Source: an uncultured Thermodesulfobacteriota bacterium (GTDB lineage Bacteria; Desulfobacterota; B13-G15). Taken from it: a DNA stretch of 24,000 nt. The stretch is from NCBI GenBank assembly GCA_964448445.1, contig CAYVAU010000012.1:7925-31924 (forward strand), in the 5' to 3' direction. Positions 1 to 24,000 of this stretch are shown piece after piece. Position 1 is the first letter of the stretch, and every line of letters begins with the position of its first letter. The translations under genes were made by a program, and so were the position numbers. The notes below the pieces were generated by a model. It was given only the letters and a program-made list of their open reading frames with translations. It was not told the origin of the DNA and ran no database searches.

Positions 1-58
1 AAACCGGAAGGGAACCCAAAAGTACAAAGGCCAAAACCCATATCCATGGTCTGCGCAT
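1..58 (-). CDS. 5' end of a secreted-protein gene that runs off the window. Its position directly downstream of bamA suggests an OmpH/Skp-type periplasmic chaperone.
   Basis: ATG at 58-56 on the minus strand, with GGAGG (complement of 65-69) 6 nt upstream. The translation MRRPWIWVLAFVLLGSLPV is a typical Sec signal peptide. bamA-skp synteny is established knowledge, but 19 codons cannot show function. Confidence 0.35.
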   Translation of the reverse strand, partial: MRRPWIWVLAFVLLGSLPV

Positions 59-84
59 TCTAGGCCTCCTTTTGGGCTATGTTA

Positions 85-2331
85 TCAATACATGATGCCA
101 ATGGCAAAATCCCACACGCTGGCCTTCTCGCCTTTTTTCCTGTCGAGGTTGTAACCCCAATCTATCCTTATAGGGCCTACAGGTGAGTACCACCTTATGC
201 CAGCCCCAACGGCATGTCTCAGGGGAAAGGCGTCGTTCCAATGGTCAAAGCCTTTGCCCACGTCGTAAAAGAAGGCCGCCTTAAGGCCGAGTTCTTTGCT
301 GAGGGGATAGAGGAATTCGAAGTTAAAGACCACCATTTTCAAGGCCCCCAGTGGCTCCTGGTTCTCATCCACCGGGCCGGCCATGCCGTACTCGAACCCC
401 CTTATGGTCCTCAGTCCCCCTACGAAGAACTTCTCGCCCAGGGGTATCCGGCCGCCTCCGTAGCGCTCGATGATCCCGAGCTTGCTCCGGAAGTTGAAGA
501 CGAGATCCCCCCAGAGGGGATGAAACCAGCTCAGGGATAGCCTCGCCCGCAGGAAATCCACATCCCCCCCCAATGCTCCCCCTGCGTTGGTGAGGGAAAG
601 GGAGTTGTCCCATCCCTTGGTGGGGCTGAAGGGGTCATCGAGGTTCCAGTAGCTGAAGGTGAGGGTGAGCTTGCTTGTGCGGGTTATGCCCTCGTAGGAC
701 TTTATGTAATCGGAGGCCTCCTCCTCCACGTTGAAGATCTTCTGCCTTTCATACCGATAGACGAGATCCGCCCTCAGATGATCTGTTAGTTCCCTCCCCA
801 CCGATACATCCCCTCCGGTTATGCGGTAGTCGTAGGTTGCGTAATCGTAGACCTCGTTGAAGGCATCAAAGCCCACCGAATAATATGAATCCAAGAACCT
901 CGGATCGCTGAACCCCAGGGAAAACTCGGTCATCTCCCCACCGAGGGTAGCCCTGAGGTAAGCCCGATAAGCCCTGCCGAAGAGGTTTCTCTCGGAAAGC
1001 GAAATGGTCCCAACGAGGCCATGAACGGAGCTATAACCGCCTCCAAACTGCAAGGTCCCTGTGGGCATCTCCTCAACCCTCACCTCCAGATCCAGCACAT
1101 CCCGGTGGGAAGTAGGAATGGTATTGAAGTCCACCTTCTTGAAGATCCTGAGCTTTTTGATCCTCTGCAGGCTCCTCCTGATCTGGGTGGCGCTCCAGAT
1201 ATCTCCCTCGGCCAGCTTTATCTCGCGCCTTATCACCTTTTCGCGCGTCTTGGTGTTGCCCTTTATGGTGATTCGGCCCAGACGGACCCTGGGTCCTGGA
1301 TCGATCCGGAAACGCAGATGCACAAGCCCCCTTTCACGATCAATGGACCTCAGGGGGGATACCTCCACGAAGGCGTAACCCCTGTCAGCGTAATAGTCCA
1401 CGAGTTTCGACACATCCTTTTCTACCTCCGAGACGCGGTAGATCCTCTCAGGCCTCATCTTGAGCTTGACCTTCTTCAGGATCTCTTCCTTGGGGCTTAC
1501 GAGGTTGCCTATGAGGTCCACGCTCGCGATTTTGTACCTCTTGCCCTCCTCAATCCTTATGAGGATGAAGAGCGACCTGCCGTCTCTAGAGACCGATATC
1601 TGTGGTTTGGAGATCTTCACATCCAGATACCCGTGGTCATGGTAAAAGTACCTGATCCTTGAGAGATCCACCTCGAGGAGCTCCCGGTTCAAGGTCCCGG
1701 CCTTGGTCAGCCAGGAAAGCCAGTTTCTCTGCTTGGTGCGCATGAGCTTTTTGAGCTTGCGGTCACTGAAGGCAGTATTCCCCTCAAAGCGGATCTCCTT
1801 GATCCATCCCCTTGGGCCCTCAAAGATATCCAGAAAGACCGTCACCTCATTTCCGGGCAATTCCTGCACCTCGCCGACAACCGAGGCCGTATAGAAGCCC
1901 TTGGAGGCGTAAAGGTCCTTGACCGCTTCCTGGCTCTCTTCCCACAATTGCTGATCGAAGAAGTCCCCCTTTTTGATCTTTAAGACCGCCTCAATCTCCT
2001 CCCTCTTCAACTTCTGATAGCCCGATATCACCACCTCCCTTATCCTCGGCTTCTCCAGCACGATGTAGGTGAGGATCACCCCTTCAGGGGTCTCCTGCAC
2101 ATCCACCCTCACATCCCTGAAGTAGCCCAGGGAAAACAGGCTCCTTACGTCCTCGCTCAGCTGTTCCCTACTGAAGGGTTCCCCTTTTTTGCTCCCGATG
2201 GCGCCCAAAATCACCTCCCTTTCCACCCTCTGATTGCCCACGATCCTTATCTCCTTTATCGTCGGGGGTTGGGCCGAGGAAAGGATCGGAAAGATCAGGC
2301 CAAAGATCGCCACAAGAAGCCGCCGTGTCAT
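85..2331 (-). CDS. bamA: Outer membrane protein assembly factor BamA (Omp85 family; POTRA repeats plus C-terminal beta-barrel)
   Basis: 748-aa ORF with a signal peptide (MTRRLLVAIFGLIFPILSSAQ). The N-terminal POTRA-like segments start IKEIRIVGNQRVEREVI. A long C-terminal region of alternating hydrophobic strands ends in an aromatic residue (GIMY). Confidence 0.9.
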   Translation of the reverse strand: MTRRLLVAIFGLIFPILSSAQPPTIKEIRIVGNQRVEREVILGAIGSKKGEPFSREQLSEDVRSLFSLGYFRDVRVDVQETPEGVILTYIVLEKPRIREVVISGYQKLKREEIEAVLKIKKGDFFDQQLWEESQEAVKDLYASKGFYTASVVGEVQELPGNEVTVFLDIFEGPRGWIKEIRFEGNTAFSDRKLKKLMRTKQRNWLSWLTKAGTLNRELLEVDLSRIRYFYHDHGYLDVKISKPQISVSRDGRSLFILIRIEEGKRYKIASVDLIGNLVSPKEEILKKVKLKMRPERIYRVSEVEKDVSKLVDYYADRGYAFVEVSPLRSIDRERGLVHLRFRIDPGPRVRLGRITIKGNTKTREKVIRREIKLAEGDIWSATQIRRSLQRIKKLRIFKKVDFNTIPTSHRDVLDLEVRVEEMPTGTLQFGGGYSSVHGLVGTISLSERNLFGRAYRAYLRATLGGEMTEFSLGFSDPRFLDSYYSVGFDAFNEVYDYATYDYRITGGDVSVGRELTDHLRADLVYRYERQKIFNVEEEASDYIKSYEGITRTSKLTLTFSYWNLDDPFSPTKGWDNSLSLTNAGGALGGDVDFLRARLSLSWFHPLWGDLVFNFRSKLGIIERYGGGRIPLGEKFFVGGLRTIRGFEYGMAGPVDENQEPLGALKMVVFNFEFLYPLSKELGLKAAFFYDVGKGFDHWNDAFPLRHAVGAGIRWYSPVGPIRIDWGYNLDRKKGEKASVWDFAIGIMY

Positions 2332-2371
2332 TTCTTCCCCCAGAAGGCCTTAAAGCTATATCAGATTTGCC

Positions 2372-3067
2372 TCAATCTTTACAAACCTCCTCCCTTATGA
2401 TGCGACCATCGGCCATGTAGAGCTTGCGGGGAAAGCGATCCACAACGGCCTCATTATGGGTGACCACCACGATGGCCGTTCCCATGGAACGATTTAGCCT
2501 TTCGAGCAGCTCCATGAGCTCGGCACCGGTTTTGGAATCCAGGTTACCGGTGGGCTCATCGGCCAAAAGGAGCCGGGGCCTCATAACCAGGGCCCTCGCC
2601 ATGGCCACCCTCTGCTGTTCCCCTCCGGAGAGCTCTCCCGGACGGTGGTACAGCCTCCCCGAAAGCCCTACCTCCTCCAGGATTTCCCTGGAGCGCTTCT
2701 CGGCCTCACCGGGGGGAAGTCCATAAATGAGGCAGGGAATCATCACGTTCTCAAGGGCGGTGAAGTCCGGAAGGAGGTAATGGAACTGGAAGACAAAGCC
2801 GATCTCCCTGTTCCTTAAGGCGCTGAGTTCCTCCTCCTTGAGTTCCCGGAGCTCCTTTCCCCGATACCTGATGGAGCCACTTGTGGGCCTCTCCAGGGTC
2901 CCCAGGACGTGCAAAAGCGTGCTCTTTCCCACTCCCGATGCCCCCACTATGGCGATCTTCTCCCCAGCTCCCACCTTCAGATCTATCCCCCTCAGGGCCC
3001 ATATTTCCTCGGATCCTCGCCGGAAGACCTTCGTTATGCCCTTTGCCTCAAGGAGCAGCTCACTCAT
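2372..3067 (-). CDS. lolD: Lipoprotein-releasing system ATP-binding protein LolD (ABC ATPase)
   Basis: Walker A GASGVGKST, ABC signature LSGGEQQRVAMARAL, and Walker B LLLADEPTGNLD. It overlaps the upstream FtsX-type permease by 8 nt. Confidence 0.85.
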   Translation of the reverse strand: MSELLLEAKGITKVFRRGSEEIWALRGIDLKVGAGEKIAIVGASGVGKSTLLHVLGTLERPTSGSIRYRGKELRELKEEELSALRNREIGFVFQFHYLLPDFTALENVMIPCLIYGLPPGEAEKRSREILEEVGLSGRLYHRPGELSGGEQQRVAMARALVMRPRLLLADEPTGNLDSKTGAELMELLERLNRSMGTAIVVVTHNEAVVDRFPRKLYMADGRIIREEVCKD

Positions 3068-4295
3068 ACCTTAACACCTCCACGGGATCAAGCCTTGAGG
3101 CCTTTGAGGCGGGATAAAGGGCCGAAAGCAGGCTCAAGCCAAGGGCGAGGGCAGAAATCCACAGCACATCCGAAACACTTACCTTTGAGGGAACCTCGGT
3201 GATGTAATAAACGTCGGGAGGGAGGAACTGTATCCCCAGAAGGTCCTCAATGGCGGCGCTTATCCTCTGGACATTCAAGGCCAGAAGGACCCCCCCGACC
3301 ACCCCCAAAAGGGTTCCCCCAAGACCTATAAGTAGTCCCTGGAGGAGGAAGATCCTGCGGATCGTACCCTTGGTTGCCCCCATGGAGCGCAAAATGGCTA
3401 TTTCCTTTCTCTTTTCCATCACCGTCATCATCAAAACCGCTATTATGTTGAAGGAGGCCACCGTTACCACAAGGGACAGCAATATGAACATCACCCTCCT
3501 CTCCATCCTCAGGGCATAAAAGAGATTTCGGTTCATCTCCATCCAGTCCCGGCAGAGGAAAGGACTCCCTATGAGCCGCTCTATCCTCCTGGAAAGGAGG
3601 TGGGCCCTGTAGATGTCCTCGATCCTTATGGCTATATGGGTCACCGAATGGCCCAAGGAGAGGAAGCCTTGAACATCATCAAGGGGCATGAGGATGAGGG
3701 TTGCATCGTAATCGTACATGCCCGAACGGAAGATCGCCCCAACCCGGACTTGTGTGATCCGCGGGATCCGTCCAAAGGGATGGAGCAGCACCTGTGGCGA
3801 AAGGACCTGCACCCTGTCCCCAACCCTCACCCCAAGGAGCCTGGCCAGCTCAACCCCAAGCCACACCTCACCTGCTTCGAGCCTCCCCTTCCCTTCGACG
3901 AGCCTCTCCCTGAGGTAGAGGATCTCGGGGGCATCGGGCTTTACACCCTTTAGCACAGCCCCCGAACTCGAAAAGGGGGAGCTGACCATGACCTGTGCCA
4001 AAACGACGGGGGAGAGGGAACGGATGCCCTCGATATCCCTGAGCCTTTCCAGGACCCCCTCCGGCTCCGCGATGGGACCTCGGTGGCTCAGCACCAGGAT
4101 GTGGGCCGAAAGGGAGAGGATCCTTTCCTTAATGGTCTCCTGAAATCCGTTCATCACCGAGAGGACCACAATCAGGGCCATAACCCCCAGGGTCACCCCC
4201 ACCAGACAGATGGAGGCAGCCACCGAGATAAAGCGCTCCCTTTTTCTCGATCTCAGGTGCCTCAAGGCGACGAAGAGCTCGAAAGGAACCCTCAA
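3060..4295 (-). CDS. lolC: Lipoprotein-releasing system permease, LolC/LolE family (FtsX-like, MacB-type periplasmic domain)
   Basis: 411-aa ORF. The N-terminus MRVPFELFVALRHLRSRKRERFIS is typical of LolC/E. Four TM segments and the C-terminal FtsX motif are present, and it is coupled to lolD. Confidence 0.8.
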   Translation of the reverse strand: MRVPFELFVALRHLRSRKRERFISVAASICLVGVTLGVMALIVVLSVMNGFQETIKERILSLSAHILVLSHRGPIAEPEGVLERLRDIEGIRSLSPVVLAQVMVSSPFSSSGAVLKGVKPDAPEILYLRERLVEGKGRLEAGEVWLGVELARLLGVRVGDRVQVLSPQVLLHPFGRIPRITQVRVGAIFRSGMYDYDATLILMPLDDVQGFLSLGHSVTHIAIRIEDIYRAHLLSRRIERLIGSPFLCRDWMEMNRNLFYALRMERRVMFILLSLVVTVASFNIIAVLMMTVMEKRKEIAILRSMGATKGTIRRIFLLQGLLIGLGGTLLGVVGGVLLALNVQRISAAIEDLLGIQFLPPDVYYITEVPSKVSVSDVLWISALALGLSLLSALYPASKASRLDPVEVLRYE

Positions 4296-5767
4296 GCCCT
4301 TTTCCTCATGGGTGGAAACAGGATCACGTCCCTTATGGAAGGGGAATCCGTAAAGAGCATGACGAGGCGGTCAATGCCTATACCTTCCCCGGCCGTAGGG
4401 GGCATGCCGTACTCGAGGGCGATCAAAAAGTCCTCATCCAGGAAGAACTCCTCCTGTTGGACCCCCCGCCTTTTGAGCTGCTGCATGAACCTGGACCTTT
4501 GATCCTCGGGATCGTTGAGCTCGGAAAAACCATTGGCTATCTCCCTGCCGTATATAAACAGCTCAAAACGCTCGACCAGCCCCGGATCATCATCCTTCCT
4601 CCGGGCAAGGGGCGAGACCTCAACAGGGTGATCGATGATGAAAGTGGGTTGGATCAAATGGGGTTGAACGACCTCCTCAAAAAGGGCATTTATGAGCTCC
4701 CCATGGGATTCGTCACCCCTTAGCTCGATCCCCAGCTCGCGGGCCTTCCTCAAGGCCGCCTCCCTCTCCCTCAGGACCGATTCATCAAGGCCAAACTCAA
4801 GGAGCGACTCCCTCATGGGGATCCTCGGCCAGGGAGGGGTCAGGTCGATCTCGGTTCCCTGATACTTAATCTTCAGGCCACCACAGACCTTCTGGGCGAG
4901 TTCGCAAAACAATTCCTCGGTGAGGACCATCAGGTCTTCATAGGTGCTGTAGGCCTGGTAAAATTCGAGCATGGTGAACTCGGGGTTGTGGAGGCTTGAG
5001 ATGCCCTCGTTCCTGAAGTTCTTCCCTATTTCGAATACCCTCTCGAAACCCCCGACAACCAACCTTTTGAGGTAAAGCTCGGGGGCTATCCTCAGGTAAA
5101 GCTCCATTTCAAGGGCATTGTGGTAGGTCTTGAAGGGCCTTGCCGCCGCCCCACCGGGTATGGGTTGCATCACAGGGGTCTCCACCTCCAGGAAGTCCCT
5201 CTGCAGCAGAAACTCCCTTATGGTCTGGATGATGAGGCTCCGCTTCCTGAAGGTCTCCCTGCAGGGGGGATTGACAATCAGGTCCAGGTAACGCTGTCTG
5301 TAGCGGATCTCCACATCGGTCAGCCCGTGCCACTTCTCCGGAAGGGGCCTCAAGGACTTGCACAACAATTTGAATTGGTGCACTTCTAAGGTGAGCTCGC
5401 CCGTGCGGGTTTTAAACGGCCTCCCTCTGACCCCAATGATATCCCCTATGTCGAGTCTCTTGAAGAATTTAAAGGGACCCTCCCCCAGGATGTCCCTGCG
5501 CAGGTATATCTGGATCCGCCCCTTTCTGTCCTGAATGTGACTGAAGACCGAGCCGCCGAAATCCCTAATGGCCATGATCCTTCCCGCCAGGGTGAACTCC
5601 TCCCTGACCTCTTCCAGGTCCCTGGGGTCGAGACGGCCGAAGCGACGCCGCAGGTCCTCTGAGGTGGTTTCGGCCTTGAAGTCGCGGGGATAAAGGTCGA
5701 TCCCCTCCTCTCTGAACTTTTGGGCCTTCTCCCTCCTCTGCTTGAGGACCTGACTCTCGGAAGCCAT
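4292..5767 (-). CDS. lysS: Lysine--tRNA ligase, class II
   Basis: 491-aa ORF with an N-terminal OB-fold anticodon-binding region and class II motifs (FRNEGIS, the GIGIDRLVMLFT motif-3 region). It has a 4-nt overlap with lolC. Confidence 0.95.
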   Translation of the reverse strand: MASESQVLKQRREKAQKFREEGIDLYPRDFKAETTSEDLRRRFGRLDPRDLEEVREEFTLAGRIMAIRDFGGSVFSHIQDRKGRIQIYLRRDILGEGPFKFFKRLDIGDIIGVRGRPFKTRTGELTLEVHQFKLLCKSLRPLPEKWHGLTDVEIRYRQRYLDLIVNPPCRETFRKRSLIIQTIREFLLQRDFLEVETPVMQPIPGGAAARPFKTYHNALEMELYLRIAPELYLKRLVVGGFERVFEIGKNFRNEGISSLHNPEFTMLEFYQAYSTYEDLMVLTEELFCELAQKVCGGLKIKYQGTEIDLTPPWPRIPMRESLLEFGLDESVLREREAALRKARELGIELRGDESHGELINALFEEVVQPHLIQPTFIIDHPVEVSPLARRKDDDPGLVERFELFIYGREIANGFSELNDPEDQRSRFMQQLKRRGVQQEEFFLDEDFLIALEYGMPPTAGEGIGIDRLVMLFTDSPSIRDVILFPPMRKRA

Positions 5768-5779
5768 GGAAGGGTAAGG

Positions 5780-6115
5780 CTATCCCAATTTCCCCCGGAT
5801 ATCAACTTCCTGCCGCACCCATTCCAGATATCCTCGACTTCCCCCCACCACAGGAATGGCCACAACCTCGGGGGTCTCGTAGGGATGTTGCTCGAGGATT
5901 ACGGCCTCAAGTTGGGGATAGAGCTCTTGGGTGGTCTTGATCAGACACAGCCACTCTTCGGCCTCCTCTTCCTTGCCCTTCCAGTGATAAAAGCTCCTTA
6001 TGGGGCCCAGGATCTGGATGCATGCAGAAAGCCTCTTTTGTAAAAGACTTCGGGCCATCCTGTGGGCATCCTCGGGGTTGTCGAAGGTGGTCAGGACCAA
6101 AAGGATCCCGGTCAA
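5780..6115 (-). CDS. cutA: Divalent-cation tolerance protein CutA
   Basis: 111-aa ORF. The segments ACIQILGPIRSFYHWKGKEEEAEEWLCLIKT and HPYETPEVVAIPV follow the CutA1 pattern. Confidence 0.8.
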   Translation of the reverse strand: MTGILLVLTTFDNPEDAHRMARSLLQKRLSACIQILGPIRSFYHWKGKEEEAEEWLCLIKTTQELYPQLEAVILEQHPYETPEVVAIPVVGGSRGYLEWVRQEVDIRGKLG

Positions 6116-6888
6116 CGCATCACCTCCTTCATGAAATCGGTCAATGCCTTAAGTTGCGAGATGACCTCCCTCCTTGAGTTGGGCAGCTCACCTGGGGTGA
6201 GCTCGACAGTCAGAAGACCTTTATAGTTGAGGCGCTTAAGGAGGTTCAGGAACCTCATTATGGGCAAAACACCCCTGCCGGGGAAACGGTGCTGTTCGGT
6301 GGGGCCAAAATCGCTGAAGTGGATGTTTTGGACCAGATCTGGCTCATAGAGGGAGAGGAAGAAGGGGATGATGTCCCTGGTCCTTGTGGCCATGTGGGTG
6401 ATGTCCAGGGTGATACAGAGATTCTTCTTCTTAGCAAATTTGACCAGGCTCTGGGGATTGTCCCAGAAATAACCCGAGGTCCGCTTTGCCAGGGGCATGA
6501 TCTCCATGGAAAGATGGACCTCCCCTGCGGTCTCCTTGTCAAAGTCTTTGATCCAGTTGAGCCAGAACCAAAAGAGGAGCTCGAAGCTCGACCACCTCGG
6601 CGGATGAAAGGTCACAACCCTTGCCCCGAGGAGCCTCGCCCACCTTATAGCCCTCTTGAGGGAGGATATCCTCCCCTGCCAGTTCCTGAACCGGAAGAAG
6701 GGACTGTGGATGGCCTTAACGGGCAAGACCCTCCTTGACAGCTCCATCGCTTCCTCAAGGTCGTAAGGCTTCGATACCCTGTGACATATGAGGAGCTCGA
6801 TCCCTTCAAAACCCGCCTCTTGGGCTATCTCGAAGATCTCCCCCAGGGGGAGGGTGAAGAGACTTCCGGTTGAAAGACAGAGATCCAT
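6112..6888 (-). CDS. Sugar phosphate isomerase/epimerase (xylose-isomerase-like TIM barrel family)
   Basis: 258-aa ORF with ATG at 6888. The pattern AGFEGIEL ... HSPF ... VTFHPP ... LSMEIMP ... LDITH ... HFSDF is typical of the AP-endonuclease-2/TIM-barrel family. The substrate is unknown. Confidence 0.7.
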   Translation of the reverse strand: MDLCLSTGSLFTLPLGEIFEIAQEAGFEGIELLICHRVSKPYDLEEAMELSRRVLPVKAIHSPFFRFRNWQGRISSLKRAIRWARLLGARVVTFHPPRWSSFELLFWFWLNWIKDFDKETAGEVHLSMEIMPLAKRTSGYFWDNPQSLVKFAKKKNLCITLDITHMATRTRDIIPFFLSLYEPDLVQNIHFSDFGPTEQHRFPGRGVLPIMRFLNLLKRLNYKGLLTVELTPGELPNSRREVISQLKALTDFMKEVMR

Positions 6889-6959
6889 CCTTGTCTTTTG
6901 AAACCAATTTTATAAAAATGCACCTCAACAGGCCAACCAGCATAAAGGAGGTTTCCCCA

Positions 6960-8117
6960 ATGGAGCTCTCCCGCAGGATAAAGTCGCTGCCGAGATATCT
7001 TTTTGCCGAACTGGACAAAAAGAAACAAGCCTTAAGACAACAGGGAAGGGAATTGATAGACCTGAGCGTAGGAGATCCCGATCTTCCCACCCCTCATGGG
7101 ATCATAGACAGGATGTCCCAGGAGATCCGCCACCCTCAAAACCACCGCTATCCGGACTACGAGGGCCTGCTCGAGTTCAGGGAAGCCGTGGCTTCGTGGT
7201 ACTGGAGGCGATTTGGGGTGAGCCTGGACCCTTCCGCCGAGGTCATGGCCCTCATCGGCTCCAAAGAGGGGATAGCCCATCTGCCCCTGGCCTTCGTTGA
7301 CCCGGGGGACTATGTGCTTGTGCCCGATCCCGGTTACCCCGTTTATCGGGCCTCGACGATCCTCTCAGAAGGCATTCCCTACACTTTGCCCCTTAAGGAA
7401 GAGCGGGGATTTTTGCCCGATTTGAGGGATGTCCCCTCCGAGATCGCCAAAAAGGCCAAACTCCTTTTCCTCAACTATCCCAATAATCCCACTGGGGCCA
7501 CGGCCACAAGGGAGTTTTTCAGGGAGGCCGTGGCCTTTGCAAGGGAATATGACCTCATAGTGTGCCACGATGCCGCCTACAGCGAGCTTTACTTCGAATC
7601 CCCTCCCCCGAGCTTTTTGAGCGTTGAAGGGGCAAAGGATGTGGGGGTGGAGTTCCACTCCCTTTCCAAGACCTTCCGCATGACCGGTTGGAGGATCGGC
7701 TTTGTCGTTGGCAATGCCGCGGTGCTTTCGGGGCTTGGAAGGGTCAAAACGAACGTGGACTCGGGGGTGTTCAACGCCATCCAGAGGACATCGGTATGGG
7801 TCCTTCAAGGGAACATGGATCAAGAAGCCGAGAGGTGGCGGCAGGAGCTGAGGAGGCGGAGGGATGTGATGGTGGAGGGGTTGAGGAGCCTGGGCTTTAA
7901 GGTCGAACCCCCCAAGGCCACCTTCTACCTCTGGCTGAAGGTGCCCGAGGGCTACACCAGCAGGGACTTTGCCGAAAGGCTCCTTGAGGCCGGGGTGGTG
8001 GTGACCCCTGGGGTCGGTTTCGGCGAATGGGGAGAAGGTTATGTTAGGATGGCCCTGACCGTCACCGAGGAACGGCTAAGGGAGGCCTTGAGGAGACTCC
8101 GGGAGGTCAAGCTTTGA
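6960..8117 (+). CDS. dapL: LL-diaminopimelate aminotransferase (class I PLP aminotransferase, DapL type)
   Basis: I place the start at ATG 6960, which follows AAGGAGG, rather than at the ORF-track start 6870. Motifs: LPRYLFAELDKKK, LSVGDPDLPTP, LIGSKEGIAH, FLNYPNNPTGA, and HSLSKTFRMTGWRIG (PLP lysine). Confidence 0.8.
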   Translation: MELSRRIKSLPRYLFAELDKKKQALRQQGRELIDLSVGDPDLPTPHGIIDRMSQEIRHPQNHRYPDYEGLLEFREAVASWYWRRFGVSLDPSAEVMALIGSKEGIAHLPLAFVDPGDYVLVPDPGYPVYRASTILSEGIPYTLPLKEERGFLPDLRDVPSEIAKKAKLLFLNYPNNPTGATATREFFREAVAFAREYDLIVCHDAAYSELYFESPPPSFLSVEGAKDVGVEFHSLSKTFRMTGWRIGFVVGNAAVLSGLGRVKTNVDSGVFNAIQRTSVWVLQGNMDQEAERWRQELRRRRDVMVEGLRSLGFKVEPPKATFYLWLKVPEGYTSRDFAERLLEAGVVVTPGVGFGEWGEGYVRMALTVTEERLREALRRLREVKL

Positions 8118-8333
8118 CCACTCAAGGGGGAGTTCCTCCTTCAATCCCTCCAAGAACGCCACAAACTCCCCTTCAAGCTCGACTGGCACATAGAGTTCCA
8201 TTTCCCCGCGGGAGGCATCCACGGTCCTTGAAGAGGCCAATCCCTCATAGGATTCGAGCAAGAAGTTGAAAAACGCCATTTCCTCCTTCGGTACTTTCAC
8301 CCGATAGATCAAGGTATCCCTTTCATAATCCAT
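8076..8333 (-). CDS. Small DUF4911-like protein (85 aa)
   Basis: The internal ATG at 8333 gives MDYERDTLIYRVKVPKEEMAFFNFLLESYEGLA.... This resembles DUF4911 family members as I recall them. The longer 151-aa reading would run antisense through the GGDEF gene's N-terminus. Confidence 0.5.
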   Translation of the reverse strand: MDYERDTLIYRVKVPKEEMAFFNFLLESYEGLASSRTVDASRGEMELYVPVELEGEFVAFLEGLKEELPLEWSKLDLPESPQGLP

Positions 8334-8347
8334 GGGAAAAATGATAC

Positions 8348-8367
8348 AAAATTTGCGTTCAAATTTT
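8348..8367. promoter_or_regulatory. Perfect 8-bp inverted repeat AAAATTTG-cgtt-CAAATTTT in the AT-rich divergent intergenic region. It is a candidate operator.
   Basis: Read directly: 8348-8355 AAAATTTG and 8360-8367 CAAATTTT. It lies between the DUF4911 start (8333) and the preferred GGDEF-gene start (8383). Confidence 0.25.
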
Positions 8368-8382
8368 AAAAGGAATTTCTCG

Positions 8383-9891
8383 ATGGAGAAATTAAAGAAT
8401 TTGCTGAAGGTCCTTGTCCTTCCTTTCCTTCGCTCCATGGGGAGGGTGGAGCTCCTTAGGGCCATAATCGATTCGATCCCCGATGGGGTTATAGCGGTGG
8501 ATAGAGAAGGGAGGGTGATCCTCTGGAACAAGGCGGTCAGTCAAATGACCGGGGTGGAGGAGAAGGAGATCTTGGGGAAGGGCGATTATGCTTATGCCGT
8601 TCCCTTTTATGGTGAAAAGAGGCCCCTCCTTGTGGACCTCATCTTGAGGGGCGAGGGGGAGTGGAGGAGGCGGTACGAGGGGTTTAAGCGGAGGGGAGAT
8701 ACCATAACCGCCGAGGGTTTTGCCCCTGCAGCCTACGGAGGGAGGGGGCTTTTCTTCTGGACCCTGGCTGCCCCCATAAGGGATGAGGAGGGGAGGATCA
8801 TAGGGGCGGTTCAGTGCATAAGGGACATAGCCGAAAGGAAGAGGATGGAGGAGGAGCTCCGCTGGAGGAGCTTCCATGATCCCTTAACCGGTGTTTACAA
8901 TCGTACCTATTTCGAAGAGGAGCTGAGGAGGCTTAAGGTCAGCCGCTCCTATCCGGTGAGCCTGATCCTCTGCGATGTGGACAACCTCAAGATGATCAAC
9001 GATTTCCTCGGCCACGACCAGGGTGACGAGGTCTTGAAGCGCATCGCAAAGGCCATATCGGACTCGGTGAGGGCATCCGATGTGGTGGCCAGGGTGGGAG
9101 GGGACGAATTCGCGGTGCTTTTGCCCCGGACCGACAGCCGGACGGCCGAACAGGTGGCCGAGCGGATCCTTAAGGCCGTAGAGAGGGAAAGGGAAAGGTC
9201 CCCCGAGCTCCCTCTGGAGCTTTCGGTGGGTTATGCCACAGCCAACGATCCCTCCAGGACCCTGGAGGACCTCTACCGTGAGGCGGATGACATGATGTAC
9301 CGCAACAAGCTCGTGAGGGGATTGAGTCCCAGGAGCTCGGTGGTGCATGTGCTCAAGGCCGCCTTGAGGGAAAAGGACTTCGCCGCCGAGGGACATATAG
9401 AGAGGGTGAAGAGGTTCAGCCTGCTGCTGGGCGAAGCCCTCGATCTCTCCCGGCCGGAGCTCGAATTGCTGGAACTCCTGGCTGAGGTCCACGACATAGG
9501 CAAGATCGGGGTCCCAGATGAGGTCCTCTTCAAACCCGGAAGGCTCACCCCGGAGGAGTGGGAGGAGGTGAGGAAGCACCCTGAGATCGGGTACCGTATT
9601 GCCCTTTCCTCTCCCGAGCTAGCGCCTGTGGCCGAGTTGATCCTGCAACATCACGAGCGCTGGGATGGAAAGGGATATCCGCAGGGTCTTAAGGGAGAGG
9701 GGATAAACCTTTTGAGCCGCATAGTCGCCATAGCCGATGCCTTTGACGCCATGACCTCGGACAGGCCCTACCGTCGGGCCCTCTCCTGGCAGGAGGCCCT
9801 CGAGGAACTGAAGAAGGGTGCGGGGACCCAGTTCGATCCCAAGCTTGTCGAGGTCTTCCTCTGGCTTATCGGGGGGAAGGGGGATGCGTAG
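8383..9891 (+). CDS. PAS sensor with GGDEF diguanylate cyclase and HD-GYP phosphodiesterase domains (c-di-GMP turnover)
   Basis: PAS segment: LLRAIIDSIPDGVIAVDREGRVILWN. GGDEF domain with I-site: RASD-VVAR-VGGDEF at 9070-9111. HD-GYP: HDIGKIG ... HHERWDGKGYPQGL. The start is ambiguous. ATG 8383 follows AAAGGAA, while the ORF-track start 8332 would overlap the divergent start codon. Confidence 0.85.
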   Translation: MEKLKNLLKVLVLPFLRSMGRVELLRAIIDSIPDGVIAVDREGRVILWNKAVSQMTGVEEKEILGKGDYAYAVPFYGEKRPLLVDLILRGEGEWRRRYEGFKRRGDTITAEGFAPAAYGGRGLFFWTLAAPIRDEEGRIIGAVQCIRDIAERKRMEEELRWRSFHDPLTGVYNRTYFEEELRRLKVSRSYPVSLILCDVDNLKMINDFLGHDQGDEVLKRIAKAISDSVRASDVVARVGGDEFAVLLPRTDSRTAEQVAERILKAVERERERSPELPLELSVGYATANDPSRTLEDLYREADDMMYRNKLVRGLSPRSSVVHVLKAALREKDFAAEGHIERVKRFSLLLGEALDLSRPELELLELLAEVHDIGKIGVPDEVLFKPGRLTPEEWEEVRKHPEIGYRIALSSPELAPVAELILQHHERWDGKGYPQGLKGEGINLLSRIVAIADAFDAMTSDRPYRRALSWQEALEELKKGAGTQFDPKLVEVFLWLIGGKGDA

Positions 9892-10405
9892 CAGGGTGAC
9901 GCTTGTTACTGGAGGGGCAAGGAGCGGAAAGAGCCGCTTTGCACAGGGGCTCGCCGCCGAGTCGGACCTTCCGGTGGTTTACCTGGCCACCGCTTCAGCC
10001 GGAGACCCCGAAATGGCCCGAAGGATCGAGGAACATCGTAGGCTTAGGCCCAGCCATTGGAGGACGGTGGAGGAGGGAAAGGACATCTTGGGAACCATCA
10101 AGGGCCTCACAACTCCCCATACGGTCCTTGTGGATTGCATAACCCTTTGGATCAGCAACCTCCTGGAGGAGGGCCTCGGGGATGAGGAGATCCTCCAAAG
10201 GGCCCGCCACCTTGCCGACTTCCTCCCCTCTTCGGGACACCGTATAATTCTGGTCACCAACGAGGTCGGATGGGGAATCGTCCCCCCCTCCCCCTTGGGG
10301 AGGCGTTTCAGGGATCTTGCCGGAAGGGTAAATCAGATCCTCGCTGAGGCTTCAGATGAGGTCTTCCTCATGGTATCGGGCCTCCCCCTGAGGATAAAGC
10401 CGTGA
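9884..10405 (+). CDS. cobU: Bifunctional adenosylcobinamide kinase / adenosylcobinamide-phosphate guanylyltransferase
   Basis: ATG 9884 overlaps the upstream stop (ATGCGTAG). P-loop VTGGARSGKSRFA and the histidine-containing segment IEEHRRLRP are present. Length is 173 aa. Confidence 0.85.
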   Translation: MRSRVTLVTGGARSGKSRFAQGLAAESDLPVVYLATASAGDPEMARRIEEHRRLRPSHWRTVEEGKDILGTIKGLTTPHTVLVDCITLWISNLLEEGLGDEEILQRARHLADFLPSSGHRIILVTNEVGWGIVPPSPLGRRFRDLAGRVNQILAEASDEVFLMVSGLPLRIKP

Positions 10406-11106
10406 AGGCAGTTTTCGCGGCCTTAAGTTTCATGACCATTTTGCCCGTCCCTCCAGGAGGGGCTTTTCACAAAGCCCCCGCTTTCTTTCCCCTGGTGGGG
10501 GCCATTCTTGGAACGATCCTCTGGGCGATATCCCTCCCCTTGGGTTTGCTCTGGGGGGAGGAATTTTCCGCCTTGGGGATGGTGCTGGGGCTCTCGATCC
10601 TCACCCGGGGGCTTCATCTGGATGGCCTTGCGGATTCAGTGGATGCCCTTTTAGGCCCGAGGGAAAAGGCCCTCGAGATAATGCGCGATCCCCATATCGG
10701 GACCTTTGGAACGCTGGCCATTGTGGGGGTGATCCTGGCGAAGTTCGTCCTACTGCTGAACCTCGGGAGGGACTGGCATGCCCTTTTGCTCTTTCCGACC
10801 CTCGGAAGGATGGCAGCTCTTTTGCCCATGTACAGCCTCCCCTATCTCAGGGGAGAGGGGAAGGTCAGCCCCTTTCTGCCCATGGGAAAGGGGACCCTCG
10901 GGGTGGGCCTTCTGTTTTCGCTTGCCCTGTCGTCTTTGCTCCTTTGGCCGGTAGGTGTTGTGGTTTTCGGTATTGTCCTTTTTTACGGCCTTGCTGTTTC
11001 CCTTTATTTGAAAAGGAGGCTCGGGGGGGTGACCGGTGATCTATTGGGCGCCACGGTTGAGACGGCCGAGGTGGTGTCCCTGATGACCCTGGGGGTATTG
11101 AGGTAG
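10402..11106 (+). CDS. cobS: Adenosylcobinamide-GDP ribazoletransferase (cobalamin synthase)
   Basis: Polytopic membrane protein. The N-terminus MKAVFAALSFMTILPVP and the segment HLDGLADSVDAL are typical of CobS. It has a 4-nt overlap with cobU. Confidence 0.85.
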   Translation: MKAVFAALSFMTILPVPPGGAFHKAPAFFPLVGAILGTILWAISLPLGLLWGEEFSALGMVLGLSILTRGLHLDGLADSVDALLGPREKALEIMRDPHIGTFGTLAIVGVILAKFVLLLNLGRDWHALLLFPTLGRMAALLPMYSLPYLRGEGKVSPFLPMGKGTLGVGLLFSLALSSLLLWPVGVVVFGIVLFYGLAVSLYLKRRLGGVTGDLLGATVETAEVVSLMTLGVLR

Positions 11107-12171
11107 ATGGTTCACGGCGGCAGGGTCTTTGAGGCATCCGAGATCACCGGTTTAGGAATCGAGGAGATCTTGGATTTTTCGGCCAATCTCAATGCCTTCC
11201 TCGATCCCTCACCCCTGTGGGATCTCCTGAAGGAGCACATCCACTGGATATCCTTCTATCCCGATGCGATGAGGGCCATAAGGGCCCTCTCGAGCTTCCT
11301 GCAGGTGCCCGAGGATAACCTCTGGGTAGGCAATGGTTCGGCCGAGTTGATCTTTTCGGTCCTCAGGGCCATCAGGCCCAAGAAGGTGCTCATACCCGTT
11401 CCGACCTTTTCCGAATACGAGAGGGCTGCCCTGGCCTCGGGCTCACAGGTGGAGTTCCTGAAACTCAGGGAAGAGGACGGCTTCAGACCATCCCTTGAGG
11501 ACCTCCTCAGGGCAGGGGAGACCTCCGAGATGTTGATCCTCTGCAACCCCAACAACCCCACGGGGGTCCTCCTCAGCCAGGAGGAACTCCTCGAGCTAAT
11601 TCGGGGGCTTAAGGAAACCTGGATCCTTGTGGATGAGGCCTTTCTGCCTTTCGTCAAACCCCAAAAGAAACCTGACCTCCGCAAGGTGGCACTGCAGCAG
11701 AGGGTGATCCTGCTTAGGTCCCTCACCAAGACCTTCGCCATCCCCGGACTGAGGCTCGGCTACCTTTTGGCTCCAAAGGGGGTGATTAGCAAAATCCGAG
11801 CCACAGCACCTCCCTGGCCCATAAATACCCTTTCCCAGCTGGTGCTCGAGCGCCTGGATGAGCTTTGGCCAATTCTCGAAAAGGGTCTTGGGGAGTTCTT
11901 CGGGGAGAGGGAGAGGTTCTTTGGGAGGCTCAGCAGTTTCCTTCTGGTCTATCCTTCTGAGGCAAATTTCTTCCTGCTCAAGGTCCAGGACCCCCAACTC
12001 CCCTCAAAGCTCATGGTCAAGGGGATCCTGATACGGGGTCCCTCGGGCTTCAGGAACCTCGGTCCAGGATATCTGCGGGTTGCCATAAGGCGTCCTTGGG
12101 AAAACGAAAGGTTGATAGGGGCACTTCAGGAGGTGATCGATGGGCCTGAAGGAGATCCTTTCGCAGATTAA
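11107..12171 (+). CDS. cobD: L-threonine-O-3-phosphate decarboxylase (CobD of Salmonella nomenclature; class I/II aminotransferase fold)
   Basis: The N-terminus MVHGGRVFE ... ILDFSANLNAF is the signature start of this family. NPNNPTG and the PLP-lysine segment RSLTKTFAIPGLRLGY are also present. Confidence 0.8.
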   Translation: MVHGGRVFEASEITGLGIEEILDFSANLNAFLDPSPLWDLLKEHIHWISFYPDAMRAIRALSSFLQVPEDNLWVGNGSAELIFSVLRAIRPKKVLIPVPTFSEYERAALASGSQVEFLKLREEDGFRPSLEDLLRAGETSEMLILCNPNNPTGVLLSQEELLELIRGLKETWILVDEAFLPFVKPQKKPDLRKVALQQRVILLRSLTKTFAIPGLRLGYLLAPKGVISKIRATAPPWPINTLSQLVLERLDELWPILEKGLGEFFGERERFFGRLSSFLLVYPSEANFFLLKVQDPQLPSKLMVKGILIRGPSGFRNLGPGYLRVAIRRPWENERLIGALQEVIDGPEGDPFAD

Positions 12172-13210
12172 GCCCCTTAATAGGGAAGCCATTCAGGAGG
12201 CCAAGAGGCGGACCGAGGATCTGCTCATGCCCCGCCTGGCCCTGGGCAGGCTTCATGAAATCTCCTGGCAGGTGGCCGGGATAACCGGGAAGATCCCCAA
12301 GGCCCTGCCTAAGAAGGTGGTCATGGTGGGTGCGGGAGATCACGGGGTGGCAGAGGAAGGGGTGAGCCTCTTTCCCCAAGAAGTGACTAGGCAGATGGTC
12401 CTTTCCTTTATCAGGGGCTGGGCAGCCATAAACGTGATCGCAAGATATGTAGGGGCAAGGGTCATCGTGGTGGACTTTGGCGTCAAGGGTCCTCCCGACC
12501 CCGAATGGATCAACGCCAGGGGGCGCTTTTATTCCATGAAGGTGAGGGAGGGAACCTCCAACATCGCCAGAGGTCCGGCCATGTCCCTGCGAGAGGCCGA
12601 AGAGGTCGTCCTTAAGGGAATCGAGGTCTTTGAGCGGGAGGCCGAAAAGGGGATCGACATCATAGCCACGGGCGACATGGGCATTGCGAATACCACCGCT
12701 TCAGCAGCAGTAATCTGCGCCATAACGGGCTTGGATCCCCACGAGGTAGTGGGGAGGGGCACAGGGCTCGATGACCGGGCCTTGGAGCACAAGATCTCGG
12801 TGGTTAAGCGGGCCCTGGAGGTCAACAGGCCCAACCCCCGCGATGCCCTCGATGTGCTGAGCAAGGTCGGTGGGCTCGAAATAGGGGGCATATGCGGGTG
12901 GATCATCGGAGGGGCAAGGGCAAGGGTCCCCGTCGTGGTCGATGGCTTCATCTCTACAGCTGGGGCCCTTTTAGCCGTAACCCTTGAGCCGAAGGTGAAG
13001 GATTACCTCTTTGCAGGCCATTGCTCCGCGGAGAAGGGCCACAGGAAGGTCCTTCAGTACCTGGGCCTTGAGCCCATTCTCGATCTGCAGATGAGGCTTG
13101 GCGAAGGAACCGGTGCGTGCCTGGCCCTGGAGATCGTGGAGGCGTCGGTGAAGATTCTGGCCGAAATGGCGACCTTCGAGGATGCTGGGGTGAGCAAGGC
13201 CCTAAAATAG
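12140..13210 (+). CDS. cobT: Nicotinate-nucleotide--dimethylbenzimidazole phosphoribosyltransferase
   Basis: Motifs LGRLHEIS, GDHGVAEEGVS, GDMGIANTTASAA and LRLGEGTGA. It has a 32-nt overlap with the preceding gene. Confidence 0.9.
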   Translation: MGLKEILSQIKPLNREAIQEAKRRTEDLLMPRLALGRLHEISWQVAGITGKIPKALPKKVVMVGAGDHGVAEEGVSLFPQEVTRQMVLSFIRGWAAINVIARYVGARVIVVDFGVKGPPDPEWINARGRFYSMKVREGTSNIARGPAMSLREAEEVVLKGIEVFEREAEKGIDIIATGDMGIANTTASAAVICAITGLDPHEVVGRGTGLDDRALEHKISVVKRALEVNRPNPRDALDVLSKVGGLEIGGICGWIIGGARARVPVVVDGFISTAGALLAVTLEPKVKDYLFAGHCSAEKGHRKVLQYLGLEPILDLQMRLGEGTGACLALEIVEASVKILAEMATFEDAGVSKALK

Positions 13211-14152
13211 CAGTGCCAACAGGGAGGCCAGGGCCAGAAATGAAAAGGATGTTCCATAACTCAACCTTATGGCCCGCAGGATGTCCTGAGGGGAAGGCTT
13301 CTCCCCGTCCCCTATGAAAGGGAGGTCGTGGACCACACCCCGATATTTCGTGGGTCCCCCGAGCCTGACTCCAAGGGCCCCGGCGAAGGCCGCTTCGGGA
13401 TAGCCTGAATTGGGGCTTGGGGTCTTATTGTGATCCCTGAGCACCACTGAAAGGGCCCCTTTAGGATCCATCCCCAAAAGGAGGGCAGAGAGGGGGACCA
13501 GAAATACGCAGAACCTTGCCGGGAGGAGATTGAAGAGGTCATCGGCCTTTGCCGAAAACCACCCAAAGGATCGATAGGGCCCGCACTTATACCCGAGCAT
13601 GGAATCGAGGGTGCTAATGGCTTTAAAGGCCATGGCCAGGGGTGCCCCTCCCAGCATGGCGTAGAACAAGGGCGTCAGAACTCCATCTACGGTGTTTTCG
13701 GCCACCGACTCAACGTCACCTCTGCACACCTCCCTTGGAGGGAGGTCATCGGTATCCCGGGATACAATCCTGGAGAGCCTTTCTCTGGCCTTCGGGAGGT
13801 CCCCTTCCTTTAAAGCGTCATAGACCCCCCTTGCCTCTCGATCCAAATCCCTCAGGGCCAGGGTGGTCCAGAGCAACACCACCTCCACTGCAGCCCCAAA
13901 CCCGGGAGAGATCCCCGCACACCCCCTGATCAATGCCCAGCTCCCGAAAAAGGAGAACCCAACAACTAGGATCCATAAGATGGCCCCTCCCATACGGCTT
14001 GGCATTGCAGGCAAAAGGAGGCTTTCAAGCCCCTTGGTAAGCCACCCCATAATCCTCACGGGATGGGGGAACCACCTCGGGTCGCCCAGGATCAGATCCA
14101 AGCCAAAGGCGAGGACCACAAGATGCCACTTCCCCAAGAACTCAATTCCCAA
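13202..14152 (-). CDS. cbiB: Adenosylcobinamide-phosphate synthase (CbiB/CobD membrane protein)
   Basis: Segments LDLILGDPRWFPHPVRIMG, SRDTDDL and NSGYPEAAFAGALGVRLGG. The ORF-track start at 14152 is TTG, so the exact start is uncertain. It is convergent with cobT, with a 9-nt overlap. Confidence 0.85.
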   Translation of the reverse strand: MGIEFLGKWHLVVLAFGLDLILGDPRWFPHPVRIMGWLTKGLESLLLPAMPSRMGGAILWILVVGFSFFGSWALIRGCAGISPGFGAAVEVVLLWTTLALRDLDREARGVYDALKEGDLPKARERLSRIVSRDTDDLPPREVCRGDVESVAENTVDGVLTPLFYAMLGGAPLAMAFKAISTLDSMLGYKCGPYRSFGWFSAKADDLFNLLPARFCVFLVPLSALLLGMDPKGALSVVLRDHNKTPSPNSGYPEAAFAGALGVRLGGPTKYRGVVHDLPFIGDGEKPSPQDILRAIRLSYGTSFSFLALASLLALLF

Positions 14153-14176
14153 TTTTTCAAACTCTATTTTGAAAAA
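14153..14176. promoter_or_regulatory. Perfect 9-bp inverted repeat TTTTTCAAA-ctctat-TTTGAAAAA in the cbiB/luxR divergent intergenic region. It is a candidate operator.
   Basis: Read directly: 14153-14161 and 14168-14176 are exact reverse complements. The repeat abuts the cbiB start. Confidence 0.3.
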
Positions 14177-14189
14177 TCCCGCGTTTAAC

Positions 14190-14218
14190 TTGACATTGTT
14201 TGAATTCCGGAAAACAAT
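14190..14218 (+). promoter_or_regulatory. Candidate sigma70-type promoter (TTGACA, 17-nt spacer, AACAAT) for the LuxR-family gene. It implies a leaderless or near-leaderless mRNA.
   Basis: TTGACA at 14190-14195 and AACAAT at 14213-14218. The ATG at 14225 has no Shine-Dalgarno sequence upstream (aaaacaatttctacATG). Confidence 0.3.
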
Positions 14219-14224
14219 TTCTAC

Positions 14225-14812
14225 ATGAAACTGGGTATAAAGTTAAGTAACAGGATACTGTCCCTTGCCTTGAAGGAGCTGGTGCTTTCGGCTTTGCCTT
14301 TCGGGTGGAAGGCCTATGAAGGTGATGGTGTGCCCGGGGATGTCGATGTGTTGGTTGTGGATTATCCTGTCCTTTCGTCGGGCAGGGTGTCGGCCTTCAG
14401 GGGGGCTAAGGTCTTGGTCCTTGATACAGGTCTCAGCATGGCGGAAAAAAGAGGCTGTTTTCTCCTTCATGGTGTAAAGGGAGTGGTCCAGCGGGATGCC
14501 GCTTTACCCTTGTTCATTAAGGCCTTGGACAGGGTCAATAAGGGTGAACTGTGGATCGATCAGGAGACCCTAAAGGAGGTGGTCAAGGTTTCCAGGAACG
14601 GGCGCATGGTCCCCAAGGGGGTTACACCAAGGGAAAGGGATGTTCTCTTTTTGGTCTGTAAGGGTTACACCAATAAGGAGATCGCTTCGGAACTCGGCAT
14701 CAGCCTTTCGACGGTAAAGAGCATCCTGGGGAATCTCTATCGCAAGTTCAATGTGTCGGGGCGTTCGATGCTTCAGGCCACTGTGACCCGAGGGCAGCTC
14801 CTCACCCTCTAA
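14225..14812 (+). CDS. LuxR/FixJ-family transcription regulator with an atypical (CsgD-like) receiver-like N-terminal domain
   Basis: C-terminal HTH: TPRERDVLFLVCKGYTNKEIASELGISLSTVKSILGNLYRKF. The N-terminal ~120 aa have an alternating beta/alpha pattern with VDVLVVDYPV, but no acidic pair is evident in the first strand. Confidence 0.8.
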   Translation: MKLGIKLSNRILSLALKELVLSALPFGWKAYEGDGVPGDVDVLVVDYPVLSSGRVSAFRGAKVLVLDTGLSMAEKRGCFLLHGVKGVVQRDAALPLFIKALDRVNKGELWIDQETLKEVVKVSRNGRMVPKGVTPRERDVLFLVCKGYTNKEIASELGISLSTVKSILGNLYRKFNVSGRSMLQATVTRGQLLTL

Positions 14813-15330
14813 GGGGCCTTTAAGGTGAGGGATTGGAGGTTCCTGAAGACCCCGAGGGTCAATCCCCCCATTGGATAGAGGTAAAGTTTGAGACCCGACT
14901 TTCCGGTCCCGGAGATCGTCACCCTTTGGGCCGTATCCTCTGTGATTTCGACCTGGACTCTATTGGCCTTAAAGCCCTCTATCCAGCTCCGCTTCTCCCC
15001 CTCAAGATCGTTCTGGACCAGGTAAACGGCCATATGGTAGACGGTGCAGCGGTCATCCCCTACGGAGGTGATAAGCAGGGAGTGCTGCACCTTGTCCGGT
15101 GTTTGGAAATCGACGGCGAGGCTTCCGGTTGCCCTGTCAAAGGTGGCATACCAGGGGACCCCCTTTGGGACCCTCTGATCGAGGACCAAACGGCAGAGGG
15201 GGTTCATCCCGTTAACTATCTCCGGGGAGAAGCCCTTCTCAAGGAGGGATTCCTCGGGGCCACCCCTAGCATTCCCTGAGGTCAAAAGGGAGAGAATCAG
15301 GGCAAAGAGGATGAGCCTCGCCTTTCCCAT
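14809..15330 (-). CDS. Secreted protein of unknown function (173 aa), last gene of the repeat-protein operon
   Basis: ATG at 15330 overlaps the upstream TAA (TAATG coupling). The ORF-track GTG start is at 15342. The signal peptide is MGKARLILFALILSLLTSGNA. I recognise no family. Confidence 0.6.
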   Translation of the reverse strand: MGKARLILFALILSLLTSGNARGGPEESLLEKGFSPEIVNGMNPLCRLVLDQRVPKGVPWYATFDRATGSLAVDFQTPDKVQHSLLITSVGDDRCTVYHMAVYLVQNDLEGEKRSWIEGFKANRVQVEITEDTAQRVTISGTGKSGLKLYLYPMGGLTLGVFRNLQSLTLKAP

Positions 15331-15782
15331 TACAGTCCCCACGGCAGTGACCTTATGATCTCCTCCACGCCCAGCTGCGTGACCTGGATTATGCTGATGT
15401 TGATGATTAGGTCCGTATCGATGATATTGTTGGACCCTGGAACTTGCACAATCTGGAAGACCCCCCTCGCCCCATAAAATCCTCCTACAGAGGCCTCAAT
15501 CCTCACATTGGACGGAAGGGAGGGGGCAGAGGCGGGTTCTCCTTGGGTCTCGTAGAAGGAATTCCCCAGGGTGTCCCAGTATCCCTCAAAGACGACCGAA
15601 AAGCTCATCCCCATGTACGCACCCCTCATTTCGTCCAGCTCCCCCTCGTCGACGGCCTGAGCGACCACCTCTTCTCCCAGAAAGATCGCCTCTTCAAAGA
15701 TTCGGGGGGAGGAGGCGCGAACTGAGCCAGCCACAAGCATCACCGCCAGCAATGCTCCTATGATCAACAGACAGCCTTTCAT
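15330..15782 (-). CDS. Secreted 150-aa protein carrying one degenerate copy of the N/Q/G core repeat
   Basis: ATG at 15782 follows GGAGG (gaggaaggaggtaaaaATG). The signal peptide is MKGCLLIIGALLAVMLVAGSVRA. The segment GVFQIVQVPGSNNIIDT (15414-15464) aligns to GIVNVNQSVGNMNNQAN. The 189-aa ORF-track extension overlaps the C39 gene and was discarded. Confidence 0.65.
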   Translation of the reverse strand: MKGCLLIIGALLAVMLVAGSVRASSPRIFEEAIFLGEEVVAQAVDEGELDEMRGAYMGMSFSVVFEGYWDTLGNSFYETQGEPASAPSLPSNVRIEASVGGFYGARGVFQIVQVPGSNNIIDTDLIINISIIQVTQLGVEEIIRSLPWGL

Positions 15783-15798
15783 TTTTACCTCCTTCCTC

Positions 15799-16482
15799 TC
15801 AAAACTCACCTGGCGGTCTGAAGGAGCCCCAAGCCCCTGTCCAGTCCATAAGCCCCTTCCATTGGGCCTGCATGATCGGGGCCTTTGGGCGCGTTTCAAG
15901 GGGAAGGGGCGTTGTGGGGGCCTTCTTGTAGACGACGAAAATGACCCCGTTCCATCCCTTCAGGAACTCCTCCATCCTGAGACTCCTGTTCCCCACCGCT
16001 GGATCAGCCAGAAAGACCCTGTTGCTATCTGTACCCTTGAGGACGACAAAGTGCTTGTAACCCCGGGTGTTGAGCAATACGATCACGGGGATCTTGATCT
16101 TTGGGAGATCCTTGGCCTTAATTCTGTAACCGTTGGCCACAAATCCCTTGGAGGATGCGTATCGTTTGAGATCGAGAAGGGAGAATCCCTTCTTGCGGAT
16201 CTTTTCGCGATCCCCTATCTCAAGCATCTCCTTTACGATCTCCCGCTCGGATACCTCCTGGCCGTAGTAATACTTGATGATGGTAGCAAGGGAGGCGGCC
16301 CCACAGCTGAAATCGTAACGCTGGGGGACCACCTTCCTGAACCTGGCCTCCCGCAACGAAACTACTTCCTTCCTCAGATACCCGCCGAAGGGACCCCGAA
16401 CCTTGAGGGATGCCGGATATCCTCCAAAGGGAAGAAGTGCAAGGAAGAGGACTACCGCTGATATCCGGACTCCCCACATCAC
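15799..16482 (-). CDS. Stand-alone periplasmic C39-family cysteine peptidase (bacteriocin-processing peptidase fold), FapD-like in context
   Basis: The signal peptide is MMWGVRISAVVLFLALLPFGG. The catalytic Cys lies in YDFSCGAASLATII (codon 16303-16305). His is in YKHFVVL and Asp is in FLADP. The start is GTG 16482 or ATG 16479, and it overlaps the upstream TGA. Confidence 0.85.
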   Translation of the reverse strand: MMWGVRISAVVLFLALLPFGGYPASLKVRGPFGGYLRKEVVSLREARFRKVVPQRYDFSCGAASLATIIKYYYGQEVSEREIVKEMLEIGDREKIRKKGFSLLDLKRYASSKGFVANGYRIKAKDLPKIKIPVIVLLNTRGYKHFVVLKGTDSNRVFLADPAVGNRSLRMEEFLKGWNGVIFVVYKKAPTTPLPLETRPKAPIMQAQWKGLMDWTGAWGSFRPPGEF

Positions 16483-17093
16483 CTGACCTCCTGCCGCAGC
16501 GAAATCCCCAGCCGGTTGCAGATGGAGTTGTTGTTCCCCGAGGACTGACTGAGGATCCCCACCCCAGAAGCCCCGACGAAGGAATCGGCAATGATATCTT
16601 CCCTCATCCCTCCCCCTTCCGCTACCTGCCCTCGGAGCAGGCGGGGGCTCTCCCTCTCGAGCTCCCTTTCGCTGAGGAGGAGCACCCCTCCTATGGAGCA
16701 GAACATGAAGTTTGACTGATCGTTGAGGTTTCCCGATGATTGATTGACCATAAAGATCCCCTGGGATCCCGAAAAGGACCCGATGATGGAATCCCGGCTC
16801 TGGGAGTTCAGGATCGAGGCGGTGGAACGATCGCGTTGTTGCCGAAGGAAGGCCTCGAGTTCCACAGCCCCCCCTGTCAGGGAGAACAGCAGAAGATTTG
16901 CCTGGTTGTTGAGGGATCCGGAGGCCTGATTGAGGGTGTAAAGACCTTGGTTTTCCGTAAAGGAAAATTGAACCAATGTGCTGCTGGAGGTGTCCGAGGA
17001 GAGGATGAAAGAAGAAGTTTCGAGGCCACTGGAGAGGGCATCCGCTGCCACTGCCACCGATATCACCATTATGAGAATCGCCACCTTGAACAC
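16479..17093 (-). CDS. Secreted 204-aa repeat protein, the shorter and more degenerate paralogue of the two upstream repeat proteins
   Basis: GTG start at 17093, 6 nt after AAGGAGG. The signal peptide is MFKVAILIMVISVAVAA. The three cores are GLYTLNQASGSLNNQAN, GIFMVNQSSGNLNDQSN and GVGILSQSSGNNNSICN. Confidence 0.75.
   Translation of the reverse strand: MFKVAILIMVISVAVAADALSSGLETSSFILSSDTSSSTLVQFSFTENQGLYTLNQASGSLNNQANLLLFSLTGGAVELEAFLRQQRDRSTASILNSQSRDSIIGSFSGSQGIFMVNQSSGNLNDQSNFMFCSIGGVLLLSERELERESPRLLRGQVAEGGGMREDIIADSFVGASGVGILSQSSGNNNSICNRLGISLRQEVR
16515..16946 (-). repeat. Three spaced copies of the 17-codon N/Q/G core inside the 204-aa gene
   Basis: The cores lie at 16896-16946, 16710-16760 and 16515-16565. 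I verified the second by back-translation. Core starts are 62 and 65 codons apart. Confidence 0.8.
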
Positions 17094-17109
17094 CCTTTGC
17101 CTCCTTAGG

Positions 17110-17143
17110 AAAGGGCGGACAGGAGGGATCCTGTCCGCCCTTT
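17110..17143 (-). terminator. Intra-operon GC-rich hairpin between the 276-aa and 204-aa genes, acting as a partial terminator or an mRNA-stabilising 3' structure
   Basis: AAAGGGCGGACAGG (17110-17123) pairs perfectly with CCTGTCCGCCCTTT (17130-17143) around a 6-nt loop. On the minus strand it is followed only by TTTCC and then the SD of the next gene, so the U-tract is weak. Confidence 0.5.
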
Positions 17144-17152
17144 GTGGTTAAC

Positions 17153-17983
17153 TTACCTGGCCCCCATTTCTATGACACTGGGGACGCTCGCCGAGATGCT
17201 GATGATATTGGACTGGTTGTTCATGTTGCCTGAGGACTGGTTGACGTTGACGACGCCGACATTCCCGTTGATAGAGTTGGCGATCGAGTCAAGCCTGACG
17301 GTGCCCCACTCGTAGACCGTATTGCCGGTGCTGCTCTGCCCGAGATCCGCCTCAGATAGCGCCACCAGGGCCTCGCTGGCAACGGCCAGAACTATCTGAT
17401 TTGCCTGGTTGTTCATGTTGCCAACTGACTGATTTACGTTCACAATACCCATGTTATCCAGGATGGAGCCCGAGATCAGGGATTTCTTCTGTGGACCAGC
17501 AGTGTAGTCTTCCACAGCGTCCACGGAATTTCCTCCGTTTACCTGCTGCATCGATGCTTGGGAGTTGGCAAAACCGAGTACCCCTTCACCCTCGGACCAA
17601 GAGATGGCCGCGCTGATGAGGTTTGCCTGGTTGATGGAGTTGCCCACTTCCTGGTTTAGGTTGACGATGCCGGTGTTGGTGTTGACCGAGTCGCTGAGCG
17701 TGGCGGTCCTGTAGATCATGTCATACTGAGGTTTAAATTCATTAGAATACCTCGATACCGTATTTTCGGTTGCGGACTGATTGAGGAGGCTGCTGGCCTC
17801 AGCTCCTTGGTTGCCTTCAACGGCTATATCGACCTTGACCCTGACCCCTTTGTTGATCCTGACCTTCTCGTTGACCGTGACGCTCTTTGTCTTTTCCACC
17901 GTCCCGGTGACATCCAAATCGGCGAGGGCATAGCCCACCGCCCCGAGGAGAAATATTGCTGTAAGTGCCAAAATCTTTTTCAT
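17153..17983 (-). CDS. Secreted 276-aa Asn/Gln/Gly-rich three-repeat protein. It is the candidate major fibre/amyloid subunit (FapC/CsgA analogue).
   Basis: ATG at 17983 lies 8 nt after GGAGG. The signal peptide is MKKILALTAIFLLGAVGYALA. The three cores are GIVNLNQEVGNSINQAN, GIVNVNQSVGNMNNQAN and GVVNVNQSSGNMNNQSN. It contains no Cys. Confidence 0.85.
   Translation of the reverse strand: MKKILALTAIFLLGAVGYALADLDVTGTVEKTKSVTVNEKVRINKGVRVKVDIAVEGNQGAEASSLLNQSATENTVSRYSNEFKPQYDMIYRTATLSDSVNTNTGIVNLNQEVGNSINQANLISAAISWSEGEGVLGFANSQASMQQVNGGNSVDAVEDYTAGPQKKSLISGSILDNMGIVNVNQSVGNMNNQANQIVLAVASEALVALSEADLGQSSTGNTVYEWGTVRLDSIANSINGNVGVVNVNQSSGNMNNQSNIISISASVPSVIEMGAR
17207..17671 (-). repeat. Three spaced copies of the 17-codon core G-[IV]-V-N-[VL]-N-Q-x-x-G-N-x-x-N-Q-x-N in the 276-aa gene
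   Basis: The cores lie at 17621-17671, 17399-17449 and 17207-17257. I verified the first by back-translation. Each is preceded by a [ST]-x-[SG]-x-S-[IV]-x-x-N-x segment. Confidence 0.85.
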
Positions 17984-18006
17984 CTTTTACACCTCCTTTT
18001 AGGTTT

Positions 18007-18819
18007 TTACATGCCGTAAACCGAGCCAGAGATGTTGACGGCGTTGAGCTGGTTGCCCAACACCCCCGCGCTCTGGTTTACCTCGACCACACCCACATTC
18101 TCGTTTATGGATCCGGAGATGGTGGCGGTCTTGGTGGTGTCATATTCCATGAAGCTGTTTCCGGCTACGGCCTGACCGAGATCGGCCTCAGCAAGGGCCA
18201 CAAGGCCGCTGAAGCTGACACCCAAGGTCAACCCATTGCCCTGATTGGAGATGTTTCCGACCGACTGATTGACCATCACAATCCCTGTGTTCGTGTTGAT
18301 GGAACCCGTAATTACGGCATCCCTGTAAAGGATCTGGATGCTATCTATGGTGTTTCCCTCCATCAGCTGGCCCACCGATGTCTGGGCATGGGCAAAGCCA
18401 TAGCCCTCAGCGGGGGGCTCGCCATTGCCATTCGGGGTCCCGCCATTTATGGGTCCATCAACGGCCGCAGAGAGCATGTTCGACTGATTGGCCATGTTCC
18501 CCGTGGCCTGGTTCAGATTGACGATCCCTGCATTATTCAGTATCGAACCAACAACCTCACTCGTCTTTTCAGCACAGTTCTCGCAGGCGAAGTTTCCCCT
18601 CTGGCTCTGATTAAGGACCGCATGGGCCTCGGCAGCCTTCTCTCCTACCACATCCAGGGTCACATCGACAGAAAGGTTCTTCTTTATATTGATGACTTCC
18701 TCGACATTGACCGTCTTCTCCTTTGTCACCGTGCCACTGGCCTCCACATCTGCCAGAGCGGAAATCGCCCCGACAAATAGGAAACACGACGCAATTGCCA
18801 CTACTTTCAATCCATTCAT
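18007..18819 (-). CDS. Secreted 270-aa three-repeat protein, full-length paralogue of the 276-aa protein. It is a candidate second subunit or nucleator (FapB/CsgB analogue).
   Basis: ATG at 18819 lies 5 nt after GGAGG. The signal peptide is MNGLKVVAIASCFLFVGAISALA. The cores are GIVNLNQATGNMANQSN, GIVMVNQSVGNISNQGN and GVVEVNQSAGVLGNQLN. The shared blocks LVAL[SA]EADLGQ and GTV.K.K.V.V show the two proteins are collinear. Confidence 0.85.
   Translation of the reverse strand: MNGLKVVAIASCFLFVGAISALADVEASGTVTKEKTVNVEEVINIKKNLSVDVTLDVVGEKAAEAHAVLNQSQRGNFACENCAEKTSEVVGSILNNAGIVNLNQATGNMANQSNMLSAAVDGPINGGTPNGNGEPPAEGYGFAHAQTSVGQLMEGNTIDSIQILYRDAVITGSINTNTGIVMVNQSVGNISNQGNGLTLGVSFSGLVALAEADLGQAVAGNSFMEYDTTKTATISGSINENVGVVEVNQSAGVLGNQLNAVNISGSVYGM
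18043..18528 (-). repeat. Three spaced copies of the 17-codon core in the 270-aa gene
   Basis: The cores lie at 18478-18528, 18235-18285 and 18043-18093. I verified the first by back-translation. Confidence 0.85.
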
Positions 18820-18908
18820 CCTAACCTCCTTTCAAAAGGTTTTTGATTAAATCGCCGAATCCCATAATTCATCCAAAGGCCTTTACATCACCTCCTTTCT
18901 TTTTGTTT

Positions 18909-19205
18909 TTACCACCCCACTATCTTCAAAACATTTACCTGAACGTTGCCGCATCCAGAAGATATGTTGTCAATTTCCATGCTCCTTTTGATCTCATCCC
19001 ACAGAACGATTTTACTGCTCTCTGACATAATGAGGGTGATATTGCCTTCGCCTTGTCCCCATATCTGTGACAATTCATCAGAAGTGAGCGGATAATTGAC
19101 AACTTCAAAAGGAATCCCTCCATCAGAAAGAGCCTTCGATGTACCACAAAATAGACACAAACAAAAGCATACAATAACACAAACAATCCAGTACCTGTGA
19201 TGCAT
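18909..19205 (-). CDS. Putative small secreted protein (98 aa), first ORF of the operon
   Basis: ATG at 19205 lies 14 nt downstream of the sigma54 -12 element and has no SD. The hydrophobic N-terminus MHHRYWIVCVIVCFCLCLFCGTSKA is unusually Cys-rich. The ORF is AT-rich relative to its neighbours, so coding status is uncertain. Confidence 0.4.
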   Translation of the reverse strand: MHHRYWIVCVIVCFCLCLFCGTSKALSDGGIPFEVVNYPLTSDELSQIWGQGEGNITLIMSESSKIVLWDEIKRSMEIDNISSGCGNVQVNVLKIVGW

Positions 19206-19219
19206 GGTTTAAAATGATC

Positions 19220-19234
19220 GCAATTAGCATGCCA
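19220..19234 (-). promoter_or_regulatory. Sigma54 (RpoN) -24/-12 promoter for the repeat-protein operon
   Basis: The minus strand reads TGGCATGCTAATTGC, against the consensus TGGCAC-N5-TTGC. The GG and GC dinucleotides have exact spacing. The site is in an intergenic AT-rich region, and a sigma54 activator gene lies about 1.1 kb away. Confidence 0.65.
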
Positions 19235-19288
19235 TTGGGAAATTTTGCTGTGTTTTCATGAGGAGTGAAGGAACGGAAGAACAGAAAT

Positions 19289-19305
19289 TGTAAAGGATTT
19301 TTACA
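19289..19305. promoter_or_regulatory. Candidate enhancer (UAS) site 1: palindrome TGTAAAGGATTTTTACA (TGTAAA-N5-TTTACA)
   Basis: Read directly. Its centre is roughly 88 bp upstream of the predicted sigma54 transcription start. It is the inverted copy of site 2. Confidence 0.5.
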
Positions 19306-19358
19306 CCCTGAACTTGACAATGTGCTTTGAATCTGCAAATTTCACGAAAGGTAAAAGA

Positions 19359-19375
19359 CGTAAAAATCCTTTACA
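19359..19375. promoter_or_regulatory. Candidate enhancer (UAS) site 2: CGTAAAAATCCTTTACA, reverse complement of site 1 at 16 of 17 positions
   Basis: Read directly. Its centre is roughly 158 bp upstream of the predicted sigma54 start. It abuts the SD (GGAGG, 19376-19380) of the divergent OM-barrel gene. Confidence 0.5.
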
Positions 19376-19386
19376 GGAGGTAAGAA

Positions 19387-20361
19387 ATGGTAAAGTTTAG
19401 GTTGGGAGTGATAGTTTTTGTGGTCTTGGTCTTTTCGGTGTTTGGCGGTCCTTTAATGGCCCAGGAGTCCGGGGAGAAGAAGCCGGCTGAGGCCCTTTTG
19501 GCCGAGCAAGGGGGGGTGCTTTTGCCCAAGGGCGCGTTGGTCCTTGAGCCCTCCATAAAGTACAGCCATTTTTCGAGGCATCGCATTGCCATCTCCGGTT
19601 TTTCGATCCTTGAGGCGATAGTCATAGGGCGGATAGAGGTGAGGGATGTGAAGAGGGATATCCTTCAGTTTTCCCTGACGGGCCGTTATGGCCTTACCAA
19701 TCGTTTGGAACTTGAGGCCGAGGTCCCTTATTTGTTCGTGCACTATCGGGATCTGAGGAGGGCCGAGGGTGATGGTGGGCCCTACAAGGTTAGCGACAAC
19801 GACATCGGGGATGTGGAAGGGGGCATCTATTATCACCTGATAAGGGAGAAGGGGTGGGTGCCCGATATAGTGGTGAACTTGAGGGTGAAGGCCCCTACTG
19901 GGAAGGACCCCTATGAGGTCGAACGCGAGGGCAATAGATTAAAGGAACTTCCCACCGGCAACGGCCACTGGGGCCTATCGGGGGGCTTTACCATGGTTAA
20001 GGCGAGTGACCCCGCAGTTTTCTTTGCGGGCCTTAACTACCAGTGGAACATAGAGCGCGATGTGGGCAAGGGTTATGGGAAGATCGATCCCGGCGACAGC
20101 ATCGAGTACAACCTCGGCATGGCCTATGCCCTAAGTGAGCGATTTTCCCTCTCCACGTCCTTTCAGCAGCGCATAACCTTTGAGACCGAACAAAACGGCC
20201 ACAAGGACCCGGAGACTTATATGAACGTGGCTTCTGTGAATTTTGGCCTGAATTACTCCCTCTCTAAAACGGCGGGTTTGAACATCAATGTGGGGATCGG
20301 GCTGACCGAAGATTCCCCGGATTTCGAGGTGACCCTCAGCGTGCCCCTCAGGGTGTTTTAG
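19387..20361 (+). CDS. Outer-membrane beta-barrel protein (transporter-like). It is the candidate export channel for the repeat proteins (FapF/CsgG analogue by context).
   Basis: ATG lies 6 nt after GGAGG. The signal peptide is MVKFRLGVIVFVVLVFSVFGGPLMA. Amphipathic strands alternate throughout, and the C-terminus is LSVPLRVF with a terminal Phe. The family call is from pattern only. Confidence 0.75.
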   Translation: MVKFRLGVIVFVVLVFSVFGGPLMAQESGEKKPAEALLAEQGGVLLPKGALVLEPSIKYSHFSRHRIAISGFSILEAIVIGRIEVRDVKRDILQFSLTGRYGLTNRLELEAEVPYLFVHYRDLRRAEGDGGPYKVSDNDIGDVEGGIYYHLIREKGWVPDIVVNLRVKAPTGKDPYEVEREGNRLKELPTGNGHWGLSGGFTMVKASDPAVFFAGLNYQWNIERDVGKGYGKIDPGDSIEYNLGMAYALSERFSLSTSFQQRITFETEQNGHKDPETYMNVASVNFGLNYSLSKTAGLNINVGIGLTEDSPDFEVTLSVPLRVF

Positions 20362-21815
20362 TCCTTACTCTGGATCCTGTAGCGCCTCATGAGGTTGTAA
20401 ACGGTGGGGCGGCTCACACCGAGGATTTTTGCCGTGCGGGTGATGTTGTAGTTGGAGGCCTTAAGGGCCTGAAGGAGGCTCTCCTTCTCGATCCTCTGCC
20501 TGATTTCCTTTATGCCGGAAGGCCTCTTCGGGGCCTCAGGGGCCTGGATGGACAGGTCCTCAGGTCGGATCACCTCCGATTCGGAGATGAGCAGGGCCTT
20601 GCGGATCTTGTTTATCATCTCCCTGACATTGCCCGGCCAGTGGTACTGCATTATGGCCTCAAGGGCCTCCTTGCTGAAGCGCTTCTTCGGACCGGGTTGA
20701 TCCTCCTGGAGCTTCTTCAAAAAGTAAGTGGCCAAAATGACCTTGTCCTTTCCCCTCTCCCTCAGAGGGGGGAGTTCAACGGTTACAACGCTCAAACGGT
20801 AATAGAGGTCCTCCCTGAAGCGGCCCTCCTCGACCTCTTCCTCCAGGTTCCTATTGGTTGCGGCGATGATCCTCGTATCGACTCTCCTGGTGGTCCTTGA
20901 TCCTATCCGCTCGATACTGCCATCCTCGAGAAACCTCAGCAATTTCGCCTGCAGGGCAAGGGGCAGTTCCCCGATCTCGTCCAGAAACAGCGTGCCACCG
21001 TGGGCCTGTTCCACTTTGCCCTTCCTTGCGGTGTAAGCCCCGGTGAAGGCCCCCCGTTCGTAGCCGAAAAGCTCGGCCTCTAGGAGGTTTTCCGGGATTG
21101 CGGCGCAGTTTATGACCACGAAGGGCTTGTCGCGCCTTGGGCTCCTTTCGTGGATGGCCCTTGCCGTCAATTCCTTCCCCGTACCGGTTTCGCCCAGGAT
21201 GAGCACGGGAACATCAGTAGGGGCCACTTTCCTTATCAGGGAGAAGACCTTGAGCATGGCCTCGCAGGTCCCCACGAACTCCTCGTCCTCCTTCTCGCCT
21301 TTGTGTTCAAGGGCCCTGTCCACATAGGGGAGCAGTTGCAGGCAGAAATCGCCGTTTAGGTCCTTGAAGCGCCTCTTTAAACGCTCCCAAAGGGTGTCCT
21401 GGATGTGCCTTTGGAGATAATCCTGCTGGTTGAAGCAGAGCAGAAGCTTACAGTTGGGACACCGCAGGAGCAGGACCGTTGGCAGGGAGGTATTGCAGTA
21501 GGGGCAGGATTCAAACCCCTTCTCGGGCAACCCATCCCTTATCATGGACCAGAGGCCTACCAGTTCGTTCACATCGCGAAAGACGAAGGACACCGCCCCC
21601 TCTCCCCCCTCCCTCCTCAGGAACCTGACCCTTAGCGATAGCCTCCTTCCCCTCTCGTCGGAGAAGTGGAGAAGGCCGAACTCCCCCGGGGGGAGGTTCC
21701 CCTTGAGCAGGGCCCCTCCGAGGCTTACGTTGCACACCGTCACCGCAAAGAAACCGTTTTCCCCCTCAAGCTGGCCAGGCCAAGAACCCCTGATCCTAAC
21801 GTCCAATCTCGCCAT
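20358..21815 (-). CDS. Sigma54-dependent transcriptional activator with an N-terminal PilZ domain and a Zn-ribbon (PilZ, CxxC-CxxC, AAA+, Fis-type HTH)
   Basis: PilZ motifs: RLDVR (21795-21809) and NVSLGG (21714-21731). Zn-ribbon: CPYCNTSLPTVLLLRCPNC. Walker A: GETGTGKE. Sigma54-contact loop: ERGAFTGA. C-terminal HTH: NITRTAKILGVSRPTVYNLMRR. Confidence 0.9.
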   Translation of the reverse strand: MARLDVRIRGSWPGQLEGENGFFAVTVCNVSLGGALLKGNLPPGEFGLLHFSDERGRRLSLRVRFLRREGGEGAVSFVFRDVNELVGLWSMIRDGLPEKGFESCPYCNTSLPTVLLLRCPNCKLLLCFNQQDYLQRHIQDTLWERLKRRFKDLNGDFCLQLLPYVDRALEHKGEKEDEEFVGTCEAMLKVFSLIRKVAPTDVPVLILGETGTGKELTARAIHERSPRRDKPFVVINCAAIPENLLEAELFGYERGAFTGAYTARKGKVEQAHGGTLFLDEIGELPLALQAKLLRFLEDGSIERIGSRTTRRVDTRIIAATNRNLEEEVEEGRFREDLYYRLSVVTVELPPLRERGKDKVILATYFLKKLQEDQPGPKKRFSKEALEAIMQYHWPGNVREMINKIRKALLISESEVIRPEDLSIQAPEAPKRPSGIKEIRQRIEKESLLQALKASNYNITRTAKILGVSRPTVYNLMRRYRIQSKD

Positions 21816-21934
21816 TGAACCCGATGCTAATCGAGAAGCGCGGAGGGTTCAATTGGCTAAAGGTCCCATGGCGATCGTCCCTTGGTATGAAGGTTGAAAG
21901 CAGGCAGTTCAGCCCTGTATACTTTTTCGGGGTC

Positions 21935-22603
21935 ATGAGGATCCTGCTGGTGGAAGACGAGAGGAAGCTTTCGAGGATCATCAAACAAGGATTGGAGGAA
22001 GAGGGCTATGGGGTGGAGGAGGCCTCCGATGGCGAGGAGGCCCTTTTCCTCCTCAAGGATCGCACCTATGACCTGGTGATTCTCGATTTGATGCTTCCGA
22101 AGGTGGATGGCCTGGAGGTTTTGAAGGAGTTCCGCCGCGAGAAGGGGGGCAGTACCCCCGTTTTGGTCCTCACCGCCAGGGATACTGTGGAAGATGTGGT
22201 GAGGGGTCTTGATGCTGGTGCGGACGATTACCTGACCAAGCCCTTCGCCTTTGAAGAACTGCTGGCCCGGATAAGGGCCCTCTTGAGGAGAAGGAAGGAG
22301 GAGCTGGAGCTGAGGGTGGAGGACTTGGTGCTGGATCTTAGGACCCGCAAGGCTTGGAGGGGGGAGAAGGAGGTGGAACTCACGGCGAAGGAATTCGCGG
22401 TCCTTGAGTACCTCATGAGGAGGAGTGGGGAGATCGTCACCCGTGAGGAGATAGGTTCTTATGTCTGGGGCAAGGATTACGATCCCAGCACGAACATCGT
22501 GGACGTCTACATCAACCACCTCAGGAAGAAGATCGACCAAGGGTTTCCCCGAAAGCTTATCCACACCATAAGGGGAATGGGCTACAGCCTGAGGCCCTCG
22601 TGA
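21935..22603 (+). CDS. OmpR/PhoB-family response regulator (CusR/CopR-like)
   Basis: I chose the internal ATG 21935 (MRILLVEDERKLSRII). The receiver Asp is in LVILDLMLP, followed by TARD and KPF. The C-terminal winged helix contains ELTAKEFAVLEYLM. Confidence 0.9.
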   Translation: MRILLVEDERKLSRIIKQGLEEEGYGVEEASDGEEALFLLKDRTYDLVILDLMLPKVDGLEVLKEFRREKGGSTPVLVLTARDTVEDVVRGLDAGADDYLTKPFAFEELLARIRALLRRRKEELELRVEDLVLDLRTRKAWRGEKEVELTAKEFAVLEYLMRRSGEIVTREEIGSYVWGKDYDPSTNIVDVYINHLRKKIDQGFPRKLIHTIRGMGYSLRPS

Positions 22604-24000
22604 TGTTCAGGACCCTCAGGGCGAAACTGACCCTTTGGTATATGGTTTTGCTCGGGGTAACCCTCTGCTTTTTCAGCGCCTTTCTTTACCTGACCATGGA
22701 AAAGGGGCTCAAGGAGAACCTCGACAACAAGCTGAGGACTGCGGCCCGGGTGCTGGCCGCTTCGGTGTCAAGGCCCCTGGGGCCGGGACCCTCCCTTGCC
22801 GATGTGGAGCGGATCATGAGGGAACACTTCGGCCTGAGGCCGATGGGGAGGTTCGTGCAGATCTTGGACGAGACCGGAAGAAGGGCCACCAATATAAGGG
22901 ATGTGGACATCCCGGTGAGCTTGAGGACCCTGGAGCTCGCCTCAAAGGGCCAGGAGGTCTTCGAGACCGTGAGGCTGAGGGACGGGGGATCGCTGCGCCT
23001 GGTAACCGTTCCCATCATGATCCAGGGAAGGATGCTGGGGATAGTGCAGGTGGGGAGTCCCCTGGACGAGATCCAGGAGGCCCTCGATCAGCTGCTTTTA
23101 GTGCTGGCCATTTCGGTCCCCCTGGTCCTGGTGGTTGCAAGCCTCGGTGGGCTATTTTTGGCCAATCAGGCCTTGAAGCCCGTTGATCGCATCACCCGCA
23201 CCGCCCAGCGCATCGGTTCAGGGGACCTTTCCCAGAGGATCCCCCTTGAAGGGCTTCCGAGGGATGAGATCGGGCGGCTTGCCGAGACCTTCAACGAGAT
23301 GATCGCCAAATTGGAACGCTCCTTTGAACAGATGAAGCGCTTCACCGCCGATGCCTCCCATGAACTTAAGACCCCTCTTTCGGTGCTCAGGGGAGAGGTG
23401 GAGGTGGGCTTAAAGAGGACGAGGAGCCCCGAGGAGTATCGCAGGATCCTCAAAAGCTGCCTGGAGGAGATCACCAGGATGTCCCGCATTGTGGAAGATC
23501 TGTTGATGCTGGCCAGGGCCGATTCGGGCAGTCTCATGCTGCGGAGGGAAAGGGTCAATCTGAGGGATGTAGCCGAGGAGGTCTGGAGGGGCTTTTACCG
23601 GGAGGCCCTGGGCAAGGGACTTCGATTTCACTTCGGCGGCAGGGCCGCGGAAGTGCTGGGGGACAGGGAGAGGTTGAGGCAGATGATCGCAAATCTGGTG
23701 GACAACGCCATCAAATACACACCTTCGGGAGGCCAGGTGGAACTCACCACCGGGAGTTCCGATGGTGTGGCAATGATCACGGTGAGGGACACGGGCGAGG
23801 GGATACCCCCTGAGGAACAGGAGAAGGTCTTTGAGCGCTTTTACCGGGTGGACAAGGCCCGATCGAGGGAAAAGGGAGGGACGGGGCTGGGTCTCTCCAT
23901 ATGCAAGTGGGTGGCAGAAGCCCACGGGGGGACCATAAGCCTTGAGAGCAACCCAGGGGAGGGATCCACCTTCACGGTAAGGCTGCCCCTTTTGAGATGA
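22603..24000 (+). CDS. Sensor histidine kinase (two TM segments, HAMP, HisKA, HATPase_c)
   Basis: ATG 22603 overlaps the regulator's TGA (TGATG). The ORF-track GTG start is at 22600. The H-box is FTADASHELKTPLS. The N-box is NLVDNAIKYT, and the G-boxes are DTGEGI and GGTGLGLSI. The stop is at 23998-24000. Confidence 0.9.
   Translation: MFRTLRAKLTLWYMVLLGVTLCFFSAFLYLTMEKGLKENLDNKLRTAARVLAASVSRPLGPGPSLADVERIMREHFGLRPMGRFVQILDETGRRATNIRDVDIPVSLRTLELASKGQEVFETVRLRDGGSLRLVTVPIMIQGRMLGIVQVGSPLDEIQEALDQLLLVLAISVPLVLVVASLGGLFLANQALKPVDRITRTAQRIGSGDLSQRIPLEGLPRDEIGRLAETFNEMIAKLERSFEQMKRFTADASHELKTPLSVLRGEVEVGLKRTRSPEEYRRILKSCLEEITRMSRIVEDLLMLARADSGSLMLRRERVNLRDVAEEVWRGFYREALGKGLRFHFGGRAAEVLGDRERLRQMIANLVDNAIKYTPSGGQVELTTGSSDGVAMITVRDTGEGIPPEEQEKVFERFYRVDKARSREKGGTGLGLSICKWVAEAHGGTISLESNPGEGSTFTVRLPLLR

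Follow-up and report, generated by a model that had tools for sequence, protein, structure and literature searches.

The functional-amyloid (Fap) system of Pseudomonas, which makes amyloid fibres for biofilms, is encoded by fapABCDEF and reportedly goes back to work by Dueholm in 2010 and 2013 and by Rouse in 2017. Accepted variants include the Aeromonas fapBCDEF cluster, which lacks fapA, and clusters in which fapF is separated from the remaining genes. A 2013 report (PMC3792158) already placed Fap in Deltaproteobacteria, and a 2025 GTDB survey (PMC12822426) did so for Desulfobacterota and Nitrospirota; that survey collectively covers the Nitrospira, Alphaproteobacteria and Desulfarculaceae clusters (metagenome-assembled genomes) compared below.

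The locus analysed here lies in a 24,000-nt stretch of DNA (the window) from a metagenomic, sulfate-reducer-type genome (Thermodesulfobacteriota), and an ORF listing recovered all ten open reading frames where they had originally been placed (Table 1). It is a remote but real relative of the Pseudomonas Fap system, and thus a variant of a known machine rather than a new kind of fibre system. Indeed, matches to FapC, FapB, FapD and FapF models, to Pfam FapBC and to FapF and FapC in the PDB bear out the Fap-type functional-amyloid locus of the original prediction, and the profile-HMM searches proposed with it matched Fap but not Csg families. The NCBIfam scores were all under the equivalog cut-offs, as were those of control Aeromonas FapB, FapC and FapE. 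The placement of the locus outside the groups known to have Fap did not hold, given the two reports above and the Pfam FapBC family already found on the repeat proteins. BamA is present elsewhere in the window, indicating a diderm cell envelope. On sequence evidence, a divergent Fap biogenesis system in a diderm Thermodesulfobacteriota bacterium, operating as proposed below, is very probably the best explanation. As a variant, it is marked by the C-C-B-D-E gene order, a divergent fapF whose product lacks the periplasmic coiled coil, a PilZ/zinc-ribbon activator and a sigma54 promoter; a conserved hairpin follows the last fapC, and two of the secreted proteins, of 98 and 173 aa, are lineage-specific.

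Table 1. Features of the locus, in window positions.
Feature	Position	Strand	Remarks
LuxR/FixJ-family regulator, 195 aa	14225..14812	+	GerE HTH E 3e-15
Lineage-specific secreted protein, 173 aa (maximal ORF 177 aa), last operon gene	14809..15330	-	signal peptide
Short FapE-like protein (putative), 150 aa (maximal ORF 189 aa)	15330..15782	-	signal peptide, double-glycine-type leader
Predicted FapD recognition/cleavage motif VDEGELDEMRGA, cut before Y; FapE-like residues 44-55	15618..15653	-	family alignment
FapD-like periplasmic C39 cysteine peptidase, 226-227 aa	15799..16482	-	Peptidase_C39 E 5e-27; NCBIfam FapD
FapB-like three-repeat subunit, 204 aa, putative nucleator	16479..17093	-	NCBIfam FapB E 1.5e-11; Pfam FapBC
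RNA hairpin, 15-bp, G+C-rich, between last fapC-like and fapB-like genes	17110..17143	-	folding
FapC-like three-repeat subunit 2, 276 aa	17153..17983	-	NCBIfam FapC E 3.4e-19; Pfam FapBC
FapC-like three-repeat subunit 1, 270 aa	18007..18819	-	NCBIfam FapC E 1e-10; Pfam FapBC
98-aa protein with signal peptide, first operon gene	18909..19205	-	ORF conserved in 7 loci
Sigma54 (-24/-12) promoter TGGCATgctaaTTGC	19220..19234	-	ends 14 nt ahead of first ATG
Palindrome TGTAAAAATCCTTTACA, UAS 1, putative activator-binding site	19289..19305	.	~65 nt upstream of -24 element
Palindrome, second copy, UAS 2, putative	19360..19375	.	abuts fapF ribosome-binding site
FapF-like outer-membrane barrel, 324 aa	19387..20361	+	NCBIfam FapF E 6.5e-57; divergent from operon
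Sigma54 enhancer-binding protein (EBP), 485 aa	20358..21815	-	Sigma54_activat E 2e-74; HTH_8 E 8e-10
EBP Cys4 zinc ribbon, residues 104-127	21435-21506	-	
EBP PilZ domain, residues 1-95	21531-21815	-	Pfam PilZ E 6e-4
OmpR-type response regulator	ORF 21815-22603, likely start 21935	+	Response_reg, Trans_reg_C
HAMP histidine kinase	22600 to window end (24000)	+	divergent from activator

The FapBC family (PF27129) was found on all three repeat proteins. As predicted, exactly three repeats are present in the 270-aa (residues 86-122, 167-203 and 231-267), 276-aa (93-129, 167-203 and 231-267) and 204-aa proteins (38-74, 100-136 and 165-201), all built on the core G-[IVL]-x-x-[VL]-[NS]-Q-x-x-G-x-x-x-[ND]-Q-x-N; the FapC core given with the original prediction, G-V-N-x-A-A-G-x-x-N-x-Q-x-N, was roughly correct. 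Three-repeat FapC/FapB subunits with a VNQxxGNxxNQxN-type core are shared with Pseudomonas. Identity is 41.5% between the 270- and 276-aa proteins (E 4e-51) and 30-33% between these and the 204-aa protein, whose NCBIfam FapB match spans model positions 16-188 of 190 and beats its FapC match (E 4e-7). Ahead of repeat 1, the 270-aa protein carries a CENC motif, this CxxC motif being common to a subset of homologues. A 28-homologue profile of the 276-aa subunit aligned to the cryo-EM FapC chains 9u4u and 9nqd (E 6e-6) with the three repeats in register. The AlphaFold check suggested for this subunit yielded an all-beta AF2 model, a beta-rich solenoid (pLDDT 69), whose sole significant Foldseek match was FapC 9u4u (E 6e-5, at a low TM of 0.13-0.22).

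Since the monomer model alone is already a solenoid, FapD/FapF-type machinery might instead export monomeric or surface-attached beta-solenoid adhesins that do not polymerise into amyloid, the FapC homology reflecting a shared repeat fold only. FapD-like plus FapF-like pairs without FapBC cargo do occur in Cupriavidus, Vibrio and Photobacterium loci, and have been reported from five other phyla (PMC6173800). Nevertheless, this reading is unlikely: the three-repeat architecture and its N/Q ladder core are in register with FapC fibril chains, and the subunits have a short FapB-like paralogue and a FapE-like protein as conserved companions, a pattern that nucleated polymerisation would predict.

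The export parts also match those of Fap. The C39 peptidase has a signal peptide, and among 34 homologues, conservation of its Cys60, His144 and Asp160 is at least 95%; a periplasmic FapD followed by the gene for a FapE-type minor protein is likewise found in Pseudomonas. Its NCBIfam FapD match (E 1.6e-57, 194 bits; cut-off 330) is followed by FilB (E 3e-37, 128 bits), and the barrel, with 193 bits against FapF, also matches FilC (E 3e-21, 76 bits) and A. baumannii loci (29% identity). Membership in the Acinetobacter Fil putative pilus system, whose FilB is likewise a C39 peptidase and whose FilC is a barrel, would account for these secondary matches, but it is very improbable in view of the far higher scores of the Fap models and of the cargo, which is FapBC and not Fil subunits. 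Against the FapF structure 5O65, the barrel gave an E value of 1.3e-43 with the PTG motif kept (LPTGNG); a 12-strand-type barrel with this motif and Sec export of all parts are further likenesses between the Pseudomonas Fap system and the locus. The barrel aligned only with positions 99-417 of the 420-position NCBIfam FapF model; ~20 mature residues lie ahead of the aligned region, without the N-terminal coiled coil, whereas alphaproteobacterial, Desulfarculaceae and Aeromonas FapF homologues have 100-300 such residues, including coiled-coil-like segments. The coiled coil of Pseudomonas FapF is essential to FapC secretion (PMC5557850), and its absence here counts against Fap as the best explanation. 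Signal peptides were called by a heuristic (basic residue, Kyte-Doolittle core and cleavage site) that agreed with the Sec signal peptides predicted on the seven operon proteins: these, like the barrel, combine an N-terminal basic residue with a hydrophobic core and small-residue cleavage sites, at 10-residue Kyte-Doolittle maxima of 2.8-3.6 against ~1.8 in two cytoplasmic regulators.

The 150-aa protein contains a single degenerate Fap-like repeat, and the genes of its family (30 homologues) always lie immediately after the C39 gene. The family aligned to Aeromonas FapE with 84% probability in hhalign (E 7e-6), and 16 of 28 members, one being the Aeromonas FapE control, weakly matched NCBIfam FapE (E from 1.7e-4, the best non-Aeromonas value, to 0.1), a search in which the window's protein had no direct FapE match. 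These similarities hint that it may be a short FapE relative, ~100 residues shorter than in Pseudomonas and with a near-canonical double-glycine leader. At the same alignment position, 28 of the 30 family members show [LVIM]xxx[ED][LM]xxxRG[GA] followed by F or Y, and relatives read LSxxELxxIRGG before F/Y, in agreement with LSxxELxxIxGG, the classical C39 leader consensus. This conserved leader predicts the FapD cleavage position, the most useful by-product of the analysis, and the FapE-like protein would be cut at this motif. A strict GG rule fails, since the motif ends in GA in the window and in GR in Aeromonas FapE, where LADGELAHLRGR followed by Y occupies the equivalent position. Secretion in Pseudomonas depends on the catalytic Cys of FapD, and mass spectrometry found FapE there without its N-terminus (PMC5557850), which fits processing of the FapE leader here.

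LSxxELxxI-type leader motifs in both small proteins (98 and 150 aa) would also suit a double-glycine, bacteriocin-like peptide system having these two as true substrates and the repeat proteins as unrelated passengers. Class II bacteriocin/ABC-transporter processing likewise uses a Cys/His C39 peptidase, and a leader model of class IIb bacteriocins gave a weak match (E 0.02) to one FapE-like homologue. However, the C39 domain here is stand-alone, periplasmic and without ABC transporter, the leaders sit behind Sec signal peptides, FapBC clusters invariably enclose the genes of the small proteins, and the cargo would be a fibre-associated protein, not a toxin, so that such a system has very little probability.

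A neighbourhood survey, also proposed with the original prediction, recovered the Fap cluster as a unit in 40+ loci of Thermodesulfobacteriota, Nitrospirota and Alphaproteobacteria, the order [FapC-like x2-4]-[FapB-like]-FapD-FapE-like-(FapF) being repeated across the three phyla; two relatives (loci L051 and L052) retain the entire 13-gene block with one flank different. The supposed fapA-B-C-D-E correspondence fails, as the FapB-like gene comes after two FapC paralogues, unlike in Pseudomonas, no FapA homologue was detected and the 98-aa protein has no detectable FapA similarity. The divergent barrel, regarded originally as a departure from Fap, falls within the known variation in fapF position. 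Aeromonas shares FapB, C, D, E and F homologues and an adjacent sigma54-type activator, but has the canonical B-C order, a FapF with coiled coil and an activator with a VpsR-type N-terminal domain. The Nitrospira, Alphaproteobacteria and Desulfarculaceae clusters share the FapBC subfamily (36-50% identity), the C...C-B-D-E order, the FapE-like family with its RGG leader and the hairpin after the last fapC; they differ in a colinear fapF as last gene and in lacking the 98-aa, 173-aa and LuxR genes. In addition, FapF usually has a coiled-coil-like N-terminus in the alphaproteobacterial and Desulfarculaceae loci, and Nitrospira activators carry receiver domains in place of PilZ.

The description of the operon as tightly coupled was partly right: gene spacing starts at a 4-nt overlap, and the start of the fapD-like gene overlaps the upstream stop codon, but gaps reach 89 nt and the strong hairpin separates the 276- and 204-aa genes. 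This hairpin (dG -29.7 kcal/mol, z -4.6) was equalled by 0 of 200 shuffles, and in nine of ten relatives' loci checked (L003, L004, L005, L052, L007, L012, L009, L033 and L017) a hairpin of equal strength but unrelated sequence is found at this position, with a weak fold only in L022. It is likely an intra-operon attenuator or mRNA stabiliser.

Sigma54 control with probable c-di-GMP input, as predicted, is supported by a unique promoter, two upstream palindromes and PilZ motifs. The promoter is the sole match in the window (0.05 expected), and same-type promoters lie 11-15 nt 5' of the first-gene ATG in four lineages (window/L003, L004/L005, L051/L052 and L033). Matches to TGTAAAN5TTTAC were confined to this intergenic region in the search (0.00 expected), and TGTAAA...TTTACA-like elements also lie upstream in L003, L004, L005 and L052. 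The EBP also has an AAA+ domain with GAFTGA and a Fis-type HTH. Its PilZ domain scores 20.5 bits, just below the Pfam threshold of 22.5, with both c-di-GMP motifs (RLDVR and NVSLGG) present; orthologues reach 28.8-32.9 bits, and those adjoining divergent fapF genes combine above-threshold PilZ with a zinc ribbon. Thus, c-di-GMP probably acts on the locus through this domain. The contention that the regulators differ from those of Fap was not sustained: in P. fluorescens (strain PF07), fapA-E is under an RpoN -24/-12 promoter, and the sigma54 activator BrfA is encoded divergently next to it (PMC9207406), which fits the regulation proposed here, the PilZ domain and zinc ribbon setting the present activator apart from Pseudomonas.

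The LuxR regulator, which has an atypical receiver-like N-terminus, is encoded convergently to the operon, whose last gene it overlaps by 4 nt. Together with the N/Q/G-rich repeats, its weak CsgD match (E 3e-11) speaks for the curli-like half of the original prediction, a system with CsgA/B subunits and a CsgD-like regulator. Nevertheless, CsgD reaches only 43 bits where the cut-off is 250, other response regulators match better (MadR, 2e-13), the gene is retained at this position in the closest relatives only (L005, L051 and L052), and Curlin repeat, CsgE, CsgF and CsgG matches are absent in all ten proteins. With FapD/FapF as export parts and Fap-family matches to subunits and machinery, a curli-type system is refuted at the sequence-family level, its probability being negligible, and the system is Fap.

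In the proposed working of this Fap system, the activator, probably in response to c-di-GMP, would bind the two TGTAAA-N5-TTTACA palindromes and fire the -24/-12 promoter, with transcription starting a few nucleotides from the first ATG. The hairpin after the second fapC-like gene would leave more mRNA for the subunits than for the accessory genes downstream of it. After Sec export of all products, the FapD-like peptidase may cleave the FapE-like leader in the periplasm after RGA (RGG in relatives), and the barrel would be the exit for the FapE-like protein, the putative FapB-like nucleator and both FapC-like subunits. Outside the cell, FapB would nucleate a beta-solenoid amyloid fibre in which the three-repeat subunits are stacked and which would serve as a biofilm matrix.

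The 98-aa, 173-aa and LuxR genes are additions relative to Pseudomonas, with putative roles in the system. The 173-aa protein had no Pfam or NCBIfam matches and only four homologues among 5.8 billion proteins, all from the same cluster type; its confident alpha+beta AF2 model (pLDDT 84) gave no significant fold match in the PDB. No family matches were found in Pfam or NCBIfam for the 98-aa protein, whose narrow family yielded 3 clusters in a search of 1.84 billion representatives; its ORF is uncalled in two public assemblies of the locus and called in one relative. Across its seven loci, the family has a signal peptide, LSxxELxxxRGxG (in the window, the leader look-alike LTSDELSQIWGQG), ILWDE and a C-terminal NxQxNxLxIxGW. 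The response regulator-histidine kinase pair may be functionally linked to the Fap genes, the same pair lying beside the activator in L051 and L052, where the opposite flank differs.

The locus in the window belongs to a remote clade of Fap, one of the two model systems for bacterial functional amyloid, and does not represent a new kind of fibre system. As in the original prediction, seven minus-strand ORFs were found to run from 19205 to 14809, with neighbouring genes overlapping by up to 4 nt or standing up to 89 nt apart, and strong Shine-Dalgarno sites at most of the genes. Signal-peptide-like N-termini, judged by a simple check of hydrophobicity and cleavage site, were present in all seven products, as had been claimed, and likewise in the barrel protein, but not in the activator or the LuxR protein. 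Each of the 270-, 276- and 204-aa proteins contains exactly three repeats (core example, GIVNVNQSVGNMNNQAN), the first two sharing 41.5% identity with each other and 30-33% with the third. All three are annotated with Pfam PF27129 (FapBC) in a public gene catalogue, and profile-HMM searches of the kind originally proposed matched the NCBIfam models of FapB, FapC, FapD and FapF. The scores of all these matches fall below the equivalog cut-offs, as do those of accepted Aeromonas Fap proteins used as controls (FapB 78 vs 190, FapC 173 vs 195, FapE 47 vs 250), indicating that these cut-offs mark close orthologues and not the wider family. A local copy of Pfam recognized the C39 peptidase domain in the FapD-like protein, Phenol_MetA_deg (COG4313 group) in the barrel and a GerE helix-turn-helix in the LuxR protein; it gave nothing convincing for the repeat proteins because it lacks the FapBC model, and a below-threshold CBM_4_9 match on the repeat-protein N-terminal region (20.9 vs 25.9 bits) was treated as spurious.

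Features of the Fap locus and its surroundings, with corresponding features in comparison loci (L numbers)
Feature	Position	Strand	Length (aa)	NCBIfam top match	Remark
98-aa ORF	18909-19205	minus	98		first of operon
FapC-like 1	18007-18819	minus	270	FapC, E 1e-10	three Fap repeats
FapC-like 2	17153-17983	minus	276	FapC, E 3.4e-19	three Fap repeats
Intra-operon hairpin	17110-17143	minus			15 bp
FapB-like		minus	204	FapB, E 1.5e-11	match almost full-length
FapD-like C39 peptidase		minus	227	FapD, E 1.6e-57, 194 bits	FilB next; in operon
FapE-like	start chosen at 15782	minus	150		starts MKGCLL
173-aa ORF	start chosen at 15330; operon end 14809	minus	173		starts MGKARL
LuxR gene	14225-14812	plus	195		convergent with operon
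FapF-like barrel	19387-20361	plus	324	FapF, E 6.5e-57, 193 bits	FilC next; divergent from operon
Sigma54 activator	20358-21815	minus	485
Sigma54 promoter	19220-19234				-24 GG/-12 GC
-12 element to ATG, window	19205-19234
-12 element to ATG, L033	9478-9507
-12 element to ATG, L004	about 2080-2120
-12 element to ATG, L052	about 5040-5075
Hairpin after last fapC, L003	4036-4100
Hairpin after last fapC, L005	2494-2569
Hairpin after last fapC, L052	7124-7192
Hairpin after last fapC, L007	10845-10930
Hairpin after last fapC, L012	7137-7240
Hairpin after last fapC, L009	1677-1758
Hairpin after last fapC, L033	10779-10840
Hairpin after last fapC, L017	11676-11738
OmpR-type regulator and HAMP histidine kinase	21815-24000				divergent from activator
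Same pair, L051	229-2294
PAS-GGDEF-HD(HD_5) protein	8332-9891				about 5 kb from Fap locus
Housekeeping and cobalamin genes	85-14152
Activator, L046 (Aeromonas caviae)	676-1977				VpsR-type N-terminal domain
Broken ORFs, L001	1695-3003				ENA k141_96817

Structural comparisons pointed in the same direction. At E 6e-6, a profile built on 28 homologues of the 276-aa protein aligned with two FapC chains known from cryo-EM (9U4U, 9NQD), and all three repeats were in register. A beta-solenoid or stacked beta-arches had been expected for the 270- and 276-aa proteins; in the AlphaFold2 model of the 276-aa protein (pLDDT 69), a disordered N-terminal region is followed by beta structure throughout, and the sole significant Foldseek match was FapC (9U4U, E 6e-5), at a low TM score. 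The FapD-like protein carries a signal peptide and conserved Cys60, His144 and Asp160, and the barrel aligned with the FapF crystal structure 5O65 over residues 40-320 (E 1.3e-43), including the PTG motif (LPTGNG). Judged from these sequences, the locus would be expected to secrete its subunits and to form amyloid.

Other assignments were weighed against the Fap one. The curli-like character originally proposed was abandoned, as neither Curlin nor CsgE/F/G was matched in Pfam or NCBIfam and the LuxR regulator, described as CsgD-like, reached 43 bits with the CsgD model against a cut-off of 250. The Fil pilus of Acinetobacter supplied the second-best models for peptidase and barrel, FilB at 128 bits (cut-off 475) and FilC at 76 bits (cut-off 630); the Fap models were stronger and the Fil reading was rejected, as was a bacteriocin reading.

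Two features of the FapC-like N-terminal regions were also observed. The motif CENCAE (CxxC) lies directly upstream of repeat 1 in the 270-aa paralogue (residues ~78-85, FACENCAE) and recurs in some of the homologues in MAGs of Deltaproteobacteria and Nitrospirae, the 276-aa paralogue type lacking it. Across the clade, the segment ADVxVxATIxKTKDITVxE...K (residues 22-60 of the 276-aa protein; alignment A1) is strongly conserved with invariant lysines and is disordered in the AlphaFold2 model (pLDDT < 50); it may serve as a signal for secretion or for the binding of a chaperone.

When one genome was scanned for each GTDB species, 42 loci were obtained. The nearest relative was found in a Guaymas Basin "Deltaproteobacteria bacterium" MAG (88% identity), followed by an "uncultured Thermodesulfobacteriota" MAG (68%), and distant relatives (31-44%) occur in Nitrospira, Desulfarculaceae and many Alphaproteobacteria (Hypericibacter, Rhodospirillaceae, Hyphomonadaceae, Caulobacterales, Erythrobacter). 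The core [FapC-like x2-4]-[FapB-like]-FapD-FapE-like is constant and occurs in two layouts: in Alphaproteobacteria, Nitrospira and Desulfarculaceae fapF lies downstream on the same strand, and in the window clade and several Desulfobacterota/"Nitrospirae" MAGs it is divergent and adjoins the sigma54 activator. In the JGI metagenome contigs L051 and L052 the whole block is kept (histidine kinase-response regulator, activator, fapF, 98aa-C-C-B-D-E-173aa, LuxR; 57% identity over the aligned part of the 173-aa protein), whereas the flank past LuxR differs from that of the window, showing that the locus is conserved as a unit. Searches of a plasmid collection for the barrel also led to loci in Cupriavidus, Vibrio and Photobacterium with FapD-like and FapF-like pairs and no FapBC cargo.

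With its order 98aa-C-C-B-D-E-173aa and a divergent fapF, the window departs from the canonical fap(A)BCDEF single operon. The resemblance to fapA-B-C-D-E that had been noted from the sequence fails in that the FapB-like gene follows two FapC-like genes; if FapB and FapC were named from their position, genome annotation would thus mislabel the whole clade. Dueholm et al. (2013; PMC3792158) detected Fap only in Beta-, Gamma- and Deltaproteobacteria (Desulfohalobium) and described fapA loss and fapF separation as the common variants; a 2018 review added 25 genera, and five more phyla in which fapD and fapF are colocalised (PMC6173800); and a GTDB-wide survey of 2025 named Desulfobacterota, Nitrospirota and Bacillota as carriers of Fap operons, >90% of which show canonical synteny (PMC12822426). 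Thus, the locus, suspected at first to lie outside the groups with described Fap, falls within known taxonomic territory and, through Pfam FapBC, within an existing family, as a member of the non-canonical minority.

The chief value of the locus lies in its FapE leader and in a FapF without a coiled coil, and both bear on the Fap secretion step, namely on what FapD cleaves and on what the FapF coiled coil does. The 150-aa protein can be regarded with moderate confidence as FapE-like. It had no direct match in NCBIfam or other family scans, and a word-indexed homologue search returned only the protein itself. Its length falls short of the 247-position FapE model by ~100 residues. Its homologues lie directly 3' of the C39 gene in 30 loci and, in colinear loci, between fapD and fapF. 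Compared by hhalign with FapE of the Aeromonas locus, the sole source of a FapE reference (the cargo-less pairs gave neither FapA nor FapE references), the family profile reached 84% probability (E 7e-6), and both share the motifs LxDxELxxxRG and GxxGxxQxxQxxGxxN. NCBIfam FapE was matched, individually weakly, by 16 of 28 scanned family sequences, one of them the Aeromonas FapE control; the best of the others (E 1.7e-4) was colinear with the model.

Directly after the signal peptide, 28 of 30 FapE-like proteins carry the leader [LVIM]xxx[ED][LM]xxxRG[GA] followed by F/Y, which in the window reads VDEGELDEMRGA followed by Y. The classical C39 leader consensus is LSxxELxxIxGG, and the putative FapE-like leader matches it. 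The remote clade therefore predicts a FapD cleavage site, after RG[GA] and before F/Y, and this textbook leader makes the proposed site concrete and testable. Processing of FapE by FapD is "thought to" occur according to a 2025 review (PMC12822426).

The 98-aa first gene is kept in seven loci. Its product had no Pfam or NCBIfam match, the model sets searched containing no FapA model, and the family appears very narrow, an exhaustive search yielding two real relatives; three other proteins in its output, large and repetitive (MBG, Sushi, FG-GAP), were discarded as compositional false positives. In canonical operons the first gene encodes the chaperone FapA, which is dispensable and often absent. 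Residues 40-52 of the 98-aa family read LSxxELxxxRGxG, a FapE-leader look-alike that lacks GG and ends in G-x-G, and the protein may be a non-cleavable FapD ligand, acting as a decoy or a FapA-like regulator. In L001, a public assembly of the same locus, the fapF and 98-aa ORFs are broken where those of the window and of L002 are not, probably through assembly frameshifts. For the 173-aa last gene, a word-indexed search found four homologues, all of them close, and a confident AlphaFold2 model (pLDDT 84) matched no PDB fold.

The N-terminal trimeric coiled coil of FapF is critical for FapC secretion in Pseudomonas (PMC5557850), whereas no coiled-coil-like segment was detected in the window barrel protein. 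The latter aligned to NCBIfam FapF only from position 99 of 420 onward and has ~20 mature residues ahead of the barrel region; coiled-coil-like segments are present in the alphaproteobacterial, Desulfarculaceae and Aeromonas homologues. If such a FapF works, its gating might be governed not by a coiled coil but by the FapD/FapE step, or else by the 173-aa protein specific to this lineage. This minimal FapF could be of use for structural work. A combined reading, in which FapE with its canonical leader is the FapD substrate, the 98-aa protein an uncleavable FapD ligand and FapF functional without the coiled coil, is offered tentatively, and we consider it rather unlikely to hold in full. Were it true, FapE would answer the long search for what FapD cleaves and would define the scissile bond, and the remote clade would have kept leader features that are blurred in Pseudomonas.

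Upstream of the 98-aa gene, TGGCATgctaaTTGC constitutes a sigma54 -24 GG/-12 GC promoter, the sole such site in the 24 kb (0.05 expected), and this promoter is kept in four lineages. In all four, the -12 GC lies only 11-15 nt from the ATG and no Shine-Dalgarno site precedes it, which implies that the first cistron has a leader of only a few nucleotides or none. For L004/L005 and L052, the longest ORF of the first gene would start within the promoter. Upstream of the promoter, at 65 and 135 nt, are two palindromes of the form TGTAAA-N5-TTTAC(A), a pattern absent from the rest of the window (0.00 expected), and similar elements recur in relatives. The activator comprises an N-terminal PilZ domain, a Cys4 zinc ribbon, an AAA+ domain with GAFTGA and a Fis-type HTH; Pfam recognized Sigma54_activat and HTH_8, and PilZ at 20.5 bits, just short of the gathering score of 22.5. 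Orthologous activators adjoining divergent fapF score above that threshold (28.8-32.9 bits), and both PilZ c-di-GMP receptor motifs, RxxxR and (D/N)xSxxG, are present in the window protein as RLDVR (residues 3-7) and NVSLGG (residues 29-34), so that it would be predicted to bind c-di-GMP. Promoter, GAFTGA activator and upstream sites together make up the elements of sigma54-dependent activation, rpoN itself lying outside the window.

The regulators had been thought to set the locus apart from Fap, a view that does not stand: in Pseudomonas fluorescens PF07, an RpoN -24/-12 promoter precedes fapA-E, and the sigma54 activator needed there is the product of brfA, the neighbouring gene in reverse orientation (PMC9207406), the same logic as in the window. 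Activators of this type adjoin fap genes in several phyla (seven Desulfobacterota/"Nitrospirae"-type loci, three Nitrospira loci and Aeromonas), with sensor modules swapped: PilZ and a zinc ribbon in the window, a receiver domain in place of PilZ in Nitrospira and a VpsR-type domain in Aeromonas. A literature search found no characterised PilZ-sigma54 activator. Among the cargo-less pairs, a sigma54-type activator is near both Photobacterium loci (L048, L049) and not near those of Vibrio or Cupriavidus. An OmpR-type response regulator and HAMP histidine kinase pair next to the window activator, kept with the Fap block in L051/L052, may belong to Fap regulation. The PAS-GGDEF-HD protein is probably a c-di-GMP turnover enzyme, which shows that the organism uses c-di-GMP and is not evidence for a specific Fap link.

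Between the second fapC-like gene and fapB-like, the transcript contains a G+C-rich hairpin (dG -29.7 kcal/mol, z -4.6). Hairpins of similar strength and unrelated sequence were found at the same place in nine of ten relatives' loci checked, in some cases followed by U tracts. The window hairpin has a short U tract and was for that reason missed by a consensus terminator scan. It is likely an intra-operon attenuator or mRNA stabiliser, and would thereby keep subunit mRNA in excess.

The remaining flank consists of housekeeping genes unrelated to the Fap block, including a LolCDE-like ABC transporter, a class II aminoacyl-tRNA synthetase, cobalamin genes (CobU, CobS, a CobC-like aminotransferase, CobT and CobD) and BamA, the presence of which confirms a diderm host.

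Follow-up and report, generated by a model that had tools for sequence, protein, structure and literature searches.

Introduction

Many environmental biofilms are held together by functional amyloids. One of the two paradigms among bacterial functional amyloids is Fap, a fibre of biofilms originally described from Pseudomonas. Three imperfect repeats are near-universal in Fap subunits (PMC12822426), and the published minimal Fap repeat reads X15-G-X4-N-X3-G-X6-N-X7, with the core G-x4-N-x3-G-x6-N (Dueholm 2013, PMC3792158). More than 90% of 1602 known Fap clusters follow the canonical gene order (PMC12822426). The commonest known deviations are separation of fapF and loss of fapA, the latter recorded in 6 of 16 genera (PMC3792158). 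Desulfobacterota and Nitrospirota are among the groups with reported Fap operons (PMC12822426).

Here we describe a Fap-like locus of an uncultured Thermodesulfobacteriota bacterium, found in a stretch of 24,000 nucleotides that was analysed as a whole (the window). We conclude, with a probability of about 85%, that its 270-aa and 276-aa proteins are the major subunits of a FapC-like functional amyloid and that its 204-aa protein is a FapB-like minor subunit or nucleator, all three served by a proposed Fap pathway. Because Fap operons are already on record for Desulfobacterota, the locus is a divergent, uncharacterised member of the known Fap family and not a new kind of system.

The likeness to the Pseudomonas system (fapABCDEF) takes in putatively Sec-exported subunits with three imperfect repeats and variable linkers, a G-x4-N-x3-G-x6-N repeat with Asn, Gln and Gly conserved in register, a short FapB-like paralogue, a periplasmic C39 peptidase (FapD), a FapF beta-barrel and, after FapD, a probable FapE-like fibre-associated protein. 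In contrast to Pseudomonas, where the core is G-N-x-G-x-N-x-A-A-G-x-G-N-Q-Q-x-N, the core here is G-[IV]-V-x-V-N-Q-S-x-G-N-x-N-N-Q-x-N. Two FapC-like genes are present and the FapB-like gene comes after, not before, them. No FapA was recognised, and FapF is divergently transcribed and starts without a coiled-coil and linker region at its N-terminus. At about 150 aa, against 247 positions in the FapE profile, the FapE-like protein is short, and it has a canonical-looking double-glycine leader. Extra genes encode proteins of 98 aa and 173 aa, the promoter is of the sigma-54 type, and at the N-terminus the large subunits share a conserved block, about 40 residues long, in which the pattern alternates.

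A second point of reference is Hypericibacter adhaerens (Alphaproteobacteria; CP042582, locus L007), whose subunits belong to the same FapBC subfamily at about 40% identity. There, too, a shorter FapB-like paralogue comes after several long ones, and a C39 peptidase and then a FapE-like homologue (158 aa, with an RGG leader motif) come next. Unlike the present locus, however, it has four FapBC paralogues, and its FapF, 485 aa long with an N-terminal extension, is part of the same operon. FapF directly follows the 158-aa gene, with no 173-aa counterpart within the operon, and a 98-aa counterpart is missing from the public gene calls.

Three subunit paralogues of the FapB/FapC type

The subunit genes are:

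18007..18819, minus strand: FapC-like amyloid subunit, 270 aa (ORF; precomputed Pfam FapBC; NCBIfam FapC, E 1e-10)
17153..17983, minus strand: FapC-like amyloid subunit, 276 aa (ORF; Pfam FapBC; NCBIfam FapC, E 3.4e-19)
16479..17093, minus strand: FapB-like short subunit, putative nucleator, 204 aa (NCBIfam FapB; Pfam FapBC; repeat regex; layer alignment)

The original prediction had described the first two as collinear paralogues. Both ORFs exist, and their products align end to end with 42% identity (E 4e-51). The N-terminal block AD-x4-GTV-x-K-x-K-x-V-x-V is present as quoted in both proteins, as is the block LVAL[SA]EADLGQ. Directly downstream, and part of the same set, lies a third paralogue of 204 aa (E 3e-12 against the 276-aa protein), which has short linkers and no counterpart of the N-terminal block; the range considered earlier (17153-18819) left it out. 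A 271-aa plus-strand ORF at 17965..18780 was disregarded as an antisense shadow of the 270-aa gene.

NCBIfam FapC and FapB were the only meaningful family matches of the subunits, the 204-aa protein aligning to FapB at E 1.5e-11 over profile positions 16-188 of 190. The scores, 69.7, 41.9 and 44.2 bits, stay below the NCBIfam equivalog cut-offs of 195 for FapC (NF058558) and 190 for FapB (NF058557); the value of 69.7 is that of the 276-aa protein on the FapC model. Judged by these profile scores, the three subunits are family-level relatives of FapC and FapB, not equivalogs. Public records name the products of the locus 'hypothetical protein', and the NCBI equivalog models leave it unnamed. 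Pfam PF27129 ('FapBC') is precomputed for all three subunit products (270, 276 and 204 aa) and for 120 of 120 homologues among the matches listed, an assignment that depends on the precomputed annotation because our local Pfam scan returned no FapBC match for the three subunits.

A family profile was likewise required to reach FapC in the PDB, because a single-sequence phmmer search found Pseudomonas FapC only at an insignificant E of about 1. The profile of 62 homologues retrieved the FapC fibrils 9u4u (E 9.6e-7) and 9nqd (E 1.4e-6) as its sole matches, with the repeats aligned in register. An assignment to an enzyme family, an outcome named beforehand as contrary to the amyloid reading, did not emerge for the subunits from either Pfam or NCBIfam. 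The one local Pfam match among the subunits, CBM_4_9 over residues 21-86 in the 276-aa protein, was sub-threshold (E 5e-4; 20.9 bits, cut-off 25.9), and since V, K and T alternate along the N-terminal block we read it as compositional.

The two large paralogues are predicted to be secreted, judging from their N-termini as read (MKKILALTAIFLLGAVGYALA/D and ...VGAISALA/D, the slash marking the putative cleavage) and from a helix that AF2 places at residues 3-19. Repeat 1 of the 270-aa protein contains a conserved CxxC (NFACENCAEK).

Imperfect repeats and their cores

Each large paralogue contains three imperfect repeats, with the following cores:

18478-18528, 18235-18285 and 18043-18093, minus strand: repeat cores of the 270-aa protein (coordinates checked by translation)
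17621-17671, 17399-17449 and 17207-17257, minus strand: repeat cores of the 276-aa protein (coordinates checked by translation)

All six nucleotide ranges translate to the 17-residue cores claimed for them. The strict core motif put forward with them describes five of the six; in the remaining one (18043-18093, GVVEVNQSAGVLGNQLN) GV replaces GN. A six-frame translation of the window shows no further copy of this strict motif. Core starts are indeed 64-81 residues apart (81 and 64 in the 270-aa protein, 74 and 64 in the 276-aa one). The Gly/Pro-rich linker (linker 1 of the 270-aa protein) and the three upstream elements ahead of the cores are likewise as had been quoted. The pre-core pattern [ST]-x-[SG]-x-S-[IV]-[NL]-x-N-x, on the other hand, was drawn too narrowly: as written it fits only two of the six cores, while all six conform to the relaxed form x-[IVL]-x-[GDN]-S-[IV]-[NL]-x-N-x.

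Repeat units also align with one another off-register, down to E 3e-11, which shows that the proteins are genuinely repetitive. The published Fap regex matches exactly three times in the 270-aa protein, three times in the 276-aa protein and twice in the 204-aa protein, which has two strict Fap repeats and one degenerate. None of 5000 shuffled controls reached the observed counts (means 0.01-0.04), and this comparison rules out a chance origin of the repeats. All nine layers of the three paralogues align to one consensus. All three repeats have invariant or near-invariant columns where equivalent N, Q and G residues stand (N110/N184/N248, Q111/Q185/Q249, G114/G188/G252 and Q119/Q193/Q257), and the linkers differ among orthologues.

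Asn/Gln/Gly-rich repeats are also what a curli-type (CsgA/CsgB-like) subunit would offer, and the CsgA fibril is among the Foldseek matches (E 0.22). By analogy, curli (CsgA/CsgB with CsgEFG) resembles the proposed system in its Asn/Gln-rich imperfect repeats, beta-solenoid stacking and extracellular functional amyloid, as well as in having a dedicated nucleator paralogue and an outer-membrane channel. However, curli is built from contiguous units of about 22 residues that form simple beta-arches, whereas the units here measure 59-71 residues with linkers and have no Curlin_rpt match in Pfam. CsgG, CsgE and CsgF are unrelated to the export machinery of this locus, which is FapD/FapF-like, and no homologues of them were found among the scanned window ORFs. 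A curli identity is effectively refuted by the family searches and has a negligible probability in our estimate, in line with the earlier judgement that the repeats are not curlin. That judgement had instead favoured the FapB/FapC design of three imperfect repeats with variable linkers, on which the Pfam FapBC annotation, the NCBIfam models, the PDB profile, the regex and the operon partners agree.

Predicted fold

The AF2 model of the 276-aa protein (pLDDT 75, pTM 0.66) has 15 strands, arranged as three layers of five. Its fold is repetitive and all-beta, not the globular, non-repetitive one that had been named in advance as evidence against the amyloid reading. In Foldseek, the sole significant match of the model was the FapC fibril 9u4u_A (E 3.7e-5, probability 0.99); the likeness is not demonstrated geometrically because the TM-scores to the fibril are low (0.16-0.24, with rmsd 12-13 Å).

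That AF2 folds a lone monomer into a layered beta structure might suggest that these are monomeric beta-solenoid surface proteins (adhesin-, ice-binding- or S-layer-like) which have FapB/C ancestry and use a FapF-like pore, with no amyloid polymerisation. The N-terminal block (residues 21-58), which has no aligned counterpart in Pseudomonas FapC, could then be an anchoring module. Monomeric beta-helix ice-binding proteins and SufD do appear lower among the Foldseek matches, but at E values of 0.14-1 these non-FapC matches are insignificant. The monomer model itself cannot discriminate between the two readings because FapC within the fibre is also a three-layer solenoid (PMC12822426). Conservation of open-ended N/Q ladders speaks against the monomeric alternative, and the co-conservation of a FapB-like nucleator paralogue and a single-repeat FapE-like protein fits templated polymerisation. 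We therefore regard purely monomeric surface proteins as unlikely and retain the FapC-like amyloid as the preferred reading.

Peptidase, FapE-like protein and accessory genes

Four further genes belong to the operon:

15799..16482, minus strand: FapD-like periplasmic C39 cysteine peptidase, 226-227 aa (NCBIfam FapD, E 1.6e-57; Pfam Peptidase_C39, E 5.4e-27)
15330..15782, minus strand: short, probable FapE-like protein, 150 aa (FapE position; Hypericibacter homologue; family matches to NCBIfam FapE)
14809..15330, minus strand: clade-specific secreted accessory protein, 173 aa (four homologues; AF2)
18909..19205, minus strand: small first operon gene, 98 aa (conserved in related loci L003, L004 and L005)

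The start of the peptidase gene overlaps the stop of the 204-aa gene. The translation contains the Cys motif YDFSCGAAS and the His motif GYKHFVVL behind a hydrophobic, signal-peptide-like N-terminus, and scores 194 bits against the NCBIfam FapD cut-off of 330.

The 150-aa protein is probably FapE-like, as family comparisons suggest. Searched directly against NCBIfam (FapE included) and Pfam, it had no match, and its L005 orthologue reached FapE only at E 0.096. It is, however, homologous (E 4e-15) to the 158-aa Hypericibacter protein encoded between FapD and FapF. An exhaustive HMMER search assembled a family of 123 representatives, where a word-indexed search had returned the query alone. NCBIfam FapE was matched by 19 of 114 members, at best with E 3.4e-7; the link to FapE stays partial because, of two batches of ten members scanned for the region that matches FapE, one gave only short C-terminal matches and the other none. 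The C-terminus of the 150-aa protein holds one degenerate Fap-like repeat, GVFQIVQVPGSNNIIDT. Its predicted signal peptide is followed by a double-glycine-type leader, VDEGELDEMRGA (15618-15653). The core [LMIV]-x3-[RK]-G-[GA] is found in 90 of 114 family members, and in the family consensus LxDxELxxxRGG, L stands at -12 and -7, E at -8, a hydrophobic residue at -4 and G at -2 and -1, which matches the classical leader. The 150-aa protein of the window deviates from that leader in having G-A in place of G-G.

As with bacteriocin double-glycine leaders, a C39 peptidase gene is adjacent. One might thus suppose that the peptidase matures small secreted peptides in a bacteriocin-like export system to which the N/Q-rich proteins are incidental: both the 150-aa and the 98-aa proteins have double-glycine-type leaders, and one member of the 150-aa family weakly matches the bacteriocin signal model TIGR01847 (E 0.09). 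Unlike the bacteriocin case, the leaders sit behind Sec signal peptides, that of the FapE-like protein with a putative cleavage. The peptidase, for its part, appears free and periplasmic, with a signal-peptide-like N-terminus, and is not the cytoplasmic domain of an ABC exporter. Its best family match is FapD, and the three FapBC paralogues dominate among the conserved genes that look like cargo. Peptide export of this kind is accordingly a highly improbable account, and we keep to a Fap-type role for the peptidase.

The 173-aa gene is translationally coupled to the FapE-like gene. Only four homologues of its product were found, and it is present in L005; the AF2 model (pLDDT 84) is alpha/beta, with no significant match to PDB folds (best E 0.027). 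The 98-aa ORF, which is absent from public gene calls, encodes a signal-peptide-like N-terminus followed by a leader-like motif, LTSDELSQIWGQG (19050-19088), and ends in ...NVQVNVLKIVGW. It matched no Pfam or NCBIfam family. BLASTP detected no paralogy with the 150-aa protein (E 1.9), and hhalign against the FapE-like family aligned the leader motif alone (E 3.7e-4, probability 36%).

A FapF-like pore without a coiled coil

The candidate export channel is encoded on the opposite strand:

19387..20361, plus strand: FapF-like outer-membrane beta-barrel secretion pore, 324 aa (NCBIfam FapF, E 6.5e-57; PDB 5o65)

Residues 40-320 match the FapF crystal structure 5o65 (E 1.3e-43), and the protein scores 193 bits against the NCBIfam FapF cut-off of 700. 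A predicted signal peptide and about 20 residues precede the barrel. The profile match begins at residue 26 and covers positions 99-417 of 420, with no N-terminal coiled coil or linker. The ORF cannot be extended upstream, and the orthologues in L003 and L004 are of similar length (322-323 aa). The coiled coil and plug domain of FapF have been described as critical for FapC secretion in Pseudomonas (Rouse et al., PMC5557850).

Both the peptidase and the barrel also match models of the Fil system, a putative pilus system of Acinetobacter (FilA-F): FilB, a C39 peptidase, at E 3.2e-37 and FilC, an outer-membrane protein, at E 3.3e-21. The locus could on this ground be of Fil type rather than Fap. 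But on the same two proteins the FapD (E 1.6e-57) and FapF (E 6.5e-57) models are far better, and the subunits match FapC/FapB and Pfam FapBC, with no Fil subunit model matched. The Fil and Fap systems may themselves be related. We consider a Fil identity very unlikely and assign the machinery to Fap.

Operon layout and regulation

The operon genes lie on one strand, tightly spaced or overlapping, in the order 98aa-C-C-B-D-E-173aa on the minus strand, with F divergent; this is not the canonical B-C-D-E-F. The architecture is kept in three related MAGs. No FapA-named match was found in Pfam or NCBIfam among the operon proteins scanned, which is not disqualifying because loss of fapA is common (PMC3792158). 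Two regulatory features accompany the operon:

19219..19234, minus strand: sigma-54-type -24/-12 promoter element TGGCATGCTAATTGCG (GG-N10-GC; pattern match and conservation)
20358..21815, minus strand: sigma-54-dependent transcriptional activator, 485 aa (Pfam Sigma54_activat, E 2.4e-74; HTH_8)

From the sigma-54 element, transcription would start near 19208 (predicted +1), leaving about 3 nt to the ATG of the 98-aa gene. Since the pattern occurs in the whole window as often as chance would have it (8 found, 8.3 expected), the weight of the site comes from where it lies and from how related loci retain it: L003 has the identical element, and L005 an equivalent, TGGTATGGTGATTGC, with the same geometry. 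A scan of the operon for sigma-70 promoters and terminators gave nothing above shuffle expectation. The activator, whose N-terminal region shows a weak likeness to PilZ (E 6e-4, under the cut-off), is likely the regulator of the Fap-like operon; its adjacency is kept in L003 and L004.

Proposed mechanism

Homology with Pseudomonas Fap is the basis of the pathway proposed here. Starting from the homology of subunits, peptidase and pore, the number and register of the repeats, the predicted layered beta fold and the operon linkage in related genomes, we infer fibre formation, a cleavage site, a division of labour among the three paralogues and regulation as follows. Expression would probably start from the sigma-54 promoter, driven by the adjacent enhancer-binding protein. 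All components would cross the inner membrane by Sec and be unfolded in the periplasm. There, the FapD-like C39 peptidase would cut the N-terminal propeptide off the FapE-like protein at the double-glycine-type site (...ELDEMRG-A/) and might also trim the 98-aa protein. The FapF-like barrel would let the subunits out. Once outside the cell, each of them would form three stacked five-strand layers, one per imperfect repeat, and the in-register Asn, Gln and Gly of the G-x4-N-Q-x2-G-N-x2-N-Q-x-N cores would form ladders along the fibre axis. End-to-end stacking of subunits would yield a cross-beta solenoid fibre, with the variable linkers, including the Gly/Pro-rich one, looping out at the surface.

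Implications

It is possible, though we hold it only as a tentative idea and think it rather doubtful, that the Thermodesulfobacteriota clade and its relatives in Alphaproteobacteria and Nitrospirota form a distinct Fap subtype, with heteromeric fibres of two co-conserved FapC-like paralogues, export in Thermodesulfobacteriota by a minimal, coiled-coil-free FapF, and the double-glycine leader of a half-length FapE as the substrate of FapD. If so, the leader would be the first sequence-defined FapD cleavage site, and the coiled coil would be dispensable for amyloid export. The FapF, paralogue and leader features leave the kind of system unchanged.

The locus adds a divergent Fap system from an uncultured, sulfate-reducer-type sediment Thermodesulfobacteriota. 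For comparative work, it provides a FapF that naturally does without the coiled coil, a part reported to matter in Pseudomonas, and two FapC-type paralogues kept side by side. The by-product of greatest use is the canonical double-glycine leader of the FapE-like family, which predicts a FapD cleavage site: the N-terminus of the FapE-like protein resembles a textbook C39 substrate, making the target of FapD directly testable.

The three paralogues and their operon

The 270-aa and 276-aa proteins are encoded in a tight minus-strand operon that reads 98-aa, 270-aa, 276-aa and 204-aa proteins, C39 peptidase, 150-aa and 173-aa proteins. The 98-aa gene opens the operon, though it is uncalled in the public record. 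The other genes of the window have housekeeping roles (BamA, a Lol-type ABC transporter, LysRS, cobalamin genes and a GGDEF-HD protein).

Features of the locus and of its candidate regulators
8332-9891, plus: PAS-GGDEF-HD protein, about 9 kb from the sigma-54 activator and operon
14225-14812, plus: LuxR/GerE-type regulator, converging on the operon end
15330..14809, minus: 173-aa protein, ORF in operon
15782..15330, minus: 150-aa probable FapE-like protein, by position and homology
16482..15799, minus: C39 peptidase, FapD-like (NCBIfam FapD, E 1.6e-57; Pfam Peptidase_C39, E 5.4e-27)
17093..16479, minus: 204-aa protein, third and shorter paralogue directly 3′ of the 276-aa gene
17983..17153, minus: 276-aa protein, ORF
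18819..18007, minus: 270-aa protein, ORF
19205..18909, minus: 98-aa protein, first gene, conserved ORF
19234..19219, minus: sigma-54-type GG-N10-GC element, TGGCATGCTAATTGCG, pattern match
19387..20361, plus, divergent: FapF-like barrel, 324 aa (NCBIfam FapF, E 6.5e-57; crystal structure 5o65, E 1.3e-43)
20358-21815, minus: sigma-54 activator, adjoining the FapF-like gene, with a weak PilZ-like N-terminus

The original prediction described the two large proteins as collinear paralogues, and BLASTP agrees (42% identity over the full length, E 4e-51). With E values down to 3e-11, off-register BLASTP alignments of repeat 1 with repeat 2 and of repeat 2 with repeat 3 show statistically that the internal repetition is real. 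All six nucleotide ranges proposed for the 17-residue cores translate into the quoted sequences, and the N-terminal block, the LVAL[SA]EADLGQ block, the Gly/Pro linker and three 'upstream elements' are likewise present as quoted. The strict core motif, G-[IV]-V-x-[VL]-N-Q-x-x-G-N-x-x-N-Q-x-N, holds for five of the six cores, GV replacing GN in the sixth (18043-18093), and has no further occurrence in a six-frame translation of the whole window. The pattern said to precede every core fits as written at two of the six and fails at the other four. A 271-aa ORF on the opposite strand (17965-18780, plus) is a shadow ORF antisense to the real 270-aa gene and not a coding candidate.

Using the published minimal Fap repeat, X15-G-X4-N-X3-G-X6-N-X7 (Dueholm et al., PMC3792158), we found exactly three matches in each large paralogue, and in the 204-aa protein two matches together with a degenerate copy; counts as high as these did not arise in any of 5000 shuffles that preserved composition. 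The nine repeat layers of the three paralogues share a single consensus, a.a.a.l..Q...gN...i.gSi..N.Giv.vNQs.GN.nNQ.N. In an alignment of 62 homologues, the invariant or near-invariant columns are equivalent across repeats (N110/N184/N248, Q111/Q185/Q249, G114/G188/G252, N115/N189/N253 and Q119/Q193/Q257), a pattern that is the one expected for Asn/Gln ladders such as those described for FapC (PMC12822426).

Family assignment

The proposed FapB/FapC-type design is backed by these repeat counts and by family evidence. The only meaningful NCBIfam matches of the three paralogues are FapC and FapB (E 3.4e-19, 1e-10 and 1.5e-11), with scores all well under the equivalog cut-offs. Of 362 relatives retrieved from a large database, every one among the matches listed carries the precomputed Pfam family PF27129, which the contig record names 'FapBC' and places on all three paralogue products; a local Pfam scan of the three gave no match. 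Finally, a profile of the 62-homologue alignment searched against the whole PDB retrieved nothing but the sequences of the two solved Pseudomonas FapC fibrils (E 9.6e-7 and 1.4e-6, repeats in register), while a single-sequence search reached FapC at E about 1 only. The analysis shows homology of subunits and machinery, the register of the repeats and operon linkage.

The locus could instead be read as a curli system or as a Fil pilus system, but family scores and architecture count against both, and we disfavor them. With Pfam FapBC subunits, homologues of FapD and FapF and a threefold imperfect repeat, the 270-/276-/204-aa system is a family-level Fap member that would work as Fap, its proteins not being equivalogs of those of Pseudomonas. 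The locus is a divergent Fap system, of a known rather than a new kind.

Two sequence features of the large paralogues deserve mention. One is a CxxC pair in repeat 1 of the 270-aa paralogue (residues 76-85, NFACENCAEK), which is retained in all four 270-aa orthologues (the window and three related metagenome-assembled loci, L003, L004 and L005) and missing from the 276-aa paralogue. Such a pair is uncommon in secreted amyloid subunits; it could form a disulfide or a metal site. The other is a strongly conserved alternating N-terminal block, ADVxVxGxVxKxKxVxVxExVxIxKxV..., in the homologue alignment (residues 21-58 of the 276-aa protein and the 270-aa equivalent). The block is absent from the 204-aa paralogue, does not align to Pseudomonas FapC and might serve secretion or targeting, or add a further pair of strands.

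Structural model of the 276-aa subunit

AlphaFold2 with the 62-homologue alignment gave a model of the 276-aa protein with mean pLDDT 75 and pTM 0.66. A signal-peptide helix (residues 3-19) and a low-confidence stretch (22-54) are followed by three five-strand sets, fifteen strands in all, at about 59-129, 137-203 and 208-266. In each layer, accordingly, strands one and two correspond to the 'second conserved element' of the original prediction and strands four and five to its core. The conserved N-terminal block of the large paralogues has pLDDT below 50. Searched against PDB with Foldseek, the model had one significant match, the FapC fibril 9u4u_A at E 3.7e-5 and probability 0.99; 9nqd ranked next (E 0.024), and all further matches were at E >= 0.14. 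Since TM-scores are low (0.16-0.24, rmsd 12-13 Å), these matches do not demonstrate global superposition on the FapC fibril geometry. Neither AlphaFold2 nor Foldseek pointed to a confident globular, non-repetitive fold.

A short, probably FapE-like protein with a double-glycine-type leader

Pfam and NCBIfam scans of the 150-aa protein gave no direct family match. Its homologue in Hypericibacter adhaerens (158 aa, E 4e-15) is flanked by the C39 peptidase and a 485-aa FapF homologue, that is, in the FapE position of an operon with four FapBC paralogues (CP042582, L007 6061-12831). An exhaustive HMMER search with the 150-aa protein recovered 123 representatives; in NCBIfam, 19 of the 114 aligned members matched FapE (best E 3.4e-7) and nine matched FapB. 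Those matches that were inspected are short, C-terminal and similar to one Fap repeat, and we accordingly label the protein short and probably FapE-like. The matched segment, GAxGIFQIxQVPGxxNxVxN, has six copies in P0218, a 439-aa multi-repeat protein recovered by the same query, as tandem GAFAGAxGINQVxQNNGSNNxI units; P0218 connects the C-terminal unit of the family with multi-repeat FapC-like proteins.

Just after the signal peptide, the family alignment shows the consensus L-x-D-x-E-L-x3-R-G-G. Of 114 members, 90 contain its [LMIV]-x3-[RK]-G-[GA] core (GG in 85, GA in five), and the window protein carries VDEGELDEMRGA (15618-15653, minus), with RGA in place of RGG. The consensus has L at -12, E at -8, L at -7, a hydrophobic residue at -4 and G at both -2 and -1, the spacing of the classical double-glycine leader that C39 peptidases cleave. 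One family member weakly matches a bacteriocin-signal model (E 0.09). Family scores and architecture count against the locus being a bacteriocin system, a reading we also disfavor. For the divergent Fap system, the leader makes a specific FapD-type cleavage site predictable, in the window protein after ...EMRG-A55. For Pseudomonas, Rouse et al. (PMC5557850) reported that the Fap proteins have no canonical C39 site and that FapE loses its first ~70 residues, and they described the FapD target as unclear.

Pore, accessory proteins and regulation

The FapF-like pore consists of the barrel and about 20 preceding residues (QESGEKKPAEALLAEQ), possibly a plug helix. Like its orthologues in the related loci, it lacks the coiled coil and linker, its match to the FapF profile beginning at position 99 of 420. 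This domain, together with the plug domain, has been described as critical for secretion in Pseudomonas. In Hypericibacter, by contrast, the homologue is extended by a long N-terminal stretch.

The 98-aa gene is kept in the related loci (L003 2021-2317, L004 2116-2400, L005 487-771). Its product, which has no family match, has a signal-peptide-like N-terminus and a leader-like motif, L-T-S-D-E-L-S-Q-I-W-G-Q-G; invariant across loci are ELS..[WR]GQGE within this motif and a GNVQxNVLxIxGW C-terminus. BLASTP and profile comparison found nothing in common with the FapE-like family beyond the leader-like motif, where the FapD-like peptidase might also cut, after G50-Q51 or G52. The gene of the 173-aa secreted protein (14809-15330, minus) shows translational coupling with the FapE-like gene; among 5.8 billion clusters, just four homologues of the protein turned up. 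Its confident alpha/beta AF2 model (pLDDT 84) has no significant fold match in PDB. Conceivably, though speculatively, it could be a clade-specific chaperone in FapA's stead.

The GG-N10-GC element is kept exactly in L003 (1992-2006), and L005 (459-473) has an equivalent site of the same geometry. In the window and L005, two divergent loci, the predicted +1 lies 2-3 nt 5′ of the start codon of the first small gene, an arrangement that implies an mRNA with almost no leader; 5′ of the ATG of the 98-aa gene, there is no visible Shine-Dalgarno sequence. Control by sigma-54 is inferred from this arrangement. The PilZ-like N-terminus of the activator (sub-threshold, E 6e-4) and the PAS-GGDEF-HD protein hint at c-di-GMP control of the amyloid operon. 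The LuxR/GerE-type regulator, whose convergent arrangement is kept in L005, may be a second regulator.

Comparison with canonical fap operons and proposed mechanism

The locus departs from the canonical fap operon in several ways: no FapA is recognized, a FapB-like gene comes after two FapC-like ones, FapF is divergent and without coiled coil and linker, the FapE-like protein is half-length and two genes are extra. The deviations known to be commonest are a lost fapA and a separated fapF (PMC3792158). Over 90% of 1602 Fap clusters in a GTDB-wide screen are canonical, and the screen recorded Fap from Desulfobacterota, Nitrospirota and Bacillota (PMC12822426). The contig derives from metagenome assemblies; the architecture is common to the loci of the nearest genomes, a Guaymas Basin 'Deltaproteobacteria' MAG (88% identity) and uncultured Thermodesulfobacteriota (67-68%).

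By homology, Sec would carry all components over the inner membrane, and the FapE-like protein would be processed in the periplasm by the FapD-like peptidase at the putative site. Subunits would be secreted via the FapF-like barrel and the FapB-like protein would nucleate extracellular assembly, roles presumptively assigned to individual paralogues. In the presumed fibers, the two FapC-like subunits would form a cross-beta solenoid polymer with one layer per repeat and surface-exposed linkers.

What is worth pursuing in this locus is the double-glycine leader of the FapE-like family and FapF without a coiled coil. Hypericibacter adhaerens, a cultured alphaproteobacterium, would be tractable for the study of this Fap subtype.

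Follow-up and report, generated by a model that had tools for sequence, protein, structure and literature searches.

A probable sigma-54 promoter with two upstream dyads and a neighbouring PilZ-domain activator gene at a Fap-like amyloid operon of a Thermodesulfobacteriota bacterium

To gain insight into the control of a putative surface-fibre operon, we analysed a 24,000-nucleotide stretch of DNA from an uncultured Thermodesulfobacteriota bacterium, here called the window, together with related loci from other lineages. The operon is read from the minus strand and is separated by a short intergenic region from a divergent outer-membrane barrel gene, behind which lies the gene of an enhancer-binding protein. 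The features are as follows.

14809-15342, minus: last gene of the Fap-like operon (14809-18819), unknown protein of 177 aa
15330-15899, minus: same operon, unknown protein of 189 aa
15799-16482, minus: same operon, FapD-like C39 peptidase
16479-17093, minus: same operon, FapB-like
17153-17983, minus: same operon, FapC-like
18007-18819, minus: FapC-like, with a strong Shine-Dalgarno sequence, AAAGGAGG
18909-19205, minus: first operon gene, 98-aa secreted protein with a signal peptide, homologues of which come first in the operon at many loci
19206-19208, minus: predicted transcription start (19208) and 3-nt 5' UTR (ACC), placed by the -12 convention
19220-19234, minus: predicted sigma-54 (-24/-12) promoter, TGGCAT-GCTAA-TTGC, with GG at 19233-19232 and GC at 19221-19220
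19289-19305, no strand: proximal dyad, a candidate upstream activator site (UAS), TGTAAA-GGATT-TTTACA, centre 19297 (-89)
19314-19342, plus: candidate sigma-70 promoter, -35 TTGACA at 19314-19319 and -10 AAATTT at 19337-19342
19359-19375, no strand: distal dyad, a candidate UAS, CGTAAA-AATCC-TTTACA, centre 19367 (-159)
19387-20361, plus: FapF-like outer-membrane barrel gene (NCBIfam FapF, 6.5e-57; Pfam Phenol_MetA_deg), Shine-Dalgarno sequence GGAGGT at 19376-19381
20358-21815, minus: enhancer-binding protein gene, encoding PilZ, a CxxC...CxxC zinc ribbon, AAA+ with GAFTGA, and HTH_8

Judged by its gene content, the operon is a predicted Fap-like functional amyloid operon and not an orthologous fapABCDEF. 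An earlier note on this DNA had spoken of a fibre operon, a description that fits the FapC- and FapB-like repeat proteins, the FapD-like C39 peptidase and the divergent FapF-like barrel. The NCBIfam E-values are 3e-19 for FapC, 1.5e-11 for FapB, 1.6e-57 for FapD and 6.5e-57 for FapF, with all scores, unlike those of the Pseudomonas Fap proteins, far below the equivalog cutoffs; no match to FapA or FapE was obtained in the window's operon. The gene order is matched in six comparison loci (L010, L013, L016, L070, L071 and L073), and the downstream fibre subunit genes carry strong ribosome-binding sites. The protein of the first gene has the conserved motifs GQGEG, ILWDE, GNxQxNxL and GW, and matched neither FapA nor any other family. 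A gene for a LuxR/CsgD-like (GerE-family) regulator, at 14225-14812, flanks the operon.

The minus strand at 19234-19220 reads TGGCATGCTAATTGC, with exact GG-N10-GC spacing and one mismatch to TGGCAC-N5-TTGC. Taken by itself, such a match is not significant and could be chance within the window, where the consensus occurs three times at up to one mismatch against 1.03 expected, a count reached in 10 of 100 shuffles. The other one-mismatch matches, at 10811 and 11803, are both intragenic and were set aside. A weight matrix trained on 15 orthologous promoters, with the window's own clade left out, gave the 19220-19234 site 20.2 bits, within the training range and the top score among 47,962 window positions; the runner-up, at 8339, was discarded as it has no GG.

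Comparison across loci yielded the same element. In about 20 divergent loci, the homologous operon is preceded by GG-N10-GC with a freely varying spacer. Across 16 non-redundant loci, in which it lies immediately 5' of the homologous small gene, neither the GG and GC letters nor the distance between them changes, the A and TT are invariant or nearly so, and the spacer letters vary. The element recurs in loci that were retrieved independently via the activator. In one locus, L026, the first motif match fell inside a coding region and was rejected; in its place, the likely promoter of L026 carries TTGA at -12, and its 32-nt leader includes a Shine-Dalgarno sequence.

One could argue that the -24/-12 match is a coincidence or a relic, that another promoter drives the operon and that the dyads serve a sigma-70 activator, since one-mismatch matches arise by chance about once per 24 kb and the ATG lies too near for a canonical leader. 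We regard this as very unlikely given the invariance of GG and GC at exact spacing in the 16 loci despite their varying spacers; moreover, a background of about one match per 10 kb per strand cannot give one in a 6-nt window relative to the ATG at every locus. A generic promoter scan found no sigma-70-like promoter on the operon strand, and the adjacent gene encodes a GAFTGA activator. Because the -24/-12 element is conserved across loci, the 19220-19234 site is very probably a genuine sigma-54 promoter driving the Fap-like amyloid operon. The earlier note had named this promoter from its minus-strand letters; these are correct, and its claim is upheld both by the conservation of the element, with variable spacer, ahead of this operon across many divergent loci and by the RpoN weight-matrix check, in which the orthologue-derived matrix put this site first. 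RpoN itself is absent from the 24-kb window and an RpoN-box pattern was not found in the comparison loci; we infer the presence of rpoN in the host genome solely from the GAFTGA activator.

With C19220 set as -12, the predicted start falls at 19208, and the ATG of the first gene, at 19205, follows 3 nt after it with no Shine-Dalgarno sequence. An in-frame TAA two codons upstream, together with the signal peptide, settles which ATG is the start. This closeness is widely shared: in 19 of 21 non-redundant lineages the -12 GC is followed by the ATG at 12-17 nt, a distance from which a near-leaderless sigma-54 transcript is predicted, and an AUG start lacking a Shine-Dalgarno sequence was found in 19 lineages. 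Operon transcription would thus begin at about 19208, and translation of the small secreted protein would be leaderless or rely on a short leader. A 3-nt leader at a sigma-54 promoter is unusual, and our literature search returned no precedent for it and no description of a sigma-54 promoter launching a conserved leaderless mRNA. A further consequence of placing the promoter directly at the start codon is that gene callers miss the first gene, as in L069, where it was left uncalled.

Upstream of the promoter, the proximal dyad reads TGTAAAGGATTTTTACA and the distal dyad CGTAAAAATCCTTTACA, the latter being the reverse complement of the former at 16 of 17 positions (16-nt arms 100% complementary), with 70 bp between the two centres. 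These letters, the degree of complementarity and the distance of about 70 bp were given correctly in the earlier note, whose 'roughly 88 and 158' bp agree with centres at -89 and -159 from the predicted start. The window therefore has the geometry of two or more dyad-symmetric sites some 80-200 bp upstream of a -24/-12 element. At up to three mismatches, the dyad occurs twice in the window against 0.05 expected, and none of 100 shuffles gave two. Over 390 kb, its density is 4.49 per kb in promoter-upstream zones against 0.031 per kb elsewhere, an enrichment of about 145-fold, so the palindrome is locus-specific and not dispersed in the DNA examined.

The placement of the proximal dyad is likewise conserved. 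Whatever the gene arrangement, its start is found 66-71 nt upstream of the T of TGG; this holds for 13 loci, or 11 of the 14 non-redundant ones, and from locus to locus its centre stays between -84 and -89. In four others (L027, L034, L069 and L071) a promoter-proximal TTTAC(A/C) half-site alone keeps the position. The distal dyad is kept in L001, L007, L009, L010 and L011 at a site-to-site spacing of 69-78 bp, a range over which its helical phase is not kept. What is conserved across loci is the half-sites, whereas the spacers diverge: in a six-sequence alignment (A3) with a mean column identity of 64%, the half-sites, the -24/-12 bases, the CTTGACA, a TGC-nA and the Shine-Dalgarno sequence are invariant. 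The description of the dyads as inverted copies consequently stands for the window, at 16 of 17 positions, but the identity of the spacers is peculiar to this lineage, and the half-sites alone matter. Between the UAS and the promoter, the window shows no clear IHF site; near-matches to WATCAAnnnnTTT occur in some AT-rich relatives.

We considered whether the palindromes might act as RNA, through hairpins or long-range pairing of the copies, or be a dispersed repeat. Two copies on one transcript could pair with an energy of -23.8 kcal/mol (z = -3.6). However, no predicted transcript carries both, the hairpins of single palindromes are weak (-1.7 kcal/mol), and only in the window are the spacers of the two sites fully complementary, the count dropping to 0 of 5 in L010 and L015. 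An Rfam search returned zero matches, and the concentration of the dyads at these promoters is not that of a dispersed repeat. We consider an RNA or repeat origin extremely improbable.

Between the two dyads, at the coordinates given in the earlier note, lies a TTGACA, which is probably the -35 element of the barrel gene's own sigma-70 promoter with an extended -10. The 17-nt spacer ends in TGC, with TG at 19334-19335, and the predicted start is at about 19349; the generic scan missed this promoter because its -10 is weak. In L012, L024 and L025, a matching -35 is followed at 17-18 nt by TATGTA or TATAAG. If TTGACA is the barrel -35, the distal dyad falls within the 5' leader of the barrel gene, at about +10 to +26 of the predicted transcript, with GGAGG (19376-19380) directly after it and the ATG at 19387. 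The abutment of this site on the barrel Shine-Dalgarno sequence, pointed out in the earlier note, is thus seen in the window but is confined to the window's own clade.

This arrangement raises the possibility that the dyads are chiefly operators of the barrel sigma-70 promoter and only by coincidence stand where they do relative to the sigma-54 promoter. The proximal site would sit just upstream of the -35 and the distal one in the leader, with a conserved TTGACA and extended -10 between them, and the distal site adjoins the Shine-Dalgarno sequence throughout the window clade. According to Baraquet et al. (2012), as cited in PMC9207406, FleQ, a c-di-GMP-responsive enhancer-binding protein, occupies two sites that flank the sigma-70 promoter of a biofilm-matrix operon, pel of P. 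aeruginosa. Unlike FleQ at pel, the main target proposed here is a sigma-54 promoter and the sensor a PilZ domain; the two-site arrangement of FleQ nonetheless sets a precedent for a possible effect of the activator on the barrel gene. Against a purely barrel-directed function, loci without a divergent barrel gene (L013-L016, L069, L070 and L073) still have the proximal dyad at its usual distance from the sigma-54 promoter, and the distance is equally unchanged in L012, L024 and L025, where the barrel promoter lies about 100 nt further off. We therefore hold this reading to be unlikely. The dyads may instead have a dual role, at the sigma-54 operon and at the barrel promoter, and co-regulation of the barrel gene by activator occupancy is plausible from the layout.

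The protein encoded at 20358-21815 is apparently the candidate binder of the dyads. Its N-terminus carries the PilZ motifs R3LDVR7 and N29VSLGG34, so that RxxxR and (D/N)xSxxG are intact, and because of this c-di-GMP is the likely signal. The match of the window protein to Pfam PilZ is marginal (20.5 bits for the full protein and 23.0 for the isolated domain, at a cutoff of 22.5). Among the orthologues, the N-terminal domain of 12 out of 14 hits the Pfam PilZ profile, the best at 4e-15. A profile search of the PDB with the N-terminus found chains of 4i86 (named cellulose synthase 1) and 4q63 (uncharacterised Lpg0364), which we take to be PilZ domains. A homologue search with the N-terminal 198 aa gave no matches, this region probably being too divergent for the word index. 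Orthologues conserve the PilZ motifs, the zinc ribbon, GAFTGA and the HTH 'SRP(T/S)xY'; the HTH_8 recognition helix of the window protein is SRPTVYNLMRRY.

In about 30 loci, barrel and Fap-like genes accompany the activator gene. Cultured carriers of the activator include Geothermobacter ehrlichii (GCA_008124615.1), Thermosulfurimonas dismutans and Geomonas subterranea. At two loci with a member of the activator family and no Fap genes, related sites were found: a Geomonas Tad/Flp locus has four copies of TTTACA, and a Nitrospiraceae GGDEF/cellulose locus has three sigma-54-like promoters beside the family member, with TTTACA ending at -53 or -54 in two and a dyad ending at -64 in the third. 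This is supportive of the view that the motif follows the activator family, not the Fap genes. In Geothermobacter ehrlichii, the dyad occupies the same position as elsewhere (-70) and reads TGTCGG-N5-CCGACA, and the recognition helix differs too; such covariation between half-site and HTH has few independent cases, essentially Geothermobacter alone. The linkage in these loci and the appearance of the motif at unrelated operons both favour the PilZ-sigma-54 activator that the earlier note had singled out as candidate binder.

The dyads might nonetheless be bound by another factor, either the LuxR/CsgD-like protein of 14225-14812 or an unlinked one, with the PilZ activator binding elsewhere or acting from solution. 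A GerE-family, CsgD-like regulator does stand beside the operon, and a homologue adjoins the barrel gene in L017. No other locus was found to have a LuxR homologue, against about 30 with a linked activator. The TTTACA/TGTAAA sites at like promoter distance in the Tad and cellulose loci, the joint change of dyad letters and activator HTH in the one clear case of Geothermobacter, and a 17-bp 6-5-6 format that fits Fis-type HTH dimers such as NtrC, as is generally known, all speak against a different binder, which we judge quite unlikely.

Together, these features suggest a circuit that we think likely, in which the sigma-54 promoter and the neighbouring PilZ activator, acting at the two dyads, would control the Fap-like amyloid operon. 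The dyads at about -89 and -159 would be the upstream activator sites of the protein encoded at 20358-21815, whose Fis-type HTH dimers would recognise TGTAAA/TTTACA half-sites 11 bp apart. Bound activator would oligomerise and loop to the closed sigma-54 complex, which the GAFTGA loop and ATP hydrolysis would open. Sensing of c-di-GMP via PilZ would couple amyloid output to the biofilm second messenger. With the sigma-70-type promoter of the barrel gene between the dyads, activator occupancy may modulate the barrel gene too, in either direction.

The dyads have the form of known enhancer sites. The NifA UAS is TGT-N10-ACA, and the NtrC site is a 17-bp dyad, TGCACC-N5-GGTGCA. As with both, TGT...ACA dyads lie 80-160 bp upstream of a -24/-12 promoter and the candidate binder has a Fis-type HTH; the 17-bp 6-5-6 geometry is shared with NtrC sites. 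Unlike that of NifA, the frame in the window is TGT-N11-ACA, one base longer, and the inner AAA/TTT is specific to this dyad family; the TGT-N10-ACA frame also led us to reject CRP/FNR and NifA sites as identities for the dyads. The sensor domains differ as well, being GAF in NifA, REC in NtrC and PilZ in the window activator. MrkH of Klebsiella pneumoniae is a PilZ-domain activator of type 3 fimbriae, small, sigma-70-dependent and lacking AAA+ and HTH_8. Like MrkH, the window activator is proposed to couple c-di-GMP through PilZ directly to transcription of a surface-fibre operon; unlike it, the window activator has AAA+ and HTH_8.

The closest parallel is BrfA, which reportedly has a REC-AAA+-HTH architecture and is said to act at TGA(A/T)ACACC-type enhancer sites. 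Unlike BrfA so described, the window activator has an N-terminus of PilZ and zinc ribbon, and its sites would be TGTAAA-N5-TTTACA. In P. fluorescens PF07, the RpoN promoter of fapA-E was mapped by 5'-RACE and is BrfA-dependent, the BrfA gene lies convergent after fapF, and c-di-GMP is the signal (PMC9207406; PMC13101488); fapF is not induced together with fapA-E (PMC9207406). The window shares with this system a -24/-12 promoter before the first gene of the Fap operon, an activator gene convergent just after the barrel gene, separate regulation of the barrel gene (here by its own predicted sigma-70 promoter) and c-di-GMP as the signal, here deduced from the PilZ motifs alone. It differs in that the barrel gene is divergent instead of last in the operon and that the small protein encoded first is of another kind and does not match FapA. 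The traits ascribed to BrfA find indirect corroboration in the Thiobacillus Fap locus L003, where the activator has a REC/FleQ-like N-terminus and the palindrome is TTTGAAACACAC. A leader of about 80 nt in L003 carries a Shine-Dalgarno sequence, unlike the predicted near-leaderless first gene of the window. In our analysis, the proposed circuit is a new variation on RpoN/BrfA control of Pseudomonas fapA.

More broadly, the PilZ/zinc-ribbon/AAA+/HTH_8 proteins could be a widespread, uncharacterised family of c-di-GMP-reading enhancer-binding proteins in lineages of Desulfobacterota, Thermodesulfobacteriota and Nitrospirota type. They would activate sigma-54 biofilm-matrix operons (Fap-like amyloid, Tad and cellulose) from TTTACA-type half-sites about 53 nt upstream of -24, with leaderless mRNA at the amyloid operons; we advance this generalisation tentatively, at a little short of an even chance. 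The occurrence across phyla of a sigma-54 promoter flush against a start codon would allow enhancer-dependent transcription and leaderless translation to be tested together. Control of Fap amyloid by sigma-54 and a c-di-GMP-responsive activator has so far meant one Pseudomonas system, and the predicted circuit would extend it to deep-branching anaerobic and thermophilic lineages, with PilZ as the sensor, a changed DNA code and an activator family that appears to govern Tad pili and cellulose too. A large family labelled merely 'sigma-54-dependent Fis family regulator', several members of which are found in cultured organisms, would thereby gain a concrete predicted site.

The minus-strand genes downstream of the predicted sigma-54 promoter form a Fap-like functional-amyloid operon, identified by profile matches, and two further genes lie beyond the promoter.

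Genes of the locus.
15799-16482, minus strand: FapD-like C39 peptidase
16479-17093, minus strand: FapB-like protein
17153-17983 and 18007-18819, minus strand: two FapC-like repeat proteins
18909-19205, minus strand: 98-aa signal-peptide protein, first gene of the operon
minus strand: two further operon proteins without assigned function
19387-20361, plus strand: FapF-like divergent barrel gene (match 6.5e-57)
20358-21815, minus strand: sigma-54 activator gene, convergent on the barrel gene (Sigma54_activat 2.4e-74, GAFTGA, HTH_8, N-terminal PilZ-like domain)

Every Fap match falls far below the NCBIfam equivalog cutoff, so "Fap-like" is the accurate term. The barrel and activator genes share 4 bp at their stop codons (20358-20361), which leaves no room for terminators between them. 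Directly past the stop of the small first gene lies a conserved AAAGGAGGTGATG (18883-18900; Shine-Dalgarno (SD) sequence and start codon), which opens an ATG-TAA start-stop pair in the window, a 13-codon ORF in L001 and a 4-codon ORF in L010, two of the comparison loci fetched through the barrel protein or the activator. Divergent from the activator gene and adjoining it (21815-24000) are genes for an OmpR-type response regulator and a HAMP histidine kinase, the former kept at the equivalent place in L010 and L011 (76-77% identity); the response regulator may provide an additional input to the locus. No rpoN gene was found within the 24-kb window. A gene 10 kb from the locus (8332-9891) encodes a PAS-GGDEF-HD-GYP protein, whose predicted functions, c-di-GMP synthesis and degradation, show c-di-GMP signalling to be in use by the organism.

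The minus strand at 19234-19220 reads TGGCATGCTAATTGC, a -24/-12 element just where the earlier note had placed one, and re-reading the window found all of that note's sequence statements correct. The bare consensus is not significant in 24 kb, with three matches at ≤1 mismatch against 1.03 expected, the two others falling within genes. Through the barrel protein, we collected 3 loci from reference genomes and 64 from metagenomes, the nearest named relative being a Guaymas Basin 'Deltaproteobacteria' MAG (96% barrel identity). In 16 non-redundant loci, the homologue of the small signal-peptide gene has GG-N10-GC, with 5-6 of 6 flanking consensus positions, immediately 5' of it, and this does not depend on the barrel gene, which may diverge from it, precede it in the same orientation or lie elsewhere. 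Little or no variation is seen at GG, A(-22), TT and GC, with the N5 spacer free to vary. At a background of 81 comparable matches in 781 kb of scanned strand, chance cannot account for an element that falls, at every locus, in a 6-nt window relative to the ATG. Ranked by a weight matrix built from 15 orthologous promoters, with the window clade left out, the window promoter came first of 47,962 positions (20.2 bits). On this comparative evidence, we regard the predicted sigma-54 promoter at 19220-19234 as real. TTGA replaces TTGC at -12 in L026 (TGGCACGTTTCTTGA; about 2,825, minus strand) and L071 (AGGCACATTTATTGA; about 6,790); provided that the two promoters work, this is an uncommon form of the -12 element.

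Upstream of the promoter, site 1 (19289-19305) reads TGTAAAGGATTTTTACA and site 2 (19359-19375) matches the reverse complement of site 1 at 16 of 17 positions, both in the format TGTAAA-N5-TTTACA. The dyad is significant in the window (two matches at ≤3 mismatches against 0.05 expected; 0 of 100 shuffles reached two). When aligned with relatives L007, L009, L010 and L011 (60-68% barrel identity), the intergenic region averages only 64% identity per column, yet the -24/-12 bases, the TGTAAA/TTTACA half-sites of both dyads, CTTGACA, a TGC-nA block and the SD are invariant. The dyad spacers vary by lineage (GGATT, GAATT, AGATT, GCAAG, AAACG), and kept half-sites with varying spacers are the footprint expected of protein-binding half-sites. 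The description of the sites as inverted copies holds for the window (spacer identity 5/5) but not as a general feature (0/5 in L010 and L015), and the exact relation is, by this comparison, lineage-specific.

The proposed enhancer-range position recurs in 13 loci (window, L001, L007, L009-L016, L024, L025), where the proximal dyad, with consensus (T/C)GT(A/C)A(A/G)-N5-TTTACA, starts 66-71 nt 5' of the T of TGG and centres at about -84 to -89. L027, L034, L069 and L071 retain the promoter-proximal half-site, TTTAC(A/C), with its end at -50 to -55. Upstream of the proximal dyad, a second site follows after 69-78 bp in the window clade and is located at -232 in L014-L016. Beside the proximal dyad are extra direct TGTAAAG repeats with 11-12-nt phasing or, in AT-rich lineages, arrays of 4-5 TTTACA at 9-10 nt; such repeats or arrays occur in L012, L024, L025, L027 and L034 (about -80 to -130) and in L033, L037, L069 and L071, and hint that several dimers bind cooperatively on the same face of the helix.

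Counting matches at ≥11 of 12 half-site positions over 390 kb in total, we found 4.49 dyads per kb in the 260-nt promoter-upstream zones versus 0.031 per kb elsewhere; within the 390 kb examined, the motif is specific to these loci rather than a repeat dispersed through the sequence. An inverted-repeat search of the window returned 16-nt arms with 100% complementarity. Action of the dyads at the RNA level is unsupported, as there are no Rfam matches, the hairpins are weak and no covariation keeps the sites paired. The comparison supports the dyads as a predicted enhancer tied to the sigma-54 promoter.

Between the two sites, the TTGACA reported at 19314-19319 is present as part of the invariant CTTGACA (19313-19319), followed 14 nt on by TG(C) and a hexamer nAnTnT (19337-42, AAATTT). 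This arrangement is consistent with a sigma-70 promoter of the extended -10 type whose spacer is 17 nt; L012, L024 and L025 have TATGTA or TATAAG 17-18 nt past the same TTGACA. The predicted barrel transcript would start near 19349, which would put site 2 next to the SD, at about +10 to +26, and leave site 1 just 5' of the -35. GGAGG directly follows site 2, with the ATG at 19387, and site 2 abuts the SD in the window clade only. Activator occupancy could affect the barrel gene, by analogy with FleQ at pel. A role as purely sigma-70 operators of the barrel gene conflicts with the data, since the distance of the dyads to the sigma-54 promoter is fixed even in loci with a non-divergent barrel gene.

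The adjacent PilZ-sigma54 activator, put forward earlier as the candidate binder, gains from the comparison: a gene of this type adjoins the locus in about 30 loci, in several arrangements, and the motif accompanies the activator family. An alignment of 21 orthologues shows conservation of RxxxR, (D/N)x(S/G)xxG, a CPYC...CxxC zinc ribbon, GAFTGA and an HTH_8 recognition helix, SRP(T/S)xY. N-terminal domains matched Pfam PilZ in 12 of 14 cases (best 4e-15), the isolated domain of the window activator reaching 23.0 bits (cutoff 22.5). Profile searching with the domain matched PDB chains 4i86 (cellulose synthase 1) and 4q63 (Lpg0364), both of them PilZ domains. Full-length relatives are numerous and invariably bear generic names; their carriers include cultured Thermosulfurimonas, Geomonas, Geothermobacter and Desulfuromonas. 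Our literature search found no paper that characterises a PilZ-containing sigma-54 activator. A LuxR/GerE regulator whose gene lies on the other strand where the operon ends (14225-14812), CsgD-like in its match to NCBIfam CsgD (3e-11, below cutoff), may bind the dyads instead. Its linkage extends to one other locus only; a homologue, 47% identical, adjoins the barrel gene in L017. The adjacent activator is the most likely binder on these comparisons.

An out-of-sample test used loci fetched through the activator alone.

Loci found through the activator.
L073, Syntrophales: Fap-like operon; sigma-54 element TGGCACAACCCTTGC; first ATG 12 nt past GC; TGTAAA-N6-TGGACA at -69 to -52
L071, Thermodesulfobacterium: Fap-like operon; -24/-12-like element with TTGA at -12; ATG 16 nt after; TTTACA ends at -53; activator HTH identical to the window's
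L069, T. dismutans-like: Fap-like operon; sigma-54 element TGGCACGCACCTTGC; ATG 16 nt past GC; TTTACA array ends at -55
L072, Nitrospiraceae (6200-9280): activator gene beside a GGDEF gene and cellulose synthase; three sigma-54-like promoters, with SD-bearing leaders of 37-45 nt; one TTTACA ends at -54, another at -53, and a full dyad at -64
L068, Geomonas subterranea (9467-10100): activator gene beside a Tad/Flp pilus operon; sigma-54 element CGGCACGCATTGTGC; no small Fap gene; four TTTACA copies about 11-12 nt apart 5' of the element
L070, Geothermobacter ehrlichii: Fap-like operon; sigma-54 element GGGCACGGCTATTGC; 59-nt leader with SD; TGTCGG-N5-CCGACA at -70 and TGTCGG-N6-CCGACA at -172; recognition helix differs too (SRPALYDRFRKY)

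Motif and position thus follow the activator family, not the Fap genes, and in L070 the position is retained even where the half-site sequence has changed. In L069, the small first ORF after the promoter (4383-4715; MSRKIFLTLIG...ILWDE...) was missed by the gene caller of the source record; small first genes of Fap-like operons are probably under-annotated.

The ATG of the first gene (19205) lies 14 nt past the C of the -12 GC and has no SD. This start codon is secure, given an in-frame TAA two codons upstream and a canonical signal peptide. With C19220 as -12, transcription is predicted to start at 19208, leaving a 3-nt 5' UTR. The GC-to-ATG gap is 12-17 nt in 19 of 21 non-redundant lineages, the exceptions being L026 (32-nt leader, SD) and Geothermobacter (59 nt, SD). 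Loci with the short gap are the window, L007, L010, L012-L016, L022-L028 without L026, L033, L034, L037, L069, L071 and L073. Kept across distant lineages, the short gap predicts a leaderless transcript or one with a 1-6-nt leader. A strong SD, AAAGGAGG, precedes the FapC-like gene that comes next, and leaders are of ordinary length (37-45 nt) at non-Fap targets of this activator family (L072). We speculate that the small protein is translated SD-independently, at low efficiency relative to the fibre subunits. Full-text literature searches found no description of leaderless sigma-54 transcripts.

In P. fluorescens PF07, the -24/-12 promoter of fapA-E was mapped by 5'-RACE, and expression requires rpoN and brfA (PMC9207406), whose product senses c-di-GMP (PMC13101488). 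Pseudomonas fapF is not co-induced with fapA-E (PMC9207406), resembling the separately promoted barrel gene predicted here. Control of a Fap amyloid operon by sigma-54 and a c-di-GMP-responsive activator is known already, and the window, with the same regulatory logic and activator-gene placement, would be a variant of that circuit. The sensors differ: PilZ plus zinc ribbon in the window, and in BrfA a REC domain, which Guo et al. in 2024 reportedly described together with TGA(A/T)ACACC-type sites. L003, a betaproteobacterial (Thiobacillus) Fap locus, fits the BrfA picture: its activator has a REC/FleQ-like N-terminus, the palindrome TTTGAAACACAC is present and the 80-nt leader contains an SD; its sigma-54 promoter TGGCACGACAGTTGC and upstream palindrome GTGTGTTTCGCGTTTGAAACACAC lie at 11868-11960. 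In contrast to the window type, its arrangement looks BrfA-type.

The observation in the earlier note is confirmed, and its interpretation of the promoter and dyads is supported. The Tad/Flp and GGDEF/cellulose neighbourhoods of L068 and L072 suggest that the PilZ activators are a family of biofilm-matrix regulators. What is new and testable is this PilZ/zinc-ribbon activator family with a predicted DNA code, together with a conserved, predicted near-leaderless sigma-54 transcript.

Follow-up and report, generated by a model that had tools for sequence, protein, structure and literature searches.

Gene and feature layout of the locus

A gene for a 485-residue enhancer-binding protein (EBP) and a Fap-like functional-amyloid operon, its presumed target, share the minus strand of the 24-kb stretch of DNA that was analysed as a whole (hereafter the window), with a FapF-like gene between them on the plus strand (Table 1). 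The EBP is encoded in a single frame from an ATG at 21815 to a stop at 20358; its gene converges with the FapF-like gene, and the stop codons of the two overlap. The NCBIfam models for FapC, FapB, FapD and FapF were all matched, with scores far below the equivalog cut-offs, and the two FapC-like proteins share 42% identity. Furthermore, the FapBC domain (PF27129) is present in the homologous operons of loci L004, L005 and L090, and orthologues of the FapF-like gene were found in these three loci and in L001. Judged by these sequence matches, the fibre operon is Fap-like, far removed from its Pseudomonas counterpart. The sigma-54-driven fibre operon that an earlier note on this DNA had placed next to the EBP gene is thus borne out for its genes and its promoter sequence, and is specifically Fap-like. 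A curlin identity of the fibre proteins in the window was also considered and rejected; the 270-aa protein has no similarity to the Curlin_rpt protein of L002, and the proteins are FapC- and FapB-like instead.

Elsewhere in the window, a PAS-GGDEF-HD-GYP protein retains its GGDEF, HD and GYP motifs intact and is predicted both to make and to break down c-di-GMP. No rpoN gene was found among the genes of the window.

Table 1 Features of the locus, with positions in the window (residue numbers are those of the EBP).
Feature	Position	Strand	Basis
PAS-GGDEF-HD-GYP protein	8332..9891	+	Pfam GGDEF 1.8e-43, HD_5 4.9e-39
Fap-like functional-amyloid operon, presumed EBP target	14809..19205	-	NCBIfam
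189-aa and 177-aa genes, further members of the operon	within 14809..19205	-	
FapD C39 peptidase	15799-16482	-	NCBIfam FapD 1.6e-57
FapB-like gene	16479-17093	-	NCBIfam FapB 1.5e-11
FapC-like genes	18007-18819 and 17153-17983	-	NCBIfam FapC 1e-10 and 3.4e-19
First operon gene, 98 aa	18909-19205	-	
Sigma-54 (-24/-12) promoter TGGCATgctaaTTGCg, before the Fap-like operon	19219..19234	-	strict match TGGCATgctaaTTGC, 19220-19234
Proximal enhancer palindrome TGTAAAGGATTTTTACA, putative EBP site	19289..19305	.	pattern match
Distal enhancer palindrome CGTAAAAATCCTTTACA, putative EBP site	19359..19375	.	pattern match
FapF-like outer-membrane amyloid transporter	19387..20361	+	NCBIfam FapF 6.5e-57, Pfam Phenol_MetA_deg
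PilZ / Zn-ribbon / AAA+ / HTH enhancer-binding protein gene	20358..21815	-	ORF and translation, Pfam, AF2
Fis-type helix-turn-helix DNA-binding domain, aa 434-480	20376..20516	-	Pfam HTH_8 7.6e-10
Sigma-54 interaction AAA+ domain and lid, aa 181-425	20541..21275	-	Pfam
Two-helix linker into AAA+, aa 133-171	21303..21419	-	AF2 helices 133-151, 157-171
Cys4 zinc ribbon, aa 100-128 (C104-P-Y-C107 ... C119-P-N-C122)	21432..21518	-	conservation, family Pfam matches
PilZ domain, aa 1-95: six beta-strands (7-78), C-terminal helix (82-95)	21531..21815	-	Pfam, AF2, Foldseek
[D/N]xSxxG motif, N29-V-S31-L-G-G34	21714..21731	-	read from sequence
RxxxR motif, R3-L-D-V-R7, just before strand 1	21795..21809	-	read from sequence

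A PilZ domain and a zinc ribbon precede the AAA+ module

From N to C terminus, the EBP comprises a PilZ domain, a Cys4 zinc ribbon, a helical linker, a sigma-54 AAA+ module and a Fis-type helix-turn-helix (HTH). The AF2 model of the full-length protein reached a pLDDT of 92.7, with a pTM of 0.59, which makes the inter-domain geometry uncertain. Profile searches, a check proposed in the earlier note, identified Sigma54_activat (PF00158, 2.4e-74), AAA_lid_14 (1.2e-18) and HTH_8 (Table 1), and the Walker A (GETGTGKE, 208-215), GAFTGA (255-260) and Walker B (DE, 279-280) motifs are intact; the sigma-54 module is as complete as had been claimed, and the Fis-type HTH is present. The AAA+ domain is approximately 50% identical to those of NtrC1, LuxO and FleQ in PDB structures. 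The lack of a receiver domain, also asserted previously, was upheld: Pfam analysis of the full protein detected no Response_reg match, and the N terminus adopts the PilZ barrel. The same analysis found no VpsR domain (PF20161). The EBP is a sigma-54 activator in which a PilZ domain, a zinc ribbon and an NtrC1-like linker replace the phospho-receiver. Moreover, the best PDB match to the full-length protein was the inactive form of NtrC1 (1ny5), aligned over about 40 columns more than the AAA+-only entries; given that this inactive form is matched linker included, the analogy suggests that the N-terminal module represses the protein and that a signal relieves the repression.

The ribbon follows the pattern CPYC-X11-CPNC (C104, C107, C119 and C122), so that the Cys4 ribbon described earlier is present, with a spacer of 11 residues and not 12. 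P105 and Y106 are conserved in >90% of the aligned homologues, family members match the zinc-ribbon Pfam models DZR, Zn_Ribbon_1 and Zn_ribbon_3, and a profile search also brought up ribosomal L32/L37ae ribbons as weak matches.

For the PilZ domain, the Pfam profile (PF07238) scored 20.5 bits against the full protein and 22.7 bits against residues 1-172 alone, with a gathering cut-off of 22.5; the profile match is thus borderline, just above the cut-off for the isolated N terminus and below it for the full-length protein. The alignment was nevertheless in register, with residues 6-83 falling onto profile positions 6-89. Sequence searches with this region returned little: a word-indexed homology search with the N terminus alone, a homology search with an N-terminal profile and a phmmer search of residues 1-100 against PDB sequences gave no matches, and a profile search of the N terminus against PDB sequences gave a single weak PilZ match (4q63, E 7.7e-4). 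The AF2 model of the domain (pLDDT 94.5) consists of strands at 7-18, 21-31, 34-39, 46-52, 58-69 and 72-78 and a helix at 82-95, and when the N-terminal model was compared with the PDB by Foldseek, the top 39 matches were all PilZ domains, led by 4i86 (E 2.6e-6, TM 0.75). Complexes with c-di-GMP were common among these PilZ matches, which included BcsA, MapZ, Alg44, VCA0042, MrkH, YcgR and PlzA. The PilZ assignment, marginal by Pfam alone, is made firm and robust by structure prediction and fold search.

Both canonical PilZ motifs named in the earlier note, RLDVR and NVSLGG, were located where they had been placed, at residues 3-7 and 29-34, and the fold around them is that of a PilZ domain. 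The first aligns with the RxxxR (RKDFR) of a BcsA PilZ domain. N29 stands 22 residues downstream of R7, a gap that falls inside the usual PilZ spacing. Only two residues precede R3; in well-studied PilZ proteins, the N-terminal arm before RxxxR is longer.

The N-terminal module is conserved across a large family

The PilZ / ribbon / AAA+ / HTH architecture recurs in >100 full-length homologues, and the nearest named relatives come from Thermosulfurimonas and Thermodesulfobacterium. A locus search with the full-length EBP alignment yielded nothing but generic EBPs, recognised by their AAA+ core; four proteobacterial fap-adjacent EBPs were among them. Counted over 111 aligned homologues, R3, R7, W89 and the four cysteines are invariant (111/111). 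Unlike RxxxR, the [D/N]xSxxG motif is only partly conserved: position 29 is N in 37, E in 32 and D in 28 homologues, position 31 is S in 81 and G in 30, and G34 is retained in 106 of the 111. Of 40 family N-termini, 27 matched Pfam PilZ (E <=0.01), the best at 1e-11. Because R3 and R7 are invariant in the 111 homologues and these 27 N-termini match independently, the PilZ call goes beyond chance.

Whether such a domain binds c-di-GMP is a separate matter. [quoted passage not shown] The N-terminal barrel of the EBP might accordingly be a PilZ fold that lost c-di-GMP binding or never had it and serves as a protein-interaction or other-ligand module, with the Cys4 ribbon doing the actual sensing (of redox state or metal) or acting as a dimerisation device; the Fap-like operon would then still be activated, in response to a different signal. 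The borderline Pfam score, the degenerate second motif in a large share of the family and the invariance of the ribbon cysteines and W89 fit this alternative. However, complete conservation of R3 and R7 is hard to explain for surface arginines on a floppy N terminus unless they bind a ligand, both motifs are intact in the EBP of the window, the genes neighbouring the family (amyloid, curli, Tad pili, cellulose and a GGDEF gene) are classic c-di-GMP outputs, and the Pseudomonas fap circuit is under c-di-GMP control (PMC13101488). We regard a non-binding PilZ domain as unlikely, although it is the most serious of the alternatives.

A unique sigma-54 promoter and paired palindromes precede the Fap-like operon

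Pattern counts covered the whole window. The strict promoter pattern TGGCAY-N5-TTGC has a single match in the 24 kb (0.05 expected), and the palindrome TGTAAA-N5-TTTACA, allowing <=2 mismatches, has only two (0.17 expected). The sole strict sigma-54 promoter and both palindromes stand together ahead of the Fap-like operon, with the palindromes spaced 70 bp apart and the ATG of the FapF-like gene 12 bp from the distal one. The promoter and palindromes that the earlier note had assigned to the fibre operon are therefore real as sequence elements and unique in the window. A loose sigma-54 pattern (<=2 mismatches) occurred 8 times against 8.3 expected; not being enriched in the window, it was dropped as evidence, and the strict pattern alone is informative.

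These elements recur beyond the window. Consensus sigma-54 promoters occupy the equivalent place in L001, L002, L005 and L090, and TGTAAA/TTTACA half-sites accompany a consensus sigma-54 promoter beside the orthologues in L001, L002/3, L005, L006, L087 and L090. Furthermore, an identical copy of the proximal 17-mer lies upstream of a curli operon in L002/L003, where it adjoins a 59%-identical EBP orthologue with a different fibre operon.

The EBP could in principle have its true targets elsewhere, its adjacency to the Fap-like operon, the promoter and the palindromes being coincidental, and the chance-level count of the loose pattern and the two family loci that lack matrix neighbours would sit well with such a reading. 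It is contradicted by the uniqueness of the strict promoter, by the confinement of the palindrome to one intergenic region of the window, by the 17-mer shared with an orthologue that adjoins another kind of fibre operon, and by the recurrence of half-site clusters with sigma-54 promoters in six other loci, and we consider it very improbable. On these sequence elements, the EBP very probably switches on the adjoining Fap-like operon.

Matrix genes recur beside the EBP family

In 8 of 10 family loci, the EBP adjoins matrix genes, namely Fap, curli, Flp/Tad pili or GGDEF plus cellulose synthase genes; the other two (L088 and L089) showed no obvious matrix genes beside the EBP. These neighbours, together with the GGDEF/HD-GYP enzyme of the window, strengthen the idea of c-di-GMP control.

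Two other regulators are found nearby. The window, L001, L002/3 and L090 each hold, in synteny with the EBP, an OmpR-type response-regulator/histidine-kinase pair and a GerE regulator of about 195 aa. This synteny would suit an EBP that is essentially constitutive, or regulated on its AAA+ domain like FleQ, which binds c-di-GMP there and whose structure 5exx is among the structure matches of the EBP; transcriptional control, by the divergent OmpR-type two-component system or by the GerE/LuxR regulator located at the operon's far end, would then be decisive, and the PilZ domain would add little. [quoted passage not shown]

A proposed c-di-GMP switch for amyloid matrix

Beyond what was computed (the identity and fold of the domains, the conservation of the motifs, the promoter and enhancer elements and the linkage to matrix operons), we infer ligand binding, a direction of regulation and an allosteric route as follows. 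The C-terminal HTH would bind the two TGTAAA-N5-TTTACA palindromes (Table 1), and the EBP so bound would activate the -24/-12 promoter that is predicted to drive the adjacent Fap-like operon. At low c-di-GMP, the PilZ/ribbon/linker module would keep the AAA+ domain incompetent for assembly. At high c-di-GMP, the ligand would bind across R3xxxR7 and N29xS31xxG34 and re-order the N terminus, which may release or promote assembly of the AAA+ ring, leading to ATP hydrolysis and open-complex formation; production of the amyloid matrix would thereby be turned on. We judge this model as a whole, from PilZ-sensed c-di-GMP through the EBP to the Fap-like operon, to be somewhat more probable than its alternatives combined. 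By analogy, a PilZ-gated fap switch is plausible as a variant of the biofilm switch known in Pseudomonas.

Comparison with known systems

MrkH of Klebsiella pneumoniae is a small sigma-70-type activator built from PilZN and PilZ, without an AAA+ domain and without sigma-54 dependence. Its PilZ domain is the c-di-GMP sensor of an activator of transcription for the type 3 fimbriae operon, and its structures (PDB 5kgo, 5kec) match the N-terminal model of the EBP (Foldseek ranks 31-42); in the EBP, by contrast, PilZ is predicted to gate an ATP-driven sigma-54 activator. FleQ, VpsR and FlrA belong to the EBP family, like the protein described here, and couple c-di-GMP to matrix and motility genes, but they bind the nucleotide at AAA+ or REC-like/VpsR-type regions and not via PilZ. 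FleQ and VpsR serve largely sigma-70 promoters for matrix genes. The negatively regulated receiver-EBPs NtrC1 and DctD share with the EBP a helical linker from sensor to AAA+ domain, whereas their signal domain is a phosphorylatable receiver in place of PilZ and a zinc ribbon.

The novelty that the earlier note implied for a c-di-GMP-sensing EBP at a fibre operon was overrated, given that BrfA has been published for fap and that the PilZ-EBP fusion MXAN_2902 has been noted. MXAN_2902 of Myxococcus xanthus, compared here by its description in PMC8316039, likewise fuses PilZ to a sigma-54 EBP; its PilZ is the one predicted there not to bind c-di-GMP, whereas both motifs of the window EBP are intact. 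In P. fluorescens PF07, the adjacent, convergent EBP BrfA activates the RpoN promoter of fapA-E (Guo et al. 2022, PMC9207406). BrfA resembles the window EBP in being a sigma-54 EBP beside and convergent with fapF, in having no phospho-acceptor logic and a biofilm-matrix output, and, with respect to the predicted role of the window EBP, in acting on the -24/-12 promoter of a Fap amyloid operon. It senses c-di-GMP (Guo et al. 2024, Microbiol Res 287:127864, as cited in PMC13101488).

The EBP of L012, whose length (441 aa) and context make it a probable BrfA orthologue, shares 46% identity with the window EBP over AAA+/HTH and is likewise adjacent to and convergent with fapF; no similarity was detectable between the N-termini of the two. 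The VpsR domain (PF20161) is present in the fap-adjacent EBPs of L012, L019, L035 and L009. In Pseudomonas, Duganella and Polaromonas, the EBPs next to fap thus carry an N-terminal VpsR domain where the window EBP has PilZ, a zinc ribbon and a helical hairpin, and BrfA-type EBPs are of a different lineage.

It is about evenly balanced whether the PilZ/zinc-ribbon/linker EBPs form a distinct, widespread class in Thermodesulfobacteriota, Desulfobacterota and Nitrospirota that is gated directly by c-di-GMP, shares a TGTAAA/TTTACA enhancer code and acts as a local master switch for Fap amyloid, curli, Tad pili or cellulose, having kept the ligand of BrfA while swapping a VpsR-type sensor for PilZ. 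Were binding confirmed, this would be the first characterised PilZ-gated AAA+ sigma-54 activator found in the literature searched, and PilZ would join the known routes by which EBPs read c-di-GMP (FleQ, VpsR, BrfA). The putative regulon is compact and predictable, pairing the palindrome with a -24/-12 promoter and associated with Fap, curli, Tad and cellulose genes, and the lineages that harbour it are anaerobic and thermophilic ones that have received little study. Fap-type amyloid systems, and sigma-54 control over them, would also extend beyond Proteobacteria. If the sensor swap is true, it provides a natural example of modular rewiring of second-messenger input, and the comparison with BrfA would serve as a clean natural experiment in which one circuit has had its sensor domain exchanged.

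Homologues and a predicted fold identify a PilZ domain in the window EBP

[quoted passage not shown] By sequence alone the PilZ call was borderline: PF07238 scored 20.5 bits for the whole protein and 22.7 bits for residues 1-172, against a gathering score of 22.5. In Pfam, 27 of 40 homologue N-termini matched PilZ independently (best 1e-11). AlphaFold2 placed a helix (82-95) after six strands (7-78) in its model of residues 1-172 (pLDDT 94.5, pTM 0.86), and the top 39 Foldseek matches of this model in the PDB were all PilZ domains, many of them c-di-GMP complexes. Such complexes included 4i86 (BcsA/CeSA PilZ; E 2.6e-6, target TM 0.75), MapZ, Alg44, VCA0042, MotI, PA0012, MrkH, PA4608, YcgR and PlzA. 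When an HMM of the family N-terminus was aligned to a BcsA PilZ domain from a related locus, R3/R7 fell on its RxxxR and the second motif on the corresponding position of that domain. Collectively, the homologue matches and the predicted fold, two independent lines, settle the assignment as PilZ.

The Cys4 ribbon was present as claimed, except that its spacer is X11 rather than X12 (CPYC-X11-CPNC; C104/C107/C119/C122). This short ribbon spans residues 100-128; homologues match zinc-ribbon Pfam models, and its profile is weakly similar to the ribosomal L32/L37ae ribbons. Two helices in the AlphaFold2 model (133-151 and 157-171) then run into the AAA+ domain. The sigma-54 module was confirmed by GETGTGKE (208), GAFTGA (255) and Walker B DE (279), and Pfam matched Sigma54_activat (2.4e-74), AAA_lid_14 (1.2e-18) and HTH_8 (7.6e-10) and, in keeping with the earlier note, no receiver domain. 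In NCBIfam many named regulators matched, but solely over their generic EBP core and always below cut-off. The closest PDB match to the full-length model was NtrC1 in its inactive state (1ny5), whose alignment evidently takes in the linker helix, because it is ~40 columns longer than those of AAA+-only entries. The model gives a hint, and no more, that the N-terminal module may repress in NtrC1/DctD style.

A full-length search recovered >100 proteins of ~480-500 aa (99-100% query coverage, 44-70% identity) from sources including Thermosulfurimonas, Thermodesulfobacterium, Syntrophales, Geomonas, Geoalkalibacter and Nitrospiraceae, about half already bearing a precomputed PilZ match. Across an alignment of 111 homologues, R3, R7, W89 and the four cysteines were the invariant N-terminal residues, and G34, P105, Y106, L126 and Y133 were conserved in >90%; the second PilZ motif was looser (position 29, N37/E32/D28; position 31, S81/G30). 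The PilZ barrel could be non-binding and the invariant ribbon the real sensor, a reading against which the invariance of R3 and R7 speaks. When the first 180 residues were searched exhaustively with phmmer, only 23 proteins among 1.84 billion representatives matched at E <=0.001; judged by sequence, the module is therefore family-specific and fast-evolving.

Matrix or fibre genes adjoin most EBPs of the family

The fibre operon said to adjoin the EBP gene was found on the minus strand downstream of the promoter, and it is a Fap-like functional-amyloid operon. Its first gene encodes 98 aa; the others encode two FapC-like proteins (42% identical to one another), a FapB-like protein, a FapD C39 peptidase (1.6e-57) and two small products. 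The FapF-like gene is split from this operon and divergently transcribed, its stop codon overlapping that of the EBP gene. Every Fap match in the window fell far under NCBI equivalog cut-offs, and on these matches the encoded system is a Fap-like one, far removed from that of Pseudomonas. The MAG that carries this Fap-type set (FapC x2, FapB, FapD, FapF) is apparently non-proteobacterial.

Matrix or fibre genes adjoin the EBP in eight of ten family loci (window included, L002 and L003 counted as one arrangement). The neighbours are Fap-like operons in the window, L004, L005 and L090; a reduced fapA-like and fapF-like pair in L001; a curli operon in L002/L003; a Flp/Tad pilus operon in L006 (Geomonas agri); and a GAF-GGDEF cyclase with a PilZ-bearing cellulose synthase in L087 (Nitrospiraceae). 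No obvious matrix genes lay near the EBP in L088 and L089.

In L002/L003 the curli genes stand in place of fap beside a 59%-identical EBP orthologue, which appears to have been re-used for this other amyloid system. In four loci the fibre operon is bordered at its far end by a syntenic ~195-aa regulator of the GerE/LuxR family, which is reminiscent of CsgD in curli systems and may form a second regulatory tier. Synteny with L001, L002/L003 and L090 also extends to the OmpR-type/histidine kinase pair that is divergent from the EBP gene; its response regulator probably starts near 21935 rather than at the listed upstream TTG (21815), since the receiver begins at Met41. Control could alternatively come from this two-component system or from the GerE regulator, but several loci that retain the EBP-operon link lack both.

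Features of the window and of related loci
Feature	Locus	Position	Strand	Remarks
EBP gene	window	20358-21815	minus	single ORF, 485 aa
FapF-like outer-membrane transporter	window	19387-20361	plus	6.5e-57
Intergenic region with promoter and palindromes	window	19206-19386
Fap-like operon	window	14809-19205	minus
GerE/LuxR regulator	window	14225-14812	plus
GerE/LuxR regulator	L001	4988-5563
GerE/LuxR regulator	L002	7647-8234
GerE/LuxR regulator	L090	8443-9033
OmpR-type response regulator	window	21935-22603	plus
sCache/HAMP histidine kinase	window	22600-24000	plus
PAS-GGDEF-HD-GYP protein	window	8332-9891	plus	intact GGDEF (aa 256), HD (387), GYP (448)
Cobalamin genes	window	12140-14152		CobD, CobT-like DBI_PRT; synteny with L001, L002
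Housekeeping genes	window	85-5767	minus	BamA-like Omp85 with five POTRA domains; Lol/MacB-type ABC ATPase and FtsX permease; class II (Lys/Asp/Asn-type) aminoacyl-tRNA synthetase
Curli operon (csgE, csgF, csgG, two Curlin_rpt csgA/B-like genes) beside EBP orthologue	L002/L003	4474-7663
Short promoter-ATG spacing	window	19205-19234
Short promoter-ATG spacing	L001	~4862-4892
Short promoter-ATG spacing	L005	~10599-10626
Fap-adjacent VpsR EBP	L012	8608-9933
Fap-adjacent VpsR EBP	L019	8746-10119
Fap-adjacent VpsR EBP	L035	2691-4034
Fap-adjacent VpsR EBP	L009	8482-9945

A shared promoter and enhancer arrangement

The proposed sigma-54 promoter (19220-19234, minus) is the sole TGGCAY-N5-TTGC match in the window (0.05 expected), and the palindromes noted within 19289-19375 proved to be its only two matches to TGTAAA-N5-TTTACA (19289-19305 and 19359-19375; 0.17 expected). 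In L001, L002, L005 and L090 a consensus sigma-54 promoter (9-10/10 positions) stands in front of the first fibre gene, with weaker ones in L006 and L087, and TGTAAA/TTTACA half-sites are grouped immediately upstream of the related-locus promoters. In L090, three of four half-sites of the locus fall within 120 bp before the promoter, and in L006 (Geomonas) the EBP gene is followed by TTTACA in four tandem copies. The window and the curli-linked L002/L003, where the promoter reads TGGCAT-N5-TTGC, share the exact 17-bp palindrome TGTAAAAATCCTTTACA. These comparisons provide good evidence that the family EBPs regulate adjoining operons via a conserved enhancer code. That EBP and operon adjoin by mere coincidence is unlikely, given the conservation of promoter and enhancer across loci.

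In three loci only ~10-15 nt separate the -12 element from the ATG annotated for the first fap-like gene, so that either the mRNA is leaderless or has a very short leader, or the start is mis-called. Only 12 bp lie between the end of the distal palindrome and the fapF-like ATG, whose GGAGG ribosome-binding site directly adjoins the palindrome; EBP bound there might also influence how fapF is expressed. Induction of fapA-E in P. fluorescens does not extend to fapF (PMC9207406).

c-di-GMP as the likely signal

We consider c-di-GMP the likely signal, because, in addition to the PilZ motifs, the outputs are classic for c-di-GMP, the EBP of L087 has a GGDEF gene and a BcsA with a PilZ domain beside it, and a PAS-GGDEF-HD-GYP protein is encoded within the window. 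The last, possibly bifunctional in c-di-GMP synthesis and breakdown judging from its motifs, has its gene ~10 kb away from that of the EBP.

The EBP would bind the two palindromes, whose centres precede the -24/-12 element by ~70 and 140 bp, and at low c-di-GMP its PilZ/ribbon/linker module would block AAA+ assembly. Binding of c-di-GMP across R3xxxR7 and N29xS31xxG34 would order the N-terminus and free or promote ring assembly, whereupon ATP hydrolysis would remodel the sigma-54 holoenzyme at 19219-19234, leading to transcription of the amyloid genes. The direction, activation at high c-di-GMP, is inferred by analogy with BrfA and general c-di-GMP biology.

Comparison with BrfA and other EBPs

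No EBP gated by PilZ and already characterised emerged from literature searches, and fusions of this kind are absent from a review on PilZ-related domains; one, MXAN_2902 of Myxococcus xanthus, had been noted previously (PMC8316039). The component parts are already known, as is the circuit from BrfA, the EBP that activates the RpoN-dependent -24/-12 promoter of fapA-E in P. fluorescens PF07 and whose gene lies "adjacent reverse" downstream of fapF (PMC9207406), the same geometry as for the window EBP. BrfA is reported to sense c-di-GMP (Guo et al. 2024, as cited in PMC13101488). Four proteobacterial EBPs (Pseudomonas bharatica, Duganella, Polaromonas and an uncultured betaproteobacterium) likewise adjoin fapF/fapD, and all carry an N-terminal VpsR domain (PF20161) rather than PilZ. 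They are probably BrfA orthologues; one is a 441-aa Pseudomonas protein, equal in length to BrfA. Whereas their AAA+/HTH regions are 46% identical to that of the window EBP, the N-termini are unrelated, and the simplest reading is one circuit with two different sensor domains in different lineages.
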